59,744 bases of DNA, from assembly GCF_003334255.1 (NCBI RefSeq), contig NZ_QOWU01000029.1; one strand, 5' to 3'. Both the position numbers and the translations under genes were made by a program. The DNA is from Escherichia coli (lineage in GTDB: Bacteria; Pseudomonadota; Gammaproteobacteria; Enterobacterales; Enterobacteriaceae). Under the pieces are notes generated by a model. The model was not told where the DNA came from and did no database searches. It saw only the letters and a list, made by a program, of their open reading frames with translations. Numbering within the stretch: position 1 is the first letter of the stretch; the number at the start of each line of letters is the position of its first letter. This document shows positions 1 to 59,744 of the stretch, one piece after another.

Positions 1-10
1 AATTAAGAGA

Positions 11-29
11 TGGTGCATCCGGGAGGATT
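11..29 (-). other. 19-nt fragment identical to the 3-prime end (T-arm half, acceptor stem, CCA) of the tRNA-Arg at 145-221; not part of a complete tRNA
   Basis: tggtgcatccgggaggatt repeats the first 19 nt of the tRNA-Arg gene as read on the + strand; the flanking sequence does not continue the tRNA. Confidence 0.6.
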
Positions 30-144
30 ACTCGCCTTGCGGCTCGCCCTTCGGGCCGTTGCTAAAGCAACGTTATCCTCCCTGGTGCCTGCGGTTATTA
101 CCGCCACCTCTTCCATACCTTCATCGCTGAAAGTACGTAGAATA

Positions 145-221
145 TGGTGCATCCGGGAGGATTCGAACCTCCGACCGCTCGGTTCGTAGCCGAGTACTCT
201 ATCCAGCTGAGCTACGGATGC
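145..221 (-). tRNA. argV: tRNA-Arg (anticodon ACG), 77 nt
   Basis: Reverse complement reads GCATCCGTAGCTCAGCTGGATAGAGTACTCGGCTACGAACCGAG...GGATGCACCA, a cloverleaf with ACG anticodon and encoded CCA. Confidence 0.93.
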
Positions 222-224
222 AAA

Positions 225-317
225 TGGCGGTGAGGCGGGGATTCGAACCCCGGATGCAGCTTTTGACCGCATACTCCCTTAGCAGGGGAGCGCCTTCAGC
301 CTCTCGGCCACCTCACC
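225..317 (-). tRNA. serV: tRNA-Ser (anticodon GCU), 93 nt with long variable arm
   Basis: Reverse complement reads GGTGAGGTGGCCGAGAGGCTGAAGGCGCTCCCCTGCTAAGGGAG...GGTTCGAATCCCCGCCTCACCGCCA. Confidence 0.93.
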
Positions 318-632
318 ACACGCCTCTTACGAGTGCTTCGAAGAACTTGTTTATCGCTCATCGTCGCTGCGTGGCGCACATATTACTTTCTGAGACTTAT
401 AAGTCAAACAATTTTTCCTACACTTTTATCGTTTGCACACTTCACGTTCAATTAGTCTGTAAAAACGTCAAAAAGAGTGTTTTATCAACAGAAGAATGGA
501 GGTCTGACAGATAGTAGTAATGCAAAAAAATGGAGACTTAAGTTGAATGAACGGGAGTAAAGCGAAAAGACTATAGAGTGAAGGAGAAATTTTGAGGGTG
601 CGTCTCACCGATAAAGATGAGACGCGGAAAGA

Positions 633-818
633 TTAGTAACTGGACTGCTGGGATTTTTCAGCCTGGATACGCTGGTAGATCTCTTCACGGTGAACAGAAA
701 CTTCCTTCGGGGCATTTACGCCAATACGTACCTGGTTGCCCTTTACCCCTAAAACTGTCACGGTGACCTCATCCCCAATCATGAGGGTCTCACCAACTCG
801 ACGAGTCAGAATCAGCAT
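633..818 (-). CDS. csrA: Carbon storage regulator CsrA (RNA-binding global regulator), 61 aa
   Basis: ORF track; translation [48 protein letters not shown] is the CsrA sequence. Confidence 0.97.
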
Positions 819-1052
819 TCTTTGCTCCTTGAAAGATTAAAAGAGTCGGGTCTCTCTGTATCCCGGCATTATCCATCATATAACGCCAAAAAGTAAGCAA
901 TGACAAACACATTACATCTAAGCAGTCATGGCATTACATTCTGTTAAACCTAAGTTTAGCCGATATACACAACTTCAACCTGACTTTATCGTTGTCGATA
1001 GCGTTAATGCGAATGCCGTGAAGCGAGTCCACGGCATTGCCTGACGCTTATA

Positions 1053-3683
1053 TTATTGCAATTTCGCGCTGACCCAGCCTTTCACACTGGCTAACGCTGC
1101 AGGTAAGGCCGCAGCATCCGTACCACCGGCTTGCGCCATGTCAGGACGTCCACCACCCTTGCCGCCCACCTGCTGAGCGACCATACCAATCAGTTCCCCT
1201 GCTTTCACACGATCTGTGACGTCCTTAGATACGCCTGCAATCAGAGAAACCTTACCTTCGACTACCGTTGCCAGCACGATAATTGTCGACCCCAGCTGAT
1301 TTTTTAAATCGTCAACCATGGTACGCAACATTTTCGGCTCAACACCGCTAAGCTCGCTAACCAACAGCTTAACACCATTAACATCAATTGCCTTACTGGA
1401 AAGATTTGCGCTCTCCTGTGCGGCAGCTTGTTCTTTAAGCTGTTGTAACTCTTTTTCCAGCTGACGCGTACGTTCCAGTACTGAGCGCACTTTATCAGCC
1501 AGATTATTGCTATCGCCTTTCAGCAGATGCGCGACTTCGCTTAAGCGATCGCTGTCTGCATGAACGGTGGCGATAGCACCTTCTCCGGTTACCGCTTCGA
1601 TACGACGAACGCCTGCAGCAGTACCCGATTCAGAGATGATGCGGAACAGACCAATATCACCAGTGCGGCTGGCGTGAGTACCGCCACACAACTCGGTAGA
1701 GAAATCGCCCATGCTCAGCACGCGTACGCGCTCATCATACTTCTCGCCGAACAGCGCCATCGCACCTTTCGCTTTCGCCGCTTCGAGATCCATGATGTTG
1801 GTTTCGATCGGCAAATTGCGACGAATCTGTGTGTTCACCAGGTCTTCGACCGCACGAATCTCTTCTGGTTTCATCGCTTCGTTGTGTGAGAAGTCGAAGC
1901 GCAGCACCTTGTCGTTAACCAGTGAACCTTTCTGCGATACATGAGTACCCAGAACCTGGCGCAGCGCAGCGTGCATCAGGTGCGTTGCGGAGTGATTCAG
2001 ACGAATACGGGCGCGACGAGCCTCATCAACATCAGCCTGCACCGCGTCGCCCACTTTCAGAGAACCCGCAGCAAGTTTACCGATGTGACCAATCGCCTGG
2101 CCGTATTTCTGCGTATCTTCCACCGCAAAGGAGAAGTTAGCGCCTTTCAGTTCGCCTTTATCGCCAACCTGACCGCCGGATTCCGCATAGAATGGCGTTT
2201 GATCCAGCACGACCACAGCTTCCTGGCCTGCATTGATGGCATCAACCGCTTTACCATCAACAAACAGCGCAGTCACTTTGCCGTTCAGTTCCAGATGGTC
2301 ATAGCCTTTAAATTCAGATGCACTGTCAACACGGATCATTGCGTTGTAATCGGCACCAAAGCCGCTGGCTTCGCGCGCGCGACGACGCTGCTCTTCCATT
2401 GCAGCTTCAAAACCAGCTTCGTCAACTTTGATGTTGCGCTCACGACAAACATCAGCCGTCAGGTCAACCGGGAAGCCATAGGTGTCGTACAGACGGAAAG
2501 CAGTTTCACCATCCAGCGTATCACCAGAAAGTTTTGCCAGCTCTTCATCCAGCAACGCCAGACCGCGCTCCAGAGTACGAGCAAACTGCTCTTCTTCAGT
2601 CTTCAGCACCTGCTCAACCTGCGCCTGCTGGCGTTTCAGGTCTTCACCCGCAGAGCCCATAACGTCGATCAGCGGACCAACCAGTTTGTAGAAGAAGGTT
2701 TCTTTCGCGCCGAGCATATTACCGTGACGCACTGCGCGACGAATGATACGACGCAGTACATAACCACGGTTTTCATTGGACGGCATTACGCCATCCGCGA
2801 TCAGGAACGCACAAGAACGAATGTGGTCAGCGATTACGCGCAGCGATTTATTGCTCAGATCGGTTGCGCCAGTGACTTTCGCTACCGCCTGGATCAGCGT
2901 GCGGAACAGGTCGATGTCATAGTTAGAGTTAACGTGTTGCAGCACCGCAGCAATACGCTCCAGACCCATACCGGTATCTACAGACGGCTTCGGCAGCGGT
3001 TCCATCGTGCCATCGGCCTGGCGGTTGAACTGCATGAAGACGATGTTCCAGATCTCAATGTAGCGGTCGCCGTCTTCTTCCGGGCTTCCCGGAGGGCCCC
3101 CCCAAATGTGGTCGCCGTGATCGTAGAAGATTTCGGTGCACGGGCCGCACGGACCAGTGTCACCCATCTGCCAGAAGTTGTCAGATGCGTATGGCGCACC
3201 TTTGTTATCGCCGATGCGAATAATACGTTCGCGCGGGATCCCTACTTCTTTTTCCCAGATTTCGTAGGCTTCGTCGTCGCTTTCATAGACGGTAACCCAC
3301 AGACGCTCTTTCGGCAGGGCAAACCATTTTTCGCTGGTCAGCAGTTCCCATGCAAACTGAATGGCATCGTGTTTGAAATAGTCGCCGAAGCTGAAGTTGC
3401 CCAGCATTTCGAAGAAGGTATGGTGACGCGCGGTGTAACCGACGTTTTCCAGGTCGTTGTGTTTACCACCCGCACGCACGCAGCGTTGGGAAGTGGTAGC
3501 GCGGGAATAATTACGCTTGTCGAGCCCAAGGAACACATCCTTGAACTGGTTCATCCCGGCGTTGGTAAACAACAAAGTTGGGTCGTTATGGGGTACCAGG
3601 GAGCTGCTGGCAACTACCTGATGTCCCTTACTATGGAAAAAGTCGAGAAACGCCTGACGGATCTCAGCGGTGCTCTTGCTCAT
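1053..3683 (-). CDS. alaS: Alanine--tRNA ligase, 876 aa
   Basis: ORF track; 876-aa product with class II aaRS N-terminus and editing-domain HxxxH motifs; position between csrA and recX. Confidence 0.97.
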
Positions 3684-3810
3684 AATTATCCTGAAATCAA
3701 GCTAACGAAATATCGCCACCAGCTCCAGCGTGTCTTAACCGCCGGGCTGGTAACTGAAAAGTGGGAATAAGATAAGTTTTCTTGACTGGGAAGTAAAATA
3801 CCGTATGCGT

Positions 3811-4311
3811 TCAGTCGGCAAAATTTCGCCAAATCTCCTGGATATCTTCCATCAGATAGCCACGATAGAGCAGAAAACGCTGGATCTTAACTTTTTCTGA
3901 AAAGACAGTTGGCAAAGGTTCGCCATATTTTCGCGTCGCCTGATCGCGCGCCAGTGCGCACCAGTCGATGTCACATTCACGCATCGCTTTTTCTGTCGCT
4001 TCGCGGGAAATACCTTTCTGATTCAGTTCCTGGCGAATACGCGCAGGTCCATAACCTTTGCGGCTACGGCTGGCGATAAAGCGCGCAACAAATCGGCTGT
4101 CATCGAGATAGCCATGTTCATGGCACCAGGCAATAACGCGCTCGTAATCTTCTGCCGTAGCATCAATCTCTTCTGGGCCATTTTTGCCCATAATCGGTGC
4201 CGCGAGTTTACGTCGCAGTTCTTGCTCACTGTGATCGCGCACCGCCAGAATGCGTACCGCACGATCCAACAGGCGAGCATATGCCGGGCGACGGGATGTT
4301 GATTCTGTCAT
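3811..4311 (-). CDS. recX: RecA regulator RecX, 166 aa
   Basis: ORF track; immediately downstream of recA on the same strand; sequence recognised as RecX. Confidence 0.93.
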
Positions 4312-4327
4312 GGCATATCCTTACAAC

Positions 4328-4362
4328 TTAAAAAAGCAAAAGGGCCGCAGATGCGACCCTTG
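4328..4362 (-). terminator. Putative intrinsic terminator between recA and recX
   Basis: Minus strand reads an imperfect GC-rich hairpin (gggtcgcatctgcggccc) followed by a T-rich run (ttttgctttttt) just after the recA stop. Confidence 0.5.
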
Positions 4363-4379
4363 TGTATCAAACAAGACGA

Positions 4380-5518
<1,139 letters not shown>

Positions 5519-5520
5519 TA

Positions 5521-6021
5521 TCAAGTGTTTTGTAGAAATTGTTGCCACAAGGTCTGCAATGCATACGCAGTAGCCTGACGACGCACCGCATCACGGTCGC
5601 CGCTGAAGCATTCCCGCCGGGTAATGCCTTCACCGCGGGCAGTGGCAAAAGCAAACCAGACGGTGCCGACAGGCTTCTCTTCACTGCCGCCATCCGGCCC
5701 GGCGATACCACTAATAGACACGGCATAATCAGCACGAGCCGCTTTCAGTGCGCCTATCGCCATTTCCACCACGACGGGTTCACTCACCGCGCCATGCTGC
5801 GCCAGCGTCTCTTCGCGTACGCCGATCATCTGCGCTTTGGCTTCGTTACTGTAGGTGACAAATCCGCGTTCAAACCAGGCGGAGCTACCGGCAATATCGG
5901 TAATCACTTTCGCTACCCAACCACCGGTACAAGACTCGGCAGTTGTTACGGTTGCGCCACGGGCTTTCAGCGCCTGCCCAACCTGTTCACTTAACTGCAT
6001 CAGTTCACTGTCAGTCATCAC
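5521..6021 (-). CDS. pncC: NMN amidohydrolase PncC (CinA-family C-terminal domain protein), about 165 aa
   Basis: ORF track; upstream of recA on the same strand; sequence MTDSELMQLSEQVGQALKARGATVTTAESCTGGW typical of the CinA C-terminal domain. Confidence 0.9.
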   Translation of the reverse strand: MMTDSELMQLSEQVGQALKARGATVTTAESCTGGWVAKVITDIAGSSAWFERGFVTYSNEAKAQMIGVREETLAQHGAVSEPVVVEMAIGALKAARADYAVSISGIAGPDGGSEEKPVGTVWFAFATARGEGITRRECFSGDRDAVRRQATAYALQTLWQQFLQNT

Positions 6022-6162
6022 AACCTCTGTCAGTCAAAAATTTATGCCGGACAAGATAGCACTTTCGTCAGGAAGATGGTGTTGGCGTTGCAATTTTACG
6101 AGGAGGATTCAGAAAAAAGCTGATTAGCCAGAGGGAAGCTCACGCCCCCCTCTTGTAAATAG

Positions 6163-7248
6163 CTACTGTACTCGCGCCAGCGCCACGGCTTGTCCTAACT
6201 GCCAGACCGCCATTGCGTAATGGGTGCTGTGGTTGTAACGGGTGATGGTGTAGAAGTTCGGCAGACCGTACCAGTACTGGTAGCCGGTGCCAACATCCAG
6301 ACGCAGCAGGCTGGCTTGTTGATGGTTGCCCAGCGGCTGCTGTGGCGTTAAACCTGCGGCGGCAAGCTGCGAAATGCTGTACTTAGTTTTGAAGCCATTT
6401 GGCAAGCCTGGAGCCTGACCGTTTGCCATTACCGCGACCTGATCGCCTTTCACCCAGCCGTGCGCTTTGAAATAGTTCGCCACGCTACCGATCGCATCAA
6501 CCGGATCCCACAGGTTGATATGCCCGTCGCCGCTGAAATCTACCGCATATTGTTTGTAAGACGACGGCATAAACTGTCCGTAGCCCATCGCCCCGGCAAA
6601 GGAACCTTTCAGATTGAGCGGATCGTCCTGCTCGTCGCGCGCCATCAACAGGAAGGTTTCCAGCTCGCCAGAGAAATACTCCGCGCGGCGTGGGTAGTTA
6701 AATGACAGCGTTGCCAGCGCATCGAGGATGCGAGTTTTCCCCATCACGCGCCCCCAGCGGGTTTCAACGCCGATAATCCCGACGATAATTTCCGGCGGTA
6801 CTCCATACACCTGCCACGCGCGATTCAACGCATCTTCATACTGATTCCAGAAAACCACACCGTTCTGCACGTTGTCCGGCGTAATAAATTTTTTGCGATA
6901 ACGGAGCCATGCGCCGTTCGGACCTGATGGCGGTTTCACCGATGTGGTTGGTGCCTGGTTATCCATCAGCCGCAGTACCGAATCCAGACGCTTCGCCTGG
7001 GAGAGAATTTCCTGCAACTGCTGACGATCGAAACCGTGTTTGTTCACCATTTTGTCGATGAACTGCTGGGCATTCGGGTTATTAGCGAAATCGCCGCCCA
7101 TCTGCATCACATTGTGCTGCGGCTCAAGCAGGAAGCCGCCAGACGGCGTTCCGGTGGTCGTATCAGTCTCAGTAGGTTTTGGCTTGCTGCTACAGGCGGC
7201 AAGCAACACAAAAAGGGGAAGCAATGTTACATAACGACGCTTGAACAT
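6163..7248 (-). CDS. mltB: Membrane-bound lytic murein transglycosylase B (lipoprotein), about 361 aa; the track ORF is extended to 7353
   Basis: ORF track; the internal Met followed by a lipobox (LLAAC) marks the likely real start. Confidence 0.9.
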   Translation of the reverse strand: MFKRRYVTLLPLFVLLAACSSKPKPTETDTTTGTPSGGFLLEPQHNVMQMGGDFANNPNAQQFIDKMVNKHGFDRQQLQEILSQAKRLDSVLRLMDNQAPTTSVKPPSGPNGAWLRYRKKFITPDNVQNGVVFWNQYEDALNRAWQVYGVPPEIIVGIIGVETRWGRVMGKTRILDALATLSFNYPRRAEYFSGELETFLLMARDEQDDPLNLKGSFAGAMGYGQFMPSSYKQYAVDFSGDGHINLWDPVDAIGSVANYFKAHGWVKGDQVAVMANGQAPGLPNGFKTKYSISQLAAAGLTPQQPLGNHQQASLLRLDVGTGYQYWYGLPNFYTITRYNHSTHYAMAVWQLGQAVALARVQ

Positions 7249-7485
7249 GAGGGGTCCATTTAACAGATTCAACCAGGGGCAAGTATGGTAAAGCATCACG
7301 CCCCGCACAAGGAAGCGGTAGTCACTGCCCGATACGGACTTTACATAACTCAACTCATTCCCCTCGCTATCCTTTTATTCAAACTTTCAAATTAAAATAT
7401 TTATCTTTCATTTTGCGATCAAAATAACACTTTTAAATCTTTCAATCTGATTAGATTAGGTTGCCGTTTGGTAATAAAACAATAA

Positions 7486-9023
<1,538 letters not shown>

Positions 9024-9033
9024 AGGCTGAAAC

Positions 9034-10188
<1,155 letters not shown>

Positions 10189-10232
10189 TCAACAGCGGAG
10201 ATCCATTAAGGATCTCCGTGAGACTATAGAAT

Positions 10233-10257
10233 GCCTGATGCGCTACGCTCATCAGGC
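10233..10257. repeat. REP-like palindromic element in the srlD-gutM spacer, adjacent to a second hairpin at about 10196-10218
   Basis: gcctgatgcgctacgctcatcaggc resembles REP half-sites; preceded by the perfect hairpin cggagatccattaaggatctccg. Confidence 0.5.
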
Positions 10258-10292
10258 ATACAGGACTTCCGCCACTACATTAAGGAAAAGTT

Positions 10293-10652
10293 ATGGTATC
10301 CGCACTCATCACCGTCGCCGTTATCGCCTGGTGTGCGCAACTGGCCTTAGGCGGCTGGCAAATTTCTCGTTTTAACCGTGCCTTCGACACACTATGCCAG
10401 CAAGGGCGGGTTGGCGTGGGCCGTTCCAGCGGGCGCTTTAAACCGCGGGTCGTGGTCGCCATCGCGCTGGACGATCAGCAGCGCATCGTCGACACCTTGT
10501 TTATGAAAGGACTGACCGTCTTCGCCCGACCGCAAAAAATTCCCGCAATTACCGGTATGCATGCGGGTGATTTACAGCCCGATGTGATCTTTCCCCATGA
10601 TCCACTATCACAGAATGCTCTATCATTGGCGCTTAAACTGAAACGTGGATAA
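10293..10652 (+). CDS. srlM: Glucitol operon activator GutM, 119 aa
   Basis: ORF track; small protein with an N-terminal hydrophobic segment, between srlD and srlR. Confidence 0.9.
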   Translation: MVSALITVAVIAWCAQLALGGWQISRFNRAFDTLCQQGRVGVGRSSGRFKPRVVVAIALDDQQRIVDTLFMKGLTVFARPQKIPAITGMHAGDLQPDVIFPHDPLSQNALSLALKLKRG

Positions 10653-10718
10653 TTTCGTTGTGAATGTTACTTGCTTGCGAAGTTATCATTTTGAAACCTA
10701 AATCAGGTAATCACGCCC

Positions 10719-11492
10719 ATGAAACCTCGTCAGCGTCAGGCCGCCATTCTGGAGTATCTGCAAAAGCAGGGTAAATGCTCGGTTGAAGAATTGGCGCAAT
10801 ACTTTGACACCACAGGCACAACCATTCGCAAAGATCTGGTCATTCTGGAACATGCCGGAACCGTCATTCGTACTTATGGCGGAGTGGTGTTGAATAAAGA
10901 GGAATCCGATCCGCCTATCGATCATAAAACACTCATCAACACCCACAAGAAAGAGCTGATTGCAGAAGCTGCCGTTAGTTTTATCCATGATGGCGATTCG
11001 ATCATTCTTGATGCTGGCAGTACCGTTTTGCAGATGGTTCCCCTGCTCTCGCGCTTTAATAACATCACGGTGATGACCAACAGCCTGCATATCGTCAATG
11101 CGCTATCCGAACTGGATAACGAACAAACTATCCTGATGCCAGGCGGAACGTTTCGCAAAAAATCGGCCTCATTTCACGGGCAACTGGCAGAGAATGCCTT
11201 CGAGCATTTCACCTTCGATAAATTGTTTATGGGCACCGACGGCATCGATCTCAATGCGGGCGTAACCACCTTTAACGAGGTTTATACCGTCAGTAAGGCA
11301 ATGTGCAATGCCGCGCGCGAAGTGATTTTGATGGCGGACTCATCAAAGTTTGGCCGTAAAAGCCCCAACGTAGTTTGCAGTCTTGAAAGCGTCGATAAGC
11401 TGATTACCGACGCAGGTATCGATCCGGCGTTTCGTCAGGCGCTGGAAGAGAAAGGGATCGATGTGATCATAACCGGAGAGAGCAATGAGTGA
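10719..11492 (+). CDS. srlR: DeoR-family glucitol operon repressor, 257 aa
   Basis: ORF track; N-terminal helix-turn-helix and DeoR C-terminal sugar-binding domain. Confidence 0.93.
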
Positions 11493-12450
11493 AGCACTAC
11501 TGAACGCGGGACGTCAGACGTTAATGCTGGAGTTGCAGGAAGCAAGCCGTTTACCGGAACGTCTGGGCGATGATTTTGTTCGCGCCGCCAATATCATCCT
11601 GCACTGTGAAGGCAAAGTGGTGGTTTCGGGAATTGGCAAATCGGGCCACATTGGTAAGAAAATCGCCGCAACGCTTGCCAGTACCGGCACTCCGGCTTTT
11701 TTTGTCCATCCGGCAGAAGCGCTGCACGGCGATCTGGGGATGATCGAAAGCCGCGATGTGATGCTGTTTATCTCTTACTCCGGTGGCGCGAAGGAACTGG
11801 ATCTGATTATTCCGCGTCTGGAAGATAAATCTATCGCGCTGCTGGCGATGACCGGCAAACCGACGTCACCGCTGGGCCTGGCGGCAAAAGCGGTGCTGGA
11901 TATCTCCGTAGAACGCGAAGCCTGCCCGATGCACCTTGCGCCGACCTCCAGCACCGTCAATACCCTGATGATGGGTGACGCGCTGGCGATGGCGGTCATG
12001 CAGGCGCGCGGATTTAATGAAGAAGATTTTGCCCGCTCCCACCCAGCCGGGGCACTGGGCGCTCGCTTGCTGAATAAAGTGCATCATCTGATGCGCCGTG
12101 ACGATGCCATCCCACAGGTGGCGTTAACCGCCAGCGTGATGGATGCGATGCTGGAACTCAGCCGCACCGGTCTGGGGCTGGTGGCGGTATGTGACGCTCA
12201 ACAACAGGTACAAGGCGTCTTTACCGACGGCGATTTACGTCGCTGGCTGGTTGGCGGCGGCGCACTCACCACGCCAGTCAATGAAGCGATGACGGTCGGC
12301 GGCACCACGTTGCAATCGCAAAGTCGCGCCATCGACGCCAAAGAGATCCTGATGAAGCGCAAAATCACTGCCGCACCGGTGGTGGATGAAAACGGCAAAC
12401 TCACCGGCGCAATAAACCTGCAGGATTTCTATCAGGCCGGGATTATTTAA
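11485..12450 (+). CDS. gutQ: D-arabinose 5-phosphate isomerase GutQ (SIS and CBS domains), 321 aa
   Basis: ORF track; SIS-domain motif and tandem CBS domains; start overlaps the srlR stop. Confidence 0.93.
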
Positions 12451-13961
12451 TCCTTCAATCCCAGACGTTTCGCCAGCCGATGCAGGTTGGCGACGTCGGT
12501 TTCCAGCATCCGCGCGCAGGCAGCCCAGTTGTGATGATTTTGTGCCAGTGCCTGACGAATAGTTTCACGCTGGAACGCTTCTGTCGCTTCACGCAGGTTT
12601 TGCTTAACAACGGGCACCGCCGCCACTTCTGGCGTCGGCAACGTCACCTCAGGAAAAGCAAAATGTTGCGCCTCAAGAATCACTTCATCGCCGCTGCGGG
12701 TGGCTCTCGCCAGAACTACCGCCCGATGAATAGCATGTTCCAGTTCGCGCACGTTTCCCGGAAAACTGTAGTGTTGCAGTAAATTTCGCGCTCCGGCACT
12801 TAATACCACGCGGGAGAGCCCCTGCCGCAAACGACACTGCTCGCAGAAATACCCCGCCAGCAGAATGACATCATCGCCCCGCTCACGCAGCGGCGGCACC
12901 GAAAGTGGAAACACGCTCAGGCGATGAAACAAATCGGCGCGGAATCGCCCTGCCAGCACCTCTTCGCGTAAATCGCGGTTAGTCGCCGCCAGCACGCGCA
13001 CATCGACCCGCAAACAACGGTCATCGCCAACGCGCTGAATATCGCCATACTGCAACACCCTCAGCAGCTTGGCCTGCAATGCCAACGACAACTCGCCGAT
13101 CTCATCCAGAAACAGCGTGCCGTTATCCGCCATTTCAAACTTCCCGCTGCGATTACTGATAGCGCCAGTAAACGCTCCTTTCACATGCCCGAACAACTCA
13201 CTTTCCGCCACACTTTCCGGCAGTGCAGCACAGTTGAGATAGACCAGCGGATTCACCGCCCGTGGCGAGGCTTCATGAATCGCTTTCGCCACCAGCTCCT
13301 TACCGGTTCCAGTCTCACCGCTGATCAGGACGTTGAGATCGGACGCCGCCACAATCTCAATCTCTTTTTTCAGTTGCGTCATGCCAGGGGACAAGCCAAT
13401 CATCTGCGTCTGTTTCACCGCTTCAAACGGCGTGGCATCGCCTGGCAGCATATTCTGGCTTTCCAGTTGTTCAATCAGCAACGCATTGCTTAACGCTCCC
13501 GCCGCCAGCGCAGCAATCAGCCGTAGCTCTTCGTCGCTGAAAACATCGAACTGATCGGGCTGCATCCCGTCGAGCGTCAGTGCGCCGATCAGGTTTTGCC
13601 CGGCAAACAATGGCAGACCAACGCAGGCGTGAACCTTCAGACTCTCCTGCCCAGGAATCAAACCGTCATAGGGATCGGGCAATTCGCTGTCTGCGGGAAA
13701 GCGCACCACATCCCCGGCGCGGGCAATCGCTTCCAGCCGTGGATGCCCTTCCAGCGCAAAGCGTCTACCGAGTACATCCTTTGCCAGACCGTCGATGGCA
13801 AGCGGAATAAACTGCCGCGAATCGTAACGTAGCAACGCAGACGCATCGCACTCCAGCACCTGACGTAGCGTGGTGATCAGGCGCTGAAAACGATCCTGGT
13901 GACCAATCCCACGCTGCAATTCGATGGCGATATTCGCCAGCACATCAACGGAAAAACTCAT
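12447..13961 (-). CDS. norR: Sigma54-dependent NO-responsive regulator NorR, about 504 aa; the track ORF is extended to 14036
   Basis: ORF track; GAF domain, AAA+ sigma54-activator core ([14 protein letters not shown]) and C-terminal HTH. Confidence 0.95.
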
Positions 13962-13973
13962 CTTTGCCTCACT

Positions 13974-14029
13974 GTCAATTTGACTATAGATATTGTCATA
14001 TCGACCATTTGATTGATAGTCATTTTGAC
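13974..14029. promoter_or_regulatory. Three NorR enhancer sites (GT-N7-AC) in the norR-norV intergenic region
   Basis: gtcaatttgac (13974-13984), gtcatatcgac (13995-14005) and gtcattttgac (14019-14029) seen directly. Confidence 0.75.
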
Positions 14030-14084
14030 TACTCATTAATGGGCATAATTTTATTTATAGAGTAAAAACAATCAGATAAAAAAC

Positions 14085-14100
14085 TGGCACGCAATCTGCA
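14085..14100 (+). promoter_or_regulatory. Sigma54 (-24/-12) promoter for norVW
   Basis: TGGCACgcaatcTGCA about 50 bp upstream of the norV start codon. Confidence 0.85.
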
Positions 14101-14147
14101 ATTAGCAAGACATCTTTTTAGAACACGCTGAATAAATTGAGGTTGCT

Positions 14148-15587
14148 ATGTCTATTGTGGTGAAAAATAACATTCATTGGGTTGGTCAACGTGACTGGGA
14201 AGTGCGTGATTTTCACGGCACGGAATATAAAACGCTGCGCGGCAGCAGCTACAATAGCTACCTCATCCGCGAAGAAAAAAACGTGCTGATCGACACCGTC
14301 GACCATAAATTCAGCCGCGAATTTGTGCAGAACCTGCGTAATGAAATCGATCTGGCGGATATCGATTACATCGTGATTAACCATGCAGAAGAGGACCACG
14401 CTGGGGCGCTGACCGAACTGATGGCACAAATTCCCGATACGCCGATCTACTGTACTGCCAACGCTATCGACTCGATAAATGGTCATCACCATCATCCGGA
14501 GTGGAATTTTAATGTGGTGAAAACTGGCGACACGCTGGATATCGGCAACGGCAAACAGCTCATTTTTGTCGAAACACCAATGCTGCACTGGCCGGACAGC
14601 ATGATGACTTACCTGACAGGCGACGCGGTGCTGTTCAGTAACGATGCTTTCGGTCAGCACTACTGTGACGAGCATCTGTTCAACGATGAAGTGGATCAGA
14701 CGGAGCTTTTCGAGCAGTGCCAGCGTTACTACGCCAATATCCTGACGCCGTTCAGCCGCCTGGTAACGCCGAAAATTACCGAGATCCTGGGCTTTAACTT
14801 ACCAGTCGATATGATAGCGACCTCCCACGGCGTGGTCTGGCGCGATAACCCGACGCAAATTGTCGAGCTGTACCTGAAATGGGCGGCTGATTATCAGGAA
14901 GACAGAATCACCATTTTCTACGACACCATGTCGAATAACACCCGCATGATGGCTGACGCTATCGCCCAGGGGATTGCGGAAACCGACCCACGCGTGGCGG
15001 TGAAAATTTTCAACGTCGCCCGAAGCGATAAAAACGAAATCCTGACCAATGTCTTCCGCTCAAAAGGCGTGCTGGTCGGCACTTCGACGATGAATAACGT
15101 GATGATGCCGAAAATCGCCGGGCTGGTGGAGGAGATGACTGGTTTACGCTTCCGTAACAAACGCGCCAGTGCTTTCGGCTCTCACGGCTGGAGCGGCGGT
15201 GCGGTGGATCGTCTTTCCACGCGCCTGCAGGATGCGGGTTTCGAAATGTCGCTCAGCCTGAAAGCCAAATGGCGACCAGACCAGGACGCTCTGGAGTTAT
15301 GCCGTGAACACGGTCGCGAAATCGCCCGTCAGTGGGCGCTCGCGCCGCTGCCGCAGAGCACGGTGAATACGGTAGTTAAAGAAGAAACCTCTGCCGCCAC
15401 GACGGCTGACCTCGGCCCACGGATGCAGTGCAGCGTCTGCCGGTGGATTTACGATCCGGCAAAAGGCGAGCCAATGCAGGACGTTGCACCAGGAACGCCG
15501 TGGAGTGAAGTCCCGGATAACTTCCTGTGCCCGGAATGCTCCCTCGGCAAAGACGTCTTTGACGAACTGGCATCGGAGGCAAAATGA
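14148..15587 (+). CDS. norV: Anaerobic nitric oxide reductase flavorubredoxin, 479 aa
   Basis: ORF track; metallo-beta-lactamase-like, flavodoxin and C-terminal rubredoxin (CxxC...CxxC) domains. Confidence 0.96.
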
Positions 15588-16717
15588 GCAACGGCATTGT
15601 GATCATTGGTTCGGGCTTCGCCGCCCGACAACTGGTGAAAAATATTCGCAAACAGGACGCCACTATTCCATTAACCTTGATTGCCGCCGACAGCATAGAT
15701 GAGTACAACAAACCTGACCTCAGCCATGTTATCAGTCAGGGGCAACGTGCCGACGACCTTACCCGCCAGACGGCGGGTGAATTTGCCGAGCAGTTTAATC
15801 TGCGCCTGTTTCCGCACACCTGGGTGACGGATATCGATGCCGAAGCCCATGTGGTGAAAAGCCAGAATAATCAGTGGCAATACGACAAGTTAGTGCTGGC
15901 AACCGGTGCCAGCGCCTTTGTCCCGCCTGTGCCTGGGCGTGAGTTAATGCTGACGTTAAATAGTCAGCAAGAGTATCGCGCCTGTGAAACGCAACTGCGG
16001 GATGCCCGACGCGTGTTGATTGTTGGCGGTGGTTTGATTGGTAGCGAACTGGCGATGGATTTTTGTCGTGCAGGCAAAGCGGTCACGCTAATCGACAACG
16101 CTGCCAGTATTCTGGCGTCGTTAATGCCACCGGAAGTAAGCAGCCGCTTGCAGCATCGGTTGACGGAGATGGGTGTTCATCTGCTGTTGAAATCTCAGTT
16201 GCAGGGGCTGGAAAAAACGGATTCTGGCATTCTGGCAACGCTGGACCGCCAGCGTAGCATCGAAGTGGATGCGGTAATTGCCGCCACCGGACTGCGCCCG
16301 GAAACCGCCCTGGCACGACGCGCCGGGCTGACGATTAATCGCGGCGTTTGCGTCGATAGTTATCTGCAAACCAGTAATACCGATATTTACGCGCTGGGCG
16401 ATTGCGCGGAAATTAACGGTCAGGTATTGCCGTTCCTCCAGCCGATTCAACTTAGCGCGATGGTGCTGGCAAAAAATCTTCTCGGCAATAACACGCCGCT
16501 GAAACTCCCGGCGATGCTGGTGAAAATCAAAACGCCGGAATTACCGCTGCATCTGGCAGGCGAAACCCAGCGTCAGGATTTACGCTGGCAAATTAATACC
16601 GAACGCCAGGGAATGGTGGCGCGCGGCGTTGACGATGCTGACCAGCTTCGCGCCTTTGTGGTCAGTGAGGATCGGATGAAAGAGGCATTTGGATTGTTGA
16701 AAACATTGCCGATGTAG
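15584..16717 (+). CDS. norW: Flavorubredoxin NADH reductase, 377 aa
   Basis: ORF track; FAD/NAD-binding GxGxxG motifs; start overlaps the norV stop. Confidence 0.95.
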
Positions 16718-16727
16718 GTGGGCTACT

Positions 16728-16826
<99 letters not shown>

Positions 16827-16844
16827 GTCCAAATGCAACACGTT

Positions 16845-19097
16845 TTATCCGTTCTGGACTTCACCCGCTAACCAACGCGCCGCAGCAATAACCCCCTGCC
16901 CCAGAGACAAACCGCCATCACCCGCCGGTAAACTCTGTGGAAAGAGCAATGTGAAATCAGCGAGATAATGCGCCAGACGTGCACGCAGCAAACGGTTATG
17001 AATAACCCCGCCGCTAAATACCAGCGTAGTGATACCACGCATCGTGGCCTGCTCACGCATCAACGCGGCAAAACCCTGCGCCAGCGCATCATGAAACGCC
17101 CACGCGCGTTGATTAACCGGTGCCTGCCAGTTCAGCCACTGCTGCCAGAAAGTGGCGAGATCCAGTTGATTGTCCACCCGCGGCATTGTCACCGGATGCG
17201 TCACTCCGTGGCATGAGGCTGCGAGCGCCTCCAGAGCACAAGCCGCTTCACCTTCATAACTTAACGTGGCTGGCGCACAGCCCAGTGCCGCCGCCACTGC
17301 ATCGAAAAAACGCCCACACGATGACGCCAGCGGCGCGTTAATTCCACGCTCAATGGCCCGCGCCAGCACGCTCCAGTTTTGCTGTTGCACACTTGCTGTT
17401 TCAGAGTAATTCTGCCACTCCGGCACAAAGCGCAGGCACTGCGCCAGCAGGTTTCGCCACGGCTGCTTCGCTGCCAAATCGCCACCCGGAAGCGCCACTG
17501 CAGGCAAGCCGCCCAGGTGCTCACATTCGCGATAGTTCACCCGCAGGCACTCGCCGCCCCACAAAGCGCCGTTCTCCCCCATACCGATACCGTCGAGCGT
17601 CAAAGCAATGACATCACCGCCATCCAGCGGCCACTGATGCTCTGCCAGACACGCCGCTGCATGGGCATGATGATGCAGTACCGTTTGCGTCGGCAGATTC
17701 ATTTCACGCGCCCACTGGCTGGAGACATAGCCCGGATGCGCGTCATGCACAACGTATTGCGGGGTAAAATCGTAGATGTTTTGCATCAGGCGTAACGCTT
17801 CGCGCCACTGCATCTGGATGCCATCGTCACTTAAATCGCCCAGATGCTGACTCAACACCGCTTGTTCACCGCGCACCAGGCAGAAGGTATTTTTCAGATC
17901 CGCGCCGAGACACAGCACAGGCGGAACATTTTTAAAGCCCGGAGGCAAAGCCAGCGCATCCGGCACATACCCCCGCGAACGGCGCAGCATTTCGCCGCTT
18001 TCGCGCACCACCGAATCATCCATCCGCTGCACGATGTCGCGGTTATGTATCAAGAATCCGTCGGCAATGCCCTGCAAATCCGCCAGCGCCTGTTCGTTGC
18101 TGATAGCTGGTGGTTTACCGCTCAGGTTGCCGGAGGTCATCACCAGCGGGCATTGCAGTTCCTGTAACAGCAAATGCTGGAGCGGGTTCGCAGGCAACAT
18201 TACCCCGACTTCGTTAAGGTCAGGGGCGATATCATCACAAAGCTCAGGAACGTATTTTTTATCCACCAGCACAATCGGCGCGGCGGGCGTGGTAAGCAAC
18301 TGGCGCGCAGCGTCTGGTAAACCGTCAGCCACTGGCAACATGACCGCCAGCGGTTTCGCCGGGCGATGTTTGCGCGCCCGAAGTGTCGCCACCGCGTTAC
18401 TGTTACGTGCATCGCAGGCAAGATGAAATCCGCCAATCCCTTTGATGGCGACAATTTTGCCCATTTTTAACTGTGCGATAGCTGCCTGTAATGCCGCCTC
18501 TTGTTCCGCATGTTCACCATGACTTACCCATTCAAGATGCGGGCCACACTCCGGGCAGGCCACCGGCTGGGCGTGGAAGCGACGATCGAGCGGGTCACGG
18601 TACTCTTTGTCACAGGCCGGACATAGCGGAAACGCCGCCATCACGGTAAACGGGCGGTCGTAAGGCATGGCGCGAATAATGGTGAAACGCGGGCCGCAGT
18701 GGGTACAGTTGATAAACGGATAACGATAACGCCGTTCGCCTGGGGTATTCATTTCGGCAAGGCAAGCAGGGCAAGTAGCGGCATCGGGAACAATTTGCGT
18801 ATTCATGGTGCCGCCTGTGCTCTGGCGTATAGTGAACTCGGTGGGCAGTTGTGACCAGATAAACGGCTCACGCTCGACGCTATCAATACGCGCCAGCGGC
18901 GGGCAGTGCTGATACAATTGAACAAGAAACGTTTCCGGGTCTTCCCGCAGCCGGACTTCTACGCCATCGCCGTCATTACAGACATCGCCGTGAAGATTTA
19001 ATTGCTGTGCCAGCTGCCAGACAAACGGACGAAAACCGACGCCCTGCACTTTGCCACGAATACGCAGTTGGACACCGCAAGATGTGTTTTTTGCCAT
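16845..19097 (-). CDS. hypF: [NiFe]-hydrogenase maturation carbamoyltransferase HypF, about 750 aa; the track ORF is extended to 19169
   Basis: ORF track; acylphosphatase domain, two zinc-finger CxxC pairs, YrdC and Kae1-like domains. Confidence 0.95.
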
Positions 19098-19249
19098 TGA
19101 GTTATTCCCGCCATCATGAATTGCGTAACCCGCCCTGCCGGACACGACAGCGTCGCATCCGGCAGTCACAGGTCGGCGATACCGCCCGCTCCGTATTCTA
19201 CGAATATTTCCGGGAATTCCTTTGATGCCAGAACAGTTCTGTAAGATTT

Positions 19250-19777
19250 TTAGAACATCAGCGCCGTACGGCGGCGTTTTTCTGCGCTCAGTTGTTCAAG
19301 TTTATTACGATCGACACAAATCAGCGCATGAGTCGGGCAAGCCGCCATACACGCCGGGCCGTCTTCACGATGGTTGCACAGGTCGCATTTATTGGCTTCG
19401 GCTTTGTCAGCCCGTACATTCAGACCCGCGCCGCTGTTGCGGATCACCGGACGTACCACCACTTCCATCGCACCATACGGGCAAGCCACAACGCAGGTTT
19501 TGCAACCAATGCAACGTTCCTGCATCACATGAACAAACCCTTTATCACGGCTGATAGCACCATTCGGGCAGACGTTAGCGCACGGTGCATCTTCACACTG
19601 ACGGCAAACTGTCGCCGTGGAAATGTTCACACCTTTAATGACATGGATACGCGGTAAAAAAGTTTCCGGGGTCAGCGATGCACAGTCCTGATTTTCCTGA
19701 TGAGAAACCACGCACGCTACTTCACAGGTACGGCAACCAATACATTTACTCGCGTCAGCAATGATGAAACGGTTCAT
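19250..19777 (-). CDS. hydN: Ferredoxin-like 4Fe-4S electron-transfer protein HydN, about 175 aa; the track ORF is extended to 19792
   Basis: ORF track; four CxxCxxCxxxCP cluster motifs. Confidence 0.93.
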
Positions 19778-19925
19778 CAAATTCTCCAGCAATGACAGTT
19801 AATGCGCCGATACATTCACAAATCATGCCAGTTTTTAATTTACTGTTATTTAAGGAAATTAATTTCTGTAATGCAGGAAAAACGATGTCATCGACACTAG
19901 TGACGATGACATGTGATGACAATGT

Positions 19926-20939
19926 TTATCGCGAAGGAGCAATGAGTGAGTCGCGGCGGATCAGTTTTCCGCTGAAGGTTTTCGGCGGTGAGAAATCCCC
20001 GCCATCGAGCATAAAAATCAGCCGTCCAATAATTTCCTGAATCATCTCAGTCACCGGAATTTTTACGCTGGAGAGCGCCGGAACGGTGTAGGGGGCAATA
20101 GCGATATCATCGAATCCGATAACTGACACCTGCTCTGGCACCGCTACGCCGCGCTCGTGTAACGCTTTCATCGCACCTATCGCCATATCGTCGTTACTGG
20201 CAACTAACGCGCTAAATTTAGCCCCACGTTCGAGCAACATTTCTACCCCTTCGGCCCCGCTGGCAGGCGTCCATTTACCGTTAGCGATAAGTTTTTCATT
20301 GAGCGCAATACCATGCTGCGCCAGCGCGTCTTTATACCCGGCAAGACGTTCAATGCTGGTGGGGGAATCCATCGAGCCGGTAAGGAAAGCAATCTCCTGA
20401 TGCCCGGCGTTTATCAACTCTGCCACGGCGTTAAAACTGGTCTGTTTATGATCGCACCAGACGCTATGGCTGCTGTTTTTGCGCAGGCGGCGATTAAGCA
20501 CCATTATCGGCTGACTGTGCGCGTCAATGATGTCATCGATCTCATCCACGCTTAAAAAACGCGGGTAAATCATGATCGCGTCGCAGCGCAGATCCAGCAG
20601 ATACTGAATCGCCTGGCGCTCTTCTTCTGCGCTGTGTTTACCATCTGCCAATAGCAACTGCCGCCCTTTCTCTTCCGCCATTCGCGCGGCATGAAAGAGT
20701 AATTCACTAAAATAAATGCCGTGGTAAAGCGTGTTGGTCACTACCAGCCCCAGCGTCTGAGTACTCTTCGCCGACAGATTGCGCGCCAGCAAGTTTGGAC
20801 GGTAACCGCTCTCTTCTACCGCCTGAAACACGCGATCTTTAGTCTCCTGGCTGACGTAGCCATTACCTGAAAGCACGCGGGAAACGGTCGCTTTTGAAAC
20901 CCCGGCGCGCTTCGCCACTTCCAGCATCGTCGTCATCAT
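19926..20939 (-). CDS. ascG: LacI/GalR-family repressor of the asc operon, about 337 aa; start uncertain, track ORF runs to 21002
   Basis: ORF track; N-terminal HTH (ATVSRVLSG) and periplasmic-binding-like domain. Confidence 0.9.
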   Translation of the reverse strand: MMTTMLEVAKRAGVSKATVSRVLSGNGYVSQETKDRVFQAVEESGYRPNLLARNLSAKSTQTLGLVVTNTLYHGIYFSELLFHAARMAEEKGRQLLLADGKHSAEEERQAIQYLLDLRCDAIMIYPRFLSVDEIDDIIDAHSQPIMVLNRRLRKNSSHSVWCDHKQTSFNAVAELINAGHQEIAFLTGSMDSPTSIERLAGYKDALAQHGIALNEKLIANGKWTPASGAEGVEMLLERGAKFSALVASNDDMAIGAMKALHERGVAVPEQVSVIGFDDIAIAPYTVPALSSVKIPVTEMIQEIIGRLIFMLDGGDFSPPKTFSGKLIRRDSLIAPSR

Positions 20940-21195
20940 TTTCATCCCTTTACACGCAATCAACGCAGTGTACTGCACCGTTTGCCGATTGTCCTTGCAC
21001 AATCGGCGGGAAAAATATTCAGGTGACCGGTTTCACAAATATAAAAAATGAACAATTCACTCTCTTGCTTATTTAGTGACAACTATTCATGATTTTGTAA
21101 AACCGGTTTCTTAATTCCGTTTCAGCATCGGCATTTTTCCGTCACGTCGACTGATAACAACTACATCTACCCTACTGATAACAGGATAAAATCCG

Positions 21196-24086
<2,891 letters not shown>

Positions 24087-24093
24087 GTAACAG

Positions 24094-24175
24094 TGCCGGA
24101 TGCGGCGTGAACGCCTTATCCGGCCTACATGTCGCACGAACCATGAAGGCCCGATAAGCGCAGCGCATCGGGCAA
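24094..24175. repeat. REP cluster between ascB and hycI
   Basis: gtgccggatgcggcgtgaacgccttatccggcctac and a second REP-like unit gaaggcccgataagcgcagcgcatcgggca. Confidence 0.85.
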
Positions 24176-24244
24176 TTTAGCATTTGGCATCAGAGCTGGT
24201 TCACCCCATCAAGAACATCCCTGTCCTGATTCCTTAATGAAAAA

Positions 24245-24715
24245 CTACTCTTCTTCCACCGCTAACTGCGCGAAGCCGCCATTTCCTTCCCAGCCTTCCA
24301 GTCGTTGATAAACGGTTTCTACCGCATCTTTAATCGGCTGGGTCATCGGGTAGTAAAAGCCGACGATATCCGGCTGAATGCCGAGGAAAATCACTTCGCC
24401 AATATCTTCTTTCAACTGGTCGATAAGGTAATTCAACGGCATGTTATGGGTAGTCATCATAAACATCTCGGCGATATCATCCGGGTCGATGATGCGGATC
24501 TCGCCGGGGTTTAGCCCCATATCCGTGGCGTCGACAATCAGCAGTCGTGTCGGGCGCAGTTCACGGATAGCGACGATGTCGTTTTCCGGTGCGCTACCGC
24601 CGTCAATCACCACCCAGTTACCTTTCGGCGCGGCGGCGCACTTTTCCGCCAGCAGCGGACCTGCGCCATCATCGCCCATCATGCTATTGCCAACACAGAG
24701 TAAAACGTCAGTCAC
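24245..24715 (-). CDS. hycI: Hydrogenase 3 maturation endopeptidase HycI, 156 aa
   Basis: ORF track; last gene of the hyc operon. Confidence 0.93.
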   Translation of the reverse strand: MTDVLLCVGNSMMGDDGAGPLLAEKCAAAPKGNWVVIDGGSAPENDIVAIRELRPTRLLIVDATDMGLNPGEIRIIDPDDIAEMFMMTTHNMPLNYLIDQLKEDIGEVIFLGIQPDIVGFYYPMTQPIKDAVETVYQRLEGWEGNGGFAQLAVEEE

Positions 24716-25118
24716 GCAGTCTCCTCACCATCAAATAGATGGCGTTTTCCTGATGAATATCATGCAGCATACTTAACAGCATTGTACTCCATTCCTGCTG
24801 CTGCGAAGTTTGCGCTGCCCGGGCTTTATCGAATGCGTTGGCCAGCATCGGCACATGGTTAATGTCGATGACGATCTCACCATATTTCGGCACGCCTTCC
24901 ATTTTGCGGCGGGCTTCACTGCCTGCCTCCAGAGTGGCAATCCATGCCAGATATTCATCCCACGGGCTGGTGAGCGCCGCTTCCAGGCAATCGATAACCC
25001 CAAGGTGGTGACCAATCGCCAGGCTGTAATAGACCACCTGCTGCGCCTCGGCGGGCGTGGCATCGTTCTCATCAATAAATTTACGGCTCAGTTGACTGAA
25101 CACCACCTTTTCACTCAT
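24708..25118 (-). CDS. hycH: Formate hydrogenlyase maturation protein HycH, 136 aa
   Basis: ORF track; operon position. Confidence 0.9.
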
Positions 25119-25882
25119 CGGATACGCGCCTCTTCAACAACATGATTCAGATGGCTGACAATCTCGTTCAGACGCGGATCGTTTTCCGCTTCCAGCCAGC
25201 GTGCAACCTGTTCTTCGCCCTGCCCTAACTGTGTAAGGTAATCATCGGCAATCTGACGACCGTAACGATAACCCGCCAGGCGACGTGCTTCGCGATCCAC
25301 TTTCACGCGCAGCGGCTGCACCATATCACCATGCAGGATCTCCGCCGGTTGTTCATCCAGTTCACCCGGCCCACGGGCGTGAATTTTCTGCTCCAGCAGG
25401 CCGAGCGCCATTGCAAAGCCGTACAGCGTGGCGGCAGGCGTTGGCGGGCAGCCAGGGATATAAACATCCACAGGGACAATTTTATCCGTACCGCCCCACA
25501 CGCAGTAGAGATCGTGGAAGATCCCGCCACTGTTACCGCAGGCACCGTAGGAGATACAAATTTTCGGGTCCGGCGCGGACTGCCACGCACGCAGCGCAGG
25601 GGATCGCATTGCACGGGTGACCGCGCCGGTAAACAGTAAAATATCCGCATGACGCGGTGAAGGAACGACTTTAATGCCGAAGCGTTCTGCATCAAACAGC
25701 GGCGAAAGCGTGGCGAAAATTTCGATTTCGCAACCGTTGCAGCCGCCGCAGTCCACGCGGTAAACATAGGCAGAACGTTTGATTTTTTTCAGTAACGACG
25801 CCTTCATGCTGGCGATGGATTCATCCACCGTCATGGGGACCGGAATGCCGTTGGCGTCACGGGGGCCTAATAAATTGCTCAT
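25115..25882 (-). CDS. hycG: Hydrogenase 3 small subunit HycG (NuoB-like), 255 aa
   Basis: ORF track; NuoB-type cysteine motifs. Confidence 0.94.
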
Positions 25883-26424
25883 CAGATGGCCTCTTTCATA
25901 TGGCGAGTCAGTTCAATACGGTCGGACGGCACCAGGCATTTCTGGCGCTTACATTCCGGGCAAGTCTCAAAGCTTTCGCGGTGGTTTTCCGCGCGGCTGT
26001 CGCCGTTGTGCTTAAGCAGCGCAATGGCGTAGTCGATCTCTTTCTGGACGGCGAAAGGACGATTGCAGACGCGGCAGTTGCACAGCGCGAAGCGGGACTG
26101 TTGCAGGAAGTCTTCTTTCTTCCACACCGCCAGTTCGTACTCTTGCGACAGTTTGATCGCCGCCGTCGGGCAGACTTCTTCGCAGCGTCCACAGAAGATG
26201 CAGTGCCCAAGATTAAACTCCCAGGCAAGCTCTCCTGTGGCGAGGTCAGTTTCAACCGTTAAGGCGTTTGACGGGCAGGCATTGACGCAGGCCGCGCAGC
26301 CGATGCACTGCTGCGGGTTCTGCTCTGGCTTACCACGGAAGTTTTTATCAACCGCAATCGGCTCCAGCGGATAAGACGAGGTCGCCGTGCCGGTTTTGAT
26401 GACTTTTTTGATAAAGGTAAACAT
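25882..26424 (-). CDS. hycF: Formate hydrogenlyase 4Fe-4S subunit HycF, 180 aa
   Basis: ORF track; two ferredoxin-type CxxCxxCxxxCP motifs. Confidence 0.94.
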
Positions 26425-26433
26425 GGCGATTCC

Positions 26434-28143
26434 TTATTTCAGCGGCGAGTTTTTACGCTCAATGCTGTAACGCTCGAGTTCTTTGTACGGCACCACTTTG
26501 CTCTTCTTCTTACGCACATCGACCACGGTCATGCGGTCGGTACAGGAGTAGCAAGGGTCGAGGCTACCGATAATCAGCGGCGCATCGGAAACGGTGTTGC
26601 CGCGCAGCATGTAGCGCAGGGTCGGCCAGTTCGCGTAGGTCGCGGCACGGCAGCGCCAGCGGTACAGCTTCTGGTTGTCGCCGGTCATGCTCCAGTGGAT
26701 ATCATCGCCGCGCGGCGCTTCGGCAAAGCCCAGCGCAAAGCGGTGCGGAATGTAGGTAAAGCCTTCCACCATCAGTGGGCCACCCGGCAGGTTATCCAGA
26801 CCGTAGTCGATCATGTTCAGCGCGGTATAGACTTCGTTGATACGCACTTTCAGACGGGAAATAACGTCGCAGCCCTGCTCGCTGTGGACTTCCATTGGCA
26901 GCAGGCCATAGCCGACAAACGGGTGATCGGCGCGGGTATCACGGGCGTGACCGCTGGCACGGACCATCGGGCCGACGTTACTGAAGTCGCGAGCGATTTC
27001 CGGGTCCAGACGACCAATGCCGACAGTGCGCTGTTCCATGTTCGGAGTGCTCAGCAGCACATCCACCAGCTCCTGCACTTCACGACGCATCTGTTGTGCC
27101 AGCTGGCGGGTCTGGATCATGTCGTCTTTCAGCAGATCGCGACGAATCCCGCCGATCAAGTTCAGGCCGTAGGTTTTACGCGCACCGGTAAGGATCTCTG
27201 CCATTTTCATGGAGGTTTCACGCACGCGGAAGAACTGCATAAAGCCGGAGTCGAAGCCGGTAAAGTGACAGGCCAGGCCAAGGTTGAGCAGATGCGAGTG
27301 CAAGCGTTCTACCTCCAGCAGAATGGCGCGGATCATCTGCGCACGTTCTGGCACCTGAATACCCATCGCGTTTTCCACCGACGTGGTGTAGGCGGTGCTG
27401 TGGGCAAAGCCGCAGATCCCGCACACACGGTCAGAGAGGAAGGTCACTTCGTTATAACCCATACGGGTTTCCGCCAGTTTTTCCATGCCGCGATGGACGT
27501 AGAACAGACGGTAGTCGGCGTCGATAATGTTTTCGCCATCGACGAACAGACGGAAGTGGCCCGGTTCATCAGAAGTGACGTGCAGCGGACCAATCGGCAC
27601 GACGTTGTTTTTCTTGTCGCCCAGTTCGTTGATGAACTCGTAGGTTTCAGCATCGGTGGTCGGTGCCGGACGCTGACGATAATCCATGCTGTCTTTACGC
27701 AGCGGATAAAGTTCATCCGGCCAGTCATCCGGCAGCACCAGACGACGTTCATCCGGCAGACCAACCGGAATCAAACCGTACATATCGCGCACTTCACGCT
27801 CGCCCCACACCGCCGCCGGAACGCGCGGCGTCACGGACGGATATTCCGGTTTGTTGGCGTCAACTTCGACGCGAACCGTAATCCAACACTTAGTGCCCTT
27901 CTCCATCGACAGCACGTAGTAAACGGCGTAATGACCATTCAGTTTGCGTTCGTCGTTACCAAACAGCACCGACAGCCAGCCACCCTGTTTGTAGTAAAGA
28001 AACTCCACCACTTCCGGCAGGTAGTTCACCTTTACGGTGACAGTCAGCTGATCTTTGGTCTGCCAGGCGTGGTCCAGCACGACGCCCGGAAATGCCTCAT
28101 TCAGCGCGGCGAGATAATGTTGACCTAATTTTTCTTCAGACAT
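26434..28143 (-). CDS. hycE: Hydrogenase 3 large [NiFe] subunit HycE, about 569 aa; the track ORF is extended to 28164
   Basis: ORF track; NuoC/NuoD-like fusion with N-terminal RxCGxC and C-terminal DPCxxC nickel-binding motifs. Confidence 0.95.
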   Translation of the reverse strand: MSEEKLGQHYLAALNEAFPGVVLDHAWQTKDQLTVTVKVNYLPEVVEFLYYKQGGWLSVLFGNDERKLNGHYAVYYVLSMEKGTKCWITVRVEVDANKPEYPSVTPRVPAAVWGEREVRDMYGLIPVGLPDERRLVLPDDWPDELYPLRKDSMDYRQRPAPTTDAETYEFINELGDKKNNVVPIGPLHVTSDEPGHFRLFVDGENIIDADYRLFYVHRGMEKLAETRMGYNEVTFLSDRVCGICGFAHSTAYTTSVENAMGIQVPERAQMIRAILLEVERLHSHLLNLGLACHFTGFDSGFMQFFRVRETSMKMAEILTGARKTYGLNLIGGIRRDLLKDDMIQTRQLAQQMRREVQELVDVLLSTPNMEQRTVGIGRLDPEIARDFSNVGPMVRASGHARDTRADHPFVGYGLLPMEVHSEQGCDVISRLKVRINEVYTALNMIDYGLDNLPGGPLMVEGFTYIPHRFALGFAEAPRGDDIHWSMTGDNQKLYRWRCRAATYANWPTLRYMLRGNTVSDAPLIIGSLDPCYSCTDRMTVVDVRKKKSKVVPYKELERYSIERKNSPLK

Positions 28144-28160
28144 GCTCAAACTCTCTTTAA

Positions 28161-29084
28161 TCACGCCGCCAGCAAGGAGACGAACGCTAAAAATGCAAAG
28201 CCAAACCCAGCCCAGGTAATGCGCGGAGTAATATCAAGACGCAGACGGGCCATGCTGTTTTCGAACAGCGCGATAACCAGGACGCCGACCACCAGTTTTA
28301 CGATGGCAATCACCAGCGCCAGCAGCAGTCCACCGGCGGTGAAGGTTTCCATTTGTCCCCACGGAATAAACACCCCGACGAACATCTGCAACACCACCAG
28401 CTGTTTCAGGCTGATACCCCATTTCATGACGCCAAAGCCGCTGCCGCTGTATTCAGAGAGCGGGCCTTCCTGCAGCTCCTGCTCGGCTTCCGCCAGGTCG
28501 AACGGCAGTTTGCCCATTTCGATAAAGGTGGCGAACGCACAGGCACAAAGCGCCAGTACCAGCGGGATGCTCTGGCTCAGCGGCCAGTGATAAACGGTGT
28601 CGGTGATGTTGCTGATGTTGGTGGAACCGGCAACCTGTGCGGCAACCCACAGACCAAGCAGCAGCATCGGTTCGACCAGCACGCCAAGCATCGCTTCACG
28701 GCTCGCGCCGATAGCGGTAAACGGGCTACCGGTATCCAGACCAGAAATGGCAAAGAAGAAACGCGCGATGGCAAAGAGATACAGTAAGGTGATCAAATCA
28801 CCCAGTTGCGGCAGCGGAGAACCGACGGTCACCACCGGCAGCGCAGTAGCGATAGTCAGCATGACGCCCACCATCACATACGGCGTCAGGCGGAACACCC
28901 AGCCGGAGGCATCCGGGCCGACGCTCTGACGCCCCAGCAGTTTGATAATGTCGCGATACTCCTGCAACACGCCCGGCCCGCGACGGTTATGCAAGCGGGC
29001 GCGCGCCACGCGGGTTATACCGGAGAGCAGCGGCGCAACGGCAAATAACACCAGCGCCTGAATTAACGGATATAAAACACTCAT
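28161..29084 (-). CDS. hycD: Formate hydrogenlyase membrane subunit HycD (NuoH-like), 307 aa
   Basis: ORF track; polytopic membrane protein. Confidence 0.93.
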   Translation of the reverse strand: MSVLYPLIQALVLFAVAPLLSGITRVARARLHNRRGPGVLQEYRDIIKLLGRQSVGPDASGWVFRLTPYVMVGVMLTIATALPVVTVGSPLPQLGDLITLLYLFAIARFFFAISGLDTGSPFTAIGASREAMLGVLVEPMLLLGLWVAAQVAGSTNISNITDTVYHWPLSQSIPLVLALCACAFATFIEMGKLPFDLAEAEQELQEGPLSEYSGSGFGVMKWGISLKQLVVLQMFVGVFIPWGQMETFTAGGLLLALVIAIVKLVVGVLVIALFENSMARLRLDITPRITWAGFGFAFLAFVSLLAA

Positions 29085-29086
29085 TC

Positions 29087-30913
29087 TCAGGCTCCTCGTG
29101 AAACAATAATCACCACCAGTACCGCCAGTTCAACCAGCGCCATCCGGCGGAACAGCAACGCACTCCCCTCGCACTGCCAGCCCGGCACCAGAGACACCGG
29201 ATTCAGCCATTTGCGTAGTTTCAGCACCGGCGCAAACGCCTGTTTCACCGGCATGGCAAAACCGTGAGCGGTAATCACCATTGATTTTTCGTGGTCGTAA
29301 CCGCACACCCAGGCCGCACCGCGGGAACGCGATGGCAAACGATCGCCTTTGCAAATCGCCATAATGATGAATGGCAGCAGCGGGCAGGCAATCAGCAGCA
29401 ACGTGATCATCGGTTGAGAAACGGTGGTGTTAGCAGGCTCCAGCGGCAGAGGTACAGCAGCAGAGAGCATCGGCAGTAGCCACGGCGCAGCAACACCGCC
29501 AATTACGCAGCAAATCGCCAGTGCCACTACGCTTACGCTCATCAGGAGCGGCGCACAGGTGGCGTTTTCGGCTTCTTTGGTGCGCGGCGCGCCGAGGAAC
29601 GTGACGCCATAGACTTTCGCCATACACATCACCGCCAGCGCACCGGTAATTGCCAGCCCCACAGCGAGCAGCGGCCCCAGCAGACGGGCAACAAACGCGC
29701 CACTATTGCTCAGTTTGAAAAATGATTGATAGATAACCCATTCCCCGGCAAAACCATTCAGCGGCGGCAGCGCAGCCATTGCCATCAGCCCGACTAACAT
29801 GGCGATGGAGATAACCGGCATTTTCTTGCCAATACCACCGAGTTTTTCGATATCGCGATGACCGGTACGGAACCAGACGCTCCCCGCCCCGAGGAACAGT
29901 ACGCTTTTGAACAGGCTATGGTTAAGCAGATGGTACAGACCACCGACCAGGCCAAGAGCAATCAGCGCCGGTTGTTCGAGCGCGATACCCGTTACGCCAG
30001 CGCCCAGCCCCAGCAGGATGATGCCGATATTTTCCAGGGTGTGGTAAGCCAGCAGGCGCTGGATGTTGTGCTCCACCAGCGCATACAGACCACCGACAAA
30101 CGCGGTGATCATGCCGAGCACCAGCAGCGCGATCCCCCACCACAGCGGTGCATTACCGCCCAGCAGTGACAGGGTTAAAATGCCCAGCAGGCCAATTTTC
30201 ATGACTACCGTAGAAAACAACGCGGCAGCTGGCGCAGAGGCGTTCGCATGTGCCTGCGGCACCCAGCCGTGCAGCGGAATAATCCCGGCCAGCAGGCCAA
30301 AGCCAATCACTCCGAGCAGCCAGATATCGGAACCGAGCGGCAGCTGTTGCATACGCATATCCAGCAGGCGCAGATCCAGCGTGCCGTAACGCTGCCACAG
30401 CAGCCAGCAAGCAATCGCCAGCAGCAGAGTGCCAAGACGCCCCAGCGCAAACCACAGTTTGCCCTCTTTGCTGTTGCTGGTGAGGAACACCGCGCACAGG
30501 GCCATGATTTCGGCCATTACCACGAACATGCCGAGGTTGCTGGCAATGACGGCGCAGACGGCGGCAGCCATCAACATATTGATCTGCAAGCCGTTGCACT
30601 TCACCTGCGCGTGGCGATGCCAGTCAATGTTGTAGAGGCTGACAAACAGACCGCACAGACCGAGCGTAATCAGCCAAATCGCGTTAAGCGGAGAGATTTG
30701 CACATCGTAGCTTACCAGCGACAGCGCACCGCTCACGCCAACCGCGCCAGTCAGTACAGTGAAGCCCGCGGCTGCCGTATACAGACTACCAACCGCGCCG
30801 CCAATTCCAGCTATCCAGCCACTTAACGCTTTTTGAAAAGAAAAGAGAAATGCCAGAACAGCGGCGGCGACAAACCACGCCACGCCGCTATTGATCAGGG
30901 AAATTGCGCTCAT
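29087..30913 (-). CDS. hycC: Formate hydrogenlyase membrane subunit HycC (NuoL/antiporter-like), 608 aa
   Basis: ORF track; polytopic membrane protein. Confidence 0.93.
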   Translation of the reverse strand: MSAISLINSGVAWFVAAAVLAFLFSFQKALSGWIAGIGGAVGSLYTAAAGFTVLTGAVGVSGALSLVSYDVQISPLNAIWLITLGLCGLFVSLYNIDWHRHAQVKCNGLQINMLMAAAVCAVIASNLGMFVVMAEIMALCAVFLTSNSKEGKLWFALGRLGTLLLAIACWLLWQRYGTLDLRLLDMRMQQLPLGSDIWLLGVIGFGLLAGIIPLHGWVPQAHANASAPAAALFSTVVMKIGLLGILTLSLLGGNAPLWWGIALLVLGMITAFVGGLYALVEHNIQRLLAYHTLENIGIILLGLGAGVTGIALEQPALIALGLVGGLYHLLNHSLFKSVLFLGAGSVWFRTGHRDIEKLGGIGKKMPVISIAMLVGLMAMAALPPLNGFAGEWVIYQSFFKLSNSGAFVARLLGPLLAVGLAITGALAVMCMAKVYGVTFLGAPRTKEAENATCAPLLMSVSVVALAICCVIGGVAAPWLLPMLSAAVPLPLEPANTTVSQPMITLLLIACPLLPFIIMAICKGDRLPSRSRGAAWVCGYDHEKSMVITAHGFAMPVKQAFAPVLKLRKWLNPVSLVPGWQCEGSALLFRRMALVELAVLVVIIVSRGA

Positions 30914-31521
30914 TTAGCCTCTCCACTTTGAGCCTGCTGAAACAAGGTGAGATCGCCAAAGTCCGTGTTAAAGGTCAGCTCACGCTTACGTTTGCTGACG
31001 CGGGCGATATCGGTGTTATCCACCAGATGCAGGGCTTTAGTCGGGCACATCCGCACGCAGGCCGGACCTTGTTCATCAAAGCTACAAAGGTCACATTTGA
31101 CGGCGATCGCGCGAATACCTGGCACCCAGTCAAGCAATGTGCTGACACGCGCCGGAGCAGGCGGTGCCGGTGGCGCTTTCGGGGTATTGGCGTTTGCCGG
31201 AATATCCAGCGGACGGCTGCCGGAAAATTCAATTGCGCCAAACGGGCAGGCGATGCCGCACAGCTTGCAGCTTACGCACAGGCTTTCATTCAACTGCACG
31301 GCCCCATCGACGCGGGTGATGGCGTTAACCGGGCAGACCACCGCGCAGGGTGCATCTTCACAGTGGTGACAGAGCTGCGGCGCAGATTCTTTTTCATTCA
31401 GCATCACTCTCAGGCGCGGCATTGATTGCAGGCCGTGCTGGCGATGCGTCTCTGAACAGGCGGCCTCACAAGTGTGGCAGCCGATACAGAGCGTGGAGTC
31501 AGCAATTACAAAACGATTCAC
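30910..31521 (-). CDS. hycB: Formate hydrogenlyase 4Fe-4S subunit HycB, 203 aa
   Basis: ORF track; multiple ferredoxin-type Cys motifs. Confidence 0.93.
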   Translation of the reverse strand: MNRFVIADSTLCIGCHTCEAACSETHRQHGLQSMPRLRVMLNEKESAPQLCHHCEDAPCAVVCPVNAITRVDGAVQLNESLCVSCKLCGIACPFGAIEFSGSRPLDIPANANTPKAPPAPPAPARVSTLLDWVPGIRAIAVKCDLCSFDEQGPACVRMCPTKALHLVDNTDIARVSKRKRELTFNTDFGDLTLFQQAQSGEAK

Positions 31522-31645
31522 CAGGCATTCCTCAGGTGATTGTCATTTTTGACGAAAACATGCCGATGAAATGTCATTTTCGACACTCATCGACACGCCC
31601 ATCCCCAAACAGGCGTAACGCCTGCAAAACGGGCAAAGCCTCAGC

Positions 31646-32107
31646 TCATGCTGCCGGGCTTTGTCCCTTTACCAGTTGGCTTAAATTCACCGGCACATTG
31701 TTTTCAATAGCGGTGTATAAGCTGTCGTAAACGCCAGCGATTTTTTCGAGATAGTGTTCCAGAACCTGTTCGCGATCGCGGATGTTGACCTTGCCATCAA
31801 TCATGCCGTCAATGCTCAGTTGCGCCTGCGCAATCCGCTGTTTGTCTTCGCCATCTTTTGTTTCGACGTAATACTCGATGGTGTGGCTGTTAAAGCCATC
31901 CGCCAGGGTGACGTAAATGCGAAAATGTTCAAAAAGGACGAAACAGAGTTCTTTGTCCGGCGCGCAGCTCATGGCGTGATGCAGGCGCGCTTTCGATAAC
32001 GTGATCCCCTGAACCAGCGAATTGCAGTAGATGTGCCACTGGTCCTGTAGGCGACGATGCCGCTGTGCGATGTAATCGGCTTTCTCGCTTATTTCCCAAA
32101 TAGTCAT
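31646..32107 (-). CDS. hycA: Formate hydrogenlyase regulatory protein HycA, 153 aa
   Basis: ORF track; first gene of the hyc operon, divergent from hypA. Confidence 0.92.
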   Translation of the reverse strand: MTIWEISEKADYIAQRHRRLQDQWHIYCNSLVQGITLSKARLHHAMSCAPDKELCFVLFEHFRIYVTLADGFNSHTIEYYVETKDGEDKQRIAQAQLSIDGMIDGKVNIRDREQVLEHYLEKIAGVYDSLYTAIENNVPVNLSQLVKGQSPAA

Positions 32108-32142
32108 TGTCAGGTTACCCGTTTAACAGAGATGCCAGCTTT

Positions 32143-32159
32143 AAGCATTTTTTGTGCCA
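32143..32159 (-). promoter_or_regulatory. Putative sigma54 (-24/-12) promoter for the hyc operon
   Basis: Minus strand reads tTGGCACaaaaaaTGCtt about 36 bp upstream of hycA. Confidence 0.6.
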
Positions 32160-32216
32160 ACTTTTAATTTATTGTTATTAAAGAGATTTTTAAGCTAAAG
32201 ATGAATTTCGTCGCCG

Positions 32217-32246
32217 TGTCGACGTGTCATTTCGACATCATCGACA
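32217..32246. promoter_or_regulatory. Putative FhlA upstream activating sequence between the hyc and hyp promoters
   Basis: tgtcgacgtgtcatttcgacatcatcgaca contains repeated TGTCG / CGACA inverted elements midway between the two sigma54 promoters. Confidence 0.45.
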
Positions 32247-32273
32247 TTATTCACCGCAGGGATAATCAACACT

Positions 32274-32290
32274 GGCACAATTATTGCTTG
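32274..32290 (+). promoter_or_regulatory. Putative sigma54 (-24/-12) promoter for hypABCDE-fhlA
   Basis: TGGCACaattaTTGCtt about 30 bp upstream of the hypA start. Confidence 0.65.
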
Positions 32291-32318
32291 TAGCTGGCAA
32301 TAGTTAATGGGAGGCGAT

Positions 32319-32669
32319 ATGCACGAAATAACCCTCTGCCAACGGGCACTGGAATTGATCGAACAGCAGGCCGCAAAACACGGCGCAAAACGCGTAACTG
32401 GGGTCTGGCTCAAAATTGGCGCATTTTCTTGTGTCGAAACCAGCTCTCTTGCCTTTTGTTTTGATCTGGTTTGCCGCGGCAGCGTGGCGGAAGGTTGTAA
32501 ACTGCACCTCGAAGAACAAGAGGCCGAATGCTGGTGTGAAACATGCCAACAGTATGTGACGCTACTGACCCAGCGCGTCCGCCGCTGTCCACAGTGTCAT
32601 GGTGACATGCTGCAGATTGTGGCAGACGACGGTTTACAGATTCGGCGGATAGAAATAGACCAGGAGTGA
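32319..32669 (+). CDS. hypA: Hydrogenase nickel-incorporation protein HypA, about 116 aa; the track ORF starts 12 nt upstream at 32307
   Basis: ORF track; MHEITLCQ start and C-terminal CxxC...CxxC zinc site. Confidence 0.94.
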   Translation: MHEITLCQRALELIEQQAAKHGAKRVTGVWLKIGAFSCVETSSLAFCFDLVCRGSVAEGCKLHLEEQEAECWCETCQQYVTLLTQRVRRCPQCHGDMLQIVADDGLQIRRIEIDQE

Positions 32670-32672
32670 GCG

Positions 32673-33545
32673 ATGTGTACAACATGCGGTTGCGGTGAAG
32701 GCAACCTGTATATCGAGGGTGATGAACATAACCCTCATTCCGCGTTTCGTAGCGCGCCATTTGCCCCGGCGGCACGCCCGAAGATGAAAATCACCGGCAT
32801 TAAAGCGCCTGAATTTACCCCCAGCCAGACTGAAGAAGGCGACCTGCATTACGGTCATGGCGAAGCGGGCACTCACGCACCGGGCATGAGCCAGCGTCGG
32901 ATGCTGGAAGTCGAAATTGACGTGCTGGACAAAAATAACCGTCTGGCTGAACGCAACCGCGCGCGCTTTGCTGCCCGCAAGCAACTGGTGCTCAACCTGG
33001 TTTCCAGCCCTGGTTCCGGTAAAACCACCCTGCTGACGGAAACCCTAATGCGCCTGAAAGACAGCGTTCCGTGCGCAGTTATTGAAGGCGACCAGCAAAC
33101 CGTGAACGATGCCGCACGCATTCGCGCTACCGGCACACCAGCGATTCAGGTGAACACCGGTAAAGGCTGCCATCTTGACGCACAGATGATTGCCGACGCC
33201 GCACCGCGTCTGCCACTGGACGATAACGGTATTCTGTTTATCGAAAACGTTGGCAACCTCGTATGCCCGGCCAGCTTCGATCTCGGTGAAAAACACAAAG
33301 TGGCGGTGCTTTCCGTTACCGAAGGTGAAGACAAACCGCTGAAATATCCGCATATGTTTGCCGCCGCCTCGCTGATGCTGCTCAACAAAGTTGACCTGTT
33401 GCCGTATCTCAACTTTGACGTTGAAAAGTGCATCGCCTGCGCCCGCGAAGTCAATCCAGAAATTGAAATCATCCTTATTTCCGCCACCAGCGGCGAAGGG
33501 ATGGACCAGTGGCTGAACTGGCTGGAGACACAGCGATGTGCATAG
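32673..33545 (+). CDS. hypB: Hydrogenase maturation GTPase/nickel-binding protein HypB, 290 aa
   Basis: ORF track; N-terminal [10 protein letters not shown] metal-binding motif and GSGKTT P-loop. Confidence 0.95.
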
Positions 33546-33808
33546 GCGTTCCCGGCCAGATCCGCACCATTGACGGCAACCAGGCGAAAGTCGACGTCTG
33601 CGGCATTCAGCGCGATGTCGATTTAACGTTAGTCGGCAGCTGCGATGAAAACGGTCAGCCGCGCGTGGGCCAGTGGGTACTGGTACACGTTGGCTTTGCC
33701 ATGAGCGTAATTAATGAAGCCGAAGCACGCGACACTCTCGACGCCTTACAAAACATGTTTGACGTTGAGCCGGATGTCGGCGCGCTGTTGTATGGCGAGG
33801 AAAAATAA
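33536..33808 (+). CDS. hypC: Hydrogenase maturation chaperone HypC, about 90 aa; the track ORF starts at 33509
   Basis: ORF track; canonical MC(I/L)G(V/I)P N-terminus (MCIGVPGQI). Confidence 0.93.
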
Positions 33809-34929
33809 TGCGTTTTGTTGATGAATATCGCGCGCCGGAACAGGTGATGCAGTTAATTGAGCATCTGCGCGAACGTGCTTCACATCTCTCTTACACCGCC
33901 GAACGCCCTCTGCGGATTATGGAAGTGTGTGGCGGTCATACCCACGCTATCTTTAAATTCGGCCTCGACCAGTTACTGCCGGAAAACGTTGAGTTTATCC
34001 ACGGTCCGGGGTGCCCGGTGTGCGTACTGCCGATGGGTAGAATCGACACCTGCGTGGAGATTGCCAGCCATCCGGAAGTCATCTTCTGTACCTTTGGCGA
34101 CGCCATGCGCGTGCCGGGGAAACAGGGATCGCTGTTGCAGGCAAAAGCACGCGGTGCCGATGTGCGCATCGTTTACTCGCCGATGGATGCGTTGAAACTG
34201 GCGCAGGAGAATCCAACCCGCAAAGTGGTGTTCTTCGGCTTAGGTTTTGAAACCACTATGCCGACCACCGCTATCACTCTGCAACAGGCGAAAGCGCGTG
34301 ATGTGCAGAATTTTTACTTCTTCTGCCAGCACATTACGCTTATCCCGACGTTGCGCAGTTTGCTGGAACAGCCGGATAACGGTATCGATGCGTTCCTCGC
34401 GCCGGGTCACGTCAGTATGGTTATCGGCACCGACGCCTATAATTTTATCGCCAGCGATTTTCATCGTCCGCTGGTGGTTGCTGGATTCGAACCCCTTGAT
34501 CTACTACAAGGCGTGGTCATGCTGGTGCAGCAGAAAATAGCGGCCCACAGCAAGGTAGAGAATCAGTATCGTCGAGTGGTACCGGATGCCGGTAACCTGC
34601 TGGCGCAACAGGCGATTGCCGATGTGTTCTGTGTCAACGGCGACAGCGAATGGCGCGGCTTAGGCGTGATTGAATCTTCTGGCGTGCACCTGACGCCGGA
34701 TTATCAACGATTCGATGCCGAAGCACATTTCCGCCCGGCACCGCAGCAGGTCTGCGATGACCCGCGCGCGCGTTGTGGTGAGGTATTAACGGGCAAATGT
34801 AAGCCGCATCAATGCCCGCTGTTTGGTAACACCTGTAATCCTCAAACCGCGTTTGGTGCGCTGATGGTTTCCTCCGAAGGAGCGTGCGCCGCGTGGTATC
34901 AGTATCGTCAGCAGGAGAGTGAAGCGTGA
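33808..34929 (+). CDS. hypD: Hydrogenase maturation factor HypD, 373 aa
   Basis: ORF track; conserved CGxH, GPGCPVC and CPVC motifs. Confidence 0.95.
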   Translation: MRFVDEYRAPEQVMQLIEHLRERASHLSYTAERPLRIMEVCGGHTHAIFKFGLDQLLPENVEFIHGPGCPVCVLPMGRIDTCVEIASHPEVIFCTFGDAMRVPGKQGSLLQAKARGADVRIVYSPMDALKLAQENPTRKVVFFGLGFETTMPTTAITLQQAKARDVQNFYFFCQHITLIPTLRSLLEQPDNGIDAFLAPGHVSMVIGTDAYNFIASDFHRPLVVAGFEPLDLLQGVVMLVQQKIAAHSKVENQYRRVVPDAGNLLAQQAIADVFCVNGDSEWRGLGVIESSGVHLTPDYQRFDAEAHFRPAPQQVCDDPRARCGEVLTGKCKPHQCPLFGNTCNPQTAFGALMVSSEGACAAWYQYRQQESEA

Positions 34930-35936
34930 ATAATATCCAACTCGCCCACGGTAGCGGCGGCCAGGCGATGCAGCAATTAATCAACAGCCTGTTTATGGAA
35001 GCCTTTGCCAACCCGTGGCTGGCAGAGCAGGAAGATCAGGCACGTCTTGATCTGGCGCAGCTGGTAGCGGAAGGCGACCGTCTGGCGTTCTCCACCGACA
35101 GTTACGTTATTGACCCGCTGTTCTTCCCTGGCGGTAATATCGGCAAGCTGGCGATTTGCGGCACAGCCAATGACGTTGCGGTCAGTGGCGCTATTCCGCG
35201 CTATCTCTCCTGTGGCTTTATCCTCGAAGAAGGATTGCCGATGGAGACACTGAAAGCCGTAGTGACCAGCATGGCAGAAACCGCCCGCGCGGCAGGCATT
35301 GCCATCGTTACTGGCGATACTAAAGTGGTGCAGCGCGGCGCGGTAGATAAACTGTTTATCAACACCGCTGGCATGGGCGCAATTCCGGCGAATATTCACT
35401 GGGGCGCACAGACGCTAACCGCAGGCGATGTATTGCTGGTGAGCGGTACACTCGGCGACCACGGGGCGACTATCCTTAACCTGCGTGAGCAGCTGGGGCT
35501 GGATGGCGAACTGGTCAGCGACTGCGCGGTGCTGACGCCGCTTATTCAGACGCTGCGTGACATTCCCGGCGTGAAAGCGCTGCGTGATGCCACCCGTGGT
35601 GGTGTAAACGCGGTGGTTCATGAGTTCGCGGCAGCCTGCGGTTGTGGTATTGAACTTTCAGAAGCGGCACTGCCTGTTAAACCTGCCGTGCGTGGCGTTT
35701 GCGAATTGCTGGGACTGGACGCCCTGAACTTTGCCAACGAAGGCAAACTAGTAATAGCTGTTGAACGCAACGCGGCAGAGCAAGTGCTGGCAGCGTTACA
35801 TTCCCATCCACTGGGGAAAGACGCGGCGCTGATTGGTGAAGTGGTGGAACGTAAAGGTGTTCGTCTTGCCGGTCTGTATGGCGTGAAACGAACCCTCGAT
35901 TTACCACACGCCGAACCGCTTCCGCGTATATGCTAA
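34926..35936 (+). CDS. hypE: Hydrogenase maturation carbamoyl dehydratase HypE, 336 aa
   Basis: ORF track; PurM-like fold with C-terminal PRIC motif. Confidence 0.95.
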   Translation: MNNIQLAHGSGGQAMQQLINSLFMEAFANPWLAEQEDQARLDLAQLVAEGDRLAFSTDSYVIDPLFFPGGNIGKLAICGTANDVAVSGAIPRYLSCGFILEEGLPMETLKAVVTSMAETARAAGIAIVTGDTKVVQRGAVDKLFINTAGMGAIPANIHWGAQTLTAGDVLLVSGTLGDHGATILNLREQLGLDGELVSDCAVLTPLIQTLRDIPGVKALRDATRGGVNAVVHEFAAACGCGIELSEAALPVKPAVRGVCELLGLDALNFANEGKLVIAVERNAAEQVLAALHSHPLGKDAALIGEVVERKGVRLAGLYGVKRTLDLPHAEPLPRIC

Positions 35937-36009
35937 TAAAATTCTAAATCTCCTATAGTTAGTCAATGACCTTTTGCACCGCTTTGCGGTGCTTTCCTGG
36001 AAGAACAAA

Positions 36010-38088
36010 ATGTCATATACACCGATGAGTGATCTCGGACAACAAGGGTTGTTCGACATCACTCGGACACTATTGCAGCAGCCCGATCTGGCCTCGCTGT
36101 GTGAGGCTCTTTCGCAACTGGTAAAGCGTTCTGCGCTCGCCGACAACGCGGCTATTGTGTTGTGGCAAGCGCAGACTCAACGTGCGTCTTATTACGCGTC
36201 GCGTGAAAAAGACACCCCCATTAAATATGAAGACGAAACTGTTCTGGCACACGGTCCGGTACGCAGCATTTTGTCGCGCCCTGATACGCTGCATTGCAGT
36301 TACGAAGAATTTTGTGAAACCTGGCCGCAGCTGGACGCAGGTGGGCTATACCCAAAATTTGGTCACTATTGCCTGATGCCACTGGCGGCGGAAGGGCATA
36401 TTTTTGGTGGCTGTGAATTTATTCGTTATGACGATCGCCCCTGGAGCGAAAAAGAGTTCAATCGTCTGCAAACATTTACGCAGATCGTTTCTGTCGTCAC
36501 CGAACAAATCCAGAGCCGCGTCGTTAACAATGTCGACTATGAGTTGTTATGCCGGGAACGCGATAACTTCCGCATCCTGGTCGCCATCACCAACGCGGTG
36601 CTTTCCCGCCTGGATATGGACGAACTGGTCAGCGAAGTCGCCAAAGAAATCCATTACTATTTCGACATTGACGATATCAGTATCGTCTTACGCAGCCACC
36701 GTAAAAACAAACTCAACATCTACTCCACTCACTATCTTGATAAACAGCATCCCGCCCACGAACAGAGCGAAGTCGATGAAGCCGGAACCCTCACCGAACG
36801 CGTGTTCAAAAGTAAAGAGATGCTGCTGATCAATCTCCACGAGCGGGACGATTTAGCCCCCTATGAACGCATGTTGTTCGACACCTGGGGCAACCAGATT
36901 CAAACCTTGTGCCTGTTACCGCTGATGTCTGGCGACACCATGCTGGGCGTGCTGAAACTGGCGCAATGCGAAGAGAAAGTGTTTACCACTACCAATCTGA
37001 ATTTACTGCGCCAGATTGCCGAACGTGTGGCAATCGCTGTCGATAACGCCCTCGCCTATCAGGAAATCCATCGTCTGAAAGAACGGCTGGTTGATGAAAA
37101 CCTCGCCCTGACCGAGCAGCTCAACAATGTTGATAGTGAATTTGGCGAGATTATTGGCCGCAGCGAAGCCATGTACAGCGTGCTTAAACAAGTTGAAATG
37201 GTGGCGCAAAGTGACAGTACCGTGCTGATCCTCGGTGAAACTGGCACGGGTAAAGAGCTGATTGCCCGTGCGATCCATAATCTCAGTGGGCGTAATAATC
37301 GCCGCATGGTCAAAATGAACTGCGCGGCGATGCCTGCCGGATTGCTGGAAAGCGATCTGTTTGGTCATGAGCGTGGGGCTTTTACCGGTGCCAGCGCCCA
37401 GCGTATCGGTCGTTTTGAACTGGCGGATAAAAGCTCCCTGTTCCTCGACGAAGTGGGCGATATGCCACTGGAGTTACAGCCGAAGTTGCTGCGTGTATTG
37501 CAGGAACAGGAGTTTGAACGTCTCGGCAGCAACAAAATCATTCAGACGGACGTGCGTCTAATCGCCGCGACTAACCGCGATCTGAAAAAAATGGTCGCCG
37601 ACCGTGAGTTCCGTAGCGATCTCTATTACCGCCTGAACGTATTCCCGATTCACCTGCCGCCACTACGCGAGCGTCCGGAAGATATTCCGCTGCTGGCGAA
37701 AGCCTTTACCTTCAAAATTGCCCGTCGTCTGGGGCGCAATATCGACAGCATTCCTGCCGAGACGCTGCGCACCTTGAGCAACATGGAGTGGCCGGGTAAC
37801 GTACGCGAACTGGAAAACGTCATTGAGCGCGCGGTATTGCTAACACGCGGTAACGTGCTGCAGCTGTCATTGCCAGATATTGTTTTACCGGAACCTGAAA
37901 CGCCGCCTGCCGCAACGGTTGTCGCCCTGGAGGGCGAAGATGAATATCAGTTGATTGTGCGCGTGCTGAAAGAAACCAACGGCGTGGTTGCCGGGCCTAA
38001 AGGCGCTGCGCAACGTCTGGGGCTGAAACGCACGACCCTGCTGTCACGGATGAAGCGGCTGGGAATTGATAAATCGGCATTGATTTAA
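36010..38088 (+). CDS. fhlA: Formate hydrogenlyase transcriptional activator FhlA (sigma54-dependent), about 692 aa; the track ORF starts at 35974
   Basis: ORF track; GAF domains, AAA+ sigma54-interaction core ([14 protein letters not shown]) and C-terminal HTH. Confidence 0.95.
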   Translation: MSYTPMSDLGQQGLFDITRTLLQQPDLASLCEALSQLVKRSALADNAAIVLWQAQTQRASYYASREKDTPIKYEDETVLAHGPVRSILSRPDTLHCSYEEFCETWPQLDAGGLYPKFGHYCLMPLAAEGHIFGGCEFIRYDDRPWSEKEFNRLQTFTQIVSVVTEQIQSRVVNNVDYELLCRERDNFRILVAITNAVLSRLDMDELVSEVAKEIHYYFDIDDISIVLRSHRKNKLNIYSTHYLDKQHPAHEQSEVDEAGTLTERVFKSKEMLLINLHERDDLAPYERMLFDTWGNQIQTLCLLPLMSGDTMLGVLKLAQCEEKVFTTTNLNLLRQIAERVAIAVDNALAYQEIHRLKERLVDENLALTEQLNNVDSEFGEIIGRSEAMYSVLKQVEMVAQSDSTVLILGETGTGKELIARAIHNLSGRNNRRMVKMNCAAMPAGLLESDLFGHERGAFTGASAQRIGRFELADKSSLFLDEVGDMPLELQPKLLRVLQEQEFERLGSNKIIQTDVRLIAATNRDLKKMVADREFRSDLYYRLNVFPIHLPPLRERPEDIPLLAKAFTFKIARRLGRNIDSIPAETLRTLSNMEWPGNVRELENVIERAVLLTRGNVLQLSLPDIVLPEPETPPAATVVALEGEDEYQLIVRVLKETNGVVAGPKGAAQRLGLKRTTLLSRMKRLGIDKSALI

Positions 38089-38124
38089 CTGCAAATTGCC
38101 GGACAGATCTGCCTGTCCGGCATA

Positions 38125-38478
38125 CTATTCATGAGGTTTTTTCGGACGATATTTTTCCGGCAGTTCTGGCACCGGACGCTTGTCATCGATGAGATGACGC
38201 ACGGTTAAGATCGGATGACGCCACAGCATTCTCGGCCCGGCCCAACGCATAATCTGTTTCATCTCTTCACGCTTTGCAGGCTGGTAACAGTGCACCGGAC
38301 ACTGCTTACAGGCTGGTTTCTCTTCGCCGAACACACATTTATCCAGCCGCTTTTGCGCGTAAACAAACAACGCCTCGTAATGCTCCGGCTCCGCTGACGC
38401 CTGCGGGCATTTCGTTTGATAAAGATCGATCATTTTTTTAATCGTCAGTTTTTCACGAGAGATACGCTTGCCGGACAT
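38125..38478 (-). CDS. ygbA: Nitrous oxide-stimulated promoter family protein YgbA, 117 aa
   Basis: ORF track; cysteine-containing small protein between fhlA and mutS. Confidence 0.85.
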   Translation of the reverse strand: MSGKRISREKLTIKKMIDLYQTKCPQASAEPEHYEALFVYAQKRLDKCVFGEEKPACKQCPVHCYQPAKREEMKQIMRWAGPRMLWRHPILTVRHLIDDKRPVPELPEKYRPKKPHE

Positions 38479-38495
38479 GCTGCCTCCACCTCATT

Positions 38496-38518
38496 AAGAT
38501 GTATTTATATTACATCTT
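38496..38518. promoter_or_regulatory. NsrR-type operator palindrome just upstream of ygbA
   Basis: aagatgtattt-a-tattacatctt is a near-perfect 11-1-11 inverted repeat about 18 bp upstream of the ygbA start. Confidence 0.7.
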
Positions 38519-38764
38519 AATCTTAAAGGGCACTATGACTCCAAAGAAGAAGGGTTAGCCAACCGATACAATTTTGCGTACTTGCTTCATAAGCATCACG
38601 CAAAAGCTGCAAAACAGCATCTTTCCCGGAACCAGCATCAAGAACTCGCCGTTCGCTTCTTCCCCTGAAATGATTAACTCCGGTATCATGTGCGCCTTAT
38701 GTGATTACAACGAAAATAAAAACCATCACACCCCATTTAATATCAGGGAACCGGACATAACCCC

Positions 38765-41326
38765 ATGAGTGCAATAGAAAATTTCGACGCCCATACGCCC
38801 ATGATGCAGCAGTATCTCAGGCTGAAAGCCCAGCATCCCGAGATCCTGCTGTTTTACCGGATGGGTGATTTTTATGAACTGTTTTATGACGACGCAAAAC
38901 GCGCGTCGCAACTGCTGGATATTTCACTGACCAAACGCGGTGCTTCGGCGGGAGAGCCGATCCCGATGGCGGGGATTCCCTACCATGCGGTGGAAAACTA
39001 TCTCGCCAAACTGGTGAATCAGGGAGAGTCCGTTGCCATCTGCGAACAAATTGGCGATCCGGCGACCAGCAAAGGTCCGGTTGAGCGCAAAGTTGTGCGT
39101 ATCGTTACGCCAGGCACCATCAGCGATGAAGCCCTGTTGCAGGAGCGTCAGGACAACCTGCTGGCGGCTATCTGGCAGGACAGCAAAGGTTTCGGCTACG
39201 CGACGCTGGATATCAGTTCCGGGCGTTTTCGCCTGAGCGAACCGGCTGACCGCGAAACGATGGCGGCAGAACTGCAACGCACTAATCCTGCGGAACTGCT
39301 GTATGCAGAAGATTTTGCTGAAATGTCGTTAATTGAAGGCCGTCGCGGCCTGCGCCGTCGCCCGCTGTGGGAGTTTGAAATCGACACCGCGCGCCAGCAG
39401 TTGAATCTGCAATTTGGGACCCGCGATCTGGTCGGTTTTGGCGTCGAGAACGCGCCGCGCGGACTTTGTGCTGCCGGTTGTCTGTTGCAGTATGCGAAAG
39501 ATACCCAACGTACGACTCTGCCGCATATTCGTTCCATCACCATGGAACGTGAGCAGGACAGCATCATTATGGATGCCGCGACGCGTCGTAATCTGGAAAT
39601 CACCCAGAACCTGGCGGGTGGTGCGGAAAATACGCTGGCTTCTGTGCTCGACTGCACCGTCACGCCGATGGGCAGCCGTATGCTGAAACGCTGGCTGCAT
39701 ATGCCAGTGCGCGATACCCGCGTGTTGCTTGAGCGCCAGCAAACTATTGGCGCATTGCAGGATTTCACCGCCGGGCTACAGCCGGTACTGCGTCAGGTCG
39801 GCGACCTGGAACGTATTCTGGCACGTCTGGCTTTACGAACTGCTCGCCCACGCGATCTGGCCCGTATGCGCCACGCTTTCCAGCAACTGCCGGAGCTGCG
39901 TGCGCAGTTAGAAACTGTCGATAGTGCACCGGTACAGGCGCTACGTGAGAAGATGGGCGAGTTTGCCGAGCTGCGCGATCTGCTGGAGCGAGCAATCATC
40001 GACACACCGCCGGTGCTGGTACGCGACGGTGGTGTTATCGCATCGGGCTATAACGAAGAGCTGGATGAGTGGCGCGCGCTGGCTGACGGCGCGACCGATT
40101 ATCTGGAGCGTCTGGAAGTCCGCGAGCGTGAACGTACCGGCCTGGACACGCTGAAAGTTGGCTTTAATGCGGTGCACGGCTACTACATTCAAATCAGCCG
40201 TGGGCAAAGCCATCTGGCACCCATCAACTACATGCGTCGCCAGACGCTGAAAAACGCCGAGCGCTACATCATTCCAGAGCTAAAAGAGTACGAAGATAAA
40301 GTTCTCACCTCAAAAGGCAAAGCACTGGCACTGGAAAAACAGCTTTATGAAGAGCTGTTCGACCTGCTGTTGCCGCATCTGGAAGCGTTGCAACAGAGCG
40401 CGAGCGCGCTGGCGGAACTCGACGTGCTGGTTAACCTGGCGGAACGGGCCTATACCCTGAACTACACCTGCCCGACCTTCATTGATAAACCGGGCATTCG
40501 CATTACCGAAGGTCGCCATCCGGTAGTTGAACAAGTACTGAATGAGCCATTTATCGCCAACCCGCTGAATCTGTCGCCGCAGCGCCGCATGTTGATCATC
40601 ACCGGTCCGAACATGGGCGGTAAAAGTACCTATATGCGCCAGACCGCACTGATTGCGCTGATGGCCTACATCGGCAGCTATGTACCGGCACAAAAAGTCG
40701 AGATTGGACCTATCGATCGCATCTTTACCCGCGTAGGCGCGGCAGATGACCTGGCGTCCGGGCGCTCAACCTTTATGGTGGAGATGACTGAAACCGCCAA
40801 TATTTTACATAACGCCACCGAATACAGTCTGGTGTTAATGGATGAGATCGGGCGTGGAACGTCCACCTACGATGGTCTGTCGCTGGCGTGGGCGTGCGCG
40901 GAAAATCTGGCGAATAAGATTAAGGCATTGACGTTATTTGCTACCCACTATTTCGAGCTGACCCAGTTACCGGAGAAAATGGAAGGCGTCGCTAACGTGC
41001 ATCTCGATGCACTGGAGCACGGCGACACCATTGCCTTTATGCACAGCGTGCAGGATGGCGCGGCGAGCAAAAGCTACGGCCTGGCGGTTGCAGCTCTGGC
41101 AGGCGTGCCAAAAGAGGTTATTAAGCGCGCACGGCAAAAGCTGCGTGAGCTGGAAAGCATTTCGCCGAACGCCGCCGCTACGCAAGTGGATGGTACGCAA
41201 ATGTCTTTGCTGTCAGTACCAGAAGAAACTTCGCCTGCGGTCGAAGCTCTGGAAAATCTTGATCCGGATTCACTCACCCCGCGTCAGGCGCTGGAGTGGA
41301 TTTATCGCTTGAAGAGCCTGGTGTAA
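38765..41326 (+). CDS. mutS: DNA mismatch repair protein MutS, 853 aa
   Basis: ORF track; mismatch-binding N-terminus and Walker [10 protein letters not shown]. Confidence 0.97.
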
Positions 41327-41332
41327 TAACAA

Positions 41333-41364
41333 TTCCCGATAGTCTTTTGCTATCGGGAATATTA
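41333..41364 (+). terminator. Putative intrinsic terminator downstream of mutS
   Basis: Hairpin ttcccgatagtcttttgctatcgggaa followed by tatt immediately after the mutS stop. Confidence 0.55.
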
Positions 41365-41431
41365 ACGACAACTGACGAATAAAATAAAAACACCCTGTAT
41401 AATAGGAAAGCTTATTTTACAGGGTAAAACC

Positions 41432-42088
41432 ATGCCATCTACACGCTATCAAAAAATCAATGCCCATCACTATCGCCATATATGGGTCGTTGGTGATATT
41501 CATGGTGAATATCAGTTATTACAATCCCGCTTACATCAACTCTCTTTTTTCCCCGAAATCGACTTACTTATTTCTGTCGGCGATAATATTGATCGTGGAC
41601 CGGAGAGTCTTGACGTCCTGCGCCTGCTAAACCAACCCTGGTTTACGTCGGTTAAAGGCAACCACGAAGCGATGGCGCTTGAGGCATTCGAAACTGGCGA
41701 TGGCAATATGTGGCTTGCCAGCGGTGGTGACTGGTTTTTCGATTTAAATGATTCAGAGCAACAAGAGGCAATAGATCTGTTGCTGAAATTCCATCACCTT
41801 CCACATATTATTGAAATCACTAACGACAACATAAAATATGCCATCGCACATGCAGATTATCCGGGGAGTGAATATCTCTTTGGTAAAGAAATAGCGGAGA
41901 GCGAATTACTCTGGCCTGTTGATCGTGTGCAGAAATCGCTTAATGGCGAGTTACAACAAATAAACGGCGCTGATTATTTTATATTTGGACATATGATGTT
42001 TGATAACATTCAGACGTTCGCTAACCAGATTTATATTGATACCGGATCGCCGAACAGCGGGCGGCTGTCATTTTATAAAATAAAGTAG
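41432..42088 (+). CDS. pphB: Serine/threonine protein phosphatase 2 (lambda-phosphatase-like), 218 aa
   Basis: ORF track; metallophosphatase motifs GDIHG, GDNIDRG, GNHE. Confidence 0.93.
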   Translation: MPSTRYQKINAHHYRHIWVVGDIHGEYQLLQSRLHQLSFFPEIDLLISVGDNIDRGPESLDVLRLLNQPWFTSVKGNHEAMALEAFETGDGNMWLASGGDWFFDLNDSEQQEAIDLLLKFHHLPHIIEITNDNIKYAIAHADYPGSEYLFGKEIAESELLWPVDRVQKSLNGELQQINGADYFIFGHMMFDNIQTFANQIYIDTGSPNSGRLSFYKIK

Positions 42089-42089
42089 T

Positions 42090-42117
42090 CTCATGCTTCT
42101 TCTGTGAAGCATGAGTA
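42090..42117. terminator. Hairpin between convergent pphB and ygbI, candidate bidirectional terminator
   Basis: ctcatgcttcttctgtgaagcatgag perfect stem; a T-rich tract follows on the minus strand. Confidence 0.45.
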
Positions 42118-42138
42118 ACCCGGTGTTATTGCAGGCCA

Positions 42139-42936
42139 TTATTCATTTTTCGCTACCAGCAAAGAGAGATCCTGCTTCACCAGCGCGCGACTGGCACTCT
42201 CCGGCAAACCGTCGTCTGTAATAATCTGATCAAACTCGCTTAATGGTAACGCCAGCCATGTCGCCACCTGACCATATTTCGTCGCATCACAGACCAAAAC
42301 TCGCTGGCGGCTGGCACTGGCAATCGCCCGTTTCACCGTGACTTTATCTTCCGCTGGCGTAGAAATCCCCCGCACACTCCATGACGATGCAGAAATAAAA
42401 GCCTGATCAATCATCAGGCTGCGCAGCATGGTCGCAGCGGCTTCCCCGACACAGGAACGGTTTTCCCGACACACTGCACCGCCAGTGTGAATAATTGTGC
42501 AATTACTGTTGTCGAGCAAGTAGTCCGCAATAACGAAATCGTTTGTGACCACAGTCAGTGACTCCATGTGAATCAGATGCTGTGCTATCGCTAACGTGGT
42601 CGTTCCCGCATCCAGATAGATACAACTTCCCGGCTGAACAAGACTTGCCGCCAGCTTGCCAATAGCCGCTTTTTGCGTCATTGCCAGCGCAGTTTTTACC
42701 TGATGAGAAGGTTCATGCGCCACGCGTCCCGGAGACTGGACGCCTCCGGACACCAGCACAACGGCTCCCTGCTGCTCCAGTTTTTGTAAATCCCGACGAA
42801 TGGTCATATGTGACACATTCATTCTGTCCGTTAGTTCAGCAATACTGACAATGCCTTTTTCAGCTACCATCTCAAGGATGATTTGGCGACGCTCTACGGG
42901 TATCAACTTTTGCTCCTTCCTTTGTCCTGCTGACAT
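42139..42936 (-). CDS. ygbI: DeoR-family transcriptional regulator YgbI, up to 265 aa; start uncertain
   Basis: ORF track; DeoR HTH (MNVSHMTIRRDL) and sugar-phosphate-binding C-terminal domain; divergent from ygbJ. Confidence 0.88.
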   Translation of the reverse strand: MSAGQRKEQKLIPVERRQIILEMVAEKGIVSIAELTDRMNVSHMTIRRDLQKLEQQGAVVLVSGGVQSPGRVAHEPSHQVKTALAMTQKAAIGKLAASLVQPGSCIYLDAGTTTLAIAQHLIHMESLTVVTNDFVIADYLLDNSNCTIIHTGGAVCRENRSCVGEAAATMLRSLMIDQAFISASSWSVRGISTPAEDKVTVKRAIASASRQRVLVCDATKYGQVATWLALPLSEFDQIITDDGLPESASRALVKQDLSLLVAKNE

Positions 42937-43101
42937 TCTACGCTATTTGCCTGCGAAACGTGCGCGGCGCAACTAACGCTTAGTTCACATAAAATAACAC
43001 ACAATGTTAATTTATGTGAATCAGATCACCATATCGTTATCTTCCAGCGCTTACATTCACAATATCAAACAAAATATCACTTAAATTAACAAGGAGAGCA
43101 G

Positions 43102-44010
43102 ATGAAAACGGGATCTGAGTTTCATGTCGGTATCGTTGGCTTAGGGTCAATGGGAATGGGAGCAGCACTGTCATGTGTCCGCGCAGGTCTTTCTACCTGG
43201 GGCGCAGACCTGAACAGCAATGCCTGCGCTACGTTGAAAGAGGCAGGTGCTTGCGGGGTTTCTGATAACGCCGCGACGTTTGCCGAAAAACTGGACGCAC
43301 TGCTGGTGCTGGTGGTCAATGCGGCCCAGGTTAAACAGGTGCTGTTTGGTGAAACAGGCGTTGCACAACATCTGAAACCCGGTACGGCAGTAATGGTTTC
43401 TTCCACTATCGCTAGTGCTGATGCGCAAGAAATTGCTACCGCTCTGGCTGGATTCGATCTGGAAATGCTGGATGCGCCAGTTTCTGGTGGTGCAGTAAAA
43501 GCCGCTAACGGTGAAATGACTATCATGGCCTCCGGTAGCGATATTGCCTTTGAACGACTGGCACCCGTGCTGGAAGCCGTTGCCGGAAAAGTTTATCGCA
43601 TAGGTGCAGAACCGGGACTAGGTTCGACCGTAAAAATTATTCACCAGTTGTTAGCGGGCGTACATATTGCTGCCGGAGCCGAAGCGATGGCACTTGCAGC
43701 CCGTGCGGGGATCCCGCTGGATGTGATGTATGACGTCGTGACCAATGCCGCCGGAAATTCCTGGATGTTCGAAAACCGGATGCGTCATGTGGTGGATGGC
43801 GATTACACCCCGCATTCAGCCGTCGATATTTTTGTTAAGGATCTTGGTCTGGTTGCCGATACAGCCAAAGCCCTGCACTTCCCGCTGCCATTGGCCTCAA
43901 CAGCATTGAATATGTTCACCAGCGCCAGTAACGCGGGTTACGGGAAAGAAGACGATAGCGCAGTTATCAAGATTTTCTCTGGCATCACTCTACCGGGAGC
44001 GAAATCATGA
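43102..44010 (+). CDS. ygbJ: NAD-dependent 3-hydroxyisobutyrate dehydrogenase-family oxidoreductase (L-threonate dehydrogenase-like), 302 aa
   Basis: ORF track; Rossmann motif VGIVGLGSMGMGAA. Confidence 0.9.
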   Translation: MKTGSEFHVGIVGLGSMGMGAALSCVRAGLSTWGADLNSNACATLKEAGACGVSDNAATFAEKLDALLVLVVNAAQVKQVLFGETGVAQHLKPGTAVMVSSTIASADAQEIATALAGFDLEMLDAPVSGGAVKAANGEMTIMASGSDIAFERLAPVLEAVAGKVYRIGAEPGLGSTVKIIHQLLAGVHIAAGAEAMALAARAGIPLDVMYDVVTNAAGNSWMFENRMRHVVDGDYTPHSAVDIFVKDLGLVADTAKALHFPLPLASTALNMFTSASNAGYGKEDDSAVIKIFSGITLPGAKS

Positions 44011-45269
44011 TCAAGATTGGCGTTATCGCCGATGATTTTACCGGCGCGACGGATATCGCCAGTTTTCTGGTGGAAAACGGTCTACCAACGGTACAAATTA
44101 ACGGTGTTCCAACAGGTAAAATGCCGGAAGCAATCGACGCACTGGTGATCAGCCTGAAAACGCGCTCCTGTCCAGTGGTTGAAGCCACACAGCAATCGCT
44201 GGCGGCTCTGAGCTGGTTGCAACAGCAAGGTTGCAAACAGATCTATTTCAAATACTGCTCTACTTTCGACAGTACGGCGAAAGGTAATATTGGCCCGGTT
44301 ACCGATGCCTTAATGGATGCTCTCGACACGCCGTTTACGGTCTTCTCTCCGGCCCTGCCGGTCAACGGACGTACGGTTTATCAGGGGTATTTGTTCGTAA
44401 TGAATCAACTGCTGGCCGAATCCGGGATGCGCCATCACCCGGTAAATCCCATGACCGACAGCTATCTTCCCCGTCTGGTTGAAGCGCAATCCACAGGGCG
44501 CTGCGGCGTCGTTTCGGCACATGTTTTCGAACAAGGTGTGGATGCCGTTCGTCAAGAGCTGGCTCGCTTACAGCAAGAGGGCTACCGCTACGCGGTGCTT
44601 GATGCGCTGACCGAACACCATCTGGAAATTCAGGGAGAAGCCTTGCGCGATGCCCCACTGGTAACGGGCGGTTCTGGTCTGGCGATTGGCCTGGCCCGGC
44701 AGTGGGCGCAAGAAAACGGTAACCAGGCTCGCAAAGCAGGGCGTCCGCTCGCTGGGCGCGGCGTAGTGCTCTCCGGTTCATGCTCTCAAATGACCAACCG
44801 CCAGGTAGCACATTACCGTCAAATTGCACCAGCCCGTGAAGTTGATGTGGCACGCTGCCTCTCAATTGAAACTCTGGCCGCTTATGCACACGAACTGGCA
44901 GAGTGGGTTCTGGGCCAGGAAAGTGTACTTGCTCCACTGGTTTTTGCCACCGCCAGCACTGACGCATTGGCAGCAATTCAACAGCAATACGGTGCACAAA
45001 AAGCCAGTCAGGCAGTAGAAACACTGTTTTCTCAACTAGCGGCGCGGTTAGCAGCGGAAGGCGTGACACGCTTTATTGTCGCAGGCGGTGAGACCTCCGG
45101 CGTAGTCACACAGAGCCTGGGAATAAAAGGGTTTCATATTGGCCCAACCATTTCCCCCGGCGTGCCGTGGGTAAACGCACTGGATAAGCCTGTCTCACTC
45201 GCCCTTAAATCTGGCAACTTCGGTGATGACGCCTTTTTTTCACGAGCCCAAAGAGAGTTTTTATCATGA
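44007..45269 (+). CDS. ygbK: DUF1537-family four-carbon acid-sugar kinase (3-oxo-tetronate kinase-like), 420 aa
   Basis: ORF track; N-terminus MIKIGVIADDFTGATD typical of the family; start overlaps the ygbJ stop. Confidence 0.88.
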   Translation: MIKIGVIADDFTGATDIASFLVENGLPTVQINGVPTGKMPEAIDALVISLKTRSCPVVEATQQSLAALSWLQQQGCKQIYFKYCSTFDSTAKGNIGPVTDALMDALDTPFTVFSPALPVNGRTVYQGYLFVMNQLLAESGMRHHPVNPMTDSYLPRLVEAQSTGRCGVVSAHVFEQGVDAVRQELARLQQEGYRYAVLDALTEHHLEIQGEALRDAPLVTGGSGLAIGLARQWAQENGNQARKAGRPLAGRGVVLSGSCSQMTNRQVAHYRQIAPAREVDVARCLSIETLAAYAHELAEWVLGQESVLAPLVFATASTDALAAIQQQYGAQKASQAVETLFSQLAARLAAEGVTRFIVAGGETSGVVTQSLGIKGFHIGPTISPGVPWVNALDKPVSLALKSGNFGDDAFFSRAQREFLS

Positions 45270-45904
45270 GCGATTTCGCAAAAGTAGAGCAGTCTTTGCG
45301 AGAGGAGATGACGCGGATTGCCAGTTCATTCTTTCAGCGCGGCTATGCAACCGGTTCGGCTGGCAATCTGTCGCTGCTTTTACCTGACGGGAATTTACTG
45401 GCGACACCGACAGGTTCATGCCTGGGCAATCTCGATCCGCAGCGGCTTTCCAAAGTCGCCGCGGATGGCGAATGGTTAAGTGGTGACAAACCCTCGAAAG
45501 AGGTGCTCTTTCATCTGGCGCTGTATCGCAACAATCCGCGTTGTAAAGCGGTGGTGCATTTGCACAGCACATGGTCGACGGCGCTTTCCTGCCTGCAAGG
45601 GCTGGACAGCAGCAACGTTATTCGTCCGTTCACACCATACGTGGTGATGCGGATGGGAAATGTCCCGCTGGTGCCTTATTACCGACCGGGCGATAAACGC
45701 ATCGCACAGGATCTGGCGGAACTGGCAGCAGACAATCAGGCTTTTTTACTGGCAAATCATGGCCCAGTGGTTTGCGGTGAAAGCCTGCAAGAAGCCGCCA
45801 ACAATATGGAAGAGCTGGAGGAAACGGCAAAGCTGATTTTTATTCTCGGTGACCGCCCGATCCGTTATCTGACCGCAGGTGAAATTGCGGAATTAAGGAG
45901 TTAA
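45266..45904 (+). CDS. ygbL: Class II aldolase/adducin-family protein (3-oxo-tetronate 4-phosphate decarboxylase-like), 212 aa
   Basis: ORF track; class II aldolase fold features; start overlaps the ygbK stop. Confidence 0.88.
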
Positions 45905-45908
45905 TGCA

Positions 45909-46685
45909 ATGCCTCGTTTTGCAGCTAATTTATCCATGATGTTCACCGAAGTGCCTTTTATTGAACGCTTCGCCGCAGCGCGAAAAGCCGGGTTCGATGC
46001 TGTGGAATTTCTGTTTCCCTATGACTACTCCACCCTGCAAATCCAAAAGCAACTGGAGCAAAACCATCTGACACTGGCGCTGTTCAATACCGCTCCCGGA
46101 GATATTAATGCGGGGGAATGGGGATTATCCGCCCTTCCCGGACGTGAGCACGAAGCACACGCAGACATCGACCTGGCACTGGAATATGCATTGGCGCTCA
46201 ATTGTGAACAAGTCCATGTGATGGCAGGCGTCGTGCCCGCTGGCGAAGATGCTGAACGGTACCGGGCAGTATTTATCGATAATCTCCGCTACGCTGCCGA
46301 CCGCTTTGCGCCACACGGCAAGCGAATATTAGTTGAAGCACTCAGCCCCGGCGTTAAGCCTCATTATCTCTTCTCCAGCCAGTATCAGGCACTGGCTATT
46401 GTTGAAGAAGTTGCGCGAGATAACGTGTTTATTCAACTAGATACTTTTCATGCGCAAAAAGTAGATGGCAACCTGACGCATTTAATCCGCGACTACGCCG
46501 GGAAATATGCGCACGTACAAATTGCCGGACTACCTGATCGACATGAACCGGACGATGGAGAAATCAACTATCCGTGGCTGTTCCGCCTGTTCGATGAGGT
46601 GGGATATCAGGGCTGGATCGGTTGTGAATATAAACCTCGTGGCCTCACCGAAGAAGGGCTTGGCTGGTTTGACGCCTGGCGCTAA
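45909..46685 (+). CDS. ygbM: Xylose-isomerase-like TIM-barrel protein (hydroxypyruvate isomerase family; 2-oxo-tetronate isomerase-like), 258 aa
   Basis: ORF track; family recognised from sequence. Confidence 0.88.
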
Positions 46686-46773
46686 TTCGTTAAATCCCTA
46701 ATTACAACGTACCCATACATCCCCCCATCTACGGATGGGGTAGGTTAACTATAACTTTCAGACAGGGTTTCCC

Positions 46774-48138
46774 ATGTCCACAATTACATTGTTATGCATT
46801 GCGTTAACTGGCGTAATCATGCTGTTGCTGCTGGTCATCAAGGCAAAGGTACAACCATTCGTTGCTCTGCTCCTCGTCAGCCTGTTAGTCGCACTTGCGG
46901 CGGGTATACCGGCGGGCGAAGTGGGTAAAGTGATGATCGCCGGGATGGGCGGTGTGCTTGGTTCCGTCACTATTATTATTGGTCTGGGCGCTATGCTGGG
47001 GCGTATGATCGAACACTCTGGTGGTGCAGAGTCACTGGCTAATTATTTCAGTCGCAAGTTAGGTGACAAACGAACTATCGCTGCGCTGACTCTGGCAGCG
47101 TTCTTCCTCGGTATTCCCGTCTTCTTTGATGTCGGCTTTATTATTCTTGCGCCAATCATTTACGGTTTTGCCAAGGTTGCCAAAATATCGCCACTCAAAT
47201 TTGGCCTGCCTGTCGCTGGGCTCATGCTCACTGTTCACGTGGCGGTACCGCCGCATCCAGGCCCTGTCGCCGCAGCGGGGTTACTCCACGCAGACATCGG
47301 CTGGCTAACCATCATCGGTATTGCGATTTCTATTCCCGTAGGGGTTGTTGGCTACTTTGCAGCGAAAATAATCAATAAGCGCCAATATGCGATGTCAGTA
47401 GAAGTACTGGAACAGATGCAACTGGCTCCGGCCAGTGAGGAAGGCGCGACAAAATTAAGCGATAAAATAAATCCACCGGGCGTCGCGCTGGTCACCTCGC
47501 TAATTGTTATTCCTATCGCGATTATCATGGCGGGTACGGTTTCCGCAACACTGATGCCGCCTTCGCATCCCCTGCTTGGTACGCTACAGCTGATCGGCTC
47601 ACCAATGGTAGCTCTAATGATTGCGCTGGTGCTGGCATTCTGGTTATTGGCTTTACGTCGCGGCTGGAGCTTACAACACACCAGCGACATTATGGGCTCA
47701 GCGCTTCCTACTGCGGCGGTAGTGATTTTGGTTACTGGTGCTGGAGGGGTATTTGGCAAAGTGCTGGTGGAATCGGGCGTCGGCAAAGCCCTTGCCAACA
47801 TGCTACAAATGATTGACCTGCCTCTGTTACCAGCCGCATTTATTATTTCACTGGCGCTGCGTGCATCGCAGGGGTCAGCAACCGTAGCAATACTGACAAC
47901 CGGCGGGTTACTCTCAGAAGCGGTGATGGGATTGAATCCGATTCAGTGCGTATTGGTGACGCTGGCAGCCTGCTTTGGTGGGCTTGGTGCGTCACATATT
48001 AATGACTCAGGGTTCTGGATTGTGACCAAATATCTGGGGTTATCGGTAGCAGACGGTCTGAAAACCTGGACAGTGTTAACGACCATTCTCGGTTTTACCG
48101 GATTCTTAATTACCTGGTGCGTATGGGCGGTAATTTGA
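46774..48138 (+). CDS. ygbN: GntP-family acid-sugar permease, 454 aa
   Basis: ORF track; polytopic GntP-type membrane protein. Confidence 0.9.
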   Translation: MSTITLLCIALTGVIMLLLLVIKAKVQPFVALLLVSLLVALAAGIPAGEVGKVMIAGMGGVLGSVTIIIGLGAMLGRMIEHSGGAESLANYFSRKLGDKRTIAALTLAAFFLGIPVFFDVGFIILAPIIYGFAKVAKISPLKFGLPVAGLMLTVHVAVPPHPGPVAAAGLLHADIGWLTIIGIAISIPVGVVGYFAAKIINKRQYAMSVEVLEQMQLAPASEEGATKLSDKINPPGVALVTSLIVIPIAIIMAGTVSATLMPPSHPLLGTLQLIGSPMVALMIALVLAFWLLALRRGWSLQHTSDIMGSALPTAAVVILVTGAGGVFGKVLVESGVGKALANMLQMIDLPLLPAAFIISLALRASQGSATVAILTTGGLLSEAVMGLNPIQCVLVTLAACFGGLGASHINDSGFWIVTKYLGLSVADGLKTWTVLTTILGFTGFLITWCVWAVI

Positions 48139-48150
48139 CCTTAATAAAAA

Positions 48151-48176
48151 GGTCCGATGGGCATCGGACCTTTTAT
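48151..48176 (+). terminator. Intrinsic terminator downstream of ygbN
   Basis: Hairpin ggtccgatgggcatcggacc followed by ttttatt. Confidence 0.75.
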
Positions 48177-48186
48177 TGTGCACAGA

Positions 48187-48218
48187 AAAGGCCAGCCTCG
48201 CTTGAGACTGGCCTTTCT
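48187..48218 (-). terminator. Intrinsic terminator downstream of rpoS
   Basis: Minus strand reads the hairpin ggccagtctcaagcgaggctggcc followed by ttttct. Confidence 0.75.
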
Positions 48219-48231
48219 GACAGATGCTTAC

Positions 48232-49224
48232 TTACTCGCGGAACAGCGCTTCGATATTCAGCCCCTGCGTTTGCAGGATTTCACGCAAACGGCGCAGGCC
48301 TTCAACCTGAATCTGGCGAACACGTTCACGGGTGAGGCCAATTTCACGACCTACATCTTCCAGTGTTGCCGCTTCGTACCCCAGCAAACCGAATCGACGT
48401 GCCAGCACTTCACGCTGTTTGGCGTTCAGCTCGAACAGCCATTTGACGATGCTCTGCTTCATATCGTCATCTTGCGTGGTATCTTCCGGACCGTTCTCTT
48501 TTTCATCGGCCAGGATGTCCAGCAACGCTTTTTCGGAATCACCACCCAGCGGGGTGTCTACCGAGGTAATGCGCTCGTTAAGACGAAGCATACGGCTGAC
48601 GTCATCAACTGGCTTATCCAGTTGCTCTGCGATCTCTTCCGCACTTGGTTCATGGTCCAGCTTATGGGACAACTCACGTGCGGTTCGCAGGTAAACGTTC
48701 AGCTCCTTTACGATGTGAATCGGCAAACGAATAGTACGGGTTTGGTTCATAATCGCCCGTTCAATCGTCTGGCGAATCCACCAGGTTGCGTATGTTGAGA
48801 AGCGGAAACCACGTTCCGGGTCAAACTTCTCTACCGCGCGGATCAGCCCCAGGTTGCCCTCTTCGATAAGGTCCAGCAACGCCAGACCACGATTGCCATA
48901 ACGGCGGGCAATTTTTACCACCAGACGCAAGTTACTCTCGATCATCCGGCGGCGAGAGGCGACATCTCCACGCAGTGCGCGACGCGCAAAATAAACTTCT
49001 TCTTCGGCCGTTAACAGTGGTGAATAACCAATCTCACCAAGGTAAAGCTGAGTCGCGTCCAACACACGCTGTGTGGCTCCCTGCGATAACAGTTCCTCTT
49101 CGGCCAAATCGTTATCACTGGGTTCCTCTTCTACTAAGGCCTTTTCGTCAAAAACCTCAACTCCGTTCTCATCAAATTCCGCATCTTCATTTAAATCATG
49201 AACTTTCAGCGTATTCTGACTCAT
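48232..49224 (-). CDS. rpoS: RNA polymerase sigma factor RpoS (sigma-38), about 330 aa; the track ORF is extended to 49260
   Basis: ORF track; sigma70-family regions 2-4; canonical start [21 protein letters not shown]. Confidence 0.97.
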
Positions 49225-49286
49225 AAGGTGGCTCCTACCCGTGATCCCTTGACGGAACATTCAAGCAAAAGCCTGGTTCCGCCGAT

Positions 49287-50426
49287 TTATCGCTGCGGCA
49301 AATAACGCAGCGGGTTTACGGATTTCCCCTTGTAACGAATTTCAAAATGCAAGCGTGTTGAACTGGTTCCGGTGCTACCCATGGTTGCTATTTTTTGCCC
49401 CGCCTTCACTTCTTGTTGTTCCCGGACCAGCATTGTGTCGTTATGGGCGTAGGCACTCAGGTAATCATCATTATGTTTGATGATAATCAGATTACCGTAG
49501 CCGCGCAGCGCGTTACCAGCATAAACAACGCGGCCATCTGCGGTCGCGATAATTGCCTGTCCTTTGCTGCCTGCGATATCAATCCCCTTGTTGCCCCCCT
49601 CAGAAGCGCCAAAGGTTTCGATCACTTTGCCCTCAGTCGGCCAGCGCCAGGTGGAGATAGGCGTACTGGTTGATGTACTGCTGACAGTTGGCTCGGTTGT
49701 GCTTGCTGTTGGTACCGTTACAGGCGCTGTGACCGTGGTCGCAGCTGGCTTGTTGTTCGGCAACATTTTGTTAGCACTCTGTTCACCCGAAGATTCAGAA
49801 TACGTAATTGTCGGTTGCGACGCAACAGCAACGGTGGAATTTTGTGCAGGCTTGATCACAACTCCTTGCTCTGCTGCGTCGGCCTGGGTAATGGCATTTC
49901 CGCCAGTGATTGGCGTACCGGAAGCATTACCCACCTGCAAGGTCTGACCAACGTTCAGCGCGTATGGTGCCTGAATATTGTTGCGCTGAGCAAGGTCACG
50001 GAAATCGTTGCCAGTAATCCAGGCGATATAGAAAAGTGTGTCGCCTTTTTTCACGGTATAGGTACTGCCGCTATAACTGCCTTTCGGAATGTTCCCATAC
50101 TGACGGTTATAGACGATGCGTCCGTTTTCCATCTGTACCGGCTGCTGAGCTACTGGCTGCACTGGCTGGATTTGCGGTTGTTGAGTAGCCTGAATTTGTG
50201 GCTGCTGTACCGGCTGAATTTGCGGTTGCTGCGCTGTAGACGTCGTCCCCATTTTCGGCGGCGGCGTAATCAACATACCAGAATTAGTATTTGCAGGCGC
50301 ATTGCCATTAACGGAGCTGACCGGTGCCGGTGGATTTGAAGTGTCAGAACAGCCTGCCAGCCATAGCGAAACCAGTGACAAAGCCGCAATGCGGCGAACG
50401 GTGAATTTTGGGCTTCCCGCGCTCAT
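49287..50426 (-). CDS. nlpD: Murein hydrolase activator NlpD (LysM and LytM domains, lipoprotein), 379 aa
   Basis: ORF track; lipobox LAGCS, Q/P-rich repeat, LysM and M23-peptidase-like C-terminus. Confidence 0.95.
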
Positions 50427-50565
50427 TTATCCCCCAGGAAAAATTGGTTAATAACCAGTGACATAATTACCGTGCAAGGCACCCTACTGAACACTGGAAA
50501 AGATGTTCACGATACGCTGACCTGCGGCAAAATAACCAGGAAAAATCCAGGTATTTCCTCACGTT

Positions 50566-51927
<1,362 letters not shown>

Positions 51928-51947
<20 letters not shown>

Positions 51948-52977
51948 AATCACCTGTTGTGTTGATAAGTTCCCTGACAACGCTGGTTGCAAAACTACCC
52001 GCCGGAAGCCAGAAACGGATCTCTACGGTGACGTCATCCCACCAATTCCAGCTTAATTGTTGCGGATACAGCAGCATCGCTCTGCGCGCGGCTTCAACTT
52101 TTTCGCGCACCAGTAAAGCTTGTAATTCAGTTTCTGCGGCGACAGCTGCTTGTTCGAATGCCAGCGCTTCACGCTGAGTTCCCCATTCGCCACTGCCCGG
52201 CAATGCGGCGGTTATCATCAGCTCTTTATCGTTAACGCGACGCTGTAATTCCGCCAGTTCTTCGGTGGTTGCGACAAACCAGCTACCACGTCCGGCTAAT
52301 TGTAGCGCATCGCCGTCAACAACTTGATTAACGTCTGCTTTTTTGAGGCGCTCAGCAACAATCTGATTAAACAACGCACTGCGGGCTGCCGACAACCAAA
52401 AACTCCGTTTATTGCGATCGCGCACCGGAGTATTGGTTTGCGCCCAGCGCTGCGCCCCCTGCAAGTTGCTACCGCCAATCCCAAAACGTTGGGCACCGAA
52501 GTAGTTCGGTACACCTTTTACGCAAATATCGTTCAGACGTTGTTCAACGTCATCGCGATTGCTCACTTCGCGCAGAACCAGGGTAAAGGCGTTTCCTTTC
52601 AGCGCCCCTAAACGCAGCTTGCGCTTGTGCCGCGCATACTCCAGCACCTGGCAGCCTTCCAGTTGAAAGGCGCTCAGATCGGGCATTTCCTTGCCCGGCA
52701 CGCGAGCGCATAACCACTGTTCCGTAACAGCATGTTTGTCTTTTTGCCCAGCGAAGCTGACTTCACGGGCATGAATTTTCAGGAATTTCGCCAGTGCATC
52801 CGCCACAAAACGGGTATTGCAGCCGTTTTTGAGGATTCTAACCAGAATATGCTCACCTTCACCATCAGGCTCAAAGCCCAAATCTTCCACCACCACAAAG
52901 TCTTCCGGATTGGCTTTCAGCAGCCCGGTGCCTTGCGGTTTACCGTGGAGGTAAGTGAGATTATCAAACTCAATCAT
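51928..52977 (-). CDS. truD: tRNA pseudouridine(13) synthase TruD, 349 aa
   Basis: ORF track; position between ispF and surE. Confidence 0.94.
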
Positions 52978-53453
52978 TTTGTTGCCTTAATGAGTAGCGC
53001 CACCGCTTCACAGGCAATCCCTTCCCCACGTCCGGTAAATCCCAGTTTTTCCGTAGTAGTGGCTTTCACGTTAACATCATCCATATGGCAGCCGAGATCT
53101 TCGGCAATAAACACGCGCATTTGTGGAATGTGCGGCAACATCTTCGGTGCCTGAGCGATGATAGTGACATCGACGTTGCCAAGGGTATAACCCTTCGCCT
53201 GAATACGACGCCAGGCTTCGCGTAGCAGCTCGCGGCTATCGGCACCTTTAAATGCCGGATCGGTATCCGGGAACAGCTTGCCGATATCCCCCAGCGCCGC
53301 CGCGCCAAGCAATGCATCGGTCAACGCATGGAGCGCCACGTCGCCATCAGAATGCGCCAGCAATCCTTTTTCGTAAGGAATGCGTACGCCACCAATGATA
53401 ATTGGGCCTTCACCGCCAAAGGCATGTACGTCAAAACCGTGTCCAATTCGCAT
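52974..53453 (-). CDS. ispF: 2-C-methyl-D-erythritol 2,4-cyclodiphosphate synthase, 159 aa
   Basis: ORF track; N-terminal [12 protein letters not shown] zinc-binding motif. Confidence 0.96.
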
Positions 53454-54163
53454 TATGTATTCTCCTGATGGATGGTTCGGGTGAGGTAAAACTCGGCCAG
53501 TGCCAAATCTTCCGGGCGCGTGACTTTAATGTTATCCGCACGGCCTTCGACCAACTGAGGATGGAATCCGCAATATTCCAGCGCCGAGGCTTCGTCGGTA
53601 ATAGTCGCGCCTTCATTTAGAGCGCGCGTCAGACAGTCATGTAACAGCTCACGAGGGAAAAATTGCGGCGTCAGCGCGTGCCATAAGCCGTTGCGATCAA
53701 CGGTATGAGCAATGGCATTTTTGCCCGGTTCGGCACGTTTCATAGTATCGCGCACTGGTGCGGCGAGGATCCCCCCCGTGCGGCTGGTTTCGCTCAACGC
53801 CAACAATCGCGCGAGGTCATCCTGATGCAAACAAGGACGAGCGGCGTCATGCACCAATACCCACTGCGCGTCGCCAGCGGCTTTCAGACCTGCCAGCACG
53901 GAATCGGCACGCTCATCACCGCCATCTACAACGGTGATTTGCGGATGATTCGCCAGAGGAAGTTGTGCAAAACGGCTATCGCCAGGACTTATGGCAATGA
54001 CGACTCGTTTCACCCGGGGATGCGCCAGCAGCGCATGCACCGAGTGTTCAAGAATGGTTTGATTACCGATTGAGAGATATTGCTTAGGACATTCCGTTTG
54101 CATTCGACGGCCAAATCCGGCCGCCGGAACCACGGCGCAAACATCCAAATGAGTGGTTGCCAT
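53453..54163 (-). CDS. ispD: 2-C-methyl-D-erythritol 4-phosphate cytidylyltransferase, 236 aa
   Basis: ORF track; N-terminal [10 protein letters not shown] motif. Confidence 0.96.
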
Positions 54164-54181
54164 GTTAATTCCCGGGCTGAT

Positions 54182-54493
54182 TTATCGATTGTTTTGCCCC
54201 GCAGACTGTGCGCGCTTCGACGCGTCAGGCACCAGACGATAAAAAGTTTCGCCCGGCCTGGTCATGCTGAGTTCATTACGCGCACGCTCTTCGAGCGCCT
54301 CCTGGCCGCCATTGAGATCGTCAATTTCGGCAAAAAGTTGATCGTTTCGCGCTTTAAGTTTCGCGTTTGTAGCTTGCTGTGCCGCCACATCATCATTGAC
54401 GCGGGTATAGTCATGTATACCGTTCTTACCGAACCACAGCGAATACTGTAGCCAGACCAGAATAGCCAGCAACAGCAGCGTTAGTTTACCCAT
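54182..54493 (-). CDS. ftsB: Cell division protein FtsB, 103 aa
   Basis: ORF track; N-terminal transmembrane segment followed by a coiled coil. Confidence 0.94.
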
Positions 54494-54686
54494 CCTGCCC
54501 CCTGAAAAACGGCATCATCATCCCATGCATCCGAAGACGACTCTACATCCTCTGTTGGGGATACCGCGACAACGCGGGCAAATGTACCACATTTGTCCAT
54601 TGTTACGTATACCCAGGGCGTGCAGAACATAATCTCATTATTAGTTACGGTTTGAATTATGAACAGAGGAGACGGGAAAGTACAAA

Positions 54687-55010
54687 TTAGCCCAGTAGCC
54701 ACATAAACAGTGCGCCAAACATAATGCCTACTGTCACCAGGGTGAAAACAATACTGTAGCGTAGCTTTCCGTCCATCAATGAATGCAGCGCAATCCCCAC
54801 CACTACCGCGACGGGCATCAGCGCAAGAAAGAAAGGCCAGGTGTAGATAAAGAAGAACAGCGTGTTAGAGCCATAAATCAACATCGGCATCGCCAGCGCA
54901 AATAACCAGGAGATAAAACCGACCACGGCACCAGGCAGTGACCATGTGGTTTCTTCATCCTCAGTAAGGCTGTCGTTATTTGTTAGTGTAATGTTATGGC
55001 TATTACGCAT
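54687..55010 (-). CDS. ygbE: Inner membrane protein YgbE (DUF3561), 107 aa
   Basis: ORF track; small hydrophobic protein between cysC and ftsB. Confidence 0.8.
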   Translation of the reverse strand: MRNSHNITLTNNDSLTEDEETTWSLPGAVVGFISWLFALAMPMLIYGSNTLFFFIYTWPFFLALMPVAVVVGIALHSLMDGKLRYSIVFTLVTVGIMFGALFMWLLG

Positions 55011-55059
55011 ATTTGATCCTGTTACTTTGACGAACCGGGCATGGAAACCCGGTGGTGTC

Positions 55060-55665
55060 TCAGGATCTGATAATATCGTTCTGTCTCAACAGATCTAATA
55101 ATTGCTGTACCAAATTTGTTACTAATTGTTCACCATTGAGATGAATTTCTGCCGATTCAGGCGCTTCGTAAACGGAATCTATTCCCGTAAAGTAGCGCAG
55201 TTCACCGGCACGCGCTTTCTTATATAAGCCTTTTGGATCGCGGGCTTCGCAAATCGCCAGCGGCGTATCGACAAACACTTCGATAAAGCGCCCTTCTCCT
55301 ACGCGTTCACGAACCATCTGGCGTTCGGCGCGGTGTGGCGAGATAAATGCGGTCAGCACCACCAGTCCGGCTTCAACCATCAAATTCGCCACTTCACCGA
55401 CGCGACGGATATTCTCTTTACGATCGGCATCGCTAAAACCGAGATCGCTGCATAATCCGTGGCGAACATTATCGCCATCCAGCAGATACGTACTGACGCC
55501 GAGTTTATGTAACGCCTCCTCCAGCGCCCCGGCGACCGTTGATTTACCGGACCCGGAGAGGCCGGTAAACCACAGCACTACACCACGATGACCGTGGTGT
55601 AGCTCGCGTTGTTGCACAGTGACCGGATGGCTATGCCAGACGACGTTTTCGTCATGCAGCGCCAT
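55060..55665 (-). CDS. cysC: Adenylyl-sulfate kinase, 201 aa
   Basis: ORF track; P-loop GLSGSGKST. Confidence 0.96.
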
Positions 55666-57092
55666 TATTTATCCCCCAGCAAATCGCGCGCGCCCCAGTG
55701 TGGAAAGTGGCGGCGAACCAGGGCATTCAATTCCAGTTCGAATGCACTAAATTCAGATGGCGCAGCAGTTGCCTGGCTAACTGGCTCATGCACCATACCG
55801 GCACCTACGGTCACATTGCTCAGGCGATCGATAAAAATCAGCCCACCGGTAACCGGGTTTTGCTGATAACGATCTAACACCAGTGGCTCGTCAAAAGTGA
55901 GATCCACCAGGCCGATGCCGTTCAGCGGCAGGTTTTCAACTTCGCGTTGGGTAAGGTTATTAATATCAACCTGATAACGAATGCCATCAACACGAGCACG
56001 CGTCTTCTTACCGGCAATTTTGATGTCATAACTCTGGCCCGGGGAAAGCGGCTGTTCCGCCATCCATACCACATCCACCGACGCGCTCTGCACAGCTGGT
56101 AACGCTTCGTCTGCCGCCAGCAGCAGATCGCCACGGCTGATGTCGATCTCATCCGTCAGCACCAGGGTGATCGCTTCTCCGGCAAAGGCTTCTTCGCGAT
56201 CGCCATCAAAAGTCACGATCCGGGCGACGTTTGATTCCACACCAGAGGGCAGCACTTTGACTCGTTGCCCGACTTCTACGCGACCGGATGCCAGCGTTCC
56301 GGCGTAACCACGAAAATCGAGATTCGGGCGATTAACGTACTGCACCGGGAAGCGCATTGGCTGAGCATCCACCACTCGCTGGATCTCCACGGTTTCCAGC
56401 ACTTCGAGCAGTGTTGGACCGCTGTACCACGCCATACTTTCACTTTGCGAAGCCACGTTGTCGCCTTCCAGTGCAGAGAGCGGCACAAAGCGGATATCCA
56501 GATTACCCGGCAGCTGCCCGGCAAAGGTCAGATAATCTTCACGAATACGGGTGAACGTCTTTTCACTGTAATCCACCAGATCCATTTTGTTGATCGCCAC
56601 GACCAGATGTTTGATCCCCAACAGTGTGGAGATAAAACTGTGACGACGGGTTTGATCGAGCACGCCTTTACGGGCATCGATCAGTAAGATCGCCAGTTCA
56701 CATGTCGATGCGCCAGTCGCCATATTGCGGGTGTACTGCTCGTGCCCTGGGGTGTCGGCGATAATAAATTTACGCTTCTCGGTAGAGAAATAGCGGTAAG
56801 CCACGTCAATGGTGATGCCCTGTTCGCGCTCAGCTTGCAGGCCGTCCACCAGCAGTGCCAGATCCAGCTTTTCGCCCTGGGTGCCGTGACGTTTACTGTC
56901 GTTATGCAGCGATGAGAGCTGATCTTCGTAGATTTGGCGGGTATCGTGCAGCAGGCGACCAATCAGGGTACTTTTGCCGTCATCGACGCTACCACAGGTC
57001 AGAAAACGCAGCAGGCTTTTATGTTGTTGCGCAATCATCCAGGCTTCGACGCCGCCTTCATTGGCGATTTGTTGTGCAAGTGCGGTGTTCAT
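55665..57092 (-). CDS. cysN: Sulfate adenylyltransferase subunit 1 (GTPase), 475 aa
   Basis: ORF track; GTP-binding motifs GSVDDGKST and DTPGH. Confidence 0.96.
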
Positions 57093-57093
57093 C

Positions 57094-58002
57094 TTAAAAA
57101 TACCCCTGACGTTTTTTCAGCTCCATAGACCCCGCCTGGTCGCGGTCAATCACGCGGCCCTGACGTTCACTGGTGGTAGAAACCAGCATCTCTTCGATGA
57201 TCTCCGGTAGTGTTTGTGCATTTGACTCCACCGCACCGGTCAGCGGCCAGCAGCCCAGCGTACGGAAACGCACCATCCGTTTTTTAATCACTTCGCCCGG
57301 TTGCAGGTCGATACGGTTGTCATCAATCATCATCAACATACCGTCGCGTTCCAGAACCGGACGTTCCGCAGCGAGATACAGCGGCACAATGTCGATATTT
57401 TCCAGCCAGATGTATTGCCAGATATCCTGCTCGGTCCAGTTAGAGAGCGGGAAGACGCGGATGCTTTCGCCTTTGTTAATTTGCCCGTTGTAGTTGTGCC
57501 ACAGCTCTGGGCGCTGATTTTTCGGATCCCAGCGATGGAAGCGGTCACGGAAAGAGTAGATTCGCTCTTTAGCGCGGGATTTCTCTTCGTCACGGCGCGC
57601 ACCACCGAAGGCGGCATCAAAACCGTATTTGTTCAGCGCCTGTTTCAGGCCTTCAGTTTTCATAATATCGGTATGTTTCGCGCTGCCGTGCACGAATGGA
57701 TTAATCCCCATCGCCACGCCTTCCGGGTTTTTATGCACCAGCAGCTCGCAGCCGTAGGCTTTCGCCGTACGATCGCGGAACTCATACATCTCGCGGAATT
57801 TCCAGCCGGTATCGACATGCAGCAACGGGAAAGGCAGCGTACCTGGATAAAACGCCTTGCGCGCCAGATGCAGCATGACGCTGGAATCTTTACCGATAGA
57901 GTAGAGCATCACCGGATTTGAGAATTCTGCCGCCACCTCGCGAATAATGTGGATGCTTTCCGCCTCCAGTTGCCGCAGGTGAGTAAGTCGTATTTGATCC
58001 AT
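57094..58002 (-). CDS. cysD: Sulfate adenylyltransferase subunit 2, 302 aa
   Basis: ORF track; PAPS-reductase-like fold, N-terminal [17 protein letters not shown]. Confidence 0.96.
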
Positions 58003-58253
58003 AACCGTTCCTTTGCAATACCGCTATTTTCTTGCCATCAGATGTTTCGACTATAGGGAGCGTAAGAGAACGAATGAAATTACCAATTAGAATGAGTAGT
58101 TCCTTAACGGAATAACGATTTGGCAAAGCTAATATCAAAAAGTGCTTAAGGCACCGGATTTCGGGCGTTTAGGAAGATTTGAAATTGTTTTAGCGCAGCG
58201 GCAGTTTCATACTATGGCGGTAAAAAAATTTGCATGGTATTTAAGGACTCACT

Positions 58254-59291
58254 ATGTTTTCCGCATTGCGCCACCGTACCGCTGCCCTAGCGCTCGGCGT
58301 ATGCTTTATTCTCCCCGTACACGCCTCGTCACCTAAACCTGGCGATTTTGCTAATACCCAGGCACGACATATTGCTACTTTCTTTCCGGGACGCATGACC
58401 GGAACTCCAGCAGAAATGTTATCTGCCGATTATATTCGCCAACAGTTTCAGCAAATGGGTTATCGCAGTGATATTCGGACATTTAATAGTCGGTATATTT
58501 ATACCGCCCGCGATAATCGCAAGAACTGGCATAACGTGACAGGAAGTACGGTGATTGCCGCTCATGAAGGCAAAGCGCCGCAGCAGATCATCATTATGGC
58601 GCATCTGGATACTTACGCCCCGCTGAGCGATGCTGACGCCGATGCCAATCTCGGCGGGCTGACGTTACAAGGAATGGATGATAACGCCGCAGGTTTAGGT
58701 GTCATGCTGGAATTGGCAGAACGCCTGAAAAATACGCCTACCGAGTATGGTATTCGATTTGTGGCGACCAGCGGCGAAGAGGAAGGGAAATTAGGCGCTG
58801 AGAATTTACTCAAGCGGATGAGTGACACCGAAAAGAAAAATACGCTGCTGGTGATTAATCTCGATAACTTAATTGTTGGCGATAAATTGTATTTCAACAG
58901 CGGTGTAAAAACCCCTGAAGCAGTAAGGAAATTAACGCGCGACAGGGCGCTGGCAATTGCGCGCAGTCACGGAATAGCCGCAACGACCAATCCGGGTTTG
59001 AATAAAAATTATCCGAAAGGCACTGGGTGTTGTAATGACGCAGAAATATTCGACAAAGCGGGCATTGCTGTACTTTCGGTGGAAGCGACTAACTGGAATC
59101 TTGGGAATAAGGATGGTTATCAGCAACGCGCAAAAACAGCCGCATTCCCTGCGGGAAATAGCTGGCATGACGTAAGACTGGATAATCAACAGCATATTGA
59201 TAAGGCACTTCCTGGAAGAATAGAACGTCGCTGCCGTGACGTTATGCGGATAATGCTACCGTTGGTGAAGGAGCTGGCGAAGGCGTCTTGA
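58254..59291 (+). CDS. iap: Alkaline phosphatase isozyme conversion aminopeptidase, 345 aa
   Basis: ORF track; signal peptide and M28-type peptidase motifs; immediately upstream of the CRISPR array. Confidence 0.94.
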   Translation: MFSALRHRTAALALGVCFILPVHASSPKPGDFANTQARHIATFFPGRMTGTPAEMLSADYIRQQFQQMGYRSDIRTFNSRYIYTARDNRKNWHNVTGSTVIAAHEGKAPQQIIIMAHLDTYAPLSDADADANLGGLTLQGMDDNAAGLGVMLELAERLKNTPTEYGIRFVATSGEEEGKLGAENLLKRMSDTEKKNTLLVINLDNLIVGDKLYFNSGVKTPEAVRKLTRDRALAIARSHGIAATTNPGLNKNYPKGTGCCNDAEIFDKAGIAVLSVEATNWNLGNKDGYQQRAKTAAFPAGNSWHDVRLDNQQHIDKALPGRIERRCRDVMRIMLPLVKELAKAS

Positions 59292-59313
59292 TGGGTTTGA
59301 AAATGGGAGCTGG

Positions 59314-59646
59314 GAGTTCTACCGCAGGGGCGGGGGAACTCCAAGTGATATCCATCATCGCATCCAGTGCGCCCGGTTTATCCCCGCTGACGCGGGGAAC
59401 ACACATGAATGTCGGTTCAGACCGTGTTTTTACCCGGTTTATCCCCGCTGGCGCGGGGAACACGGAATGATATTTCAATAAATAATTATAACAATCGGTT
59501 TATCCCCGCTGGCGCGGGGAACACCCCTCACACCGATTCGCCAAACGGTGGAGAAGCGGTTTATCCCCGCTGGCGCGGGGAACACAGCCGGGCGAAATTT
59601 TGATTCATCGTGATGACCGGTTTATCCCCGCTGGCGCGGGGAACAC
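59314..59646 (-). CRISPR. Type I-E-style CRISPR array end: five 29-bp repeats with four 32-bp spacers, plus a degenerate terminal repeat and a 31-bp spacer-like segment on the iap side
   Basis: Repeats cggtttatccccgctggcgcggggaacac at 59374, 59435, 59496, 59557 and 59618; the first carries G to A (gctgacgcg); a degenerate unit lies at about 59314-59342; + strand shows the reverse complement of the I-E repeat, so transcription is inferred on the minus strand. Confidence 0.93.
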
Positions 59647-59744
59647 CCTGAACGGTGGGGAAAAACCCCATAAGCGCTAACTTAAGGGTTGAACCATCTG
59701 AAGAATGCGACGCCTCGGTGCCTCGTTAAGACGATGCCTCGCGT

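Follow-up and report, generated by a model that had tools for sequence, protein, structure and literature searches.

The closest known relative of the feature analyzed here is the RtT RNA of the 178-bp tyrT repeats (Rfam family RF00391; rttR of E. coli K-12). In K-12, the tyrT-tyrV operon contains four RtT units that score 133-138 bits against RF00391, each of which closes in a tRNA-Tyr tail (AAUCCUUCCCCCACCACCA). The annotated RttR RNA of this strain, 171 nt in length, starts 7 nt past the CCA of tyrV, and its end coincides with the CCA of the first of these fragments. One description of RtT has it released as an RNA from the transcripts of tRNA operons (PMC4986893), and it is reported to affect the amino-acid starvation response (Bosl and Kersten 1991, as cited in PMC4986893 and PMC7542023). 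Units of this kind are also present in the lysT operon of K-12, where all five tRNA-Lys genes have one behind them that closes in AUCCUGCACGACCCACCA; four of the five are short forms whose layout is almost identical to that of the tRNA-Arg unit described below. The 133-150-nt spacers of lysT have been treated as plain sequence that is removed by RNase P cuts and then by exonucleases, with a stable spacer RNA going unmentioned (PMC4176162). Lys and Pro elements of Erwinia and Pantoea score 73-95 bits against RF00391. In the literature searched, no paper was found on the element of the Arg operon.

The window analyzed here, meaning the whole 59,744-nt stretch of DNA, starts inside the E. coli serV-arg tRNA operon, which is adjoined by csrA and alaS, with all of these genes on the minus strand. 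An exact search of the whole window found TGGTGCATCCGGGAGGATT twice, at positions 11-29 and 145-163, and the same two matches were returned when up to three mismatches were allowed (0.03 expected from shuffles). A repeat finder put the full repeat at 20 nt (10-29 = 144-163), with a start-to-start spacing of 134. Read in the direction of transcription (29-11), the first copy is AAUCCUCCCGGAUGCACCA, corresponding to nucleotides A58-A76 of tRNA-Arg, which run from mid-T-loop through the terminal CCA. Its template is the last 19 nt (145-163), CCA included, of argV, an intact tRNA-Arg(ACG) gene at 145-221 on the minus strand that was identified by ARAGORN, by the Rfam tRNA model (67.1 bits), and by RefSeq annotation of identical DNA. 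The first gene of the operon is serV, which encodes tRNA-Ser(GCU) (225-317, minus strand; ARAGORN, Rfam, and RefSeq annotation), and upstream of it, at 380-407 on the same strand, is a sigma-70-like promoter match (TTGACT-16-TAATAT) identified by consensus match only. Because region 11-144 lies between genes of one transcription unit, with this promoter-like site upstream of serV and no terminator-like site found in 1-700, it must be transcribed.

The exact match of 11-29 to 145-163 bears out the sequence-only reading, which had taken 11-29 to be the 3'-terminal 19 nt of the tRNA-Arg gene at 145-221 and had placed the copy downstream of the intact gene; this placement holds when the minus strand is read as it is transcribed. 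The gap between the two copies, given there as 116 bp, is 115 nt (30-144). Neither ARAGORN nor the Rfam tRNA model detected a tRNA on the minus strand at 1-144, in agreement with the earlier statement that the sequence beside the 19-mer does not continue as a tRNA. The 19-mer copy is therefore a true tRNA fragment, and the concern that it might belong to a full tRNA whose body had been misread is ruled out. A plus-strand tRNA-Arg(tcg) called by ARAGORN at 130-201 and Rfam matches to 'Plastid-ycf2' and 'Plastid-psbl-rps4' were rejected as antisense images of real tRNAs.

As a whole, the 19-mer is best explained, with a probability that we put at roughly 0.7, as the 3' terminus of a spacer element of the RtT family within the serV-argV-(argY-argZ)-argQ operon. 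This explanation draws on homology, architecture, structural conservation, the match of fragment to gene, and polymorphism, all of which were observed directly. The RtT-like element comprises 134 nt at 11-144 on the minus strand, and was recognized by its RF00391 match, its fold, and a structure that is conserved in four genera. It opens with TATTCT at base 144, directly after the CCA of argV, and closes with the 19-nt tRNA-Arg tail; beyond that tail, positions 1-10 (minus strand) are the start of a plain inter-tRNA spacer (UCUCUUAAUU...), the same sequence that follows intact tRNA-Arg in element-free spacers. The full RF00391 model aligned to 11-121 with 29.2 bits (E = 0.0025) when 1-1100 was scanned, and to 11-144 with 34.7 bits (E = 1.3e-5) when 1-144 was scanned alone. 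Since the curated gathering cut-off of this family is 45 bits, RF00391 is not reported for the element at the gathering threshold (29-35 bits versus 45), and we therefore name it RtT-like, a sub-threshold short form rather than a curated member. For the same reason standard annotation misses the element, and it is without annotation in the RefSeq records inspected. The aligned stretch reads AACGUUGCUUUAGCAACGGCCCGAAGGGCGAGCCGCAAGGCGAGUAAUCC followed by the tRNA-Arg tail, and the RtT consensus reads AaCGucGCgucAGCgaCGgCCCGaAGggCGAgGcgCgaAGcGaCGAgUaAUCC followed by the tRNA-Tyr tail. Both the core hairpins of RtT and the junction GAGU(A/C)AUCC are present in the element (cmscan and comparative alignments). 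Absent from 11-144 is the long-form module GAGAAC-hairpin-GGUUCGAnUCGAGCG...GCGAGA, the GGAU of the arm joining AACGUUGC directly. The absence of this module of ~45 nt and the score under the curated cut-off are among the points that count against the best explanation.

Folded as RNA, the 134-nt element has a minimum free energy (MFE) of -60.3 kcal/mol (z = -5.4 versus shuffles). The predicted fold consists of two 5' hairpins followed by a long closing helix around three small hairpins, with the ACCA single-stranded; all parts lie on the minus strand. The first 5' hairpin, CGUACUUUCA-GCGA-UGAAGGUAUG, is at 114-137 and has compensatory changes at pairs 13/28 and 15/26, and the second, GCGG-UAAUAA-CCGC, is at 91-104, just 5' of the arm, with a compensatory change at pair 45/52. 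The 5' arm itself (GCACCAGGGAGGAU, 75-88) is an imperfect inverted copy of the fragment and pairs with 15-28, as judged from inverted repeats, the MFE fold, and RNAalifold. In the MFE fold, GCACCAGGGAGGAU (88-75) pairs with AUCCUCCCGGAUGC of the fragment, the repeat finder agrees (15-31 with 72-88), and RNAalifold gives a closing helix of 12 pairs for nine Arg-type elements. The 19-nt tRNA-Arg copy (11-29) supplies the 3' strand of this helix and the ACCA tail, with window position 11 as the predicted mature 3' end of a spacer RNA. Within the helix are the two core hairpins, H1 (CGUUGC-UUUA-GCAACG, 57-72) and H2 (GCCC-GAA-GGGC, 46-56), both found in the Rfam alignment, the fold, and the comparative alignments, and a third hairpin, H3 (GCC-GCAA-GGC, 34-43), found in the fold and by RNAalifold (pairs 103/112 and 104/111). 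The stem of H3 is variable, with compensatory changes between genera. A single consensus fold accommodates the nine Arg-type elements, which come from Escherichia, Salmonella, Enterobacter, and Kosakonia, and compensatory changes in this set fall in the two 5' hairpins and in H3. A small open reading frame, AUGAAGGUAUGGAAGAGGUGGCGGUAA (MKVWKRWR), was rejected for a tpr-like coding role, its length not being conserved in the argZ and argQ copies. Matches on 1-144 to mir-9128 and AaHKsRNA22 were sub-threshold and were set aside. The AaHKsRNA22 match shares the RtT core.

The relation between fragment and upstream gene extends well beyond this operon. The survey used one genome per species and a fixed core 16-mer, the invariance of which is thus by construction. 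Among the matches listed, core copies were present in at least about 25 species of Gammaproteobacteria, beside many chance matches; the taxa among these listed matches were mostly Enterobacterales, and also included Gilliamella, Zophobihabitans, Amphritea, Marinobacterium, and Photobacterium. About 39 of the approximately 50 tRNA-linked copies listed contain an exact copy of the 3' end of the upstream tRNA, usually 18-19 nt long, 4-27 nt past the core, and about 11 of the 50 contain no exact copy of 8 nt or more. The upstream tRNAs whose 3' ends are copied are tRNA-Tyr, tRNA-Arg(ACG), tRNA-Lys, and tRNA-Pro. At least 58 copies (Tyr, Arg, Lys, Pro, and 5S rRNA) close in an exact 10-19 nt of the upstream 3' end, mostly 18-19, this subset having been picked for its exact fragments and drawn from about 25 species among the matches listed. 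The 5S-linked copies of Siccibacter, Superficieibacter, Citrobacter, and Enterobacter close in the 5S tail, AACTGCCAGGCAT.

Across these upstream RNA types, the 5' arm co-varies with the fragment. Arm GCACCAGGGAGGAT faces fragment segment ATCCTCCCGGATGC behind tRNA-Arg; behind tRNA-Tyr the arm GGGGAAGGAT faces ATCCTTCCCC, with CGGGGGAAGG facing CCTTCCCCCG in a tRNA-Tyr variant; behind tRNA-Lys CGTGCCGGATGA faces TCATCCTGCACG, or, in Amphritea, CGTATAGGAT faces ATCCTATACG; tRNA-Pro has AGAGGATGA and TCATCCTCT, and 5S rRNA has GGCAGTT and AACTGCC. RNAalifold predicted the closing helix unguided from 21 non-redundant long forms, in which 95% of cells are paired and five of the nine pairs have compensatory changes. 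The covariation of this helix was 0.177 as compared to 0.093 in shuffles, and none of 500 shuffles reached 0.177, though the sequences are related and the shuffle statistics are inflated. These values were far lower when the partners were slid by 1-3 columns. The complementarity of arm and fragment could be incidental, left over from an inverted duplication at the element's origin and not produced by selection.

In the long and 5S-linked forms, the 3' region of the upstream RNA is present twice, once inverted and once direct, with the core interrupting the direct copy, and in Pseudomonas the H1-H2 core is found in tandem intergenic arrays; Stenotrophomonas also has the core. No tRNA was found within 1.5 kb of the Pseudomonas and Stenotrophomonas cores, and these had no Rfam family match. 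Together with the presence of the core behind unrelated RNA genes and with RtT copy positions that differ between Erwinia pyrifoliae strains (PMC7542023), these arrangements speak for a small non-autonomous module, spread by mobility or recombination (compare REP and MITE), that has settled time and again at the 3' ends of stable-RNA genes and copied those ends in direct and inverted orientation, RNA structure being secondary. We think this unlikely to be the right account of the element, since neither a transposase nor another partner was identified and no empty and filled pair with a datable insertion was found, the polymorphism observed being recombination between existing repeats; the compensatory changes in the stems, moreover, are typical of selection on structure. 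It is doubtful, if conceivable, that the core (AACGUUGC-loop-GCAACG, then GCCCGNAGGGY) is an independent module of Gammaproteobacteria that, in Enterobacterales and some related groups, has repeatedly been embedded in hairpins made of one inverted and one direct copy of an upstream stable-RNA 3' end (tRNA-Tyr, Lys, Pro, or Arg, or 5S rRNA, with the much-used rrnB T1-T2 region among them), and that forms free intergenic arrays in Pseudomonas and Stenotrophomonas. If true, this would imply either that movement of the module involves copying of stable-RNA 3' ends by some undescribed process, or that the module has an undescribed conserved role at the ends of stable-RNA operons, with 3' processing, protection, back-up of termination, and imitation of uncharged tRNA as candidate roles of the core.

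Within the serV-arg operon, the RtT-like element is one of a set that varies between strains. K-12 has three RtT-like units, in the order argV, 134-nt unit, 64-nt plain spacer, argY, 62-nt plain spacer, argZ, 135-nt unit, 63 nt, argQ, degenerate terminal unit, and yqaB. Each of these units opens with TATTCT directly after a CCA and closes in the 19-mer, and each fragment is followed by TCTCTTA..., as are the intact genes in unit-free spacers. With this start and this follow-on, a unit is therefore a clean insertion or deletion of about 134 bp that is bounded by the 19-mer. O157:H7 contains three tRNA-Arg genes, plain spacers, and the terminal unit only, the internal units being absent; strain H2 has another order of tRNAs and units again; in strain 2013C_3997 the terminal unit is missing, cut out precisely from repeat to repeat; and strain 98224 has deletions inside units, one of which is joined at a GCACCA common to arm and fragment. 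E. coli S17-1, which is 100% identical to the window over 1-330, has only serV-argV-unit-argQ and continues beyond position 1 with the 63-nt remainder of the spacer, tRNA-Arg (argQ), and yqaB; to judge from this identity, the same arrangement probably lies upstream of the window. The sequence-only reading had suggested looking upstream of position 1 for further tRNA-Arg copies or an integrase, and had offered the edge of a tandem tRNA-Arg array as one explanation. Further tRNA-Arg genes are indeed present there in S17-1 (argQ) and in K-12 (argY, argZ, and argQ), and no integrase was found in either; the array thus continues as proposed, but neither the edge of the window nor a deletion has cut a gene down to the 19-mer.

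Sampled records contain one to five tRNA-Arg genes per strain, and the strains examined differ solely by the gain or loss of whole units and by unit-internal deletions. These differences, including the one to five tRNA-Arg(ACG) genes, are attributed to recombination between direct repeats. Because units are absent from or internally deleted in natural strains, they are dispensable, which is as compatible with neutral or selfish DNA as with a function. A tandem array of identical genes with so high a turnover (one to five copies), in which partial unit deletions occur, is also what would be expected if one tRNA-Arg gene of the tandem array had had its first 58 nt deleted or overwritten and the fragment were its remnant, neutral, kept by linkage, and reshuffled by unequal crossing-over. 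Long forms contain a lookalike of the 5' half of a T arm (for example GCAGGTTCGA) to the left of the core, resembling a tRNA 3' half that has been interrupted in the T loop. A decayed gene, however, does not readily explain why the same T-loop junction stands behind four different tRNAs, why an equivalent layout stands behind 5S rRNA, or why the part that is not tRNA is conserved in sequence and structure over genera and loci, with compensatory changes. Nor did ARAGORN or Rfam find any tRNA-like residue 5' of the fragment in the window, where the RtT core lies instead, and we regard this origin as quite improbable.

Blocks of identity that run from the T loop to the 3' end are typical of tRNA att sites, and the 19-bp duplication had first been read as an att core, a possible scar of an excised element. 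On that account the two 19-mers are attL and attR cores, formed when a tyrosine integrase inserted a phage or island at the tRNA-Arg 3' end, and the 115 nt are what remains of that element. The layout fits formally, with an intact tRNA, inserted DNA, a copy from T loop to CCA, and the original downstream flank, and the unit is present in some strains and absent from others. Against this, the 115 nt between the repeats are conserved, structured, non-coding, and homologous to RtT, and the 19-mer is one strand of the element's own closing helix. The module is, furthermore, common to the tyrT, lysT, and rrnB loci and to other genera, and its fragment varies with the local gene, 5S rRNA included, which a single att core cannot account for. 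No integrase or open reading frame remnant was found in or beside the array, and yqaB and csrA flank all eight loci (seven E. coli and one Salmonella). Comparing the interval across E. coli genomes, as had been proposed, turned up no island at the site in the seven inspected, and showed gain and loss of units instead. A BLAST search with the yqaB-csrA interval against 5,426 complete E. coli genomes was confounded by repeats and shows copy-number variation; the 40 records inspected, spread evenly over its ranking, showed only tRNA genes and spacers between yqaB and csrA.

Searches of viral sequence gave a similar picture. BLAST of 1-144 against 50,697 phage records returned four matches, none of them a real phage: three Salmonella enterica contigs and a 58-nt core match in a small record, 'Salmonella phage S.Kent 1-2-1'. 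Among 2.9 million viral contigs, the 19-mer had four matches, all inside complete tRNA genes. A viral-contig scan for the core 16-mer gave chance matches and matches in the host flanks of prophage predictions (a Lys array in L158, and E. coli tyrT in L160 and L165). In one further locus, L189, an open reading frame for a type I restriction R subunit is joined at its end to tRNA-Arg and some of the plain spacer; because not one of the 5,426 complete E. coli genomes has this junction, it was treated as a probable assembly chimera and left out of the argument. With a structured RtT-homologous insert, a recurrent layout, and no integrase, island, or phage copy found, the att-core claim is not supported, and we regard an integration scar as so improbable as to be close to refuted.

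As an RtT-family element, 11-144 would be transcribed together with the tRNAs and would fold into a compact structure. The 3' strand of its predicted closing helix is a copy of tRNA-Arg nucleotides 59-72, followed by ACCA, and the 5' strand is an imperfect inverted copy of the same nucleotides. With the fragment as this 3' strand, followed by ACCA and a normal tRNA trailer, the element is predicted to finish in a mimic of tRNA-Arg's acceptor/T-arm helix. The enzymes that act on tRNA 3' ends, by endonucleolytic cuts in the trailer and exonucleolytic trimming to the CCA, may also set the end of the spacer, which by analogy with the RttR annotation at tyrT could be released as a discrete RNA of ~130 nt. 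RNase P may additionally cut 5' of the closing helix. Homologous recombination and slippage among tRNA genes, fragments, and units, which form direct repeats, would add and remove units and tRNA copies. An Arg spacer RNA may accumulate and may have a physiological role, and the enzymes named are candidates for cutting it.

The feature in the window is a sub-threshold short-form member of a known family, RtT, in a well-studied operon, and is ordinary for the window. The family-wide architecture is more interesting than the window copy, and the links to rrnB T1-T2 and to Pseudomonas stand out. A short repeat of a tRNA 3' end beside its own gene need not mean integration. In the tRNA and rRNA operons of enterobacteria such a repeat marks RtT-type spacers, which heuristics for finding islands should mask. 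The Arg and 5S-linked copies, including the one at rrnB T1-T2, fall under the Rfam threshold and are unannotated in the RefSeq records inspected. The rule that a 3' fragment comes from the upstream RNA gene, that the 5' arm co-varies with it, and that the pair imitates an acceptor/T-arm helix provides a concrete handle on the RtT family.

Compared with known systems, the locus resembles tRNA att sites (attL/attR) in having extra DNA enclosed by direct repeats of a tRNA 3' segment, with the original flank resuming after the second copy. It differs from them in that the 115 nt so enclosed are conserved, structured, and RNA-like, in that recombinase, cargo, and phage counterpart were not found here, and in that one core is combined with different fragments at different genes. 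In the rrnB T1-T2 region, too, the H1-H2 core is present, and behind it stand copies of the upstream stable RNA's 3' end (AACTGCCAGGCAT) and of its trailer; because trailer was copied along with the 5S 3' end, the rrnB/5S-type terminator is duplicated. There, however, 5S rRNA is the gene upstream, H0 and H3 on the flanks are different hairpins, H2 has a GGA loop in K-12, and RF00391 gives 34 bits in the 5S-linked copy of Siccibacter and no match in K-12 rrnB. Like RtT itself (RF00391), the element at 11-144 follows immediately on a tRNA gene of the same strand, inside a tRNA operon, has the common core AACGUUGC...GCAACG-GCCCGAAGGGCGAG...GAGUAAUCC, and closes in the last 19 nt of the local tRNA, with CCA, paired by a 5' arm. 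Unlike RtT, it takes fragment and arm from tRNA-Arg instead of tRNA-Tyr, has no module of ~45 nt between arm and H1, as in the short forms of K-12 lysT, has two other hairpins in its 5' part, and has no tpr-like open reading frame. The lysT units differ in their tRNA-Lys-specific arms and fragments (CGUGAAGGAU/AUCCUGCACG) and in scoring above the Rfam threshold (47-60 bits), to which an additional alignment of the model to the upstream tRNA contributes. Both kinds of unit sit between tRNA genes, those of lysT in spacers of 133-150 nt, and they share, nearly unchanged, the order arm-GGAU-AACGUUGC-loop-GCAACG-GCCCGAAGGGCGAG-small hairpin-GAGUCAUCC-tRNA tail.

In the long forms of the RtT-like spacer unit, which carry a module of ~45 nt between the arm and hairpin H1, alignment revealed how the H1-H2 core is framed. 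On its 5′ side lies an inverted copy of the tRNA T arm and acceptor 3′ strand (for example CGTGCCGGATGAGAACCTGC; comparison loci L053, L032 and L088 are examples), with a short loop separating it from the 5′ half of the T arm, which is repeated in direct orientation (GCAGGTTCGA). Given this arrangement, the core of the long forms looks as if it had been inserted into the T loop of a hairpin built from the tRNA 3′ end.

Both forms occur in the lysT operon of E. coli K-12 (locus L184, 255-1510), where an RtT-type unit ending in ATCCTGCACGACCCACCA lies behind each tRNA-Lys gene. Four short forms, which do without the module, sit within 'spacers' of 133-150 nt, and one long form lies 3′ of the terminator. 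Processing of this operon has been studied in detail, with the RtT-type units unmentioned (PMC4176162). In the serV-arg arrays of E. coli (L001-L004 and L185-L187), gain or loss of whole units is precise. The sampled E. coli genomes carry from 1 to 5 tRNA-Arg(ACG) genes each, and S17-1, a K-12 derivative, has lost argY and argZ.

Within the window, several matches on the plus strand around argV and serV were rejected as genes. The ARAGORN prediction of tRNA-Arg(tcg) at 130-201 (+) and the Rfam matches 'Plastid-ycf2' and 'Plastid-psbl-rps4', within 130-221 (+), all reflect argV and serV read in antisense. Separately, 10 bases of the long variable arm of serV (249-258, CCCGGATGCA) are perfectly complementary to the argV acceptor 3′ strand (148-157) and to the 19-nt fragment copying the argV 3′ end (14-23), a complementarity that is probably due to chance.

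In the viral contig IMGVR_UViG_651053022_000007 (L189, 6950-7100), a complete tRNA-Arg(ACG), flanked by 12 nt of plain arg-array spacer on one side and 35 nt on the other, is joined to the 3′ end of an ORF for a type I restriction R subunit. None of the 5,426 complete E. coli genomes contains this junction, which probably reflects chimeric assembly. In another viral contig, IMGVR_UViG_3300047160_006838 (L145 and L146), from a high-GC phage, a GC-rich perfect palindrome of ~70 nt (AATAAAGGTGTCTGGAACCGTTGCCGGCAACGGCCCGAAGGGTGC...) occurs three times between ORFs. These palindromes include the 16-mer used as the core search motif, and their likeness to the RtT core may be fortuitous.

The core is also found in tandem intergenic units of ~76 nt in Pseudomonas (L041, about 3560-3840 (-); also L042, L097 and L125) and Stenotrophomonas (L011). 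Each unit has four hairpins, namely H0 (loop YGGAG), AACGTTGC-GCA-GCAACG, GCCCGNAGGGT and H3. No tRNA genes lie within 1.5 kb of these units, and no Rfam family matched them at E up to 0.5.

A further setting is ribosomal. An H1-H2 core as in RtT sits between terminators T1 and T2 of E. coli K-12 rrnB (L183, about 330-430), with 13 nt of the 5S rRNA 3′ end and the 5S trailer duplicated 3′ of it; the observation also covers loci L035, L095, L098, L100, L101 and L021. In Siccibacter and Superficieibacter, the stretch 5′ of the core repeats 18 nt of the 5S 3′ region in inverted orientation. Against Rfam RtT (RF00391), the 5S-linked copies score 34 bits or give no match. The rrnB T1-T2 region is itself familiar, being carried by many cloning vectors.

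Follow-up and report, generated by a model that had tools for sequence, protein, structure and literature searches.

The srlD-gutM spacer of Escherichia coli: a REP element and a second hairpin as a probable operon-internal mRNA stabiliser with Rho-dependent attenuation

Between srlD and gutM, at the junction of the structural and the regulatory genes of the srl operon, the RNA folds into two strong stems, one of which is a genuine REP element, and a published RNA 3' end lies directly after the second of them. We propose, with a probability of roughly two in three, that these stems form an operon-internal mRNA stabiliser that works together with Rho-dependent attenuation and leaves an srlAEBD mRNA ended at position 10262 of the window, by which we mean the whole 59,744-nucleotide stretch of DNA that was analysed. 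The element is real and functional-looking; it is also ordinary and belongs to a long-known class. REPs have been known as operon-internal stabilisers and attenuators since the 1980s, existing E. coli annotation includes the REP at this junction and a public Term-seq table lists the RNA 3' end, so that our analysis adds little beyond confirmation. What it does offer is to tie scattered data to the srl operon, in which the low level of the activator GutM and the repressor SrlR relative to the PTS and dehydrogenase genes would be built into the mRNA. Additionally, a comparative pattern and a graded series of natural alleles, both described below, are mildly interesting, with nothing in them that should surprise a specialist.

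According to the open reading frame list and the MG1655 annotation, srlA occupies positions 7504-8067, srlE 8064-9023 and srlB 9034-9405; the regulatory genes are gutM, which encodes the activator and is the first gene 3' of the hairpins (10293-10652, plus strand), srlR (10719-11492) and gutQ (11485-12450). The last structural gene is srlD, for sorbitol-6-phosphate dehydrogenase (9409-10188, plus strand; TGA stop codon at 10186-10188), and the intercistronic spacer between srlD and gutM accordingly measures 104 nt (10189-10292, plus strand). By sequence comparison this spacer is 100% identical to that of MG1655 (a position in NC_000913.3 is the window position plus 2818328), and it was found in 5406 of 5426 complete E. 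coli genomes. In the laboratory strain E. coli S17-1 (NZ_CP040667.1) only the last 76 nt of a 301-nt query match, from about window 10325, which means that this strain lacks the end of srlD, the spacer and the first part of gutM.

Where does the structural signal of the spacer reside? When compared with shuffled sequences, a 121-nt region that includes the spacer folds to -44.4 kcal/mol (z = -4.9). In raw minimum free energy the spacer reaches only the 6th percentile among all 104-nt windows, a modest rank because GC-rich coding DNA folds well too; in other words, the signal sits in two discrete stems and not in bulk folding energy. An inverted-repeat search was swamped by short overlapping palindromes; a count of perfect hairpins (stem of at least 9 bp, loop of 3-8) gave 10 in the whole 59.7-kb window, compared with 1.2 +/- 0.9 in shuffles. 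One of the 10 lies in the spacer and the other nine are at 5500-5521, 20984-21007, 38097-38122, 38495-38519, 41334-41358, 41494-41514, 42090-42115, 48148-48173 and 55578-55602; several of these nine resemble terminators, e.g. the one at 48148-48173, AAAGGTCCGATG..CATCGGACCTTT.

The perfect hairpin of the spacer, which we call hairpin 1, begins 6 nt past the srlD stop codon. Its core at 10196-10218 reads CGGAGATCC-ATTAA-GGATCTCCG (as RNA, CGGAGAUCC-AUUAA-GGAUCUCCG), and a G10195.U10219 pair extends the stem from 9 to 10 bp, i.e. nine Watson-Crick pairs and a closing G.U around the loop AUUAA (10195-10219, plus strand). The energy of hairpin 1 is -17.2 kcal/mol (z = -7.6), with 0 of 200 shuffles equally good, and the hairpin occurs at one place per genome. 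Among the 67 species compared it is present only in the spacers of Escherichia, where, across 14 distinct sequences, 100% of the stem cells are paired; three pairs vary, with changes only of the types GC/GU, UA/UG or CG/UG, and the loop varies at three positions. A covariation analysis of 15 Escherichia sequences, which are too close to one another and for which shuffles are uninformative, found no two-sided compensatory change in either stem. The Escherichia data are therefore compatible with selection on an RNA stem and are not proof of it.

Hairpin 1, whose perfect 9-bp arms stand 5 bp apart, could also be an operator-type inverted repeat for SrlR or GutM, or it could be part of a riboswitch, given that a permissive Rfam scan matched NiCo-AnGGAG (RF03164) to window 10150-10226 (plus strand) with 27.3 bits and E = 0.0046; the only other matches of that scan were two of snoRNA noise. 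However, the srlA promoter region and the rest of the window hold no related half-site or palindrome, and the stem variants of hairpin 1 are G.U wobbles, which keep RNA pairing and lose DNA symmetry. As to the riboswitch, the score falls far short of the gathering threshold, which is 64.5, and it comes from hairpin 1 together with the CAGC/GUGAGAC sequences on either side; the remaining helices of the model do not form, the srlD coding sequence accounts for half of the match, and we judged the match a chance one and rejected it. Either form of this explanation strikes us as exceedingly improbable.

The second stem is a genuine REP element. Its core palindrome, GCCTGATGCGCTACGCTCATCAGGC at 10233-10257 (as RNA, GCCUGAUGCGCUACGCUCAUCAGGC), is two substitutions away from the consensus type GCCTGATGCGCTACGCTTATCAGGCCTAC, which Durrant et al. 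2024 list together with two other classic REP sequences. The fold consists of a 10-bp stem, a C.U mismatch and then 2 more pairs, so that the 25-nt core lies in a 29-nt extended stem (10231-10259, plus strand) with an energy of -18.2 kcal/mol (z = -6.2). At 27 of 29 positions the K-12 copy agrees with GCCTGATGCGCTACGCTTATCAGGCCTAC, the differences being T>C at 10250 and C>A at 10258, and other Escherichia alleles agree at 29 of 29. A 35-nt query around the REP has a median of at least 40 places per genome over all 5426 complete E. coli genomes, the number being a lower bound in 3790 records. Additionally, the element is extragenic, lying between the srlD stop at 10188 and the gutM start at 10293, and it is transcribed, as RNA reads and an RNA 3' end cover it. 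A REP is defined as an imperfect palindrome of 14-40 nt that forms a stem-loop, and the element at 10233-10257 has both the length and the fold. Since gutM is flagged 'REP-adjacent: Yes' in Table 10 of Harris et al. 2026, the REP has already been annotated; the MG1655 RefSeq feature table contains no REP entries, not even where canonical REPs lie, and is therefore uninformative here. Thus the earlier note on this DNA, which had described a 104-bp gap at 10189-10292, a perfect hairpin at about 10196-10218, a REP-like palindrome at 10233-10257 and no U-tract, had drawn the spacer correctly on every count, and what it called REP-like turns out to be a true REP by consensus, copy number, IS621 and annotation. 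A 45-aa open reading frame at 10238-10375, which would start within the REP, was judged spurious by its position. Elsewhere in the window there is a canonical Y-type REP (GATGCGGCGT[A/G]AACGCCTTATCCGGCCTAC) at 16787-16816 (minus strand), between norW and hypF, and another at 24099-24128 (plus strand), between ascB and hycI.

The evidence from mobile elements both supports the identity of the REP and indicates what has become of it in K-12. A conserved tetranucleotide, CTAC/GTAG, adjoins the stem of REPs and is what the REP-associated transposase recognises. In the K-12 allele the C>A change at 10258 has turned it into ATAC, and an ancestral allele in which CTAC is kept was counted in 1230 genomes; the copy in the window is thus a decayed or 'hardened' REP. 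IS621, an element of the IS110 family with a bridge-RNA recombinase, naturally targets REPs at ATCAGGCCTAC, which has a CT core (Durrant et al. 2024). In E. coli SCU-301 (NZ_CP051751.1; positions 1589-2890 of our locus L081) an IS621 copy sits in the srlD-gutM REP, preceded by ...ATCAGGCCT and followed by ACAGG, i.e. at the CT core of ATCAGGCCTAC, equivalent to window 10257/10258, where it separates srlD from gutM. In the K-12 allele this core is changed to AT. The Escherichia spacer carries one REP only and is therefore not a BIME.

Published RNA data show that transcripts end at the REP. In Term-seq data from LB at OD 0.4 (Adams et al. 2021, supplementary files 1 and 3), an RNA 3' end with a mean read count of 4665.72 maps to window 10262 (plus strand; MG1655 2828590), which is 3 nt past the REP stem; the gutM ATG follows 31 nt further on. 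Measured in 800-nt windows, coverage falls across this site from 585 (upstream) to 197 (downstream) when bicyclomycin is absent and from 309 to 199 when it is present; the site has a Rho score of 1.91 and is flagged as being within a significant Rho termination region. Supplementary file 2 of the same study lists a strong Rho termination region peak inside srlR, at window 11018 (plus strand; MG1655 2829346), with coverage of 697/76 without and 386/156 with bicyclomycin, a Rho score of 3.71 and p = 1.7e-18. The 10262 site has an intrinsic-terminator score of 1.51, below the cut-off of 3 (Adams et al. 2021), the tails of the two stems are GUGAGACU and ACAGGACU, without a U-tract, and a terminator and promoter scan gave no site within the spacer. 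The spacer is not an intrinsic (Rho-independent) terminator. In the Term-seq data of Adams et al. 2021 no RNA 3' end is reported after hairpin 1; a further 3' end lies inside srlA, at window 7730 (plus strand; MG1655 2826058), with a read count of 1412.

RNA abundance changes at the same place. We divided the DESeq2 baseMean values of Harris et al. 2026, which are averages across several strains and conditions, by the length of each coding sequence: the mean counts are 5059 for srlA (9.0 per nt), 9888 for srlE (10.3 per nt), 3582 for srlB (9.6 per nt) and 14816 for srlD (19.0 per nt), and 590 for gutM (1.6 per nt), 2494 for srlR (3.2 per nt) and 2536 for gutQ (2.6 per nt). The step across the spacer is thus 6-12-fold, and srlD, the gene that adjoins the hairpins, has the most abundant RNA of the operon. 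All of these RNA data come from LB without sorbitol, i.e. they describe basal expression. A Northern blot has shown a transcript of srlAEBD size (Maes et al. 2016); the RNase E/III tiling-array and YmdB studies report nothing on the srlD-gutM spacer. A sigma-70-like promoter match (TTGGCG-16-GATAAT) is found at the end of gutM, just 5' of srlR (window 10626-10653, plus strand), and the counts per nt of srlR and gutQ are about twice those of gutM; together, these two observations hint at an internal srlR promoter.

The earlier note had expected an RNA-level step at about 10.2 kb that would set the structural genes srlAEBD at another level than the regulators gutM, srlR and gutQ, and it had named uniform coverage, together with no effect of deleting the hairpins, as what would speak against this. 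The step is present, at 9-19 per nt on one side and 1.6-3.2 on the other, coverage across 10262 is far from uniform and the published counts separate the two groups of genes as expected. Its suggestion that the hairpins stabilise the upstream mRNA or partially terminate transcription is supported by the 3' end after the REP and the bicyclomycin-sensitive step, with the qualification that termination apparently depends on Rho and takes place further downstream, and is not intrinsic to the hairpins.

How might two stems and Rho together produce such a pattern? Transcription from the srlA promoter would run on into the regulator genes, and a fraction of the RNA polymerases would be released by Rho in the gutM-srlR region. 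Rho may load on unstructured, C-rich RNA directly 3' of the REP, for which the candidate stretch is 10260-10380 (plus strand). Here C exceeds G (GC skew of -0.14 and -0.13), and the stretch also holds the gutM Shine-Dalgarno sequence (AAGGA, 10283-10287) and the gutM start; its first part, 10260-10310, is unstructured, with a fold of -4.8 kcal/mol (z = +0.7), on which ground we rejected occlusion of the gutM ribosome-binding site. The heterogeneous 3' ends left by Rho, and decay intermediates of the full-length mRNA, would then be trimmed 3'->5' by PNPase/RNase II, which would stall at the REP stem, with hairpin 1 as a conceivable second barrier, a role that is unsupported by any 3' end after it. 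The expected outcome is a discrete, stabilised srlAEBD mRNA with its 3' end at window 10262, and as a consequence the structural-gene mRNA, that of srlD above all, would be 6-12 times as abundant as that of gutM-srlR-gutQ. The features of an exonuclease barrier are present at the site, in that the 3' end comes right after the stem, upstream RNA exceeds downstream RNA and the drop is reduced by bicyclomycin. That the hairpins cause the stabilisation at srl is suggested by their position and by analogous REPs, and we also infer the exonucleases involved and the position of the rut site. The abundance step could come from Rho termination alone, the hairpins only marking the place where trimming stops.

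Precedents for this proposal exist. Rho-dependent transcripts have been found to end at U-less stem-loops, 24% of them REPs, after trimming by PNPase/RNase II, and rut sites lie just downstream of the protective hairpins (Dar & Sorek 2018). The srl site resembles these cases in its 3' end a few nucleotides past a U-less stem-loop, in the downstream excess of C over G and in its bicyclomycin-sensitive read-through; it differs in that the published cases are mostly transcription-unit ends, whereas the srl site is operon-internal and some transcription must continue for the regulators. The malE-malF and hisJ-hisQ REP stabilisers (Newbury et al. 1987; Stern et al. 1984), as they are summarised in Dar & Sorek 2018, likewise place a REP between a high upstream gene and lower downstream genes of one operon, and they share with srl a U-less stem-loop, a more abundant upstream segment and a discrete upstream-only transcript. 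Unlike those systems, srl has a single REP and not a REP pair or BIME, it has a second, non-REP hairpin alongside, and its stabilising role is argued by analogy. In the preprint of Harris et al. 2026, REP325 (yjdM-yjdN) attenuates transcription, in part through Rho, and stabilises the RNA upstream of it, and both it and the srl site combine a partly Rho-dependent reduction of read-through with higher upstream RNA (at srl, the Rho score of 1.91 and the up/down ratio of 6-12); REP325, however, is a large multi-REP array that has been deletion-tested, whereas srl has one REP with a putative role. In the same preprint the median log up/down ratio over 146 REP-containing tandem gene pairs is 0.96, as opposed to -0.09 for controls, and REP effects are described as context-dependent, terminal REPs not uniformly lengthening half-lives. 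Since REPs are mobile and accumulate in permissive spacers, the presence of a REP alone is weak evidence of function.

The stems might instead act on RNA polymerase itself, making it pause or terminate, with or without Rho, so that the 10262 end would be a primary termination product and not a trimmed one. This direct attenuation, which is compatible with the stabiliser reading, would be in keeping with the BIME/REP-associated attenuation of Espeli et al. 2001 as reported in Dar & Sorek 2018, with the partly Rho-dependent attenuation at REP325 and with the Rho score at 10262 itself. The missing U-tract and the intrinsic-terminator score argue against it, as do the location of the main bicyclomycin-sensitive peak inside srlR and the finding that such ends arise by trimming (Dar & Sorek 2018), and we regard it as rather unlikely. 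The BIMEs known as attenuators and as IHF and gyrase sites (Espeli et al. 2001, as cited in Dar & Sorek 2018) have counterparts in the BIME-like REP pairs and arrays of orthologous srl spacers in other genera; the E. coli spacer has its one REP.

Another possibility concerns translation. Hairpin 1 lies so near the srlD stop codon that ribosomes terminating there could stall against it, with less SrlD made as a result, and according to summaries of Liang et al. 2015 translation is lowered by REPs that lie closer than 16 nt to a stop codon; the conservation of hairpin 1 in Escherichia also fits. That published effect concerns REPs, however, and hairpin 1, at 6 nt, is not a REP, whereas the srl REP, at 44 nt, is outside the effective range. 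Furthermore, the RNA of srlD is the most abundant of the operon, and the distance from hairpin to stop codon is variable in the 61 non-Escherichia species. We consider translation control of srlD improbable.

The comparison across enterobacterial species also bears on the stabiliser reading. Taking one genome per species with GutM gave 70 loci, in 67 of which the srlD-gutM spacer could be delimited. The shortest of these spacers measures 41 nt and the longest 612 nt, and the sequence shows no conservation from one genus to another; every one of the 67 species has a strong stem-loop there, the energy of the best single hairpin running from -11.4 to -36.7 kcal/mol with a median of -21.3; at least 5 T in the 8 nt after the best hairpin were seen in 1 of the 67. 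The means by which a hairpin is provided vary widely. About 47 of the spacers carry REP or BIME units; those of Citrobacter, Klebsiella, Enterobacter, Kosakonia and Phytobacter have REPs in inverted pairs or in arrays as long as 612 nt. About 20 carry unrelated GC-rich non-REP hairpins of at least 8 types (for example, CGGCCCCG..GGGGCCG in Trabulsiella and CCCTCTCCC..GGGAGAGGG in Enterobacter), some of them in spacers of 41-46 nt that are made up only of hairpin and Shine-Dalgarno sequence. The median folding energy of the srlD-gutM spacer is -0.42 kcal/mol per nt (z = -4.0), as against -0.21 (z = -1.5) for the adjacent gutM-srlR spacer of the same loci. That every enterobacterial species examined keeps some strong hairpin at this junction is, to our minds, part of what the analysis adds. 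Tandem BIME units expand the spacer to 612 nt in Kosakonia cowanii and to 550 nt in Phytobacter ursingii, and the gutM-srlR spacer is enlarged by REP insertions in Salmonella diarizonae (267 nt) and in some Citrobacter (137-206 nt).

These same data could be read as the record of a passive passenger: the REP would be a selfish or neutral insertion and hairpin 1 accidental, the step would be set entirely by Rho termination or polarity in gutM-srlR and by an internal srlR promoter, and the hairpins would mark exonuclease pauses with no effect on protein output. The REP/BIME content of the spacer does turn over freely between genera, the gutM-srlR spacer of some species has REPs as well, one strain tolerates IS621 in its REP, REP effects depend on context (Harris et al. 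2026) and 750 nt separate the REP from the Rho peak further downstream. On the other side stand the retention of a strong hairpin in all of the species, about 20 of which have non-REP hairpins in minimal spacers, the fact that all changes in the stem of hairpin 1 are wobble-compatible while its loop varies, the five derived E. coli substitutions, described next, which all strengthen the REP stem, and an srlD RNA level twice that of srlAEB, which fits protection of the 3' end. On balance we find a mere passenger unlikely, and the stabiliser reading remains our preferred one.

Within E. coli, the alleles of the REP stem form a nested series. The canonical allele has a stem of -13.2 kcal/mol; the T>C change brings it to -15.3, the further C>A change gives the allele of K-12 and O157 at -18.2, and T>G, A>G and A>C on top of these give the allele of F8111-1SC3 at -30.7 kcal/mol. 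Each of the five derived substitutions strengthens the stem, and only 10-15% of the possible single mutations stabilise it. By exact 44-nt match, the K-12-type allele is carried by 3273 of 5426 genomes, the canonical allele by 1230 and the strongest by 6. It should be kept in mind that the C>A change also abolishes the CTAC motif and the IS621 core. We tentatively hypothesize, with the odds somewhat against us, that there is position-specific selection for 'any strong U-less hairpin' at the srlD-gutM junction across Enterobacteriaceae, that it is met by repeated swapping of unrelated palindromes and that in E. coli a REP has been captured, domesticated through loss of the CTAC/IS621 target and hardened stepwise, from -13.2 to -18.2 and, rarely, to -30.7 kcal/mol. 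If this is true, positive selection would be acting on the stability of a REP stem and would be tuning the ratio of structural to regulatory gene expression. Whatever their origin, natural REP alleles of graded stem strength would provide a clean test system for the relation between REP stability and expression ratio. The gutM Shine-Dalgarno sequence (window 10283-10289) varies in E. coli too, reading AAGGAAAAG in K-12, O157 and relatives and AAGGAGAAG or ACGGAGAAG elsewhere, and the weaker K-12-type version is mostly found together with the strengthened REP allele.

Lastly, one contig of the comparison deserves a comment. DXKH01000030.1 (7.7 kb; our locus L003) is labelled as part of a Citrobacter sp. 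MAG, and the GutM and SrlD that it encodes are 100% identical to those of E. coli, with a spacer of the Escherichia type; the same MAG has another locus as well, one of the Citrobacter type (L040). Mis-binning of E. coli DNA into the Citrobacter sp. MAG probably accounts for this contig.

Follow-up and report, generated by a model that had tools for sequence, protein, structure and literature searches.

The gutQ and norR genes of Escherichia coli converge with no DNA left between them, which raises the question of how either transcript is brought to an end, and of whether expression of the sorbitol operon is thereby tied to that of norR. We examined this junction in a stretch of E. coli DNA of 59,744 nucleotides (hereafter the window, to which coordinates refer unless another genome or locus is named). 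gutQ, the last gene of srlAEBD-gutM-srlR-gutQ, occupies 11485..12450 on the + strand and encodes a D-arabinose 5-phosphate isomerase of 321 aa, as read from the ORF and its translation and from RefSeq; its TAA stop is at 12448-12450. norR lies on the - strand at 12447..13961 and codes for a protein annotated at 504 aa, the sigma-54 activator of norVW; positions 12447-12449 (TTA on the + strand) supply its stop, read as TAA in reverse complement. At the junction the + strand reads GGG ATT ATT TAA, and the two coding sequences share the palindromic tetramer TTAA (T12447, T12448, A12449, A12450), a tail-to-tail overlap that contains both stops, one on each strand. A preliminary description spoke of stop codons overlapping by 4 nt; this holds for the coding sequences (12447-12450), while the stops themselves have just 2 nt in common (12448-12449), and the wording was in that respect slightly loose.

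The overlap is not an artefact of annotation. The two genes, norR with 504 aa, are annotated with these 4 nt in common in a RefSeq record that is 100% identical, and likewise in MG1655 (gutQ 2829813..2830778; norR complement 2830775..2832289), to which the window aligns without gaps at 99.7% identity, an MG1655 coordinate being the window coordinate + 2818328. The 2.8-kb stretch that holds the locus was found in 5426/5426 complete E. coli genomes, and both ORFs are genuine: the C-termini of GutQ and NorR are conserved to the last residues (57-79 orthologues), and the two genes are annotated in all 5426 of the 5426 genomes. At its other end, the norR frame stays open upstream of the annotated 504-aa start at 13961, through 13962-14036 (-) to an ATG at 14036, and the resulting 529-aa form is the one used by one database record. 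Other overlaps occur nearby: srlR (10719..11492) and gutQ (11485..) share 8 nt on the same strand (11485-11492, +), which suggests translational coupling, and srlA/srlE and norV/norW overlap by 4 nt each in annotated records.

An overlap of this kind is common. Four bp is the most frequent overlap length in prokaryotes, and the distribution of convergent overlaps jumps at 4 because CTAA, TTAA, CTAG and TTAG each contain two opposed stops (Lillo & Krakauer 2007, PMC2174442). The same study counted 58 convergent overlaps in E. coli and a predicted intrinsic terminator in 23 of the 116 genes involved (~20%). With its two genes on opposite strands, a 3' overlap of exactly 4 nt and a TTAA tetramer holding both stops, gutQ-norR is a textbook member of the NTAR class of 4-nt convergent overlaps described there, with no difference in kind.

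To place the junction in the family, a scan of species-representative genomes yielded 80 GutQ loci, from Escherichia, Citrobacter, Salmonella, Enterobacter, Lelliottia, Leclercia, Kosakonia, Klebsiella, Raoultella, Kluyvera, Pseudocitrobacter, Phytobacter and other genera, 75 of which could be scored at the junction. The junction was exactly -4 in 58/75 loci, and all four tetramers (TTAA, CTAA, TTAG and CTAG) were found. Two loci (L009 and L047, both from long-read NCTC assemblies) are -4 in the DNA with an interrupted norR frame, for which sequencing error is a possible cause. The junction is -38 in 11 loci from Klebsiella, Raoultella and one Enterobacter isolate (e.g. L051, L056, L070), where NorR is longer by 11-12 residues, and -8 in two Enterobacter loci (L032, L039). 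One locus (L041) carries an insertion of ~970 bp, one (L050) a triplicated norR 3' end, and in four norR is absent from the available stretch, L079 among them, a locus too short to show norR. That the overlap is -38 in Klebsiella and Raoultella and -8 in two Enterobacter loci indicates that the junction tolerates change. Where it is -4, the first base of the tetramer serves at once as wobble base of the last gutQ codon and as third base of the norR stop, and the fourth as third base of the gutQ stop and as wobble base of the last norR codon; because of these double codon roles, bases 1 and 4 can drift freely among the four tetramers without altering the geometry. For that geometry to be conserved it is thus enough that both C-termini are conserved and that indels are absent, and no selection for coupling is needed.

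The preliminary description also held that transcription from each side must read into the other gene, and published data support an overlap of the transcripts. gutQ-norR is among 165 convergent excludons detected in half or more of 58 RNA-seq sets from MG1655 (Sanmartin et al. 2025, PMC12288877 Table 1), by an ExcludonFinder criterion that is almost automatically satisfied by any expressed pair with overlapping coding sequences. A Rho termination region on the + strand, labelled "antisense norR", was reported at MG1655 2831288 (Adams et al. 2021, PMC7815308 Supp. file 2), which by coordinate mapping is position 12960 of the window, 510 nt beyond the gutQ stop. Counted over 800 nt on each side of it, the upstream/downstream reads change from 87/25 in untreated cells to 130/197 under bicyclomycin, and the Rho score is 5.27 (p=2.2e-12; PMC7815308). 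This point lies within a C-rich, G-poor untranslated RNA antisense to norR at 12551..13230 (+), whose C/G ratio is 1.05-1.7, for the most part 1.1-1.7, to 12978 and 1.4-2.55 beyond 12926. A second published Rho region is located upstream of gutQ, inside srlR, at 11018 on the + strand (MG1655 2829346; reads upstream/downstream 697/76 untreated and 386/156 with bicyclomycin; Rho score 3.7; PMC7815308 Supp. file 2), and therefore part of the transcription is lost before gutQ in LB, which implies polarity within the srl operon. In the Term-seq tables of Adams et al., which cover LB and M63-glucose with the operon uninduced, no steady-state 3' end is entered at 2830500-2831099; expression in these media is low, with only 87 reads in the 800-nt interval, and the + strand reads antisense to norR could come in part from an unmapped internal promoter and not from gutQ read-through. 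The overlap of the two genes and of their transcription is already annotated and catalogued.

It had been claimed that the overlap leaves no room for terminators. It is true that there is no intergenic DNA and no canonical intrinsic terminator on either side: a consensus scan of the + strand after gutQ returned none, and on the - strand after the norR stop the scan, combined with folding, gave weak sites only (-3 to -6 kcal/mol), unconserved. The claim is misleading, however, as regards signals embedded in norR, since a conserved hairpin begins within norR, 11 nt past the stop of gutQ, and the read-through is ended by Rho. On the gutQ side, a weak terminator-like site downstream of the norR stop (12393..12421, -) consists of weak stems (-6.1 and -3.1 kcal/mol) with CGUUUUCAUC after them; its folds differ between genera, gutQ codons 296-311 are without synonymous constraint (P=0.07), and the site is probably not functional. 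No conserved element for norR termination was found on the gutQ side. Further upstream in gutQ, codons 285-293 (AKEILMKRK, 12337-12363) form the stretch of lowest synonymous diversity in the gene, 0.19 where the gene averages 0.41 (P=0.003, from just 6 informative codons and uncorrected for multiple windows), and on the - strand they correspond to a U-rich stretch ~85-110 nt beyond the norR stop. A search of Rfam gave no family matching 11400-14200 at E<=1.

The hairpin, at 12461..12499 (+) inside norR codons 488-500, has 15 bp and a folding energy of -23.1 kcal/mol; transcribed beyond gutQ, its RNA folds as CC.GACG..UCGCCAGCC-GAUGCA-GGUUGGCGA-CGUC-GG. Across 61 distinct sequences its core, TCGCCAGCC-N6-GGTTGGCGA-CGTC, is nearly invariant, with flanking codons free to vary, and 92.5% of the cells in the hairpin are paired. 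When 57 full-length norR orthologues were aligned by codon and scanned for synonymous diversity, codons 489-497 proved to be the lowest 9-codon interval of the 504-codon gene (0.128 vs a gene mean of 0.425), and the nine lowest intervals all lie within codons 484-500. When the interval was compared with amino-acid-matched resampling, the observed value was 1.149 against an expected 3.865 ± 0.52, and 0 of 100000 draws were as low. The pattern of diversity mirrors the fold: stem codons are near-frozen (0-0.2, with the rare Arg codon CGG kept in 51/57 sequences), while unpaired codons are normal (0.41 for His494 in the loop and 0.50 for the bulged Lys498). Synonymous recodings of the same peptide, made with orthologue codon usage, fold at -11.3 ± 3.1 kcal/mol versus -23.5 observed (P=0.0016), and this control, together with the resampling, rules out codon bias and protein conservation as causes of the constraint. 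An antisense ORF of 100 aa (12480-12782, +), which opens at an ATG in the hairpin loop, was also considered as the cause and rejected, since R-T-G merely complements the His codon CAY, and the constraint spans ~13-20 codons, not 100.

Covariation within the stem is sparse (3 pairs, few sequences): one pair is C-G in 58 sequences, U-A in 2 and U.G in 1, and a second is C-G in 57, U-A in 1 and unpaired in 3. Compensatory C-G to U-A changes are thus seen at two pairs, one with a U.G intermediate. In 57/61 sequences the stem has a central G.U pair, to which an A.C mismatch corresponds in the - strand fold; the + strand fold is the more stable in 60/61 (means -23.0 vs -19.1 kcal/mol). The synonymous conservation is the main support for the hairpin, and by itself it names neither strand nor function. 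A synonymously constrained hairpin embedded in norR appears to be undescribed in the literature searched, and makes a modest, though well-supported, addition.

The loci with a modified junction bear on the same point. The hairpin is kept in all -38 and -8 loci and, of the 5 loci examined in which norR has been lost or displaced, 4 keep some form of the stem next to gutQ. In L007, 8/9 core pairs remain; in L038 and in the gutQ-proximal copy of L050 the G.U pair has become G-C, a change that is impossible while the site encodes Asn and is seen once the coding constraint is lifted; L072 has just a small rearranged stem left. In L041 the insertion breaks the stem but brings in, a few bases beyond it, a canonical terminator, GGCGTTC-TACTGT-GAACGCT followed by TTTTTCTT. 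Two outgroup norR genes that do not adjoin gutQ (L083 and L085; 63% and 53% identity) encode the same NLxRLAKRL residues with other codons and do not form this hairpin, one of them retaining ~6 bp of the stem; this comparison consists of two sequences only, taken from the representative-genome search, and the protein homologue search gave only close NorR relatives.

Some of these loci have a structure of their own. In L041, the Enterobacteriaceae MAG UBA7338, the ~970-bp insertion (3966-4940 of that locus) sits exactly at the gutQ/norR junction and encodes an antitoxin of the PrlF family (NF007429, E=1.8e-37), next to which is a 158-aa ORF without an NCBIfam match, possibly a candidate partner toxin; ~35 nt of the norR 3' end are duplicated and left beside gutQ, with the canonical terminator next. 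In L050 (Kosakonia quasisacchari), the last ~40 nt of norR, hairpin included, stand in three tandem copies between gutQ and norR (3966-4210 of that locus), the gutQ-adjacent copy having the perfected stem and the NorR-coding copy a C.A mismatch. L007 and L038 lack norR, yet a 45-65 nt remnant of its 3' end remains attached to gutQ with the hairpin; in L007 norVW is absent too, and next come REP elements and an ~800-aa ORF taken to be hypF.

What such a hairpin may do is suggested by a known class of transcript ends. In the class outlined by Dar & Sorek (2018, PMC6061677), transcripts that depend on Rho have their ends exactly behind stable stem-loops with no U-tract, rut sites lie a short way downstream, and such 3' stems protect against PNPase and RNase II. 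The end of gutQ shares some features with this class: a stable stem-loop soon after the stop (-23.1 kcal/mol, 11 nt away), no U-rich sequence after it, and then C-rich, G-poor RNA with bicyclomycin-sensitive termination at +510 (the published Rho score of 5.27). It differs from the class as outlined there in that the stem-loop is encoded in the coding sequence of a convergent gene, and is thus dual-coding, with a measurable footprint at synonymous sites. By analogy, the hairpin is probably a protective 3' stem-loop of the gutQ/srl mRNA, and we put it forward as a candidate for this role. Ribosomes would be released at the gutQ stop TAA and RNA polymerase would then transcribe the stable hairpin at 12461-12499; Rho would load on the C-rich untranslated antisense RNA and terminate transcription by about +510, some 0.5 kb into norR antisense; and 3'-5' exonucleases would trim the RNA back to the hairpin, which would form the protected 3' terminus of the gutQ/srl mRNA. 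Only ~50 nt of antisense overlap with the norR mRNA would then be long-lived. In the opposite direction, norR transcripts would run some way into gutQ antisense and be ended likewise by Rho or decay. Elsewhere in the operon, the srlD-gutM spacer (10195-10260, +) contains two strong hairpins without U-tracts, CGGAGAUCC...GGAUCUCCG and the REP-like GCCUGAUGCG...CUCAUCAGGC, the 121-nt fold of the spacer reaching -44.4 kcal/mol (z=-4.9); their probable role is to stabilise the 3' end of the srlAEBD transcript.

Joining this explanation by hairpin and Rho to the survey of the junction, we consider it fairly probable that gutQ-norR is an ordinary, ancient 4-nt tail-to-tail overlap of unrelated genes and not a dedicated regulatory device.

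The hairpin might instead be a weak intrinsic terminator, at which a fraction of the polymerases would stop without Rho at ~12500-12505, leaving the remainder to Rho. Its GC-rich 15-bp stem is indeed followed by UUUCC in Escherichia, Salmonella and many Citrobacter, and TransTermHP-predicted terminators overlap the partner gene in 146/165 excludon pairs, a figure that is not gene-resolved (PMC12288877). What the reading would require besides the GC-rich stem is a U-tract, and this is absent: the E. coli tail, UUUCCAGC, has a U-tail score of 2.47, and the 61 sequences average 1.97 (range 1.03-2.83), against 4.2-5.4 for canonical terminators. Nor is the tail conserved: many genera have CAUCUCC or UGUCUCC in its place, after a stem that does not vary; the site was not called by a simple terminator scan, and no Term-seq peak is reported there in LB or M63-glucose. 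We therefore regard this role as unlikely. SEnd-seq, in work from 2019 attributed to Ju et al., is said to have revealed bidirectional intrinsic terminators between convergent genes, and the likeness to them is that a single hairpin stands between two converging genes. The gutQ-norR hairpin differs in that it has no flanking A-tract or U-tract (its upstream flank is UCCUUCAAUCCCAGACG and its downstream flank GGUUUCCAGC) and lies inside one of the two coding sequences, so norR could not be terminated there without being truncated. The spacers of the outgroup loci L083 and L085 each hold a hairpin flanked by A and T runs, and these are candidates, on their sequence, for the bidirectional type.

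Returning to the overlap itself, which we take to be an ordinary one, the preliminary description had raised the possibility that it couples the sorbitol operon to norR. In such a coupling, polymerases and antisense RNA from the sorbitol-induced srl operon would lower norR mRNA or protein, and possibly the reverse, whether polymerases collide, transcription is interfered with or RNase III cuts the duplex; if true, it would link sugar-alcohol catabolism to the nitric oxide response. The pair is itself on the published list of overlapping transcription units, recurring in at least half of the 58 RNA-seq sets (PMC12288877), the Rho region at 12960 implies at least 500 nt of read-through antisense to norR, the arrangement is conserved across the family, and in Salmonella srlR and gutQ are ~2-fold up after an NO donor, an observation that does not bear on the mechanism (PMC4960098). 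The regulatory meaning of convergent excludons, however, rests on mutually exclusive expression and RNase III processing, whereas gutQ-norR is known by the coverage criterion; in the searchable literature we found no report of reciprocal or mutually exclusive expression of gutQ and norR, and no evidence for or against control of norR by sorbitol. The conservation of the geometry is explained by the conserved protein C-termini and free wobble drift, and the arrangement is one of dozens of similar pairs. Because Rho acts both in srlR and after gutQ, the junction bears a 3' hairpin, the functions of the two genes are unrelated, and the junction has been altered or lost in some lineages (-38 or -8 overlaps, insertions, norR loss), any coupling is likely to be incidental. 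The two Rho regions and the hairpin point to a limiting of antisense transcription rather than to its exploitation; a regulatory coupling seems to us quite improbable, and whatever sorbitol induction does to norR is expected to be slight and a by-product.

A stronger version would make the junction a selected dual-coding device, in which the hairpin in the last 13 codons of norR sets both the 3' end and the stability of the srl/gutQ mRNA and meters the antisense transcription that passes into norR, sorbitol thereby tuning NorR. If true, sorbitol or gut sugar-alcohol would tune NorR abundance, and with it the threshold of the nitric oxide response, across Enterobacteriaceae; we give this version only a slim chance.

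Least probable of all, and in our view very much so, is that the palindrome serves the norR mRNA on the - strand, in its translation or decay, or acts in the DNA as a protein-binding inverted repeat or a cruciform: the inverted repeat does fold on both strands, at a mean of -19.1 kcal/mol on the - strand, and synonymous constraint alone leaves the strand unspecified, but the G.U pair is an A.C mismatch there, the + strand is nearly always the more stable, the stem persists and even improves next to gutQ in L038 and L050, where norR does not cover it, a 3' end at a stem upstream of the norR stop would give a non-stop mRNA, and the compensatory changes favour pairing over base-specific protein contacts.

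As a structure, then, the hairpin offers a clean example of an RNA structure that imposes synonymous constraint on a convergent gene: its signal is the strongest of its kind in norR, and several lineages have kept it after losing norR. Should it prove to be the protected 3' end of an operon terminated by Rho, it would show by what means genes without intergenic DNA obtain their 3'-end signals, and it would stand as a caution that "no spacer" does not equal "no terminator".

Follow-up and report, generated by a model that had tools for sequence, protein, structure and literature searches.

The norV promoter, PnorV, is in use as a nitric-oxide (NO) biosensor in synthetic biology. It lies in the spacer between the norR gene and the divergent norVW operon of Escherichia coli, a control region that is already known and was characterised experimentally more than ten years ago. 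In that work, changing GT-N7-AC to GG-N7-CC in any one of three NorR sites abolished nitrite-induced expression of norV-lacZ (Tucker et al., 2010; PMC2831303). Methylation protection by NorR extends from -137 to -84 and is lost solely at the site that has been mutated, and the highest-affinity site reported is site 1 (Tucker et al., 2010). The three sites are all needed for the ATPase activity of NorR and for sigma-54 open complexes at low protein concentration, and open-complex formation at norV depends on sigma-54 (Tucker et al., 2010). On a 266-bp fragment NorR forms hexameric rings, and the NorR-DNA complex is heparin-resistant (Tucker et al., 2010).

Further published observations point to the same spacer. 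The 2010 paper cites an independent deletion study (Justino, 2005, as cited in Tucker et al., 2010) and the Ralstonia eutropha system (Busch, 2004), and IHF has been reported, with reference to earlier work, to bind between the NorR sites and the start of transcription (Tucker, 2004, as cited). In genomic SELEX (gSELEX), NorR was found on the norR/norV spacer only (Shimada et al., 2021), and gSELEX also placed a peak of the RpoN holoenzyme in this spacer. Few sigma-54 enhancers are as well characterised as this one, and here it serves as a positive control, in which a regulatory architecture already validated by experiment was recovered by reading raw sequence.

The norR-norV spacer and its experimentally tested counterpart

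The stretch of E. coli DNA analysed here, referred to as the window, is 59,744 nucleotides long. Its 186-bp spacer at 13962-14147 is almost certainly the E. coli norR-norVW regulatory region, consisting of a NorR enhancer, an A/T-rich tract with reported IHF binding and a sigma-54 promoter. The features of the locus, in the coordinates of the window, are as follows.

12447-13961, minus strand: norR, 504 aa, NO-sensing enhancer-binding protein with GAF, sigma-54 AAA+ and HTH domains (NCBIfam, Pfam, RefSeq)
13959-13961, minus strand: norR start codon, CAT on the plus strand (A of ATG at 13961)
13967-13970, minus strand: norR Shine-Dalgarno sequence GAGG (CCTC on the plus strand), from the sequence; separated by 5 nt from the ATG and by 3 nt from the distal NorR site
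13974-13984: NorR site 3 in the published numbering (the "first" site of the initial annotation), GTCAATTTGAC, centred at about -132 from the norV start
13995-14005: NorR site 2, GTCATATCGAC, centred at about -111
14017-14031: NorR site 1, promoter-proximal, with core GTCATTTTGAC at 14019-14029, centred at about -87
14030-14084: A/T-rich tract, published IHF-binding region (composition and literature)
14066-14078, plus strand: best match to an IHF core, AAACAATCAGATA, differing from WATCAANNNNTTR at two positions
14085-14100, plus strand: sigma-54 promoter TGGCACGCAATCTGCA, with GG at 14086-14087 and GC at 14098-14099
14111, plus strand: putative norV transcription start with a 37-nt leader, from published footprint numbering
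14139-14142, plus strand: norV Shine-Dalgarno sequence GAGG, from the sequence
14148-15587, plus strand: norV, 479 aa, flavorubredoxin NO reductase (NCBIfam NF003954, RefSeq)
15584-16717, plus strand: norW, 377 aa, NADH:flavorubredoxin reductase (NCBIfam NF003437, RefSeq)

The arrangement is that of a norVW-type enhancer and promoter. Three tandem GT-N7-AC inverted repeats lie 5' of the promoter, which has its -24 GG and -12 GC 3' of the NorR sites; the adjacent divergent gene, norR, encodes an activator with GAF, AAA+ (sigma-54) and HTH domains; and the operon 3' of the promoter (norV, norW) encodes NO-detoxifying enzymes. The identities of the three proteins rest on NCBIfam equivalogs: NorR matches NF003451 over its full length (822 bits, the cut-off being 476), NorV matches NF003954 (1045 bits against 711) and NorW matches NF003437 (685 bits against 392). 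In NorR, Pfam recognises a GAF domain (residues 22-155), Sigma54_activat (187-353), an AAA lid and a weak HTH_8 (461-486). RefSeq names the flanking genes norR and norV in E. coli, and the neighbourhood is the standard chromosomal context of this species, comprising srl/gut, norRVW, hypF-hydN, asc, hyc and hyp. No RNA family in Rfam matched at 13800-14300, even with E values up to 1; across the whole window, Rfam found two tRNAs only.

The spacer is also identical to the DNA used in the published experiments. The 66-bp "NorR123" oligonucleotide corresponds base for base to 13969-14034, and the 21-mer "NorR1" for site 1, GATAGTCATTTTGACTACTCA, corresponds to 14015-14035 (Tucker et al., 2010; PMC2831303). 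Each of the three mutagenic primer pairs, in its wild-type form, matches one of the repeats, primer Site3+ matching site 3, and the primers norRpromF and norRpromR map to 13926-13945 and 14170-14191, which gives exactly the published 266-bp fragment. Because the experiments were performed on this exact DNA, they support the assignment of both the NorR enhancer sites and the promoter, and nothing was found that contradicts it. Induction of norV by NO in dependence on NorR and RpoN is likewise published for DNA identical to that of the window. The initial annotation, made from the sequence alone, had read the spacer as a NorR enhancer with a norV promoter and had proposed reporter fusions with mutated sites, along with binding of purified NorR, as checks. 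For norV such tests had been published between 2004 and 2010, the mutant reporters and the footprints of purified NorR on all three sites both appearing in Tucker et al. (2010; PMC2831303), and they bear the reading out.

Architecture and conservation of the spacer

The initial annotation placed GT-N7-AC motifs at 13974, 13995 and 14019, and the sequence has a motif at each of these positions. Its description of them as evenly spaced holds roughly, but the repeats are set 21 bp and then 24 bp apart, start to start. The published order of the sites is the reverse of the one it used, with site 1 nearest the promoter (14019) and site 3 beside norR (13974). Around the GT-N7-AC core, the full NorR repeat reads wTwGTCA-N3-TGACwA, and site 1 is a perfect 6-3-6 palindrome, TAGTCA-TTT-TGACTA (14017-14031). 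At the norR end, the gap between the ATG and the first repeat, which had been given as about 13 bp, is close to that figure but measures exactly 12 nt (13962-13973) and includes the norR Shine-Dalgarno sequence.

The promoter stands at 14085-14100, where the initial annotation had reported TGGCACgcaatcTGCA. The position and the GG-to-GC spacing are correct, but "consensus" overstates the match, as TGGCACGCAATCTGCA differs by one base from TGGCAC-N5-TTGCA. The norV transcription start can be placed at 14111 from the numbering of the published footprint. With +1 at this position, the promoter GC falls at -13/-12, and the footprint limits of -137 and -84 coincide with G13974 and G14027, which are the last Gs at the outer ends of the cores of sites 3 and 1.

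The A/T-rich stretch between the enhancer and the promoter had been suggested to suit IHF-assisted looping. At 14030-14084 the sequence is 78% A+T, compared with 47% for the whole window, which corresponds to the 99.9th percentile of 55-bp windows, and the reported IHF binding falls in this region; the core found in E. coli, however, is degenerate. A scan for the IHF consensus at one mismatch or fewer found no match in the A/T tract, and AAACAATCAGATA is the sole match there with at most two mismatches. In many genera, the conserved block directly 5' of the -24 element reads AATCAATnnnTTA, which is a perfect IHF core (WATCAANNNNTTR). On this evidence, 14066-14078 may represent the IHF core of the E. 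coli spacer. The only hits of the one-mismatch scan are three that overlap at 13999-14018, between sites 2 and 1; they are probably fortuitous, since this spacer is poorly conserved across genera.

Conservation was assessed by scanning species-representative genomes for NorV, which gave 80 loci with 89-100% NorV identity, spread over more than 25 genera of enterobacteria. The 215 bp 5' of norV from 79 of these loci were aligned together with the window, giving 80 sequences, and three GT-N7-AC sites are found in 79 of the 80. In these 79 loci, sites 3 and 2 are 21 bp apart in 75 and 20 bp apart in 4, sites 2 and 1 are 24 bp apart without exception, and the proximal NorR site starts 64-67 bp ahead of TGGCA in 78. 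In 54 of the 79, 12 nt lie between the norR start codon and the distal site. Over the 80 loci, conservation is 95% or more in the columns of GTC, GAC and TGGCAC, while the spacers between the sites and most of the A/T tract diverge. Retained as well are the CCTC of the norR Shine-Dalgarno sequence, in most of the 80 aligned loci, and TGAGGTTGC, which precedes the norV ATG. The 21/24-bp geometry and the distance from enhancer to promoter are thus essentially invariant across enteric genera, a modest added detail to what was known of the locus.

The -12 element of norV varies among the aligned loci. In 33 of 80 loci, those of Escherichia, Citrobacter, Salmonella and Kluyvera, it reads CTGCA or CTGCT. 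In 39 of 80, among them Klebsiella, Enterobacter, Raoultella and Kosakonia, the canonical GC is missing and the element reads TTGAT or TTGTA. TGGCAC is invariant throughout. About half of the enteric genera lack the -12 GC, which would seem dispensable in them.

A fourth candidate NorR site, GTCAACGTGAC, lies at 14185-14195 within codons 13-16 of norV and is a perfect GTCA-N3-TGAC. It was rejected as a coding coincidence because the T of its GT is a variable wobble base (T in 23 loci, C in 38, A in 13 and G in 7), the palindrome is kept in just 20 of 81 loci, and the published protection is limited to -137 to -84.

Within E. coli, 701 bases around the spacer were found in all 5426 of 5426 complete genomes, with 95-100% identity. 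The 186-bp spacer alone as query gave the same picture, many chromosomes being 100% identical. A record with the label plasmid holds one copy of the spacer, and three copies are present in at least one E. coli genome.

Isolate AF3 (NZ_OZ547117.1), an E. coli from a blood culture in the UK, is the only one of the 5426 genomes to match the spacer query over less than 80% of its length. Compared with the window, its spacer (L082, positions 350-545) has an exact 45-bp deletion corresponding to 13974-14018. The length of the deletion equals the sum of the two spacings (21 + 24 bp); the distal and proximal NorR repeats are fused and one site is left from three. Given the published results with site mutants, AF3 should be unable to induce norVW. 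Natural loss of two NorR sites exists in at least one clinical isolate.

NorR-box-like sequence is also found elsewhere in the window. The hyc-hyp spacer has clustered GTCG/CGAC repeats at 32200-32255, including GTCATTTCGAC at 32226, which presumably form the upstream activating sequence for FhlA, a sigma-54 activator that has a GAF domain as NorR does. The hycA-hypA region has sigma-54-like elements at 32023-32038 (minus strand), 32142-32157 (minus strand) and 32273-32288 (plus strand). One of them, TGGCACAATTATTGCT, is located 5' of hypA, and one of the TGGCACAAAAAATGCT type is located 5' of hycA; the third, TGGCACATCTACTGCA, falls within the coding sequence of hycA, about 70 nt in, and is directed downstream.

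Alternative readings and the expression of norR

Neither the bare GT-N7-AC motif nor the sigma-54 consensus exceeds chance in the window. GT-N7-AC occurs 183 times against about 183-184 expected, triplets of it in 46 bp or less are seen in 67% of dinucleotide shuffles, and there are 3 matches to the sigma-54 consensus with at most one mismatch against 2.3 expected. On these counts, the three motifs and the TGGCAC-N5-TGCA match could be accidents of an A/T-rich spacer, but the extended palindrome and its clustering do exceed chance. GTCA-N3-YGAC is enriched in the window (9 occurrences against 1.7 expected), a count reached in none of 1000 shuffles, and three GTC-N5-GAC inside 46 bp were obtained in only 1 of 2000. 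Furthermore, the site cores and their spacing are invariant in 79 of 80 loci against a background of diverging spacers, and this exact sequence has been subjected to published mutagenesis and footprinting. An origin by chance was already refuted by these experiments together with the conservation, and the probability left to it is negligible. The repeats might instead be occupied mainly by another regulator, such as FhlA (a paralogous GAF-type activator), NsrR or FNR. FhlA is among the NorR-related NCBIfam matches, and the related GTCG/CGAC and GTCATTTCGAC repeats of the hyc-hyp spacer also stand beside sigma-54 promoters. Purified NorR, however, footprints exactly these sites and its protection is lost with each mutated site, NorR selects the norR/norV spacer alone in gSELEX, and the published NsrR motif, gATGyAT-N5-ATrCATc, is absent from the spacer by inspection. 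That a protein other than NorR is the main occupant is thus extremely improbable.

A narrower reading accepts NorR on the sites but makes them an enhancer of norV only, with no effect on norR and no autoregulation in E. coli. It is compatible with the lack of a recognisable sigma-70 promoter overlapping the sites and with a literature search in which norR-lacZ data for E. coli were not found, and Tucker et al. (2010; PMC2831303) make no mention of autoregulation. The geometry of the spacer argues against it. The distal site is 12 nt from the norR start, a distance shared by 54 of 79 loci, and 3 nt separate it from the ribosome-binding site, so that a promoter or leader of norR would lie under or beyond the NorR-DNA complex, which is heparin-resistant. 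The NorR of Vibrio cholerae represses its own promoter in an NO-independent manner. For E. coli itself, Hutchings and colleagues reportedly described a roughly threefold negative autoregulation of norR in 2002. Moreover, NorR is said to regulate both norR and norVW (Shimada et al., 2021), and negative autoregulation was predicted for NorR2 (Rodionov et al., 2005). On autoregulation of norR in E. coli, the literature found consisted only of indirect statements and the V. cholerae result. Taken together, an enhancer devoted to norV only is improbable.

Autoregulation of norR in E. coli is plausible from the geometry of the spacer. Placed beside the norR start, the NorR array would most likely exert negative autoregulation of norR independently of NO. 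Because a convincing sigma-70 promoter for norR was not found, the mechanism, whether occlusion or roadblock, is one that we infer. A promoter scan gave a candidate on the plus strand only, and a relaxed scan of the minus strand gave weak norR candidates, TATAGT at 13988-13983 and TAAAAT at 14053-14048, the best scoring 8/12 and none having a good -35 hexamer. By eye, the alignment has nothing conserved at the position of TATAGT beyond the AC of the NorR site, and the region of TAAAAT is poorly conserved.

In most genera the distal site keeps a fixed distance of 12 nt from the norR start, and a conserved sigma-70 promoter is not seen; transcription of norR may therefore begin within the NorR/IHF complex or pass through it. 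A candidate start would be TATAGT (13988-13983), borrowing the invariant AC of the site. In that case, how far NorR occupies its own enhancer scaffold would determine its copy number, through occlusion or roadblock and independently of NO, and the three-to-one collapse of 45 bp in AF3 suggests that the repeat array may be prone to recombination. This combined proposal is tentative, and we consider it less probable than its failure. If it is true, recombination within the repeat array would be a natural off-switch for norVW.

For DNA of exactly this sequence, the literature shows how norVW is induced. Three NorR dimers bind the three inverted repeats, a scaffold for assembly of the hexameric AAA+ ring of NorR, which waits at the promoter. 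In the model of Tucker et al. (2010), assembly of the hexamer is driven by DNA binding, possibly with wrapping of the DNA. IHF is reported to occupy the A/T-rich tract, and a bend that carries the ring to the promoter is a suggestion of the authors. Sigma-54 RNA polymerase is held in a closed complex on TGGCAC-N5-CTGCA. Binding of NO at the iron centre of the GAF domain lifts repression of the ATPase, whereupon ATP hydrolysis opens the promoter and norVW is transcribed.

Comparison with related enhancers

The closest described system is norR-norVW of E. coli K-12, which is the same locus (Hutchings, 2002; Gardner, 2003; Tucker, 2004, 2010; Justino, 2005). No functional difference from it was detected, and the numbering of the sites alone differs. 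The NorR-norA/norB system of Ralstonia eutropha likewise combines NorR with three essential tandem GT-N7-AC boxes and a sigma-54 promoter (Pohlmann, 2000; Busch, 2004). It differs in its target, which is a haem b3-iron NO reductase instead of a flavorubredoxin, and its NorR is only about 40% identical.

In Vibrio cholerae, NorR boxes lie 5' of the sigma-54 promoters of the NO-detoxification genes hmpA and nnrS, and repression of the norR promoter without NO is a further likeness to the arrangement favoured here. The targets, however, are a flavohaemoglobin and NnrS. The Vibrionales also differ in the numbers of sites and in having a distinct NorR2 motif, GATGT-N7-ACATC (Rodionov et al., 2005).

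Beyond the NorR family, the three-box hexamer of TyrR and the enhancers of NtrC at glnAp2 are similar in that dimers at tandem sites give rise to hexameric AAA+ species. For NtrC, two enhancers suffice and control is exerted through oligomerisation. In contrast, NorR requires the full set of three sites, and its regulation takes place when it is already assembled on the DNA.

Follow-up and report, generated by a model that had tools for sequence, protein, structure and literature searches.

Sigma-54 promoters, an IHF-like site and two FhlA-type enhancer modules in the divergent hyc-hyp control region of Escherichia coli

The divergent control region between the hyc and hyp operons is a model sigma-54 locus that has been under study since about 1990. 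A comparable arrangement is that of zraP and zraSR (hydHG), for which Leonhartsberger et al. (2001) reportedly proposed that one central ZraR enhancer serves divergent sigma-54 promoters.

Formate-responsive activation of hyc and hyp by FhlA has been described (PMC4591121, PMC3844500, PMC4987338), with hypA itself among the genes activated by FhlA (PMC4591121), and both hyc and hyp are also activated by IHF (PMC2636881). The hycA and hypA promoters correspond to the sigma-54 ChIP-seq sites OS27 and OS28, which were flagged as previously confirmed (PMC4591121). In Salmonella, the orthologous promoters are bound by sigma-54 in ChIP-chip and are sigma-54 dependent by microarray (PMC3844500). A genomic SELEX peak lies within the hycA-hypA spacer (PMC8743547). 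In another sigma-54 system of the same genomic neighbourhood, norR-norVW, the activator NorR uses three GT-N7-AC sites (PMC4987338). In what follows, sigma-54 occupancy, dependence on FhlA and IHF, and autoregulation are taken from published papers, and the elements, their conservation and their spacing were computed.

The hyc-hyp locus and its sigma-54 promoters

We analysed a window of 59,744 nucleotides from an E. coli genome, by which we mean the whole stretch of DNA and not only the control region within it. Positions 31600-32700 match E. coli K-12 MG1655 at 100% identity; they occur in every one of 5426 complete E. coli genomes and are annotated there as hycA, hypA and hypB. The locus is thus the well-known control region from which hyc and hyp diverge in E. 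coli K-12, and a comparison with the K-12 hycA-hypA region finds the same sequence, the same sigma-54 sites and the same named regulators, with no difference. In the annotation, the hyc operon has the gene order hycIHGFEDCBA, and the wider map further includes norR-norVW, hypF-hydN and ascGFB, with ygbA and mutS after fhlA. Pfam domain PF11046 was found on every homologue of the hycA product. The features discussed here are collected in Table 1.

An earlier, sequence-only reading of this DNA had proposed two divergent sigma-54 promoters, one FhlA-bound enhancer serving both of them, and a positive feedback loop through fhlA. The promoters, the activator and the feedback loops, as well as IHF, are already in the literature. 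The locus is therefore of little discovery value in this respect and serves rather as a calibration case, in which a reader of the sequence alone arrived at both promoters and one enhancer.

Table 1. Features in and around the hyc-hyp control region (positions are counted from the first nucleotide of the window)
Feature	Position	Strand	Remarks
norV sigma-54 promoter TGGCACGCAATCTGCA	14085-14100	+	norR-norV divergent spacer; ChIP-seq OS25
hydN-hypF sigma-54 promoter TGGCATGATTTGTGAA	19815-19830	-	-12 is GA, not GC; ChIP-seq OS26
hydN FhlA-type enhancer TGTCATCACATGTCATCGTCACTAGTGTCGATGACATCG	19883-19922		begins just past the ascG stop codon
UAS-B, FhlA-type module	31541-31596	.	hycA-hycB spacer; matrix match and conservation
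UAS-B half B1 TGTCATTTTTGACGAAA	31541-31557
UAS-B half B2 TGTCATTTTCGACACTCATCGACAC	31572-31596
hycA	31646-32107	-	first hyc gene; annotated regulator (anti-activator) of FhlA
hycA-hypA spacer	32108-32318		211 bp
hyc -24/-12 element TGGCACAAAAAATGCT	32144-32159	-	exact consensus match, conservation and ChIP-seq
IHF-like core TAACAATAAATTA	32165-32177	-	WATCAANNNNTTR with one mismatch
UAS-A, FhlA-type enhancer	32204-32246	.	matrix match and conservation
hyp -24/-12 element TGGCACAATTATTGCT	32273-32288	+	perfect consensus, conservation and ChIP-seq
hypA	32319-32669	+	first gene of hypABCDE-fhlA; annotated ATG at 32319
fhlA	36010-38088	+	formate-sensing sigma-54 activator; 73 bp past hypE, same strand

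The pattern TGGCAC-N5-WTGCW has exactly two matches in the 59.7-kb window, which are the hyc and hyp elements, against 0.24 expected, and at least two matches were reached in 2 of 100 shuffled sequences. The hyp element fits TGGCAC-N5-TTGCW perfectly and the hyc element departs from it once (A for T before the GC), and both have the GG-N10-GC spacing of the two doublets. The promoters stand back to back, with their -24 elements 117 bp apart, and each is oriented toward its own genes. Both had been recognized in the sequence-only reading and are real, although their coordinates require small corrections: the hyp element had been placed at 32274-32290, which is off by one base, and the hyc element at 32143-32159, with a spacing given as 'N6-TGCT' that is in fact the canonical GG-N10-GC spacing written differently.

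To assess conservation, we used a sample of 80 Enterobacteriaceae hycA loci, with 27 taxa (genera or species) aligned, and six wider taxa that were reached via HypA homologues. The invariant blocks among the 27 taxa are both -24/-12 elements, the core of the intergenic enhancer described below and the hypA ribosome-binding site (GGAGG, 32310-32314). Within the promoters, the invariant columns are AAGCA/TGCCA for hyc, and TGGCA and TATTGC for hyp. Furthermore, each promoter keeps a short distance to the gene that it drives: in nearly all loci, 38-39 nt lie between the hyc -12 element and the hycA start, and 45-49 nt between the hyp -24 element and the hypA ATG, the latter also in Serratia, Cedecea and Buttiauxella. 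We infer a hyc start site near 32133, approximately 26 nt before the hycA ATG at 32107, and a hyp start site near 32299, approximately 20 nt before the hypA ATG.

The two promoters also resemble each other beyond the sigma-54 elements, in that 32133-32159 and 32273-32299 form a 27-nt inverted repeat with 22 of 27 identical positions (81%) that reaches the predicted start sites (…GCTTAAAGCTGGCA / …GCTTGTAGCTGGCA). Beyond the -12 element this repeat is unconserved outside Escherichia and looks lineage-specific, as a coincidence or the result of gene conversion. When one mismatch is allowed in the sigma-54 pattern, the norV promoter and an intragenic motif in hycA (32023-32038, minus strand) are added. 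The letters of the latter encode the conserved codons W24-H-I-Y-C28, and the motif is absent from the E. coli sigma-54 ChIP-seq table, in which the only nearby entries are OS27 and OS28. Scans of the hycA-hypA spacer for sigma-70 promoters and terminators gave only chance-level matches.

FhlA-type modules on either side of hycA

We scanned the entire window with the FhlA count matrix of PMC7658346 (Table 2 of that paper). The two best matches in the 59.7 kb fall in the spacers on either side of hycA. The first-ranked match is 31572-31585 (TGTCGAAAATGACA, score 17.1), which belongs, together with a match at 31541-31554, to the module in the hycA-hycB spacer that we call UAS-B. The second-ranked match is 32233-32246 (TGTCGATGATGTCG, score 16.1), and belongs to the intergenic enhancer UAS-A. 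These ranks are partly circular, because the matrix was built from characterised sites and probably includes these ones. The third-best match (8564-8577, minus strand, TGTCGATGGTGTCA, score 14.8) is probably due to chance. An idealised FhlA consensus, the 16-mer CATTTCGTACGAAATG, is attributed to Leonhartsberger 2000 in PMC4987338; it has no match within the window at up to three mismatches, and we dropped it as a test for FhlA sites since it is too idealised. We also sought to rebuild the 13 sites of the matrix, in order to show that UAS-B is one of them, from the fdhF, hyf, hydN, hyc and hyp regions of E. coli. This was abandoned, as only three good 14-mers were compatible with the matrix, and those of fdhF and hydN could not be fitted without gaps.

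The conserved core of UAS-A is 32221-32246 (GACGTGTCATTTCGACATCATCGACA), and the part to its left (AATTTCGTCGCCGTGTCGAC) is less conserved. This core, which reads GACrTGTCATTTCGwCA...CGACA, is invariant or nearly so across the 27 taxa; the half-site CATTTCG that it contains at 32228-34 is not rare. The sequence-only reading had singled out a string rich in TGTCG/CGACA, tgtcgacgtgtcatttcgacatcatcgaca at 32217-32246, and this position is exact. Judged from its letters and their conservation, the segment has the character of an FhlA-type enhancer. When 60-bp stretches are ranked by YGWCR words, that of UAS-A is first in the window, and the top four include both spacers next to hycA as well as the hydN enhancer. 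However, the count alone is not significant, because its 6 words lie within the range of shuffled sequences.

With respect to the predicted start sites, UAS-A spans -71 to -113 for hyc and -53 to -95 for hyp. Thus, seen from hyc, it has a placement within approximately 70-150 bp upstream and an IHF-like site in between. Seen from hyp, it falls short of such a placement, with its core centred near -64 and no bend site between core and promoter.

The hyc promoter and UAS-A are separated by an A+T-rich stretch (32160-32200), in which the IHF-like core lies. The IHF consensus has 51 matches in the window compared to 42 expected, and the E. coli match alone is not significant. Nevertheless, a TTTTTAA-N-TTGAT block is at least 90% conserved in the 27-taxon alignment, a perfect IHF consensus is present in many genera, and 36 of the 80 loci have the strict IHF pattern at a distance of 19-20 nt from the hyc -12 C. 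Both this site and the second enhancer were absent from the sequence-only reading.

UAS-B lies in the 124-bp hycA-hycB spacer, such that hycA sits between this module and both promoters. It is approximately 700-760 bp upstream of the predicted hyp start, 540-590 bp downstream of the predicted hyc start and 650 bp from UAS-A. The cores of UAS-A and UAS-B are near-duplicates that can be written as TGTCATTT(T)CGACA(C)TCATCGACA, where the core of UAS-A is GTGTCATTT-CGACA-TCATCGACA and that of UAS-B is ATGTCATTTTCGACACTCATCGACA. In UAS-B, GTCATTTTTGACGA and TCGACA...TCG.CA are invariant in 27 of 27 taxa. Of 81 loci, 79 have the 13-mer GTCATTTTTGACG without any change, compared to 3.6% of hycA third codon positions that are invariant; the constraint on UAS-B is therefore stronger than that on UAS-A. 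Serratia, Cedecea, Buttiauxella, Izhakiella and Mangrovibacter retain UAS-B with one or two differences, and its half B1 is present in all six wider taxa. Both the UAS-A core and UAS-B hence show purifying selection on noncoding sequence.

We presume that the hyp enhancer described in the literature is UAS-B, which was reportedly assigned to hyp by Schlensog et al. (1994) and Hopper et al. (1994), both in J Biol Chem, and by Leonhartsberger et al. (2000, Eur J Biochem). It is fairly probable that UAS-B has this role. The assignment did not occur in the papers covered by our text search.

In the same spacer, the hyc mRNA is predicted to fold into a hairpin directly downstream of the hycA stop codon (31600-31636, minus strand; core CAGGCG..CGCCUG, -24.7 kcal/mol, z = -2.1). 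The hycA-hycB spacer measures 124-146 bp in Escherichia, Salmonella, Citrobacter and Intestinirhabdus and 67-97 bp in other genera, and the additional sequence that holds the hairpin is confined to the former four.

Enhancer spacing and the assignment of enhancers to promoters

In each of the 87 loci that we compared, the hyc -12 C and the TGTC of UAS-A are 57, 68-71 or 78-81 bp apart, whereas the distance between UAS-A and the hyp -24 element can be anything between 47 and 917 bp. The 80 core loci have a hyc distance of 57, 68-71 or 79-80 bp and a hyp distance of 47-49 or 58-60 bp. For the other taxa, the hyc and hyp distances are, respectively, 79 and 50 bp (Affinibrenneria), 78 and 62 bp (Mangrovibacter), 68 and 80 bp (Serratia), 79 and 99 bp (Izhakiella), 81 and 138 bp (Cedecea) and 80 and 917 bp (Buttiauxella). 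Since the hyc distance is held and the hyp distance is not, UAS-A is geometrically tied to hyc. The hyp promoter keeps its position relative to hypA rather than to UAS-A, and can evidently work with a remote enhancer.

The Buttiauxella locus (Logan ERR14210788, L088:1135-1836) has two genes inserted between UAS-A and the hyp promoter, which encode a DUF7480 protein of 136 aa and a protein of 95 aa without a Pfam match. Its hyp -24/-12 element is intact (TGGCATCATCCTTGCA) and lies 46 nt before the ATG, and no FhlA-like words were seen near this promoter. In Cedecea (L087:3855-3945), a G+C-rich palindromic insert of approximately 90 bp (CCCTCTCCCTGGGAGGGAGAGGG…) is located between UAS-A and the hyp promoter, and may be a small repetitive extragenic element. 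A different arrangement was observed in Pectobacterium betavasculorum (L085:3316-4000), which has no hycA at this place and in which hypA is divergent from a gene for an FhlA/HyfR-type activator. The spacer between these two genes is 685 bp long and A+T-rich. Two sigma-54-like motifs precede hypA in it, a good one (CGGCACGCGTATTGCT) at approximately 200 nt and a weaker one (TGGCATCCCGCTTAC) at approximately 40 nt.

Taken together, we consider the following model probable. Sigma-54 RNA polymerase would be held in closed complexes on the two back-to-back -24/-12 promoters, and FhlA activated by formate would bind UAS-A. A bend introduced by IHF at about 32163-32197 would then allow FhlA at UAS-A to contact the hyc promoter, roughly 90-100 bp away. 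The hyp promoter would not be geometrically coupled to UAS-A, and would most likely be driven mainly from UAS-B, by looping over approximately 730 bp across hycA; the same IHF site would also be on the path from UAS-B to hyp. It is by position, conservation and spacing that we infer which enhancer serves which promoter. In addition, two loops act on FhlA, one positive, by read-through into fhlA, and one negative, through HycA.

The positive loop has support from the literature and from the gene order. The genes hypABCDE-fhlA form one FhlA-controlled operon (PMC7658346, PMC8743547), and self-regulation of FhlA is stated in PMC7658346. We found no terminator-like site between hypE and fhlA (35800-36100). 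These observations agree with the proposal of the sequence-only reading that fhlA, at the end of the hyp operon, takes part in positive feedback. That reading lacked the negative loop, for which hycA is reported to encode a regulator counteracting FhlA (PMC9389701). With regard to an internal hyp promoter, a search for an FNR site (TTGAT-N4-ATCAA, up to two mismatches) found none inside hypA.

The most serious alternative is the one with which the sequence-only reading had explained the spacer, namely that UAS-A is one bidirectional enhancer, from which FhlA activates both hyc and hyp. UAS-A does sit between the two promoters, and the case of zraP/zraSR offers a precedent. Moreover, the separation of UAS-A and hyp in the 80 core loci falls into the two narrow classes given above despite changes in sequence; in 57 of these loci it is 47-49 bp, with the length of the spacer kept but not its sequence, so UAS-A could also matter for hyp. 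The distances between the two -24 elements in core loci (95, 105-106 or 115-119 bp) likewise fall into classes separated by roughly one turn of the helix. The core loci suggested that UAS-A is helically phased with respect to each of the promoters, but the hyp distances of 138 and 917 bp in wider taxa weaken this idea. The steps of approximately 11 bp are also not clean evidence for phasing, because they coincide with the gain or loss of a repeated half-site unit and need not reflect selection for phase.

Several further observations speak against a shared enhancer. There is more than one activator cluster, as UAS-B is a second FhlA module and is the better conserved of the two. UAS-A has an IHF-like site between itself and hyc, whose predicted start is approximately 100 bp from its core, but has no such bend site on the shorter path, of approximately 64 bp, to the predicted hyp start. 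Finally, spacing is not conserved to both promoters: beyond the core loci, hyp lies at 62, 80, 99, 138 or 917 bp and the hyc distance is unchanged. We therefore regard a single enhancer for both promoters as unlikely; the claim, which is the one point where the sequence-only reading parts from what is established for this locus, was over-extended, because the reader had looked only inside the spacer. A contribution of UAS-A to hyp is possible, but a shared enhancer is not the conserved logic of the locus.

A variation that lies between these views, and to which we give a little less credence than to the shared enhancer, is that in Escherichia-type genomes hyp may be served by two enhancers, the remote UAS-B and a UAS-A that acts at exceptionally short range, with FhlA oligomers bridging both and hycA looped between them. 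The only hint in this direction is the spacer of 47-49 bp in core Enterobacteriaceae, with its kept length and variable sequence. If this reading were true, the output of the activator gene fhlA and of the anti-activator gene hycA would be set by one three-dimensional complex.

UAS-B could also be a conserved mRNA element that acts in hycB translation or in processing of the hyc mRNA, in which case its likeness to FhlA sites would be incidental. The module is transcribed as part of hyc, with 20 nt between its end and the hycB GTG. Conservation is likewise high from B1 as far as the hycB ribosome-binding site, and the invariant sequence of UAS-B yields no covariation by which a structure could be tested. 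However, such a role is very improbable, because a near-identical 24-nt core recurs in UAS-A, upstream of both promoters, where it is not expected to be transcribed. Furthermore, UAS-B is the best match to the FhlA matrix, an Rfam scan of 31000-33000 gave no real family match, and the starts of B1 and B2 are 31 bp apart, which corresponds to about three helical turns and is typical of paired activator sites. The last alternative, that the motifs arose by chance in a spacer rich in A+T, would accommodate the YGWCR count (6 in 60 bp) and the IHF match, each of which is within the shuffle range, but is refuted to the point of being negligible by conservation and ChIP data, since two exact sigma-54 matches (0.24 expected) lie in correct orientation in one 211-bp spacer, blocks are invariant in 27 taxa while the adjoining spacer and the hycA third codon positions vary, and sigma-54 occupancy is published.

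Returning to the assignment of UAS-A with IHF to hyc and of UAS-B mainly to hyp, the part that we did not find in the literature searched is the contrast between a quantised, IHF-bridged hyc distance and a hyp distance of 47-917 bp, which is a modest addition to what has been described. This result bears on the question of how enhancers keep promoter specificity in tight divergent regions.

Comparison with related sigma-54 systems

Words like those of UAS-A and UAS-B also make up the upstream regions of hydN, fdhF and hyfA. In the window, the enhancer words of hydN are centred approximately 98 bp upstream of the predicted start, with an A+T-rich stretch before the -24/-12 element, and the enhancers of fdhF and hyf are approximately 85-130 bp upstream. 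The hyc side of the locus has the same layout as these three genes, with clusters of TGTC, GACA and CGTCA words approximately 85-130 bp upstream of the -24/-12 element. The hyp promoter, on the other hand, has no enhancer at that distance, as UAS-A is approximately 64 bp and UAS-B approximately 730 bp away.

Among divergent systems, norR-norVW resembles hyc-hyp in that a sigma-54 promoter lies in a divergent spacer, which in the case of norR adjoins the activator gene; it differs in that only norV is sigma-54 dependent. The similarity to zraP/zraSR goes further, since both systems have divergent sigma-54 promoters in one spacer, with the Salmonella motifs 168 bp apart (PMC3844500), and in both the activator gene is part of one of the two operons, which leads to autoregulation. 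Unlike zraP/zraSR, however, hyc-hyp has a second enhancer, and its intergenic enhancer is asymmetric and appears to be coupled through IHF to one promoter only.

Follow-up and report, generated by a model that had tools for sequence, protein, structure and literature searches.

The window, by which we mean the whole 59,744-nt stretch of Escherichia coli DNA that was analyzed (59.7 kb), carries the convergent genes fhlA and ygbA and, next to them, the mutS gene, which diverges from ygbA. An inverted repeat lies at the 5' end of ygbA, in the intergenic region shared with mutS. The genes and features of this locus are as follows.

35974-38088, plus strand: fhlA, open reading frame.
38125-38478, minus strand: coding sequence of the regulated gene, ygbA (117 aa); an open reading frame annotated as ygbA, with matches to PF11756 and NF007713.
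38483-38487, minus strand: Shine-Dalgarno sequence GGAGG of ygbA, read in the sequence, with the site just upstream of it.
38493-38521, no strand assigned: extended 29-bp palindrome (11-7-11), slightly wider than the originally predicted coordinates.
38496-38518, no strand assigned: very probable NsrR operator, the 11-1-11 inverted repeat AAGATGTATTT-A-TATTACATCTT, which reads AAGATGTAATATAAATACATCTT in the ygbA orientation.
38765-41326, plus strand: mutS, open reading frame.

The product of ygbA is a full-length member of the Pfam family PF11756 (YgbA_NO; E-value 1.3e-40, residues 4-106), and it scores 272.4 bits against the NCBIfam model NF007713, for which the cutoff is 234. Four cysteines (C48, C57, C60, and C64) are invariant among 81 orthologs and form the motif C-x8-C-x2-C-x3-C. 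A PDB sequence search with YgbA returned chance-level matches alone and no solved relative.

A 721-bp query around the site has a match in 5420 of the 5426 complete E. coli genomes, and the annotations under this match include flhA/fhlA, ygbA (‘nitrous oxide-stimulated promoter family protein’), and mutS. Across E. coli the region falls into three identity classes (at least 99%, 95-99%, and 90-95%). The 341 bases that extend from inside ygbA to inside mutS, and thus comprise the whole intergenic region, are identical to those of K-12 MG1655; therefore, the sequence at 38496-38518 is the very site to which the published K-12 studies refer. Two structural variants of the locus were observed: strains of the 92.5%-identity class, such as E. 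coli WP5-S18-ESBL-09 (locus L003, positions 131-559), have one more gene, encoding a TOBE domain, in the interval from fhlA to ygbA, and E. coli p4A (L004) carries a deletion of ygbA, the operator, and the 3' end of fhlA, from which the mutS-proximal 240 bp remains.

The 36-bp gap between the convergent stops of fhlA and ygbA is filled by a perfect GC-rich inverted repeat, GCCGGACAG-atctgc-CTGTCCGGC at 38099-38122, which probably terminates transcription in both directions; this repeat was not among the results of the terminator scan, apparently for want of a T-run. On the other side of ygbA, a 44-aa ‘hypothetical protein’ predicted by PGAP (38555-38689, minus strand) was considered as an upstream operon partner of ygbA and rejected. 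PGAP calls this open reading frame in numerous E. coli genomes, the 100%-identical strain G1/2 among them; neither the RefSeq annotation of MG1655 nor the annotations of B2-type strains contain it. The open reading frame has no NCBIfam match and contains a 1-nt deletion in the B2-type E. coli allele and likewise in the allele of E. albertii. Thus it is probably not a real gene.

Direct reading of the window places AAGATGTATTTATATTACATCTT at 38496-38518, where the original prediction had seen a near-perfect palindrome. Read as 11-1-11, the repeat has arms that pair at nine of 11 positions, the mismatches being arm positions 9 and 11 beside the center, and the perfect register is 11-7-11. In this wider register the repeat finder returned perfect 11-nt arms, ATTAAGATGTA (38493-38503) and TACATCTTAAT (38511-38521), which are 100% complementary and 7 nt apart. 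The three extra outer bases of the resulting 29-bp palindrome are specific for the K-12 allele and weakly conserved in the orthologs (positions -2/-1 and 24-26). The predicted spacings are also close to the measured ones, as the site is separated by 17 nt from the ygbA ATG (predicted as about 18 bp) and by 247 nt from the mutS ATG at 38765 (predicted as about 250 bp). The earlier description of the palindrome as lying back-to-back with fhlA was imprecise: ygbA and fhlA are convergent, and the site is found at the 5' end of ygbA, which faces away from fhlA, so that some 408 nt separate it from the stop codon of fhlA.

The palindrome had been assigned to the NsrR operator pattern, and the motif searches bear this out. 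Compared with the degenerate NsrR consensus AAGATGYATTTNAAATRCATCTT, the 23-mer has two mismatches at 22 specified positions, and it is the sole match with three or fewer mismatches in the window; none of 100 dinucleotide-preserving shuffles contained a match to the consensus. We also constructed a symmetric NsrR weight matrix from 25 published sites in the CFT073 list (PMC5320621, Table 4), from which the ygbA site was left out. With this matrix the ygbA site scores 23.1 bits and is the top match in the window, compared with a mean maximum of 12.6 bits and a largest value of 18.5 bits in 30 shuffled windows. This score falls inside the range of bona fide NsrR sites (12.6-32.2 bits). The ygbA palindrome is therefore far beyond chance. 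A literature search for the exact 23-mer as text had no results.

The conservation of the site was analyzed at 80 loci obtained by a YgbA scan with one genome per species. The genera covered include Escherichia, Citrobacter, Salmonella, Enterobacter, Klebsiella, Raoultella, Kluyvera, Lelliottia, Leclercia, Pluralibacter, Phytobacter, Trabulsiella, and Rahnella, among others. In all 80 loci, the best weight-matrix match in the 400 nt upstream of ygbA lies 12-25 nt from the gene start (mostly 15-20). When the upstream regions are anchored at the site, the information content stays near zero between -70 and -20 and again from +35 on, and it reaches 1.4-2.0 bits at positions 1, 2, 6, 7, 8, 11, 12, 15-19, 22, and 23 of the operator. 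Operator positions 1-23 are the sole high-information block in the 140 aligned columns upstream of ygbA, and a G-rich patch at operator-relative positions 31-34, in the Shine-Dalgarno region, is kept across the orthologs. The orthologous pattern in the ygbA orientation is A-A-n-n-n-G-T-A-n-n-A-T-n-n-A-T-G-C-A-n-C-T-T. Since the flanks are saturated with change and the operator is conserved, we conclude that the operator is held by selection. The site sits in the 5' regulatory region of ygbA and is conserved together with this gene, as expected for an NsrR operator.

Because the motif match, the positional conservation in 80 genomes, and published NsrR regulation and binding all agree, we are highly confident that NsrR, an NO-sensing repressor of the Rrf2 family, has its operator for the ygbA promoter of E. 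coli K-12 at 38496-38518, and the same lines of evidence support the original placement of YgbA in the NO-stress regulon. The nsrR (yjeB) gene is present in E. coli K-12 and lies outside the 59.7-kb window. The ygbA operator is already known, and its interpretation as an NsrR site is already established. Rodionov et al. described E. coli NsrR (YjeB) as a NO-sensitive repressor that controls hmp, ytfE, and ygbA via a common inverted repeat (PMC1274295). According to the earlier K-12 work as cited in PMC5320621, ygbA is known to be regulated by NsrR in this strain (Bodenmiller & Spiro 2006), and its promoter was bound by NsrR in a ChIP-chip experiment (Partridge et al. 2009). Derepression of ygbA in E. 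coli nsrR mutants is likewise reported (Bodenmiller & Spiro 2006). For the CFT073 strain, Mehta et al. predicted an 11-1-11 site at ygbA (PMC5320621, Table 4) and found this gene among those upregulated during nitrate respiration or by nitrate/NO (PMC5320621).

The orthologous sites also allow us to propose where the ygbA promoter lies with respect to the operator. The following elements are predicted by comparison of orthologs.

38507-38512, minus strand: putative -10 hexamer TAATAT of ygbA, at operator positions 7-12 in the ygbA orientation.
38530-38535, minus strand: putative weak -35 hexamer TAGTGC, 17 bp upstream of the -10 hexamer.
38500, minus strand: predicted transcription start of ygbA, an A located 7 nt after the -10 hexamer, which gives a 22-nt leader.

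Among the 81 orthologous sites, T7, A8, and T12 are invariant and A11 is found in 99%, so that the upstream half contains TAnnAT. Position 12 is the central spacer, for which the NsrR matrix has no preference (0.28/0.22/0.22/0.28), yet T occupies it in 100% of ygbA sites. At position 11, where A dominates in ygbA sites, NsrR sites favor T (0.80). In the ygbA orientation, the downstream half matches NsrR half-sites well (AAnnTGCATT when read on the opposite strand). A conserved TTG (G in 93%) stands exactly 17 bp upstream of T7 among neighboring columns that are almost information-free, and the predicted start base at 38500 is A in 96% of orthologs. The -35 region of K-12 keeps just the T and the G of the orthologous TTG. 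A simple sigma-70 consensus scan of positions 38050-38850 found no promoter for either ygbA or mutS, which fits the very weak -35 hexamer; the ygbA promoter is not obvious from the K-12 sequence alone.

The simplest reading of this pattern is a putative sigma-70 promoter of ygbA whose -10 hexamer would lie within the operator. Both positions penalized in the matrix score of the ygbA site are -10 positions; the palindrome would thus be merely near-perfect because both of its departures from the consensus are bases that the putative -10 hexamer requires. Such an arrangement suggests promoter occlusion by NsrR at ygbA. An NsrR dimer on 38496-38518 would cover approximately -18 to +5 of the promoter, and the bound repressor would exclude RNA polymerase from it. 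Holo-NsrR carries an Fe-S cluster, and upon nitrosylation of this cluster by NO the protein releases DNA. At ygbA, damage to the cluster by NO would accordingly make NsrR leave the operator, and the gene would be derepressed. Derepression of ygbA takes place alongside that of hmp, ytfE, hcp-hcr, and yeaR-yoaG. One ortholog departs from the common pattern: in the metagenome-assembled Enterobacteriaceae bacterium UBA5654 (L066, 1460-1482) a degraded site, AAGAGGTAACATTCAAGCCTCTT, stands at the usual distance from ygbA and scores 3.9 bits. It has kept TAnnAT and lost the ATGCA core of the downstream half-site, and this ygbA promoter may have escaped NsrR control.

Within E. coli, exact-word 40-mer searches of the 5426 complete genomes gave the following counts for three common operator alleles.

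K-12 allele, also that of the window: AAGATGTATTTATATTACATCTT, 2127 of 5426 genomes.
Intermediate allele: AAGGTGTATTTATATTACAACTT, 1300 of 5426 genomes.
CFT073-type allele: AAGGTGCATTTATATTACAACTT, 1121 of 5426 genomes.

The allele differences are confined to positions 4, 7, and 20, which are the least informative in both the orthologous profile and the matrix, and the matrix scores of the alleles differ by 1-1.5 bits only. The CFT073 allele (PMC5320621, Table 4) is orthologous to the site in the window, shares its position and its invariant core ATTTATATTACA, and differs from it in three bases, one at each of these positions. At positions 4 and 20, the K-12 allele has a symmetric A...T, with perfectly complementary arms, in contrast to G...A in the CFT073 type. 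The symmetric type AAGATG...CATCTT is found in approximately 39% of complete genomes, and the other type, AAGGTG...CAACTT, in approximately 45%. The palindrome looked so clean in the original prediction because the K-12 allele is unusually symmetric.

The ygbA site was detected by NsrR ChIP in K-12 and went undetected in the NsrR ChIP-seq of CFT073, which the authors regard as a probable false negative (PMC5320621). CFT073, the strain in which ChIP-seq missed the site, carries a different operator allele from K-12, and its NsrR protein is described as identical to that of K-12 (PMC5320621). We consider it rather unlikely that the operator polymorphism alters NsrR occupancy and hence the NO threshold for ygbA induction; if true, such a difference in occupancy would explain why K-12 was positive in ChIP-chip and CFT073 negative in ChIP-seq.

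The original prediction further proposed that NsrR occupancy might affect the mutS promoter. The operator would then be shared, and NsrR bound at the site would also repress or modulate the divergent mutS promoter; in line with this, the site is located within the ygbA-mutS intergenic region at 247 bp from the mutS ATG, and the palindrome, when read on the mutS strand, contains TATATT, which resembles a -10 element. However, a divergent mutS neighbor is limited to Escherichia (at 243-246 bp) and Enterobacter-like genera (at 467-492 bp, with an extra small ORF in between). In Trabulsiella, mutS is about 1.2 kb away from ygbA, and in Citrobacter, Salmonella, Klebsiella, Raoultella, and Kluyvera, among many others, there is no mutS within 1.5 kb, although the operator is still found 12-25 nt from ygbA. 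The interval between fhlA and mutS is a hotspot of island insertion, where sitABCD and SPI-1 adjoin ygbA (PMC7232297). Even within Escherichia the last ~125 bp before the mutS ATG are nearly invariant, whereas the operator-adjacent segment 38519-38640 is the most variable stretch, and mutS is mentioned nowhere in the genome-wide NO/NsrR study of CFT073 (PMC5320621). The operator is fixed to ygbA, and mutS adjoins it in a minority of genera and at a variable distance. The proposed effect on mutS is thus unsupported, and we rejected co-regulation of mutS for lack of linkage, as a very improbable reading. As a separate observation, Enterobacter, Lelliottia, Leclercia, and related genera (e.g. L029, L039, L040, L049, and L050) share a short coding region in the space that separates mutS from the ygbA operator, and this region is conserved among them. 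It ends approximately 110 bp upstream of mutS, encodes a peptide with the end ...GKIVIELM.EG.S*, and is absent from Escherichia.

Instead of binding a protein as DNA, the inverted repeat might function at the RNA level, where a hairpin in the 5' leader of ygbA would exert translational control or attenuation. If fully transcribed, the K-12 sequence would form an 11-bp stem with extra pairs touching the Shine-Dalgarno region (-15.8 kcal/mol, z = -3.6 compared with shuffles). However, with the putative -10 hexamer inside the repeat, just the 3' arm would be transcribed. Moreover, covariation between the arms is lacking among the 67 distinct orthologous sites, and it is specific bases in each half-site that are invariant instead. 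Watson-Crick pairing is kept in 18 of the 67 sites for the pair 4/20, in 40 for 3/21, in 41 for 5/19, in 32 for 10/14, and in 24 for 11/13. Arms that lack covariation while individual bases are fixed are the signature of a protein site. Compensatory changes were not found, for example at the pair 4/20, and the structured leader was rejected; we hold it to be slightly less probable still than the effect on mutS. Least credible of all, with next to no probability, is a chance AT-rich palindrome or a site of another regulator without NsrR function: the region is indeed AT-rich and short inverted repeats are frequent in promoter regions, but the consensus was matched in 0 of 100 shuffles, the matrix score lies above every shuffle maximum, the conservation in 80 genomes with randomized flanks is specific for position and base, and NsrR-dependent regulation and binding have been published (PMC5320621, PMC1274295, and PMC2884951).

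The NsrR operator of ygbA carries little weight as a discovery, as ygbA is a founding member of the E. coli NsrR regulon and the site is the K-12 operator itself. What is added here is a phylogenetic footprint that ties the operator to ygbA and away from mutS, a proposed explanation of the imperfect palindrome by a -10 hexamer within one half-site and the central base, and the description of three common E. coli operator alleles that vary at non-critical positions only.

Elsewhere in the window, two tRNA genes on the minus strand at its start (148-221 and 228-317) are the only Rfam matches at the gathering threshold in 59.7 kb. The norR gene and the divergent norV-norW genes are located at about 12447-16717, approximately 22 kb from the ygbA operator. 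NorR with norV-norW is the other dedicated NO-sensing system of E. coli. The second-best NsrR-type 11-1-11 match in the window, AACATGCCGATGAAATGTCATTT at 31557-31579, scores 16.9 bits, a value that is not independent, as the site is in the matrix training set. This match falls between the genes hycA and hycB, 36-58 nt before the start of hycB, and is the reverse complement of the CFT073 hycB site, which lies under the second most significant NsrR ChIP-seq peak (PMC5320621).

Among the known NsrR operators, we compared the ygbA site with that of E. coli ytfE, AAGATGCATTTAAAATGCATCTT, which is the best consensus match in the CFT073 table. The two sites have in common the 11-1-11 architecture and the outer half-site bases AAGATG...CATCTT, and both operators are located directly upstream of a small NO-stress gene that is derepressed by NO or by the loss of NsrR. 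In contrast to the ytfE site, the ygbA site has one half-site in which two inner positions depart from the consensus (plus strand TATT, as opposed to AAAT), and it has T/A at positions 7 and 17, where the ytfE site has C/G. The matrix scores are 23.1 bits for ygbA and 32.2 bits for ytfE, and the departures of the ygbA site from the consensus coincide with the putative -10 hexamer. The ygbA gene of Salmonella enterica (L027 and L030) resembles that of the window in that an NsrR-type site precedes its ATG by 19 nt, and its mRNA is upregulated 31.8-fold in an nsrR mutant (PMC2884951). The divergent neighbor of ygbA in Salmonella is sitABCD and the SPI-1 island, whereas in the window it is mutS.

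Follow-up and report, generated by a model that had tools for sequence, protein, structure and literature searches.

L-threonate is a four-carbon acid sugar that arises from the breakdown of ascorbate (vitamin C). A four-step route from L-threonate to dihydroxyacetone phosphate (DHAP), along with the enzyme names LtnD, OtnI, OtnK and OtnC, was described by Zhang et al. (2016, PNAS 113:E4161), as far as the accounts in PMC12540250 and PMC12994016 relate it. The same two papers report cluster-dependent growth on L-threonate for other species. Three genes of the Escherichia coli K-12 cluster (b2736, b2738 and b2739) are given with the EC numbers of the pathway in PMC12506659, and RefSeq already names two genes ltnD and otnK. 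In the literature covered, where Zhang et al. 2016 was represented by papers citing it, we found no experiment on E. coli's own growth on L-threonate or on the activities of the E. coli enzymes. The E. coli phenotypes found concern only non-cognate substrates in K-12 ygbI mutants, namely L-tartrate, meso-tartrate and 2,4-dihydroxybutyrate.

The stretch of DNA analysed here, hereafter the window, comprises 59,744 nucleotides of an E. coli contig (NZ_QOWU01000029.1, assembly GCF_003334255.1). Its interval 42139–48138 corresponds to the mutS-rpoS interval of E. coli, and a 6.25-kb segment over the cluster matches many E. coli chromosomes with no more than one or two mismatched bases. Here ygbI, on the minus strand, lies opposite five plus-strand genes: ltnD (ygbJ), otnK (ygbK), otnC (ygbL), otnI (ygbM) and ygbN. 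By the ORF list and RefSeq, the space between pphB and rpoS holds no additional gene beyond this cluster. An earlier note on this DNA had described a divergent DeoR regulator facing a packed operon, over a span whose two ends coincide, by the ORF list, with the stop codons of ygbI and ygbN; the ORF list and NCBIfam confirm all six genes. Its start-to-stop overlaps are likewise present in the window, at 4 nt (ATGA) each for ygbJ/ygbK and ygbK/ygbL, followed by spacings of 4 nt between ygbL and ygbM and 88 nt between ygbM and ygbN. All six proteins score above the curated NCBIfam equivalog cut-offs of their named families with end-to-end profile coverage and E-values of 1e-100 to 1e-248, so these are real genes rather than chance ORFs, and their Pfam architectures are as expected.

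The DeoR-family repressor gene ygbI (42139–42906, minus strand) encodes 255 residues from the RefSeq TTG start at 42906. Its reading frame remains open as far as an ATG at 42936 (42139–42936 in the ORF list), and the YgbI equivalog profile (NF040890; 481.9 bits, cut-off 400) begins at residue 11 of this longer ORF. The protein combines HTH_DeoR (PF08220, residues 6–59) with DeoRC (PF00455, residues 76–231). LtnD (43102–44010, plus strand; 302 residues) is assigned as an NAD-dependent L-threonate 2-dehydrogenase by NF043037 (473.7 bits, cut-off 350); it carries NAD_binding_2 together with NAD_binding_11, and its nearest solved structure is 3G0O. OtnC (45266–45904, plus strand) matches NF043034 (334.8 bits, cut-off 250), with Aldolase_II over residues 13–190, and the structure of E. 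coli YgbL is available as 6VOP. OtnI (45909–46685, plus strand; 258 residues), a predicted 2-oxo-tetronate isomerase whose TIM barrel is of the xylose-isomerase-like kind, reaches 396.4 bits for NF043033 (cut-off 325) and matches AP_endonuc_2; 1K77 is the structure of E. coli YgbM. YgbN (46774–48138, plus strand; 454 residues) belongs to the GntP family of acid-sugar:H+ symporters, with 825.7 bits for NF007332 (cut-off 524) and a full-length match to TIGR00791 (344.7 bits, cut-off 292.75). The families named in the earlier note thus hold at equivalog level for all six proteins; for YgbL, the class II aldolase family describes the fold, and the enzyme, by its family assignment, is a decarboxylase and not an aldolase. 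Models for fuculose-phosphate aldolase, hydroxypyruvate isomerase and tartronate semialdehyde reductase were also scored, and none of them reaches its cut-off, in contrast to the models of the threonate pathway.

We read the cluster as a six-gene L-threonate catabolic module that yields DHAP under the divergent repressor YgbI, with a probability of roughly 80%. This reading draws on the orthology, synteny, intact kinase and conserved motif observed in the window, on enzymology carried out in orthologues, and on YgbI binding and repression in K-12. The four pathway enzymes are encoded contiguously at 43102–46685. In the predicted sequence of events, YgbN would import the acid, and LtnD would oxidize L-threonate at C2 with NAD+ to 2-oxo-tetronate, which OtnI would convert to 3-oxo-tetronate. 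OtnK would then phosphorylate C4 of 3-oxo-tetronate with ATP, and OtnC would decarboxylate 3-oxo-tetronate 4-phosphate to DHAP and CO2. The resemblance to four-carbon acid-sugar modules with a DUF1537 kinase feeding DHAP, pointed out in the earlier note, is upheld, the gene set being that of the L-threonate pathway as the citing papers relate it. The same gene order, ygbI-ltnD-otnK-otnC-otnI-ygbN, occurs in Anaerobiospirillum, Succinivibrio and another Succinivibrionaceae genome (52–70% protein identity) and in E. albertii (92–98%). Desulfovibrio has ltnD-otnK-otnC-otnI-ygbN in this order, with ygbI not visible, and otnK adjoins otnC in each of the 15 loci with sequence further downstream. YgbN is syntenic with the pathway enzymes in both Succinivibrionaceae and Desulfovibrio, and it is the presumed L-threonate importer.

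The DUF1537-family kinase OtnK (44007–45269, plus strand; 420 residues) scores 598 bits for NF043035, the 3-oxo-tetronate kinase model (cut-off 350), and its phosphorylation of 3-oxo-tetronate with ATP is a prediction by orthology. Two other assignments were rejected: D-threonate kinase (DtnK; 131.7 bits, cut-off 450) and 3-oxo-isoapionate kinase (OiaK; 108.8 bits, cut-off 700). Both Pfam domains, SBD_N (PF07005, residues 4–228, E = 7.5e-76) and NBD_C (PF17042, residues 253–411, E = 7e-42), match over their full models, and solved homologues include 3DQQ from Salmonella (E = 2.9e-221), 1YZY, which is HI1011 (E = 2.7e-144), and 5DMH. The window differs from K-12 in a run of five C residues (45154–45158, plus strand) that is four long in K-12, where the frame shifts after Pro384. 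The K-12 MG1655 product is thus 388 residues long, with ACRG following 384 native residues, and ygbL comes only after a gap of 91 nt. This product lacks the C-terminal block PGVPW...LKSGNFG..FF, which is present in the window OtnK and invariant in all 11 full-length sequences compared, from five phyla or classes. The ygbK-ygbL overlap is accordingly true of the window and not of the MG1655 reference; loss of one C created the ‘intergenic’ gap of K-12 and, with it, the annotated split into ygbJK and ygbLM operons. In all, 371 genomes carry the K-12 allele, and among the 40 of these that were listed it is confined to laboratory derivatives; an intact 61-mer was found in 3382 genomes.

The divergent control region between ygbI and ltnD spans 42907–43101. 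The view that regulation of this operon is little studied, as the earlier note had it, is out of date, since ChIP-exo, RNA-seq and ygbI-mutant growth phenotypes are all published. The K-12 genome shows a single YgbI ChIP-exo peak, in the ygbI/ygbJ spacer (2021), which converts to approximately 42954–42984 of the window. When ygbI is deleted in K-12, expression goes up by log2 5.6 for ygbJ, 5.2 for ygbK, 5.1 for ygbL, 4.6 for ygbM and 4.0 for ygbN (RNA-seq, 2021), and the operon is tightly repressed in glucose medium. The spacer binds sigma-70 RNA polymerase holoenzyme in vitro, and H-NS has been flagged there. By analogy with these K-12 data, YgbI would bind the window spacer, which differs from that of K-12 at two bases, and repress the window operon.

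Three copies of the motif TGTTAATnnnTGTGA, a candidate YgbI operator, lie in the control region, and the motif recurs upstream of ltnD in distant bacteria. In a search of 232 kb, comprising the window and the compared loci, 15 of 17 sites with at most one mismatch fall in the 3.6 kb of sequence located upstream of ltnD. Beyond these 17, two more sites precede the Klebsiella-derived ltnD. Candidate site A (TGTTATTTTATGTGA, 42985–42999, minus strand) overlaps the −10 element of a predicted ygbI promoter, TTCACA-18-TATTTT (43020–42991, minus strand). Candidate site B (TGTTAATTTATGTGA, 43005–43019, plus strand) forms with site A a palindrome with 16-nt arms, and its TGTGA also supplies the left half of a CRP binding site (taTGTGAatcagaTCACCata, 43013–43033, core 43015–43030) published for the K-12 ygbI/ygbJ spacer from Footprint-seq (PMC12871828) and read here in the window. 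The ChIP-exo peak abuts sites A and B but does not overlap them. Candidate site C (TGTTAATTTAAGTGA, 43077–43091, minus strand) is directly upstream of the ltnD Shine-Dalgarno sequence, a position that a site also occupies in E. albertii and Klebsiella. Two promoter placements, published or derived, disagree, one of them following from CRP class II reasoning, and the promoter position is putative. YgbI may bind the repeated sites over both divergent promoters and the CRP site, silencing the operon as well as its own gene as long as no inducer is present. Judging from other repressors of the DeoR family, a phosphorylated intermediate that OtnK produces is the probable inducer. We put forward a broader proposal, tentatively and at somewhat short of even odds: K-12 would be a natural otnK mutant, and the pathway would be functional in wild E. 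coli, the source of the window included. If OtnK's phosphorylated product releases YgbI, in the way that sugar phosphates commonly act on DeoR-family repressors, K-12 would neither catabolize L-threonate nor induce the operon. In that case the ‘cryptic’ status of ygbJKLMN and its split into ygbJK, ygbLM and ygbN would be laboratory-lineage artefacts. The YgbI operator, in competition with CRP, would consist of the conserved TGTTAATnnnTGTGA repeats.

The five plus-strand genes would form one operon, with ltnD, otnK and otnC translationally coupled and the transcript ended ahead of rpoS by a predicted intrinsic terminator, the hairpin AGGTCCGATG...CATCGGACCT followed by TTTTATT (48146–48177, plus strand). 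A second hairpin (48184–48219, minus strand) serves rpoS; folding of 48135–48235 gives z-scores of −5.5 for the plus and −7.1 for the minus strand. A possible ygbI terminator lies between the convergent pphB and ygbI stops (42090–42115, minus strand), where the fold of 42085–42142 reaches −21 kcal/mol (minus strand, z = −5.3) with a poor T-tract. Inside ltnD, upstream of otnK, TAAGGATCTTGGTCTGGTTGCCGATACA (43836–43863, plus strand) is an exact match to the FliA (sigma-28) ChIP-seq promoter motif of PMC4183435.

It is unlikely, though the least so of the alternatives, that the real substrate in E. coli is another acid, such as L- or meso-tartrate, a C4–C6 acid sugar (L-idonate or D-gluconate) or 2,4-dihydroxybutyrate, and that the L-threonate label has been over-propagated from orthologues. 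K-12 gains growth on L-tartrate upon deletion of ygbI, both lines evolved on meso-tartrate acquired ygbI mutations, and loss of the repressor derepresses ygbN and aids growth on 2,4-dihydroxybutyrate. However, these phenotypes depend on loss of the repressor, so the compounds are not inducers; they come from K-12, whose OtnK lacks the invariant C-terminus, and so cannot reflect the full pathway; and their own authors ascribe them to promiscuous activities. LtnD homologues can use L-idonate, one Pectobacterium strain requires its otnK gene for gluconate use, and YgbJ resembles tartronate semialdehyde reductases at 197 bits. The last value is nevertheless below its cut-off, as are all the rival-enzyme models, and four-enzyme synteny kept across phyla fits one dedicated pathway. 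Somewhat less probable still is that the L-threonate module additionally serves D-erythronate, which the earlier note had named alongside L-threonate. In the published scheme, as far as it is relayed, the two acids meet at 2-oxo-tetronate and have OtnI, OtnK and OtnC in common, but the D-erythronate branch requires a separate D-erythronate 2-dehydrogenase (DenD). No DenD was found among the six cluster proteins with NCBIfam models or between pphB and rpoS in the window, and the sole dehydrogenase of the cluster is of the L-threonate type (LtnD), which leaves the L-threonate half of that pairing standing.

The cluster is complete in 4575–4577 of 5426 complete E. coli genomes (~84%) and missing from about 845 (~16%), in agreement with the known mosaicism of the mutS-rpoS region. 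In ML35 an IS1-flanked insertion interrupts it, and strain 13E0725 has lost part of it. The cluster is dispensable: ~16% of genomes lack it, and K-12 and ML35 carry disrupted copies. Mosaicism and absence suit the term ‘accessory island’ used for it before, whereas its ordinary G+C content and its completeness in most genomes do not. It is very improbable that a decaying and effectively cryptic remnant with no present selective role is all that the cluster represents, for although its absences, the lesions in the K-12 lineage, ML35 and 13E0725 and the tight repression in glucose medium could be so read, all six genes persist in most genomes, every window ORF is full length against its profile, the candidate operator and the CRP site are intact, as are the terminator and the translational coupling, E. 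albertii retains the order at high identity, and the K-12 lesion is restricted as described above.

Genes, pathway and repressor had all been made public before, as had four protein structures, and the L-threonate module is a known cluster, ordinary except for its intact kinase. Our analysis adds the intact otnK against the C loss of K-12, the repeated TGTTAATnnnTGTGA motif and the ~16% absence. Nearly all E. coli work on this operon (ChIP-exo, RNA-seq, tartrate evolution and 2,4-dihydroxybutyrate growth) was done in K-12, which calls for caution; because the K-12 kinase lacks the invariant motif, L-threonate use by E. coli is better judged in a strain with the intact allele. L-threonate is relevant in connection with the products that vitamin C breakdown leaves in the gut and on plants, and the predicted operator offers a concrete target for footprinting.

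Compared with the four-step pathway, all four enzymes are above equivalog cut-offs alongside a DeoR-type regulator and a transporter, with DHAP as the end product and no structural difference; the E. coli proteins are assigned by orthology. The three-step bypass (2024) and the Ltn3D route (PMC12994016) have the same substrate and product but lack OtnI, and the bypass decarboxylase is of the F_bP_aldolase type. By the fold criterion of PMC12540250 (Aldolase_II for four steps, F_bP_aldolase for three), the window cluster differs from both, with OtnI present and OtnC of the Aldolase_II fold. K-12 MG1655 ygbI-ygbJKLMN (b2735–b2740) has identical genes, order and flanks (mutS-pphB and rpoS) and is 99.8% identical over an aligned 12.7 kb (window 38001–50673); it differs in the 1-bp deletion of the ygbK C5 run, where the window allele is full-length, and in control-region SNPs at 43034 and 43054, both outside the candidate YgbI sites. 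The DUF1537 paralogues DtnK, D-erythronate kinase (DenK) and OiaK have in common with OtnK the two-domain SBD_N and NBD_C fold and the use of ATP to phosphorylate small acid sugars, although the DtnK and OiaK models score far under their cut-offs for it. The partner of OtnK is a decarboxylase of class II aldolase fold, unlike those of DtnK and DenK, which reportedly pair with PdxA2-type dehydrogenases. Finally, YgbI resembles sugar-phosphate-responsive repressors of the DeoR/GlpR family (GlpR, AgaR, SrlR, UlaR and DeoR) in its HTH_DeoR and DeoRC domains, divergent position, proposed autoregulation and multiple candidate operator repeats over promoters, but it forms a separate equivalog (AgaR model 166, cut-off 260; GlpR of Halobacteria 163, cut-off 300) with a predicted operator motif.

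The cluster lies on the Escherichia coli chromosome, in a stretch (42000-48250) that is within one or two bases of many complete E. coli genomes. It is flanked on one side by mutS (38765-41326) and pphB (41432-42088), and on the other by rpoS and nlpD. The regulator gene ygbI (42139-42906, minus strand) has a TTG start preceded by AGGAG, in a reading frame that extends, uninterrupted, back to an ATG at 42936. The remaining genes are ltnD (ygbJ, 43102-44010), otnK (ygbK, 44007-45269), otnC (ygbL, 45266-45904), otnI (ygbM, 45909-46685) and ygbN (46774-48138). The ygbJ/ygbK and ygbK/ygbL junctions are 4-nt ATGA overlaps, ygbL and ygbM are 4 nt apart, and ygbM and ygbN are separated by 88 nt. The earlier note had described a tightly packed ygbI-ygbJKLMN cluster at 42139-48138; the ORF positions and junctions show its coordinates and description to be accurate, and the observation of a gene cluster is confirmed, with six genes between pphB and rpoS. 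The L-threonate system is already known and annotated. Our analysis makes small additions: an intact kinase allele as against a frameshift in K-12, a candidate operator, and a model of the operon that fits a single transcript.

All six proteins score above the curated cut-off of their NCBIfam equivalog model, with end-to-end coverage: YgbI matches the YgbI repressor model at 482 bits (cut-off 400), YgbJ the L-threonate dehydrogenase (474; 350), YgbK the 3-oxo-tetronate kinase (598; 350), YgbM the 2-oxo-tetronate isomerase (396; 325) and YgbN the GntP transporter (826; 524). Assignments as tartronate semialdehyde reductase, fuculose-phosphate aldolase, hydroxypyruvate isomerase or D-threonate kinase all fall below their respective cut-offs. 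The Pfam domains are consistent with these identities, with HTH_DeoR and DeoRC in YgbI, NAD_binding_2 together with NAD_binding_11 in YgbJ, SBD_N and NBD_C in YgbK, Aldolase_II in YgbL and a xylose-isomerase-like TIM barrel in YgbM. Structures have been solved for E. coli YgbL (6VOP) and YgbM (1K77), for Salmonella YgbK (3DQQ), for H. influenzae HI1011 (1YZY), and for a close YgbJ homologue (3G0O). NF007441, and hence RefSeq/PGAP, labels YgbM (45909-46685) an 'HPr family phosphocarrier protein', despite its being a TIM-barrel isomerase that also exceeds the 2-oxo-tetronate isomerase cut-off; ygbL (45266-45904) is named merely 'aldolase' by PGAP. Both names look like errors or lags of the annotation pipeline.

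The L-threonate module has been conserved as a block. Anaerobiospirillum, Succinivibrio and another Succinivibrionaceae genome share the order ygbI-ltnD-otnK-otnC-otnI-ygbN, with proteins 52-70% identical; a gut Desulfovibrio has the same gene order, with no ygbI visible at the contig start, and Aureimonas carries the module in permuted order. The scan of genome contigs for YgbK returned 16 loci but missed Salmonella and Klebsiella because its peptide patterns were exact; in every one of the 15 loci with sequence further downstream, otnK and otnC are adjacent. A Klebsiella-type ygbI-ltnD fragment, which shares ~70% identity with the E. coli sequence, occupies 2169-4975 of the K. pneumoniae plasmid pKpnB4_1 locus and adjoins blaSHV-12 between IS26 copies, an arrangement found in 1157 plasmid records; it is presumably chromosomal DNA mobilised along with blaSHV.

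Within E. coli, the complete cluster is present in 4575-4577 of 5426 complete genomes. In about 845 genomes only pphB and rpoS are present, separated by a segment encoding a hydroxyarylic acid decarboxylase and MarR; in others, this segment or one with an MBL-fold hydrolase accompanies the cluster. The mutS-rpoS region is a known mosaic in which 'pattern II' is the type of K-12 and ECOR group A (PMC4209514), and the window corresponds to this pattern. The description of the cluster as an accessory island is thus only partly apt: absence from ~845 genomes agrees with it, and the ordinary base composition does not. Horizontal acquisition as an island likewise finds no support in composition, with a cluster G+C of 0.49-0.58 that resembles the flanks. 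In E. coli ML35 (NZ_CP025747.1), ygbL is split at 3567-6470 of the locus by a 2.8-kb segment with an IS1 copy on each side, carrying a CDP-glycerol glycerophosphotransferase-family gene and a hypothetical gene.

In published K-12 data, YgbI has one ChIP-exo site, in the ygbI/ygbJ spacer, and deletion of ygbI raises ygbJ by log2 5.6, ygbK by 5.2, ygbL by 5.1, ygbM by 4.6 and ygbN by 4.0 (PMC8464067). A single site and uniform derepression fit one ltnD-ygbN operon. The spacer of the window holds three copies of TGTTAATnnnTGTGA, each with no more than one mismatch. Site A (42985-42999) and site C (43077-43091) lie on the minus strand and site B (43005-43019) on the plus strand; A and B together make up a palindrome whose arms are 16 nt long. 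The motif is also found upstream of ltnD in E. albertii, Anaerobiospirillum, two other Succinivibrionaceae, Aureimonas and a Klebsiella-derived plasmid copy, the Klebsiella spacer being taken from blaSHV-12 plasmids. Of the 17 sites with one mismatch or none in 232 kb of window and loci, 15 fall in the 3.6 kb of sequence upstream of ltnD. E. coli was the source of the motif, from which E. albertii is not independent; the four distant loci alone hold nine sites upstream of ltnD and none elsewhere. Judged by this sequence conservation, the TGTTAATnnnTGTGA repeats are probably the YgbI operator. The published ChIP-exo interval converts to window 42954-42984, so that it abuts candidate site A and does not cover it. 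A different palindrome, AACTAAcgcTTAGTT (42970-42984), lies inside the peak and was considered as an alternative operator; because E. albertii does not conserve it, we place it lower than sites A, B and C. The coordinate conversion was checked with a published FliA (sigma-28) promoter motif, which lies at 43836-43863 within ltnD and is directed at otnK.

The candidate operator at sites A, B and C also overlaps other control elements. Sites A and B cover the predicted ygbI promoter (TTCACA-18-TATTTT), which fits autoregulation. A CRP site in the same spacer was found by Footprint-seq (PMC12871828), and the TGTGA of site B is its left half, so repressor and CRP would compete. As the ltnD promoter, TTCACA-16-GTTAAT at 42984-43011 was put forward by Shimada et al.; under a class II CRP arrangement, the -10 would instead fall at 43052-57 and the start near 43064. 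Candidate ltnD starts are ~43018 and ~43064. At the distal end, the ltnD-ygbN operon is closed by a strong hairpin with a T-run after it (48146-48177), and the hairpin beyond serves rpoS. The two strong hairpins stand back to back between the convergent ygbN and rpoS (48146-48219), a junction that holds 2-3 kb insertions in other E. coli lineages. No Rfam family reached the gathering threshold in 41000-50500, and the ygbM-ygbN spacer has no significant structure (z = -0.7).

Two rare variants fall in the cluster. The first, a T>C change at 43054, lies in the control region and turns a candidate -10 from TATATT into TACATT, and 2 of 5426 genomes contain its exact 61-mer; the second, A>C at 47221 (YgbN I150L), is found in 3 of 5426. 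We reject them as a signal of selection because roughly a dozen differences from the closest genome are scattered over 59.7 kb, and two per 6 kb is about the chance expectation. Elsewhere, rpoS codon 33 (49128, minus strand) is GAG (Glu33) in the window and CAG (Gln33) in K-12 MG1655, at a position known to be polymorphic or laboratory-variable. Compared with FORC 064, substitutions and indels form a small cluster at 24127-24146 in otherwise identical surroundings, and they are also clustered at ~59374-59707, which by correspondence with the FORC 064 annotation is a CRISPR array beside iap at the window end.

Over 12.7 kb aligned to K-12 MG1655 (window 38001-50673) there are 23 substitutions and one indel. 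The indel, the chief difference, lies in otnK: the run of five C at 45154-45158 has lost one C in K-12 MG1655 and other laboratory strains derived from K-12, near NC_000913.3 position 2863481. The K-12 YgbK ends with ACRG after Pro384, at 388 aa, whereas the window allele is intact at 420 aa. K-12 YgbK lacks the PGVPW...LKSGNFG..FF..AQ block, which lies within the nucleotide-binding domain and is invariant in 11 of 11 full-length sequences from Gamma-, Alpha- and Betaproteobacteria, Desulfovibrio and Planctomycetes; we infer that the truncated kinase is inactive. The exact K-12 allele is carried by 371 of the ~4574 genomes with the gene, and among the matches listed, all 40 carriers either derive from K-12 or are laboratory constructs. 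An exact match to the intact 61-mer is present in 3382 genomes. In literature mentioning ygbK we found no discussion of the lesion, which may be reported outside the literature covered. The 'gap' of 91-92 nt between ygbK and ygbL, which underlies the RegulonDB division into ygbJK and ygbLM, is a product of the frameshift; an RNA-seq study reports a transcript across this gap (PMC4168707). Deletion of ygbI lets K-12 grow on L-tartrate (PMC8464067), and laboratory evolution on meso-tartrate gave ygbI mutations in both lines (PMC6452873). Since they come from K-12, the phenotypes on tartrate and dihydroxybutyrate cannot require a full-length kinase; they are termed promiscuous activities by the authors (PMC6452873), and we read them the same way.

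The earlier note had proposed catabolism of both L-threonate and D-erythronate. D-erythronate would require a dehydrogenase of its own, which the cluster lacks, and therefore only the L-threonate branch is supported; the rest of the note's interpretation holds. For the L-threonate branch, two papers that both cite Zhang et al. 2016 (PMC12540250, PMC12994016) describe a four-step bacterial route: LtnD oxidises L-threonate to 2-oxo-tetronate, OtnI isomerises this to 3-oxo-tetronate, OtnK phosphorylates it, and OtnC decarboxylates the phosphorylated product to dihydroxyacetone phosphate. According to these papers, deletion of the pathway genes abolished growth on L-threonate in the species tested. 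Exactly this enzyme set is encoded in the window, together with a permease and a regulator.

Follow-up and report, generated by a model that had tools for sequence, protein, structure and literature searches.

A conserved stem-loop without a U-tract in the ygbM–ygbN spacer of Escherichia coli and its possible part in unequal enzyme and transporter expression

The window, which is the whole 59,744-nucleotide stretch of DNA analysed here (contig NZ_QOWU01000029.1 of assembly GCF_003334255.1), comes from the Escherichia coli chromosome and has the gene order ygbI (encoding the repressor) on the minus strand, then ltnD, otnK, otnC, ygbM (otnI) and ygbN on the plus strand, and then rpoS. YgbM matches the NCBIfam family NF043033 (2-oxo-tetronate isomerase) with 396 bits, where the cut-off is 325, and YgbN matches NF007332 at 826 bits (GntP transporter PRK09821). 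The ygbM stop codon, TAA, occupies positions 46683–46685 and the ATG of ygbN lies at 46774, leaving a spacer of 88 nt (46686–46773), and the features that we place in and around it are collected in Table 1. It should be noted that YgbM carries the RefSeq/PGAP label 'HPr family phosphocarrier protein', via NCBIfam NF007441, although it belongs to the TIM-barrel isomerases (Pfam PF01261) and scores above the NF043033 cut-off as well; the HPr label is apparently a misnomer, repeated by now in thousands of records. We also note that otnK in the window (44007–45269) has 420 codons and overlaps otnC, whereas in K-12-like genomes the gene is annotated as shorter (1167 nt) and is followed by a 92-nt gap before ygbL.

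Table 1. Position and basis of the features in and around the ygbM–ygbN spacer (coordinates are those of the window).
Feature	Position	Strand	Basis and remarks
ygbM / otnI CDS (2-oxo-tetronate isomerase), last enzyme gene before the spacer	45909..46685	+	ORF list, RefSeq annotation of matching E. coli genomes, NCBIfam
Spacer 5' half, C-rich and G-poor (12 C, 2 G), poorly conserved	46686..46722	+	Composition, alignment
Hairpin 5' arm, CCCCAUC	46723..46729	+	Sequence, pair probabilities; invariant except C46726 to U in variant L093
Hairpin loop, UACG, closed by C46729–G46734 (C(UNCG)G tetraloop)	46730..46733	+	Sequence
Hairpin 3' arm, GAUGGGG	46734..46740	+	Sequence; invariant in all Escherichia and Citrobacter-lineage sequences
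A/U-rich linker, UAGGUUAACUAUAACUUUCA, nearly invariant	46741..46760	+	Alignment, spacers of other genera
Predicted small hairpin, GACAGGG-UUU-CCC(A)UGUC, enclosing a weak Shine-Dalgarno sequence (AGGG) and the ygbN AUG	46761..46778	+	MFE and partition-function folds
ygbN CDS (GntP-family permease)	46774..48138	+	ORF list, annotation, NCBIfam NF007332

A first-pass annotation of this DNA had described a perfect 7-bp stem with a 4-nt loop and no U-tract between the isomerase and permease genes. This was borne out at 46723–46740, where the sequence is as described, TAGGTTAACTATAAC comes next and a scan for terminators was negative. Judging from the positions of ygbN and the rpoS terminator, the spacer would correspond to about 2,865,013–2,865,100 in MG1655 and the hairpin to about 2,865,050–2,865,067. 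The 18-mer is predicted to fold at −12.7 kcal/mol (RNAfold), with five G–C pairs in the 7-bp stem, and each of the seven pairs has a probability of 0.94–0.98 when folded in a 281-nt mRNA context, as is likewise the case for the E. albertii and Citrobacter versions of the hairpin. Loop swaps shift the predicted energy by less than 2 kcal/mol, as far as nearest-neighbour predictions alone can tell. An alternative and longer fold which recruits upstream ACCC/CAUCC (−15.2 kcal/mol) is not the conserved structure, because it is lost in E. albertii and Citrobacter.

Taken alone, the hairpin is not beyond chance, and hairpins of this sort are the rule in E. coli spacers. We counted 54 perfect 7-bp stems with loops of 3–8 nt in the window compared with 28 ± 6 in Markov-1 random sequence, and the expectation for such a stem is about 0.04 per 88-nt spacer, with dozens of spacers in the window. 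A single hairpin of −12.7 kcal/mol or better was found in 13 of 16 co-directional spacers of 30–400 nt in the window. The fold of the whole spacer was no better than that of shuffled sequences (z = −0.74), and a test of the best single hairpin against dinucleotide shuffles gave p ~0.07. Judged from the alignments described below, it is conservation in relatives that raises this hairpin above chance. The window contains 18 perfect 7-bp hairpins that are G+C-rich, and five of them lie in repeats of a CRISPR array, of type I-E as in E. coli, that begins in this region (59381–59640) with TCCCCGC-NNNN-GCGGGGA recurring every 61 bp.

The locus is present in 4592 complete E. coli genomes, each with a single copy of the hairpin, and 4570 of these share an identical sequence over the 40 nt surrounding it. 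E. albertii differs from E. coli at 0.25–0.42 of the four-fold sites in the flanking genes; its spacer carries four substitutions, all within the first 37 nt, and none from 46721 to the ATG. A further lineage, consisting of the Citrobacter freundii complex and conjugative plasmids of Citrobacter and Enterobacter, was found by a search of metagenome DNA with a sequence pattern from which E. coli codons were excluded, together with protein-cluster look-ups, and its own YgbM also served as a query (a protein search with E. coli YgbN as the query returned only E. coli variants and no additional spacers). Here 0.52 of four-fold sites differ from E. coli and the upstream 37 nt of the spacer have accumulated many substitutions and indels, but the stem is kept in all but the L093 variant and the hairpin plus the 33 nt up to the ATG contain only 3–4 changes. 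The 33 nt after the stem show two changes, a T-to-C directly 3' of the stem and a C-to-T near the ATG. In the hairpin itself the loop changes from UACG to UCCG, which affects the free N position and retains the UNCG consensus, while the change of C46726 to U in L093 leaves a G.U pair in the plus-strand RNA; for the minus strand the same change makes the predicted fold less stable (−10.9 before, −4.3 kcal/mol after). A hairpin formed in plus-strand RNA would accommodate both changes, and by a rough estimate the chance of two random changes both being structure-neutral is ~0.17. Across the Escherichia/Citrobacter group, six of the stem pairs are invariant, one shows a wobble (G.U) and there is no compensatory change. 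The alignments thus point to strong purifying selection on the block 46721–46773, in which pairing as the selected property is not proven, and because six of the seven pairs never vary and none changes in a compensatory manner, conservation within Escherichia and Citrobacter could reflect something other than pairing.

In E. coli OkiPb01711 (NZ_AP042673.1, 3568854–3607620), a Mu-like prophage of ~38.7 kb lies at the 3' foot of the hairpin (window 46741–46743), with genes for the Mu transposase, Gam, Mor, Com and Mom and with GGTA at both junctions, and cuts ygbN off from the hairpin and the operon promoter; this insertion is present in one of the 4592 genomes. The otnK–otnC–otnI–ygbN copy carried by Citrobacter and Enterobacter conjugative plasmids is ~83% identical to that of E. 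coli. Some 80 other plasmids of ~100–110 kb from Klebsiella, Enterobacter, Citrobacter and E. coli have only a 192-bp fragment of ygbN (window 46804–46995), which is often located at the same plasmid coordinate (4761–4952).

About 60 distinct ygbM–ygbN spacers were recovered in all, and in most lineages we found a G+C-rich hairpin of −14 to −28 kcal/mol which is unrelated in sequence to that of E. coli and is usually more stable than all 40 shuffles. The distance from the hairpin to the ATG is 33 nt in E. coli and Entomohabitans (where the spacer is also 88 nt), 30 nt in Serratia and 30–31 nt in Gallibacterium, and the four sequences are unrelated. Pantoea/Erwinia-like lineages have their hairpin 4–18 nt past the ygbM stop codon and 42–90 nt from the ATG, often with a UUCG, UACG or UCCG loop, and after it comes either an immediate TTT(T) or another hairpin, which is terminator-like and has a T-run. 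Within the Pantoea-like clade 96% of alignment cells are paired, with one compensatory UA-to-CG pair in four sequences. A Salmonella lineage with the same gene order (S. enterica contigs; YgbM of 260 aa) has instead an A/T-rich spacer of 56–57 nt without a hairpin. By this comparison a stem-loop at the ygbM–ygbN junction is recurrent and probably selected, yet dispensable, and the E. coli hairpin is a minimal version without a U-tract. We note that in S. diarizonae and Scandinavium an epimerase/dehydratase-type gene follows ygbM and the GntP permease is a different one. A (T/G)ATAAC hexamer (window 46750–46755), ~20–25 nt before the ygbN ATG, also recurs across genera whose spacers cannot otherwise be aligned, and might be a promoter −10 element, a binding site or a translation enhancer.

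Published work on the regulator of this operon provides a view of transcription across the spacer. ChIP-exo located a single YgbI site, between ygbI and ygbJ, and deletion of ygbI in MG1655 derepressed ygbJ, K, L, M and N together (PMC8464067). The ygbI–ygbJ intergenic region of the window contains the inverted repeat TTCACATAAA ... TTTATGTGAA (42984–43020), which is unrelated to the hairpin motif and is likely to be a YgbI operator. Since all five genes are derepressed from a single YgbI-controlled promoter, transcription runs through the hairpin, and as transcription from the ygbJ promoter crosses it, termination there is not efficient; with ygbN up 15-fold alongside the operon in the deletion mutant, much or most of the transcription reads through. 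We used the DESeq2 table in the supplement of the same publication to derive reads per kb for each gene (Table 2). The largest step-down in RNA falls at the ygbM–ygbN spacer, where the ygbN/ygbM ratio is ~0.32 per kb in the ygbI deletion, and a smaller one (to 0.56) at the 92-nt ygbK–ygbL gap of K-12. The drops are thus located at the two untranslated gaps, ygbK–ygbL and ygbM–ygbN, and part of the ygbN drop may be the ordinary polarity seen at any untranslated gap. The gap where this other step-down occurs is the one created by the shorter otnK annotation of K-12-like genomes. In the wild type, ygbN RNA did not exceed that of ygbM, and this speaks against ygbN having an active promoter of its own in the conditions used. 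Among published sets of 3' ends, the supplement of Adams 2021 lists only the rpoS terminator near ygbN and TRS 2023 has no entry, the operon being repressed in those experiments.

Table 2. Expression of the ygbJ–ygbN operon in the ygbI deletion study (PMC8464067); the per-kb values were derived in this analysis and assume equal replicate numbers and K-12 gene lengths.
Gene	baseMean	log2 fold change	Derived reads per kb in mutant
ygbJ	841.9	5.55	~1814
ygbK	926.9	5.15	~1545
ygbL	283.8	5.09	~863
ygbM	306.4	4.62	~758
ygbN	175.6	3.95	~242

The start of ygbN looks poorly translatable in the folding model, because its weak Shine-Dalgarno (SD) sequence and AUG are predicted to lie inside a small hairpin (Table 1), and the mean unpaired probability of the SD sequence is 0.14 in the partition-function fold. 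The C46772 to U change of the Citrobacter lineage retains a G.U pair in this structure. The structure may explain weak translation of ygbN. We considered whether the upstream hairpin might act as an insulator which keeps the C-run from masking the SD sequence and rejected this, as in-silico mutants of the arms leave SD accessibility at 0.14. The 3' arm also includes AUG-GGG-UAG (46735–46743) in frame with ygbN. In the Citrobacter lineage the UAG is replaced by CAG, so that initiation at the upstream AUG would lengthen YgbN by 13 codons (gene callers use the downstream AUG), and as its stop is not conserved we rejected this mini-ORF.

Comparison with known systems places the hairpin close to several types of element. 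It resembles intrinsic (Rho-independent) terminators in being a G+C-rich hairpin past a stop codon, and T-runs are found in the same spacer of some other genera, but in E. coli it has no U-tract and the downstream gene is co-derepressed; the U run (at least about five of eight) that defines such terminators is absent directly after the stem, a terminator scan of 45800–48400 reported no site in this spacer, and we rejected this assignment. For hundreds of E. coli transcripts, among them Rho-dependent and processed ones, the 3' end is documented to be shielded from PNPase and RNase II by a stable stem-loop lacking a U-tract (Dar and Sorek 2018, PMC6061677). The spacer hairpin is like these stem-loops in being a stable G+C-rich stem-loop without a uridine tract just past a coding sequence, and the role which we propose for it below is the same barrier to PNPase and RNase II. 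It differs from them in that the 7-bp stem is at the short end of their range, the next gene begins only 33 nt further on and is co-expressed, the 3' end between ygbM and ygbN is a predicted one, and there is no C-over-G bias downstream. The last of these was assessed as C minus G in 78-nt windows starting at 46730–46850, where values of −0.04 to +0.04 were obtained against a 95th percentile of 0.154 across the whole analysed stretch; this absence of a rut-like bias 3' of the hairpin in these 78-nt windows is unlike the average Rho-dependent case, and a Rho-utilisation site downstream of the hairpin was rejected for this reason.

The REP elements between malE and malF are reportedly intercistronic stabiliser hairpins that set unequal expression within an operon. 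The ygbM–ygbN hairpin similarly separates an upstream gene of higher expression from a membrane-transporter gene of lower expression, with the RNA-seq difference in the expected direction, but it is single-copy and has no REP consensus, and consists of one short stem as opposed to a palindrome of roughly 35 nt. It was also rejected as a dispersed REP/BIME repeat, being single-copy in the 4592 E. coli genomes with only chance-level approximate matches elsewhere in the window. Extra-stable C(UNCG)G tetraloop hairpins are said to have been noted in intercistronic regions, and with a UACG loop (UCCG in relatives) and an invariant C–G closing pair the hairpin falls within the sequence definition of these; however, this class is defined by structure and not by function, and the extra stability is predicted here from the sequence class only. 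No Rfam 15 family was assigned, the best hit, SAM-Chlorobi, reaching 16.8 bits (E = 1.8) where the gathering score is 35. We also rejected a CsrA site based on the GGAUG of the 3' arm, in which the GGA is outside the loop and there is no second GGA at the SD sequence, and ygbM and ygbN were not among the matches listed in CsrA CLIP tables. A second YgbI operator was likewise rejected, given that the single ChIP-exo site is located elsewhere and the ygbI–ygbJ region contains no CCCCATC/GATGGGG.

The first-pass annotation had also proposed that the hairpin may be a processing or stability determinant which uncouples transporter from enzyme expression. We consider this idea reasonable and plausible but unproven; it is partly supported by the conservation of the hairpin, by the presence of hairpins in most lineages and by the drop in ygbN RNA, and the lack of compensatory change counts against it. 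Our own reading, which we hold tentatively and think quite possibly correct, is that the hairpin is a 3'-end-protecting stem-loop inside the operon that leaves ygbN RNA at about one third of the ygbM level. It would act as a C(UNCG)G stem-loop within a polycistronic ltnD–otnK–otnC–otnI(ygbM)–ygbN mRNA, and RNA polymerase would read through it because there is no U-tract. The message would then be cut in the A/U-rich stretch just 3' of the hairpin, or would end prematurely in the poorly translated start of ygbN, and 3'-to-5' exonucleases would trim it back and halt at the hairpin. Arrest of the exonucleases at this point means that the enzyme-coding part of the mRNA would outlive the permease part, giving ygbN RNA at ~1/3 of ygbM. 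The AAC/UUU at about 46756 in the linker fits the preference of RNase E-type enzymes and, from a reading of the sequence, is a candidate cleavage site. We infer both that the ygbN drop depends on the hairpin and that it comes about by one of these two routes, cleavage or early termination, with the exonucleases arrested afterwards. The hairpin, which is unannotated, could also be described as an intercistronic stabiliser or attenuator.

Other explanations of the same observations have to be weighed against 3'-end protection. It is unlikely, in our view, that the hairpin has no function of its own and is only a by-product of a conserved block constrained by something else, for instance the ygbN translation initiation region or an internal promoter. 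Such an origin would be in keeping with the base rates (hairpins of equal or greater stability occur in 13 of the 16 co-directional spacers in the window, and neither the fold, with z = −0.74, nor the best-hairpin test, with p ~0.07, sets this one apart), with the absence of covariation among the stem pairs in the Escherichia/Citrobacter group, with a Salmonella lineage that has no hairpin, and with the 33 nt downstream being as strongly conserved as the hairpin itself. It accords less well with two arms that are invariant while the adjoining upstream 37 nt vary freely, with changes that were both structure-neutral where the estimated chance of this is ~0.17, and with the retention by independent lineages of unrelated hairpins at the ygbM–ygbN junction. 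Joint conservation of the hairpin with its downstream leader could alternatively mean that it serves ygbN, either by stabilising, as a 5' stem-loop, a ygbN transcript that is processed or has its own start, or as a structural boundary ~33 nt before the AUG that sets the ribosome landing site, and the hairpin-to-ATG spacing of 30–33 nt in E. coli, Entomohabitans, Serratia and Gallibacterium, despite unrelated sequences, would be explained in this way. We nevertheless judge a role of this type to be distinctly unlikely, given that our scan found no sigma-70-like promoter upstream of the hairpin on the plus strand, wild-type ygbN RNA is not above ygbM and gives no sign of an independent promoter, disruption of either arm in silico leaves the predicted SD accessibility at 0.14, and the Pantoea-like hairpin adjoins the ygbM stop codon, 42–90 nt from the ATG.

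The approximately three-fold drop in RNA across the spacer, and the terminator-like versions in related lineages in which the hairpin is followed by TTT(T), could also be accounted for by a weak factor-independent attenuator or pause signal that halts some RNA polymerases despite the missing U-tract, but with UAGGUUAA coming next, a negative terminator scan and ygbN still derepressed 15-fold with the operon, we think this very unlikely. We give equally little weight to an element acting at the DNA level, with CCCCATC N4 GATGGGG (7-4-7) as the operator of a dimeric factor at an internal ygbN promoter. The repeat is a perfect inverted one with half-site centres 11 bp apart, the half-sites are invariant in sequence and do not covary, and a TATAAC hexamer is found 10 bp downstream; however, the sole YgbI ChIP-exo site is in the ygbI–ygbJ region and has a different repeat (TTCACATAAA...TTTATGTGAA), the scan detected no promoter-like site on the plus strand, the L093 variant loses symmetry yet retains RNA pairing, and the wild type shows no excess of ygbN RNA. 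Arms that are invariant in sequence instead of covarying would be explained if the hairpin, the invariant 33-nt linker and the SD/AUG hairpin together formed one conserved leader of ~56 nt (46723–46778) that is read sequence-specifically, but we regard this as highly improbable; it would be similarly far-fetched to suppose that the reader is an RNA-binding protein, a small RNA or a metabolite and that the permease is in this way tuned independently of the enzymes.

Hairpins of this sort are common in E. coli spacers, so no general picture is changed by these findings. If the 3'-end-protection reading is right, ltnD–otnK–otnC–otnI–ygbN would be another operon that sets unequal amounts of enzymes and transporter from one promoter, and this would have a modest value for engineering the L-threonate/D-erythronate (ltn/otn) pathway or tartrate-growing ygbI mutants.
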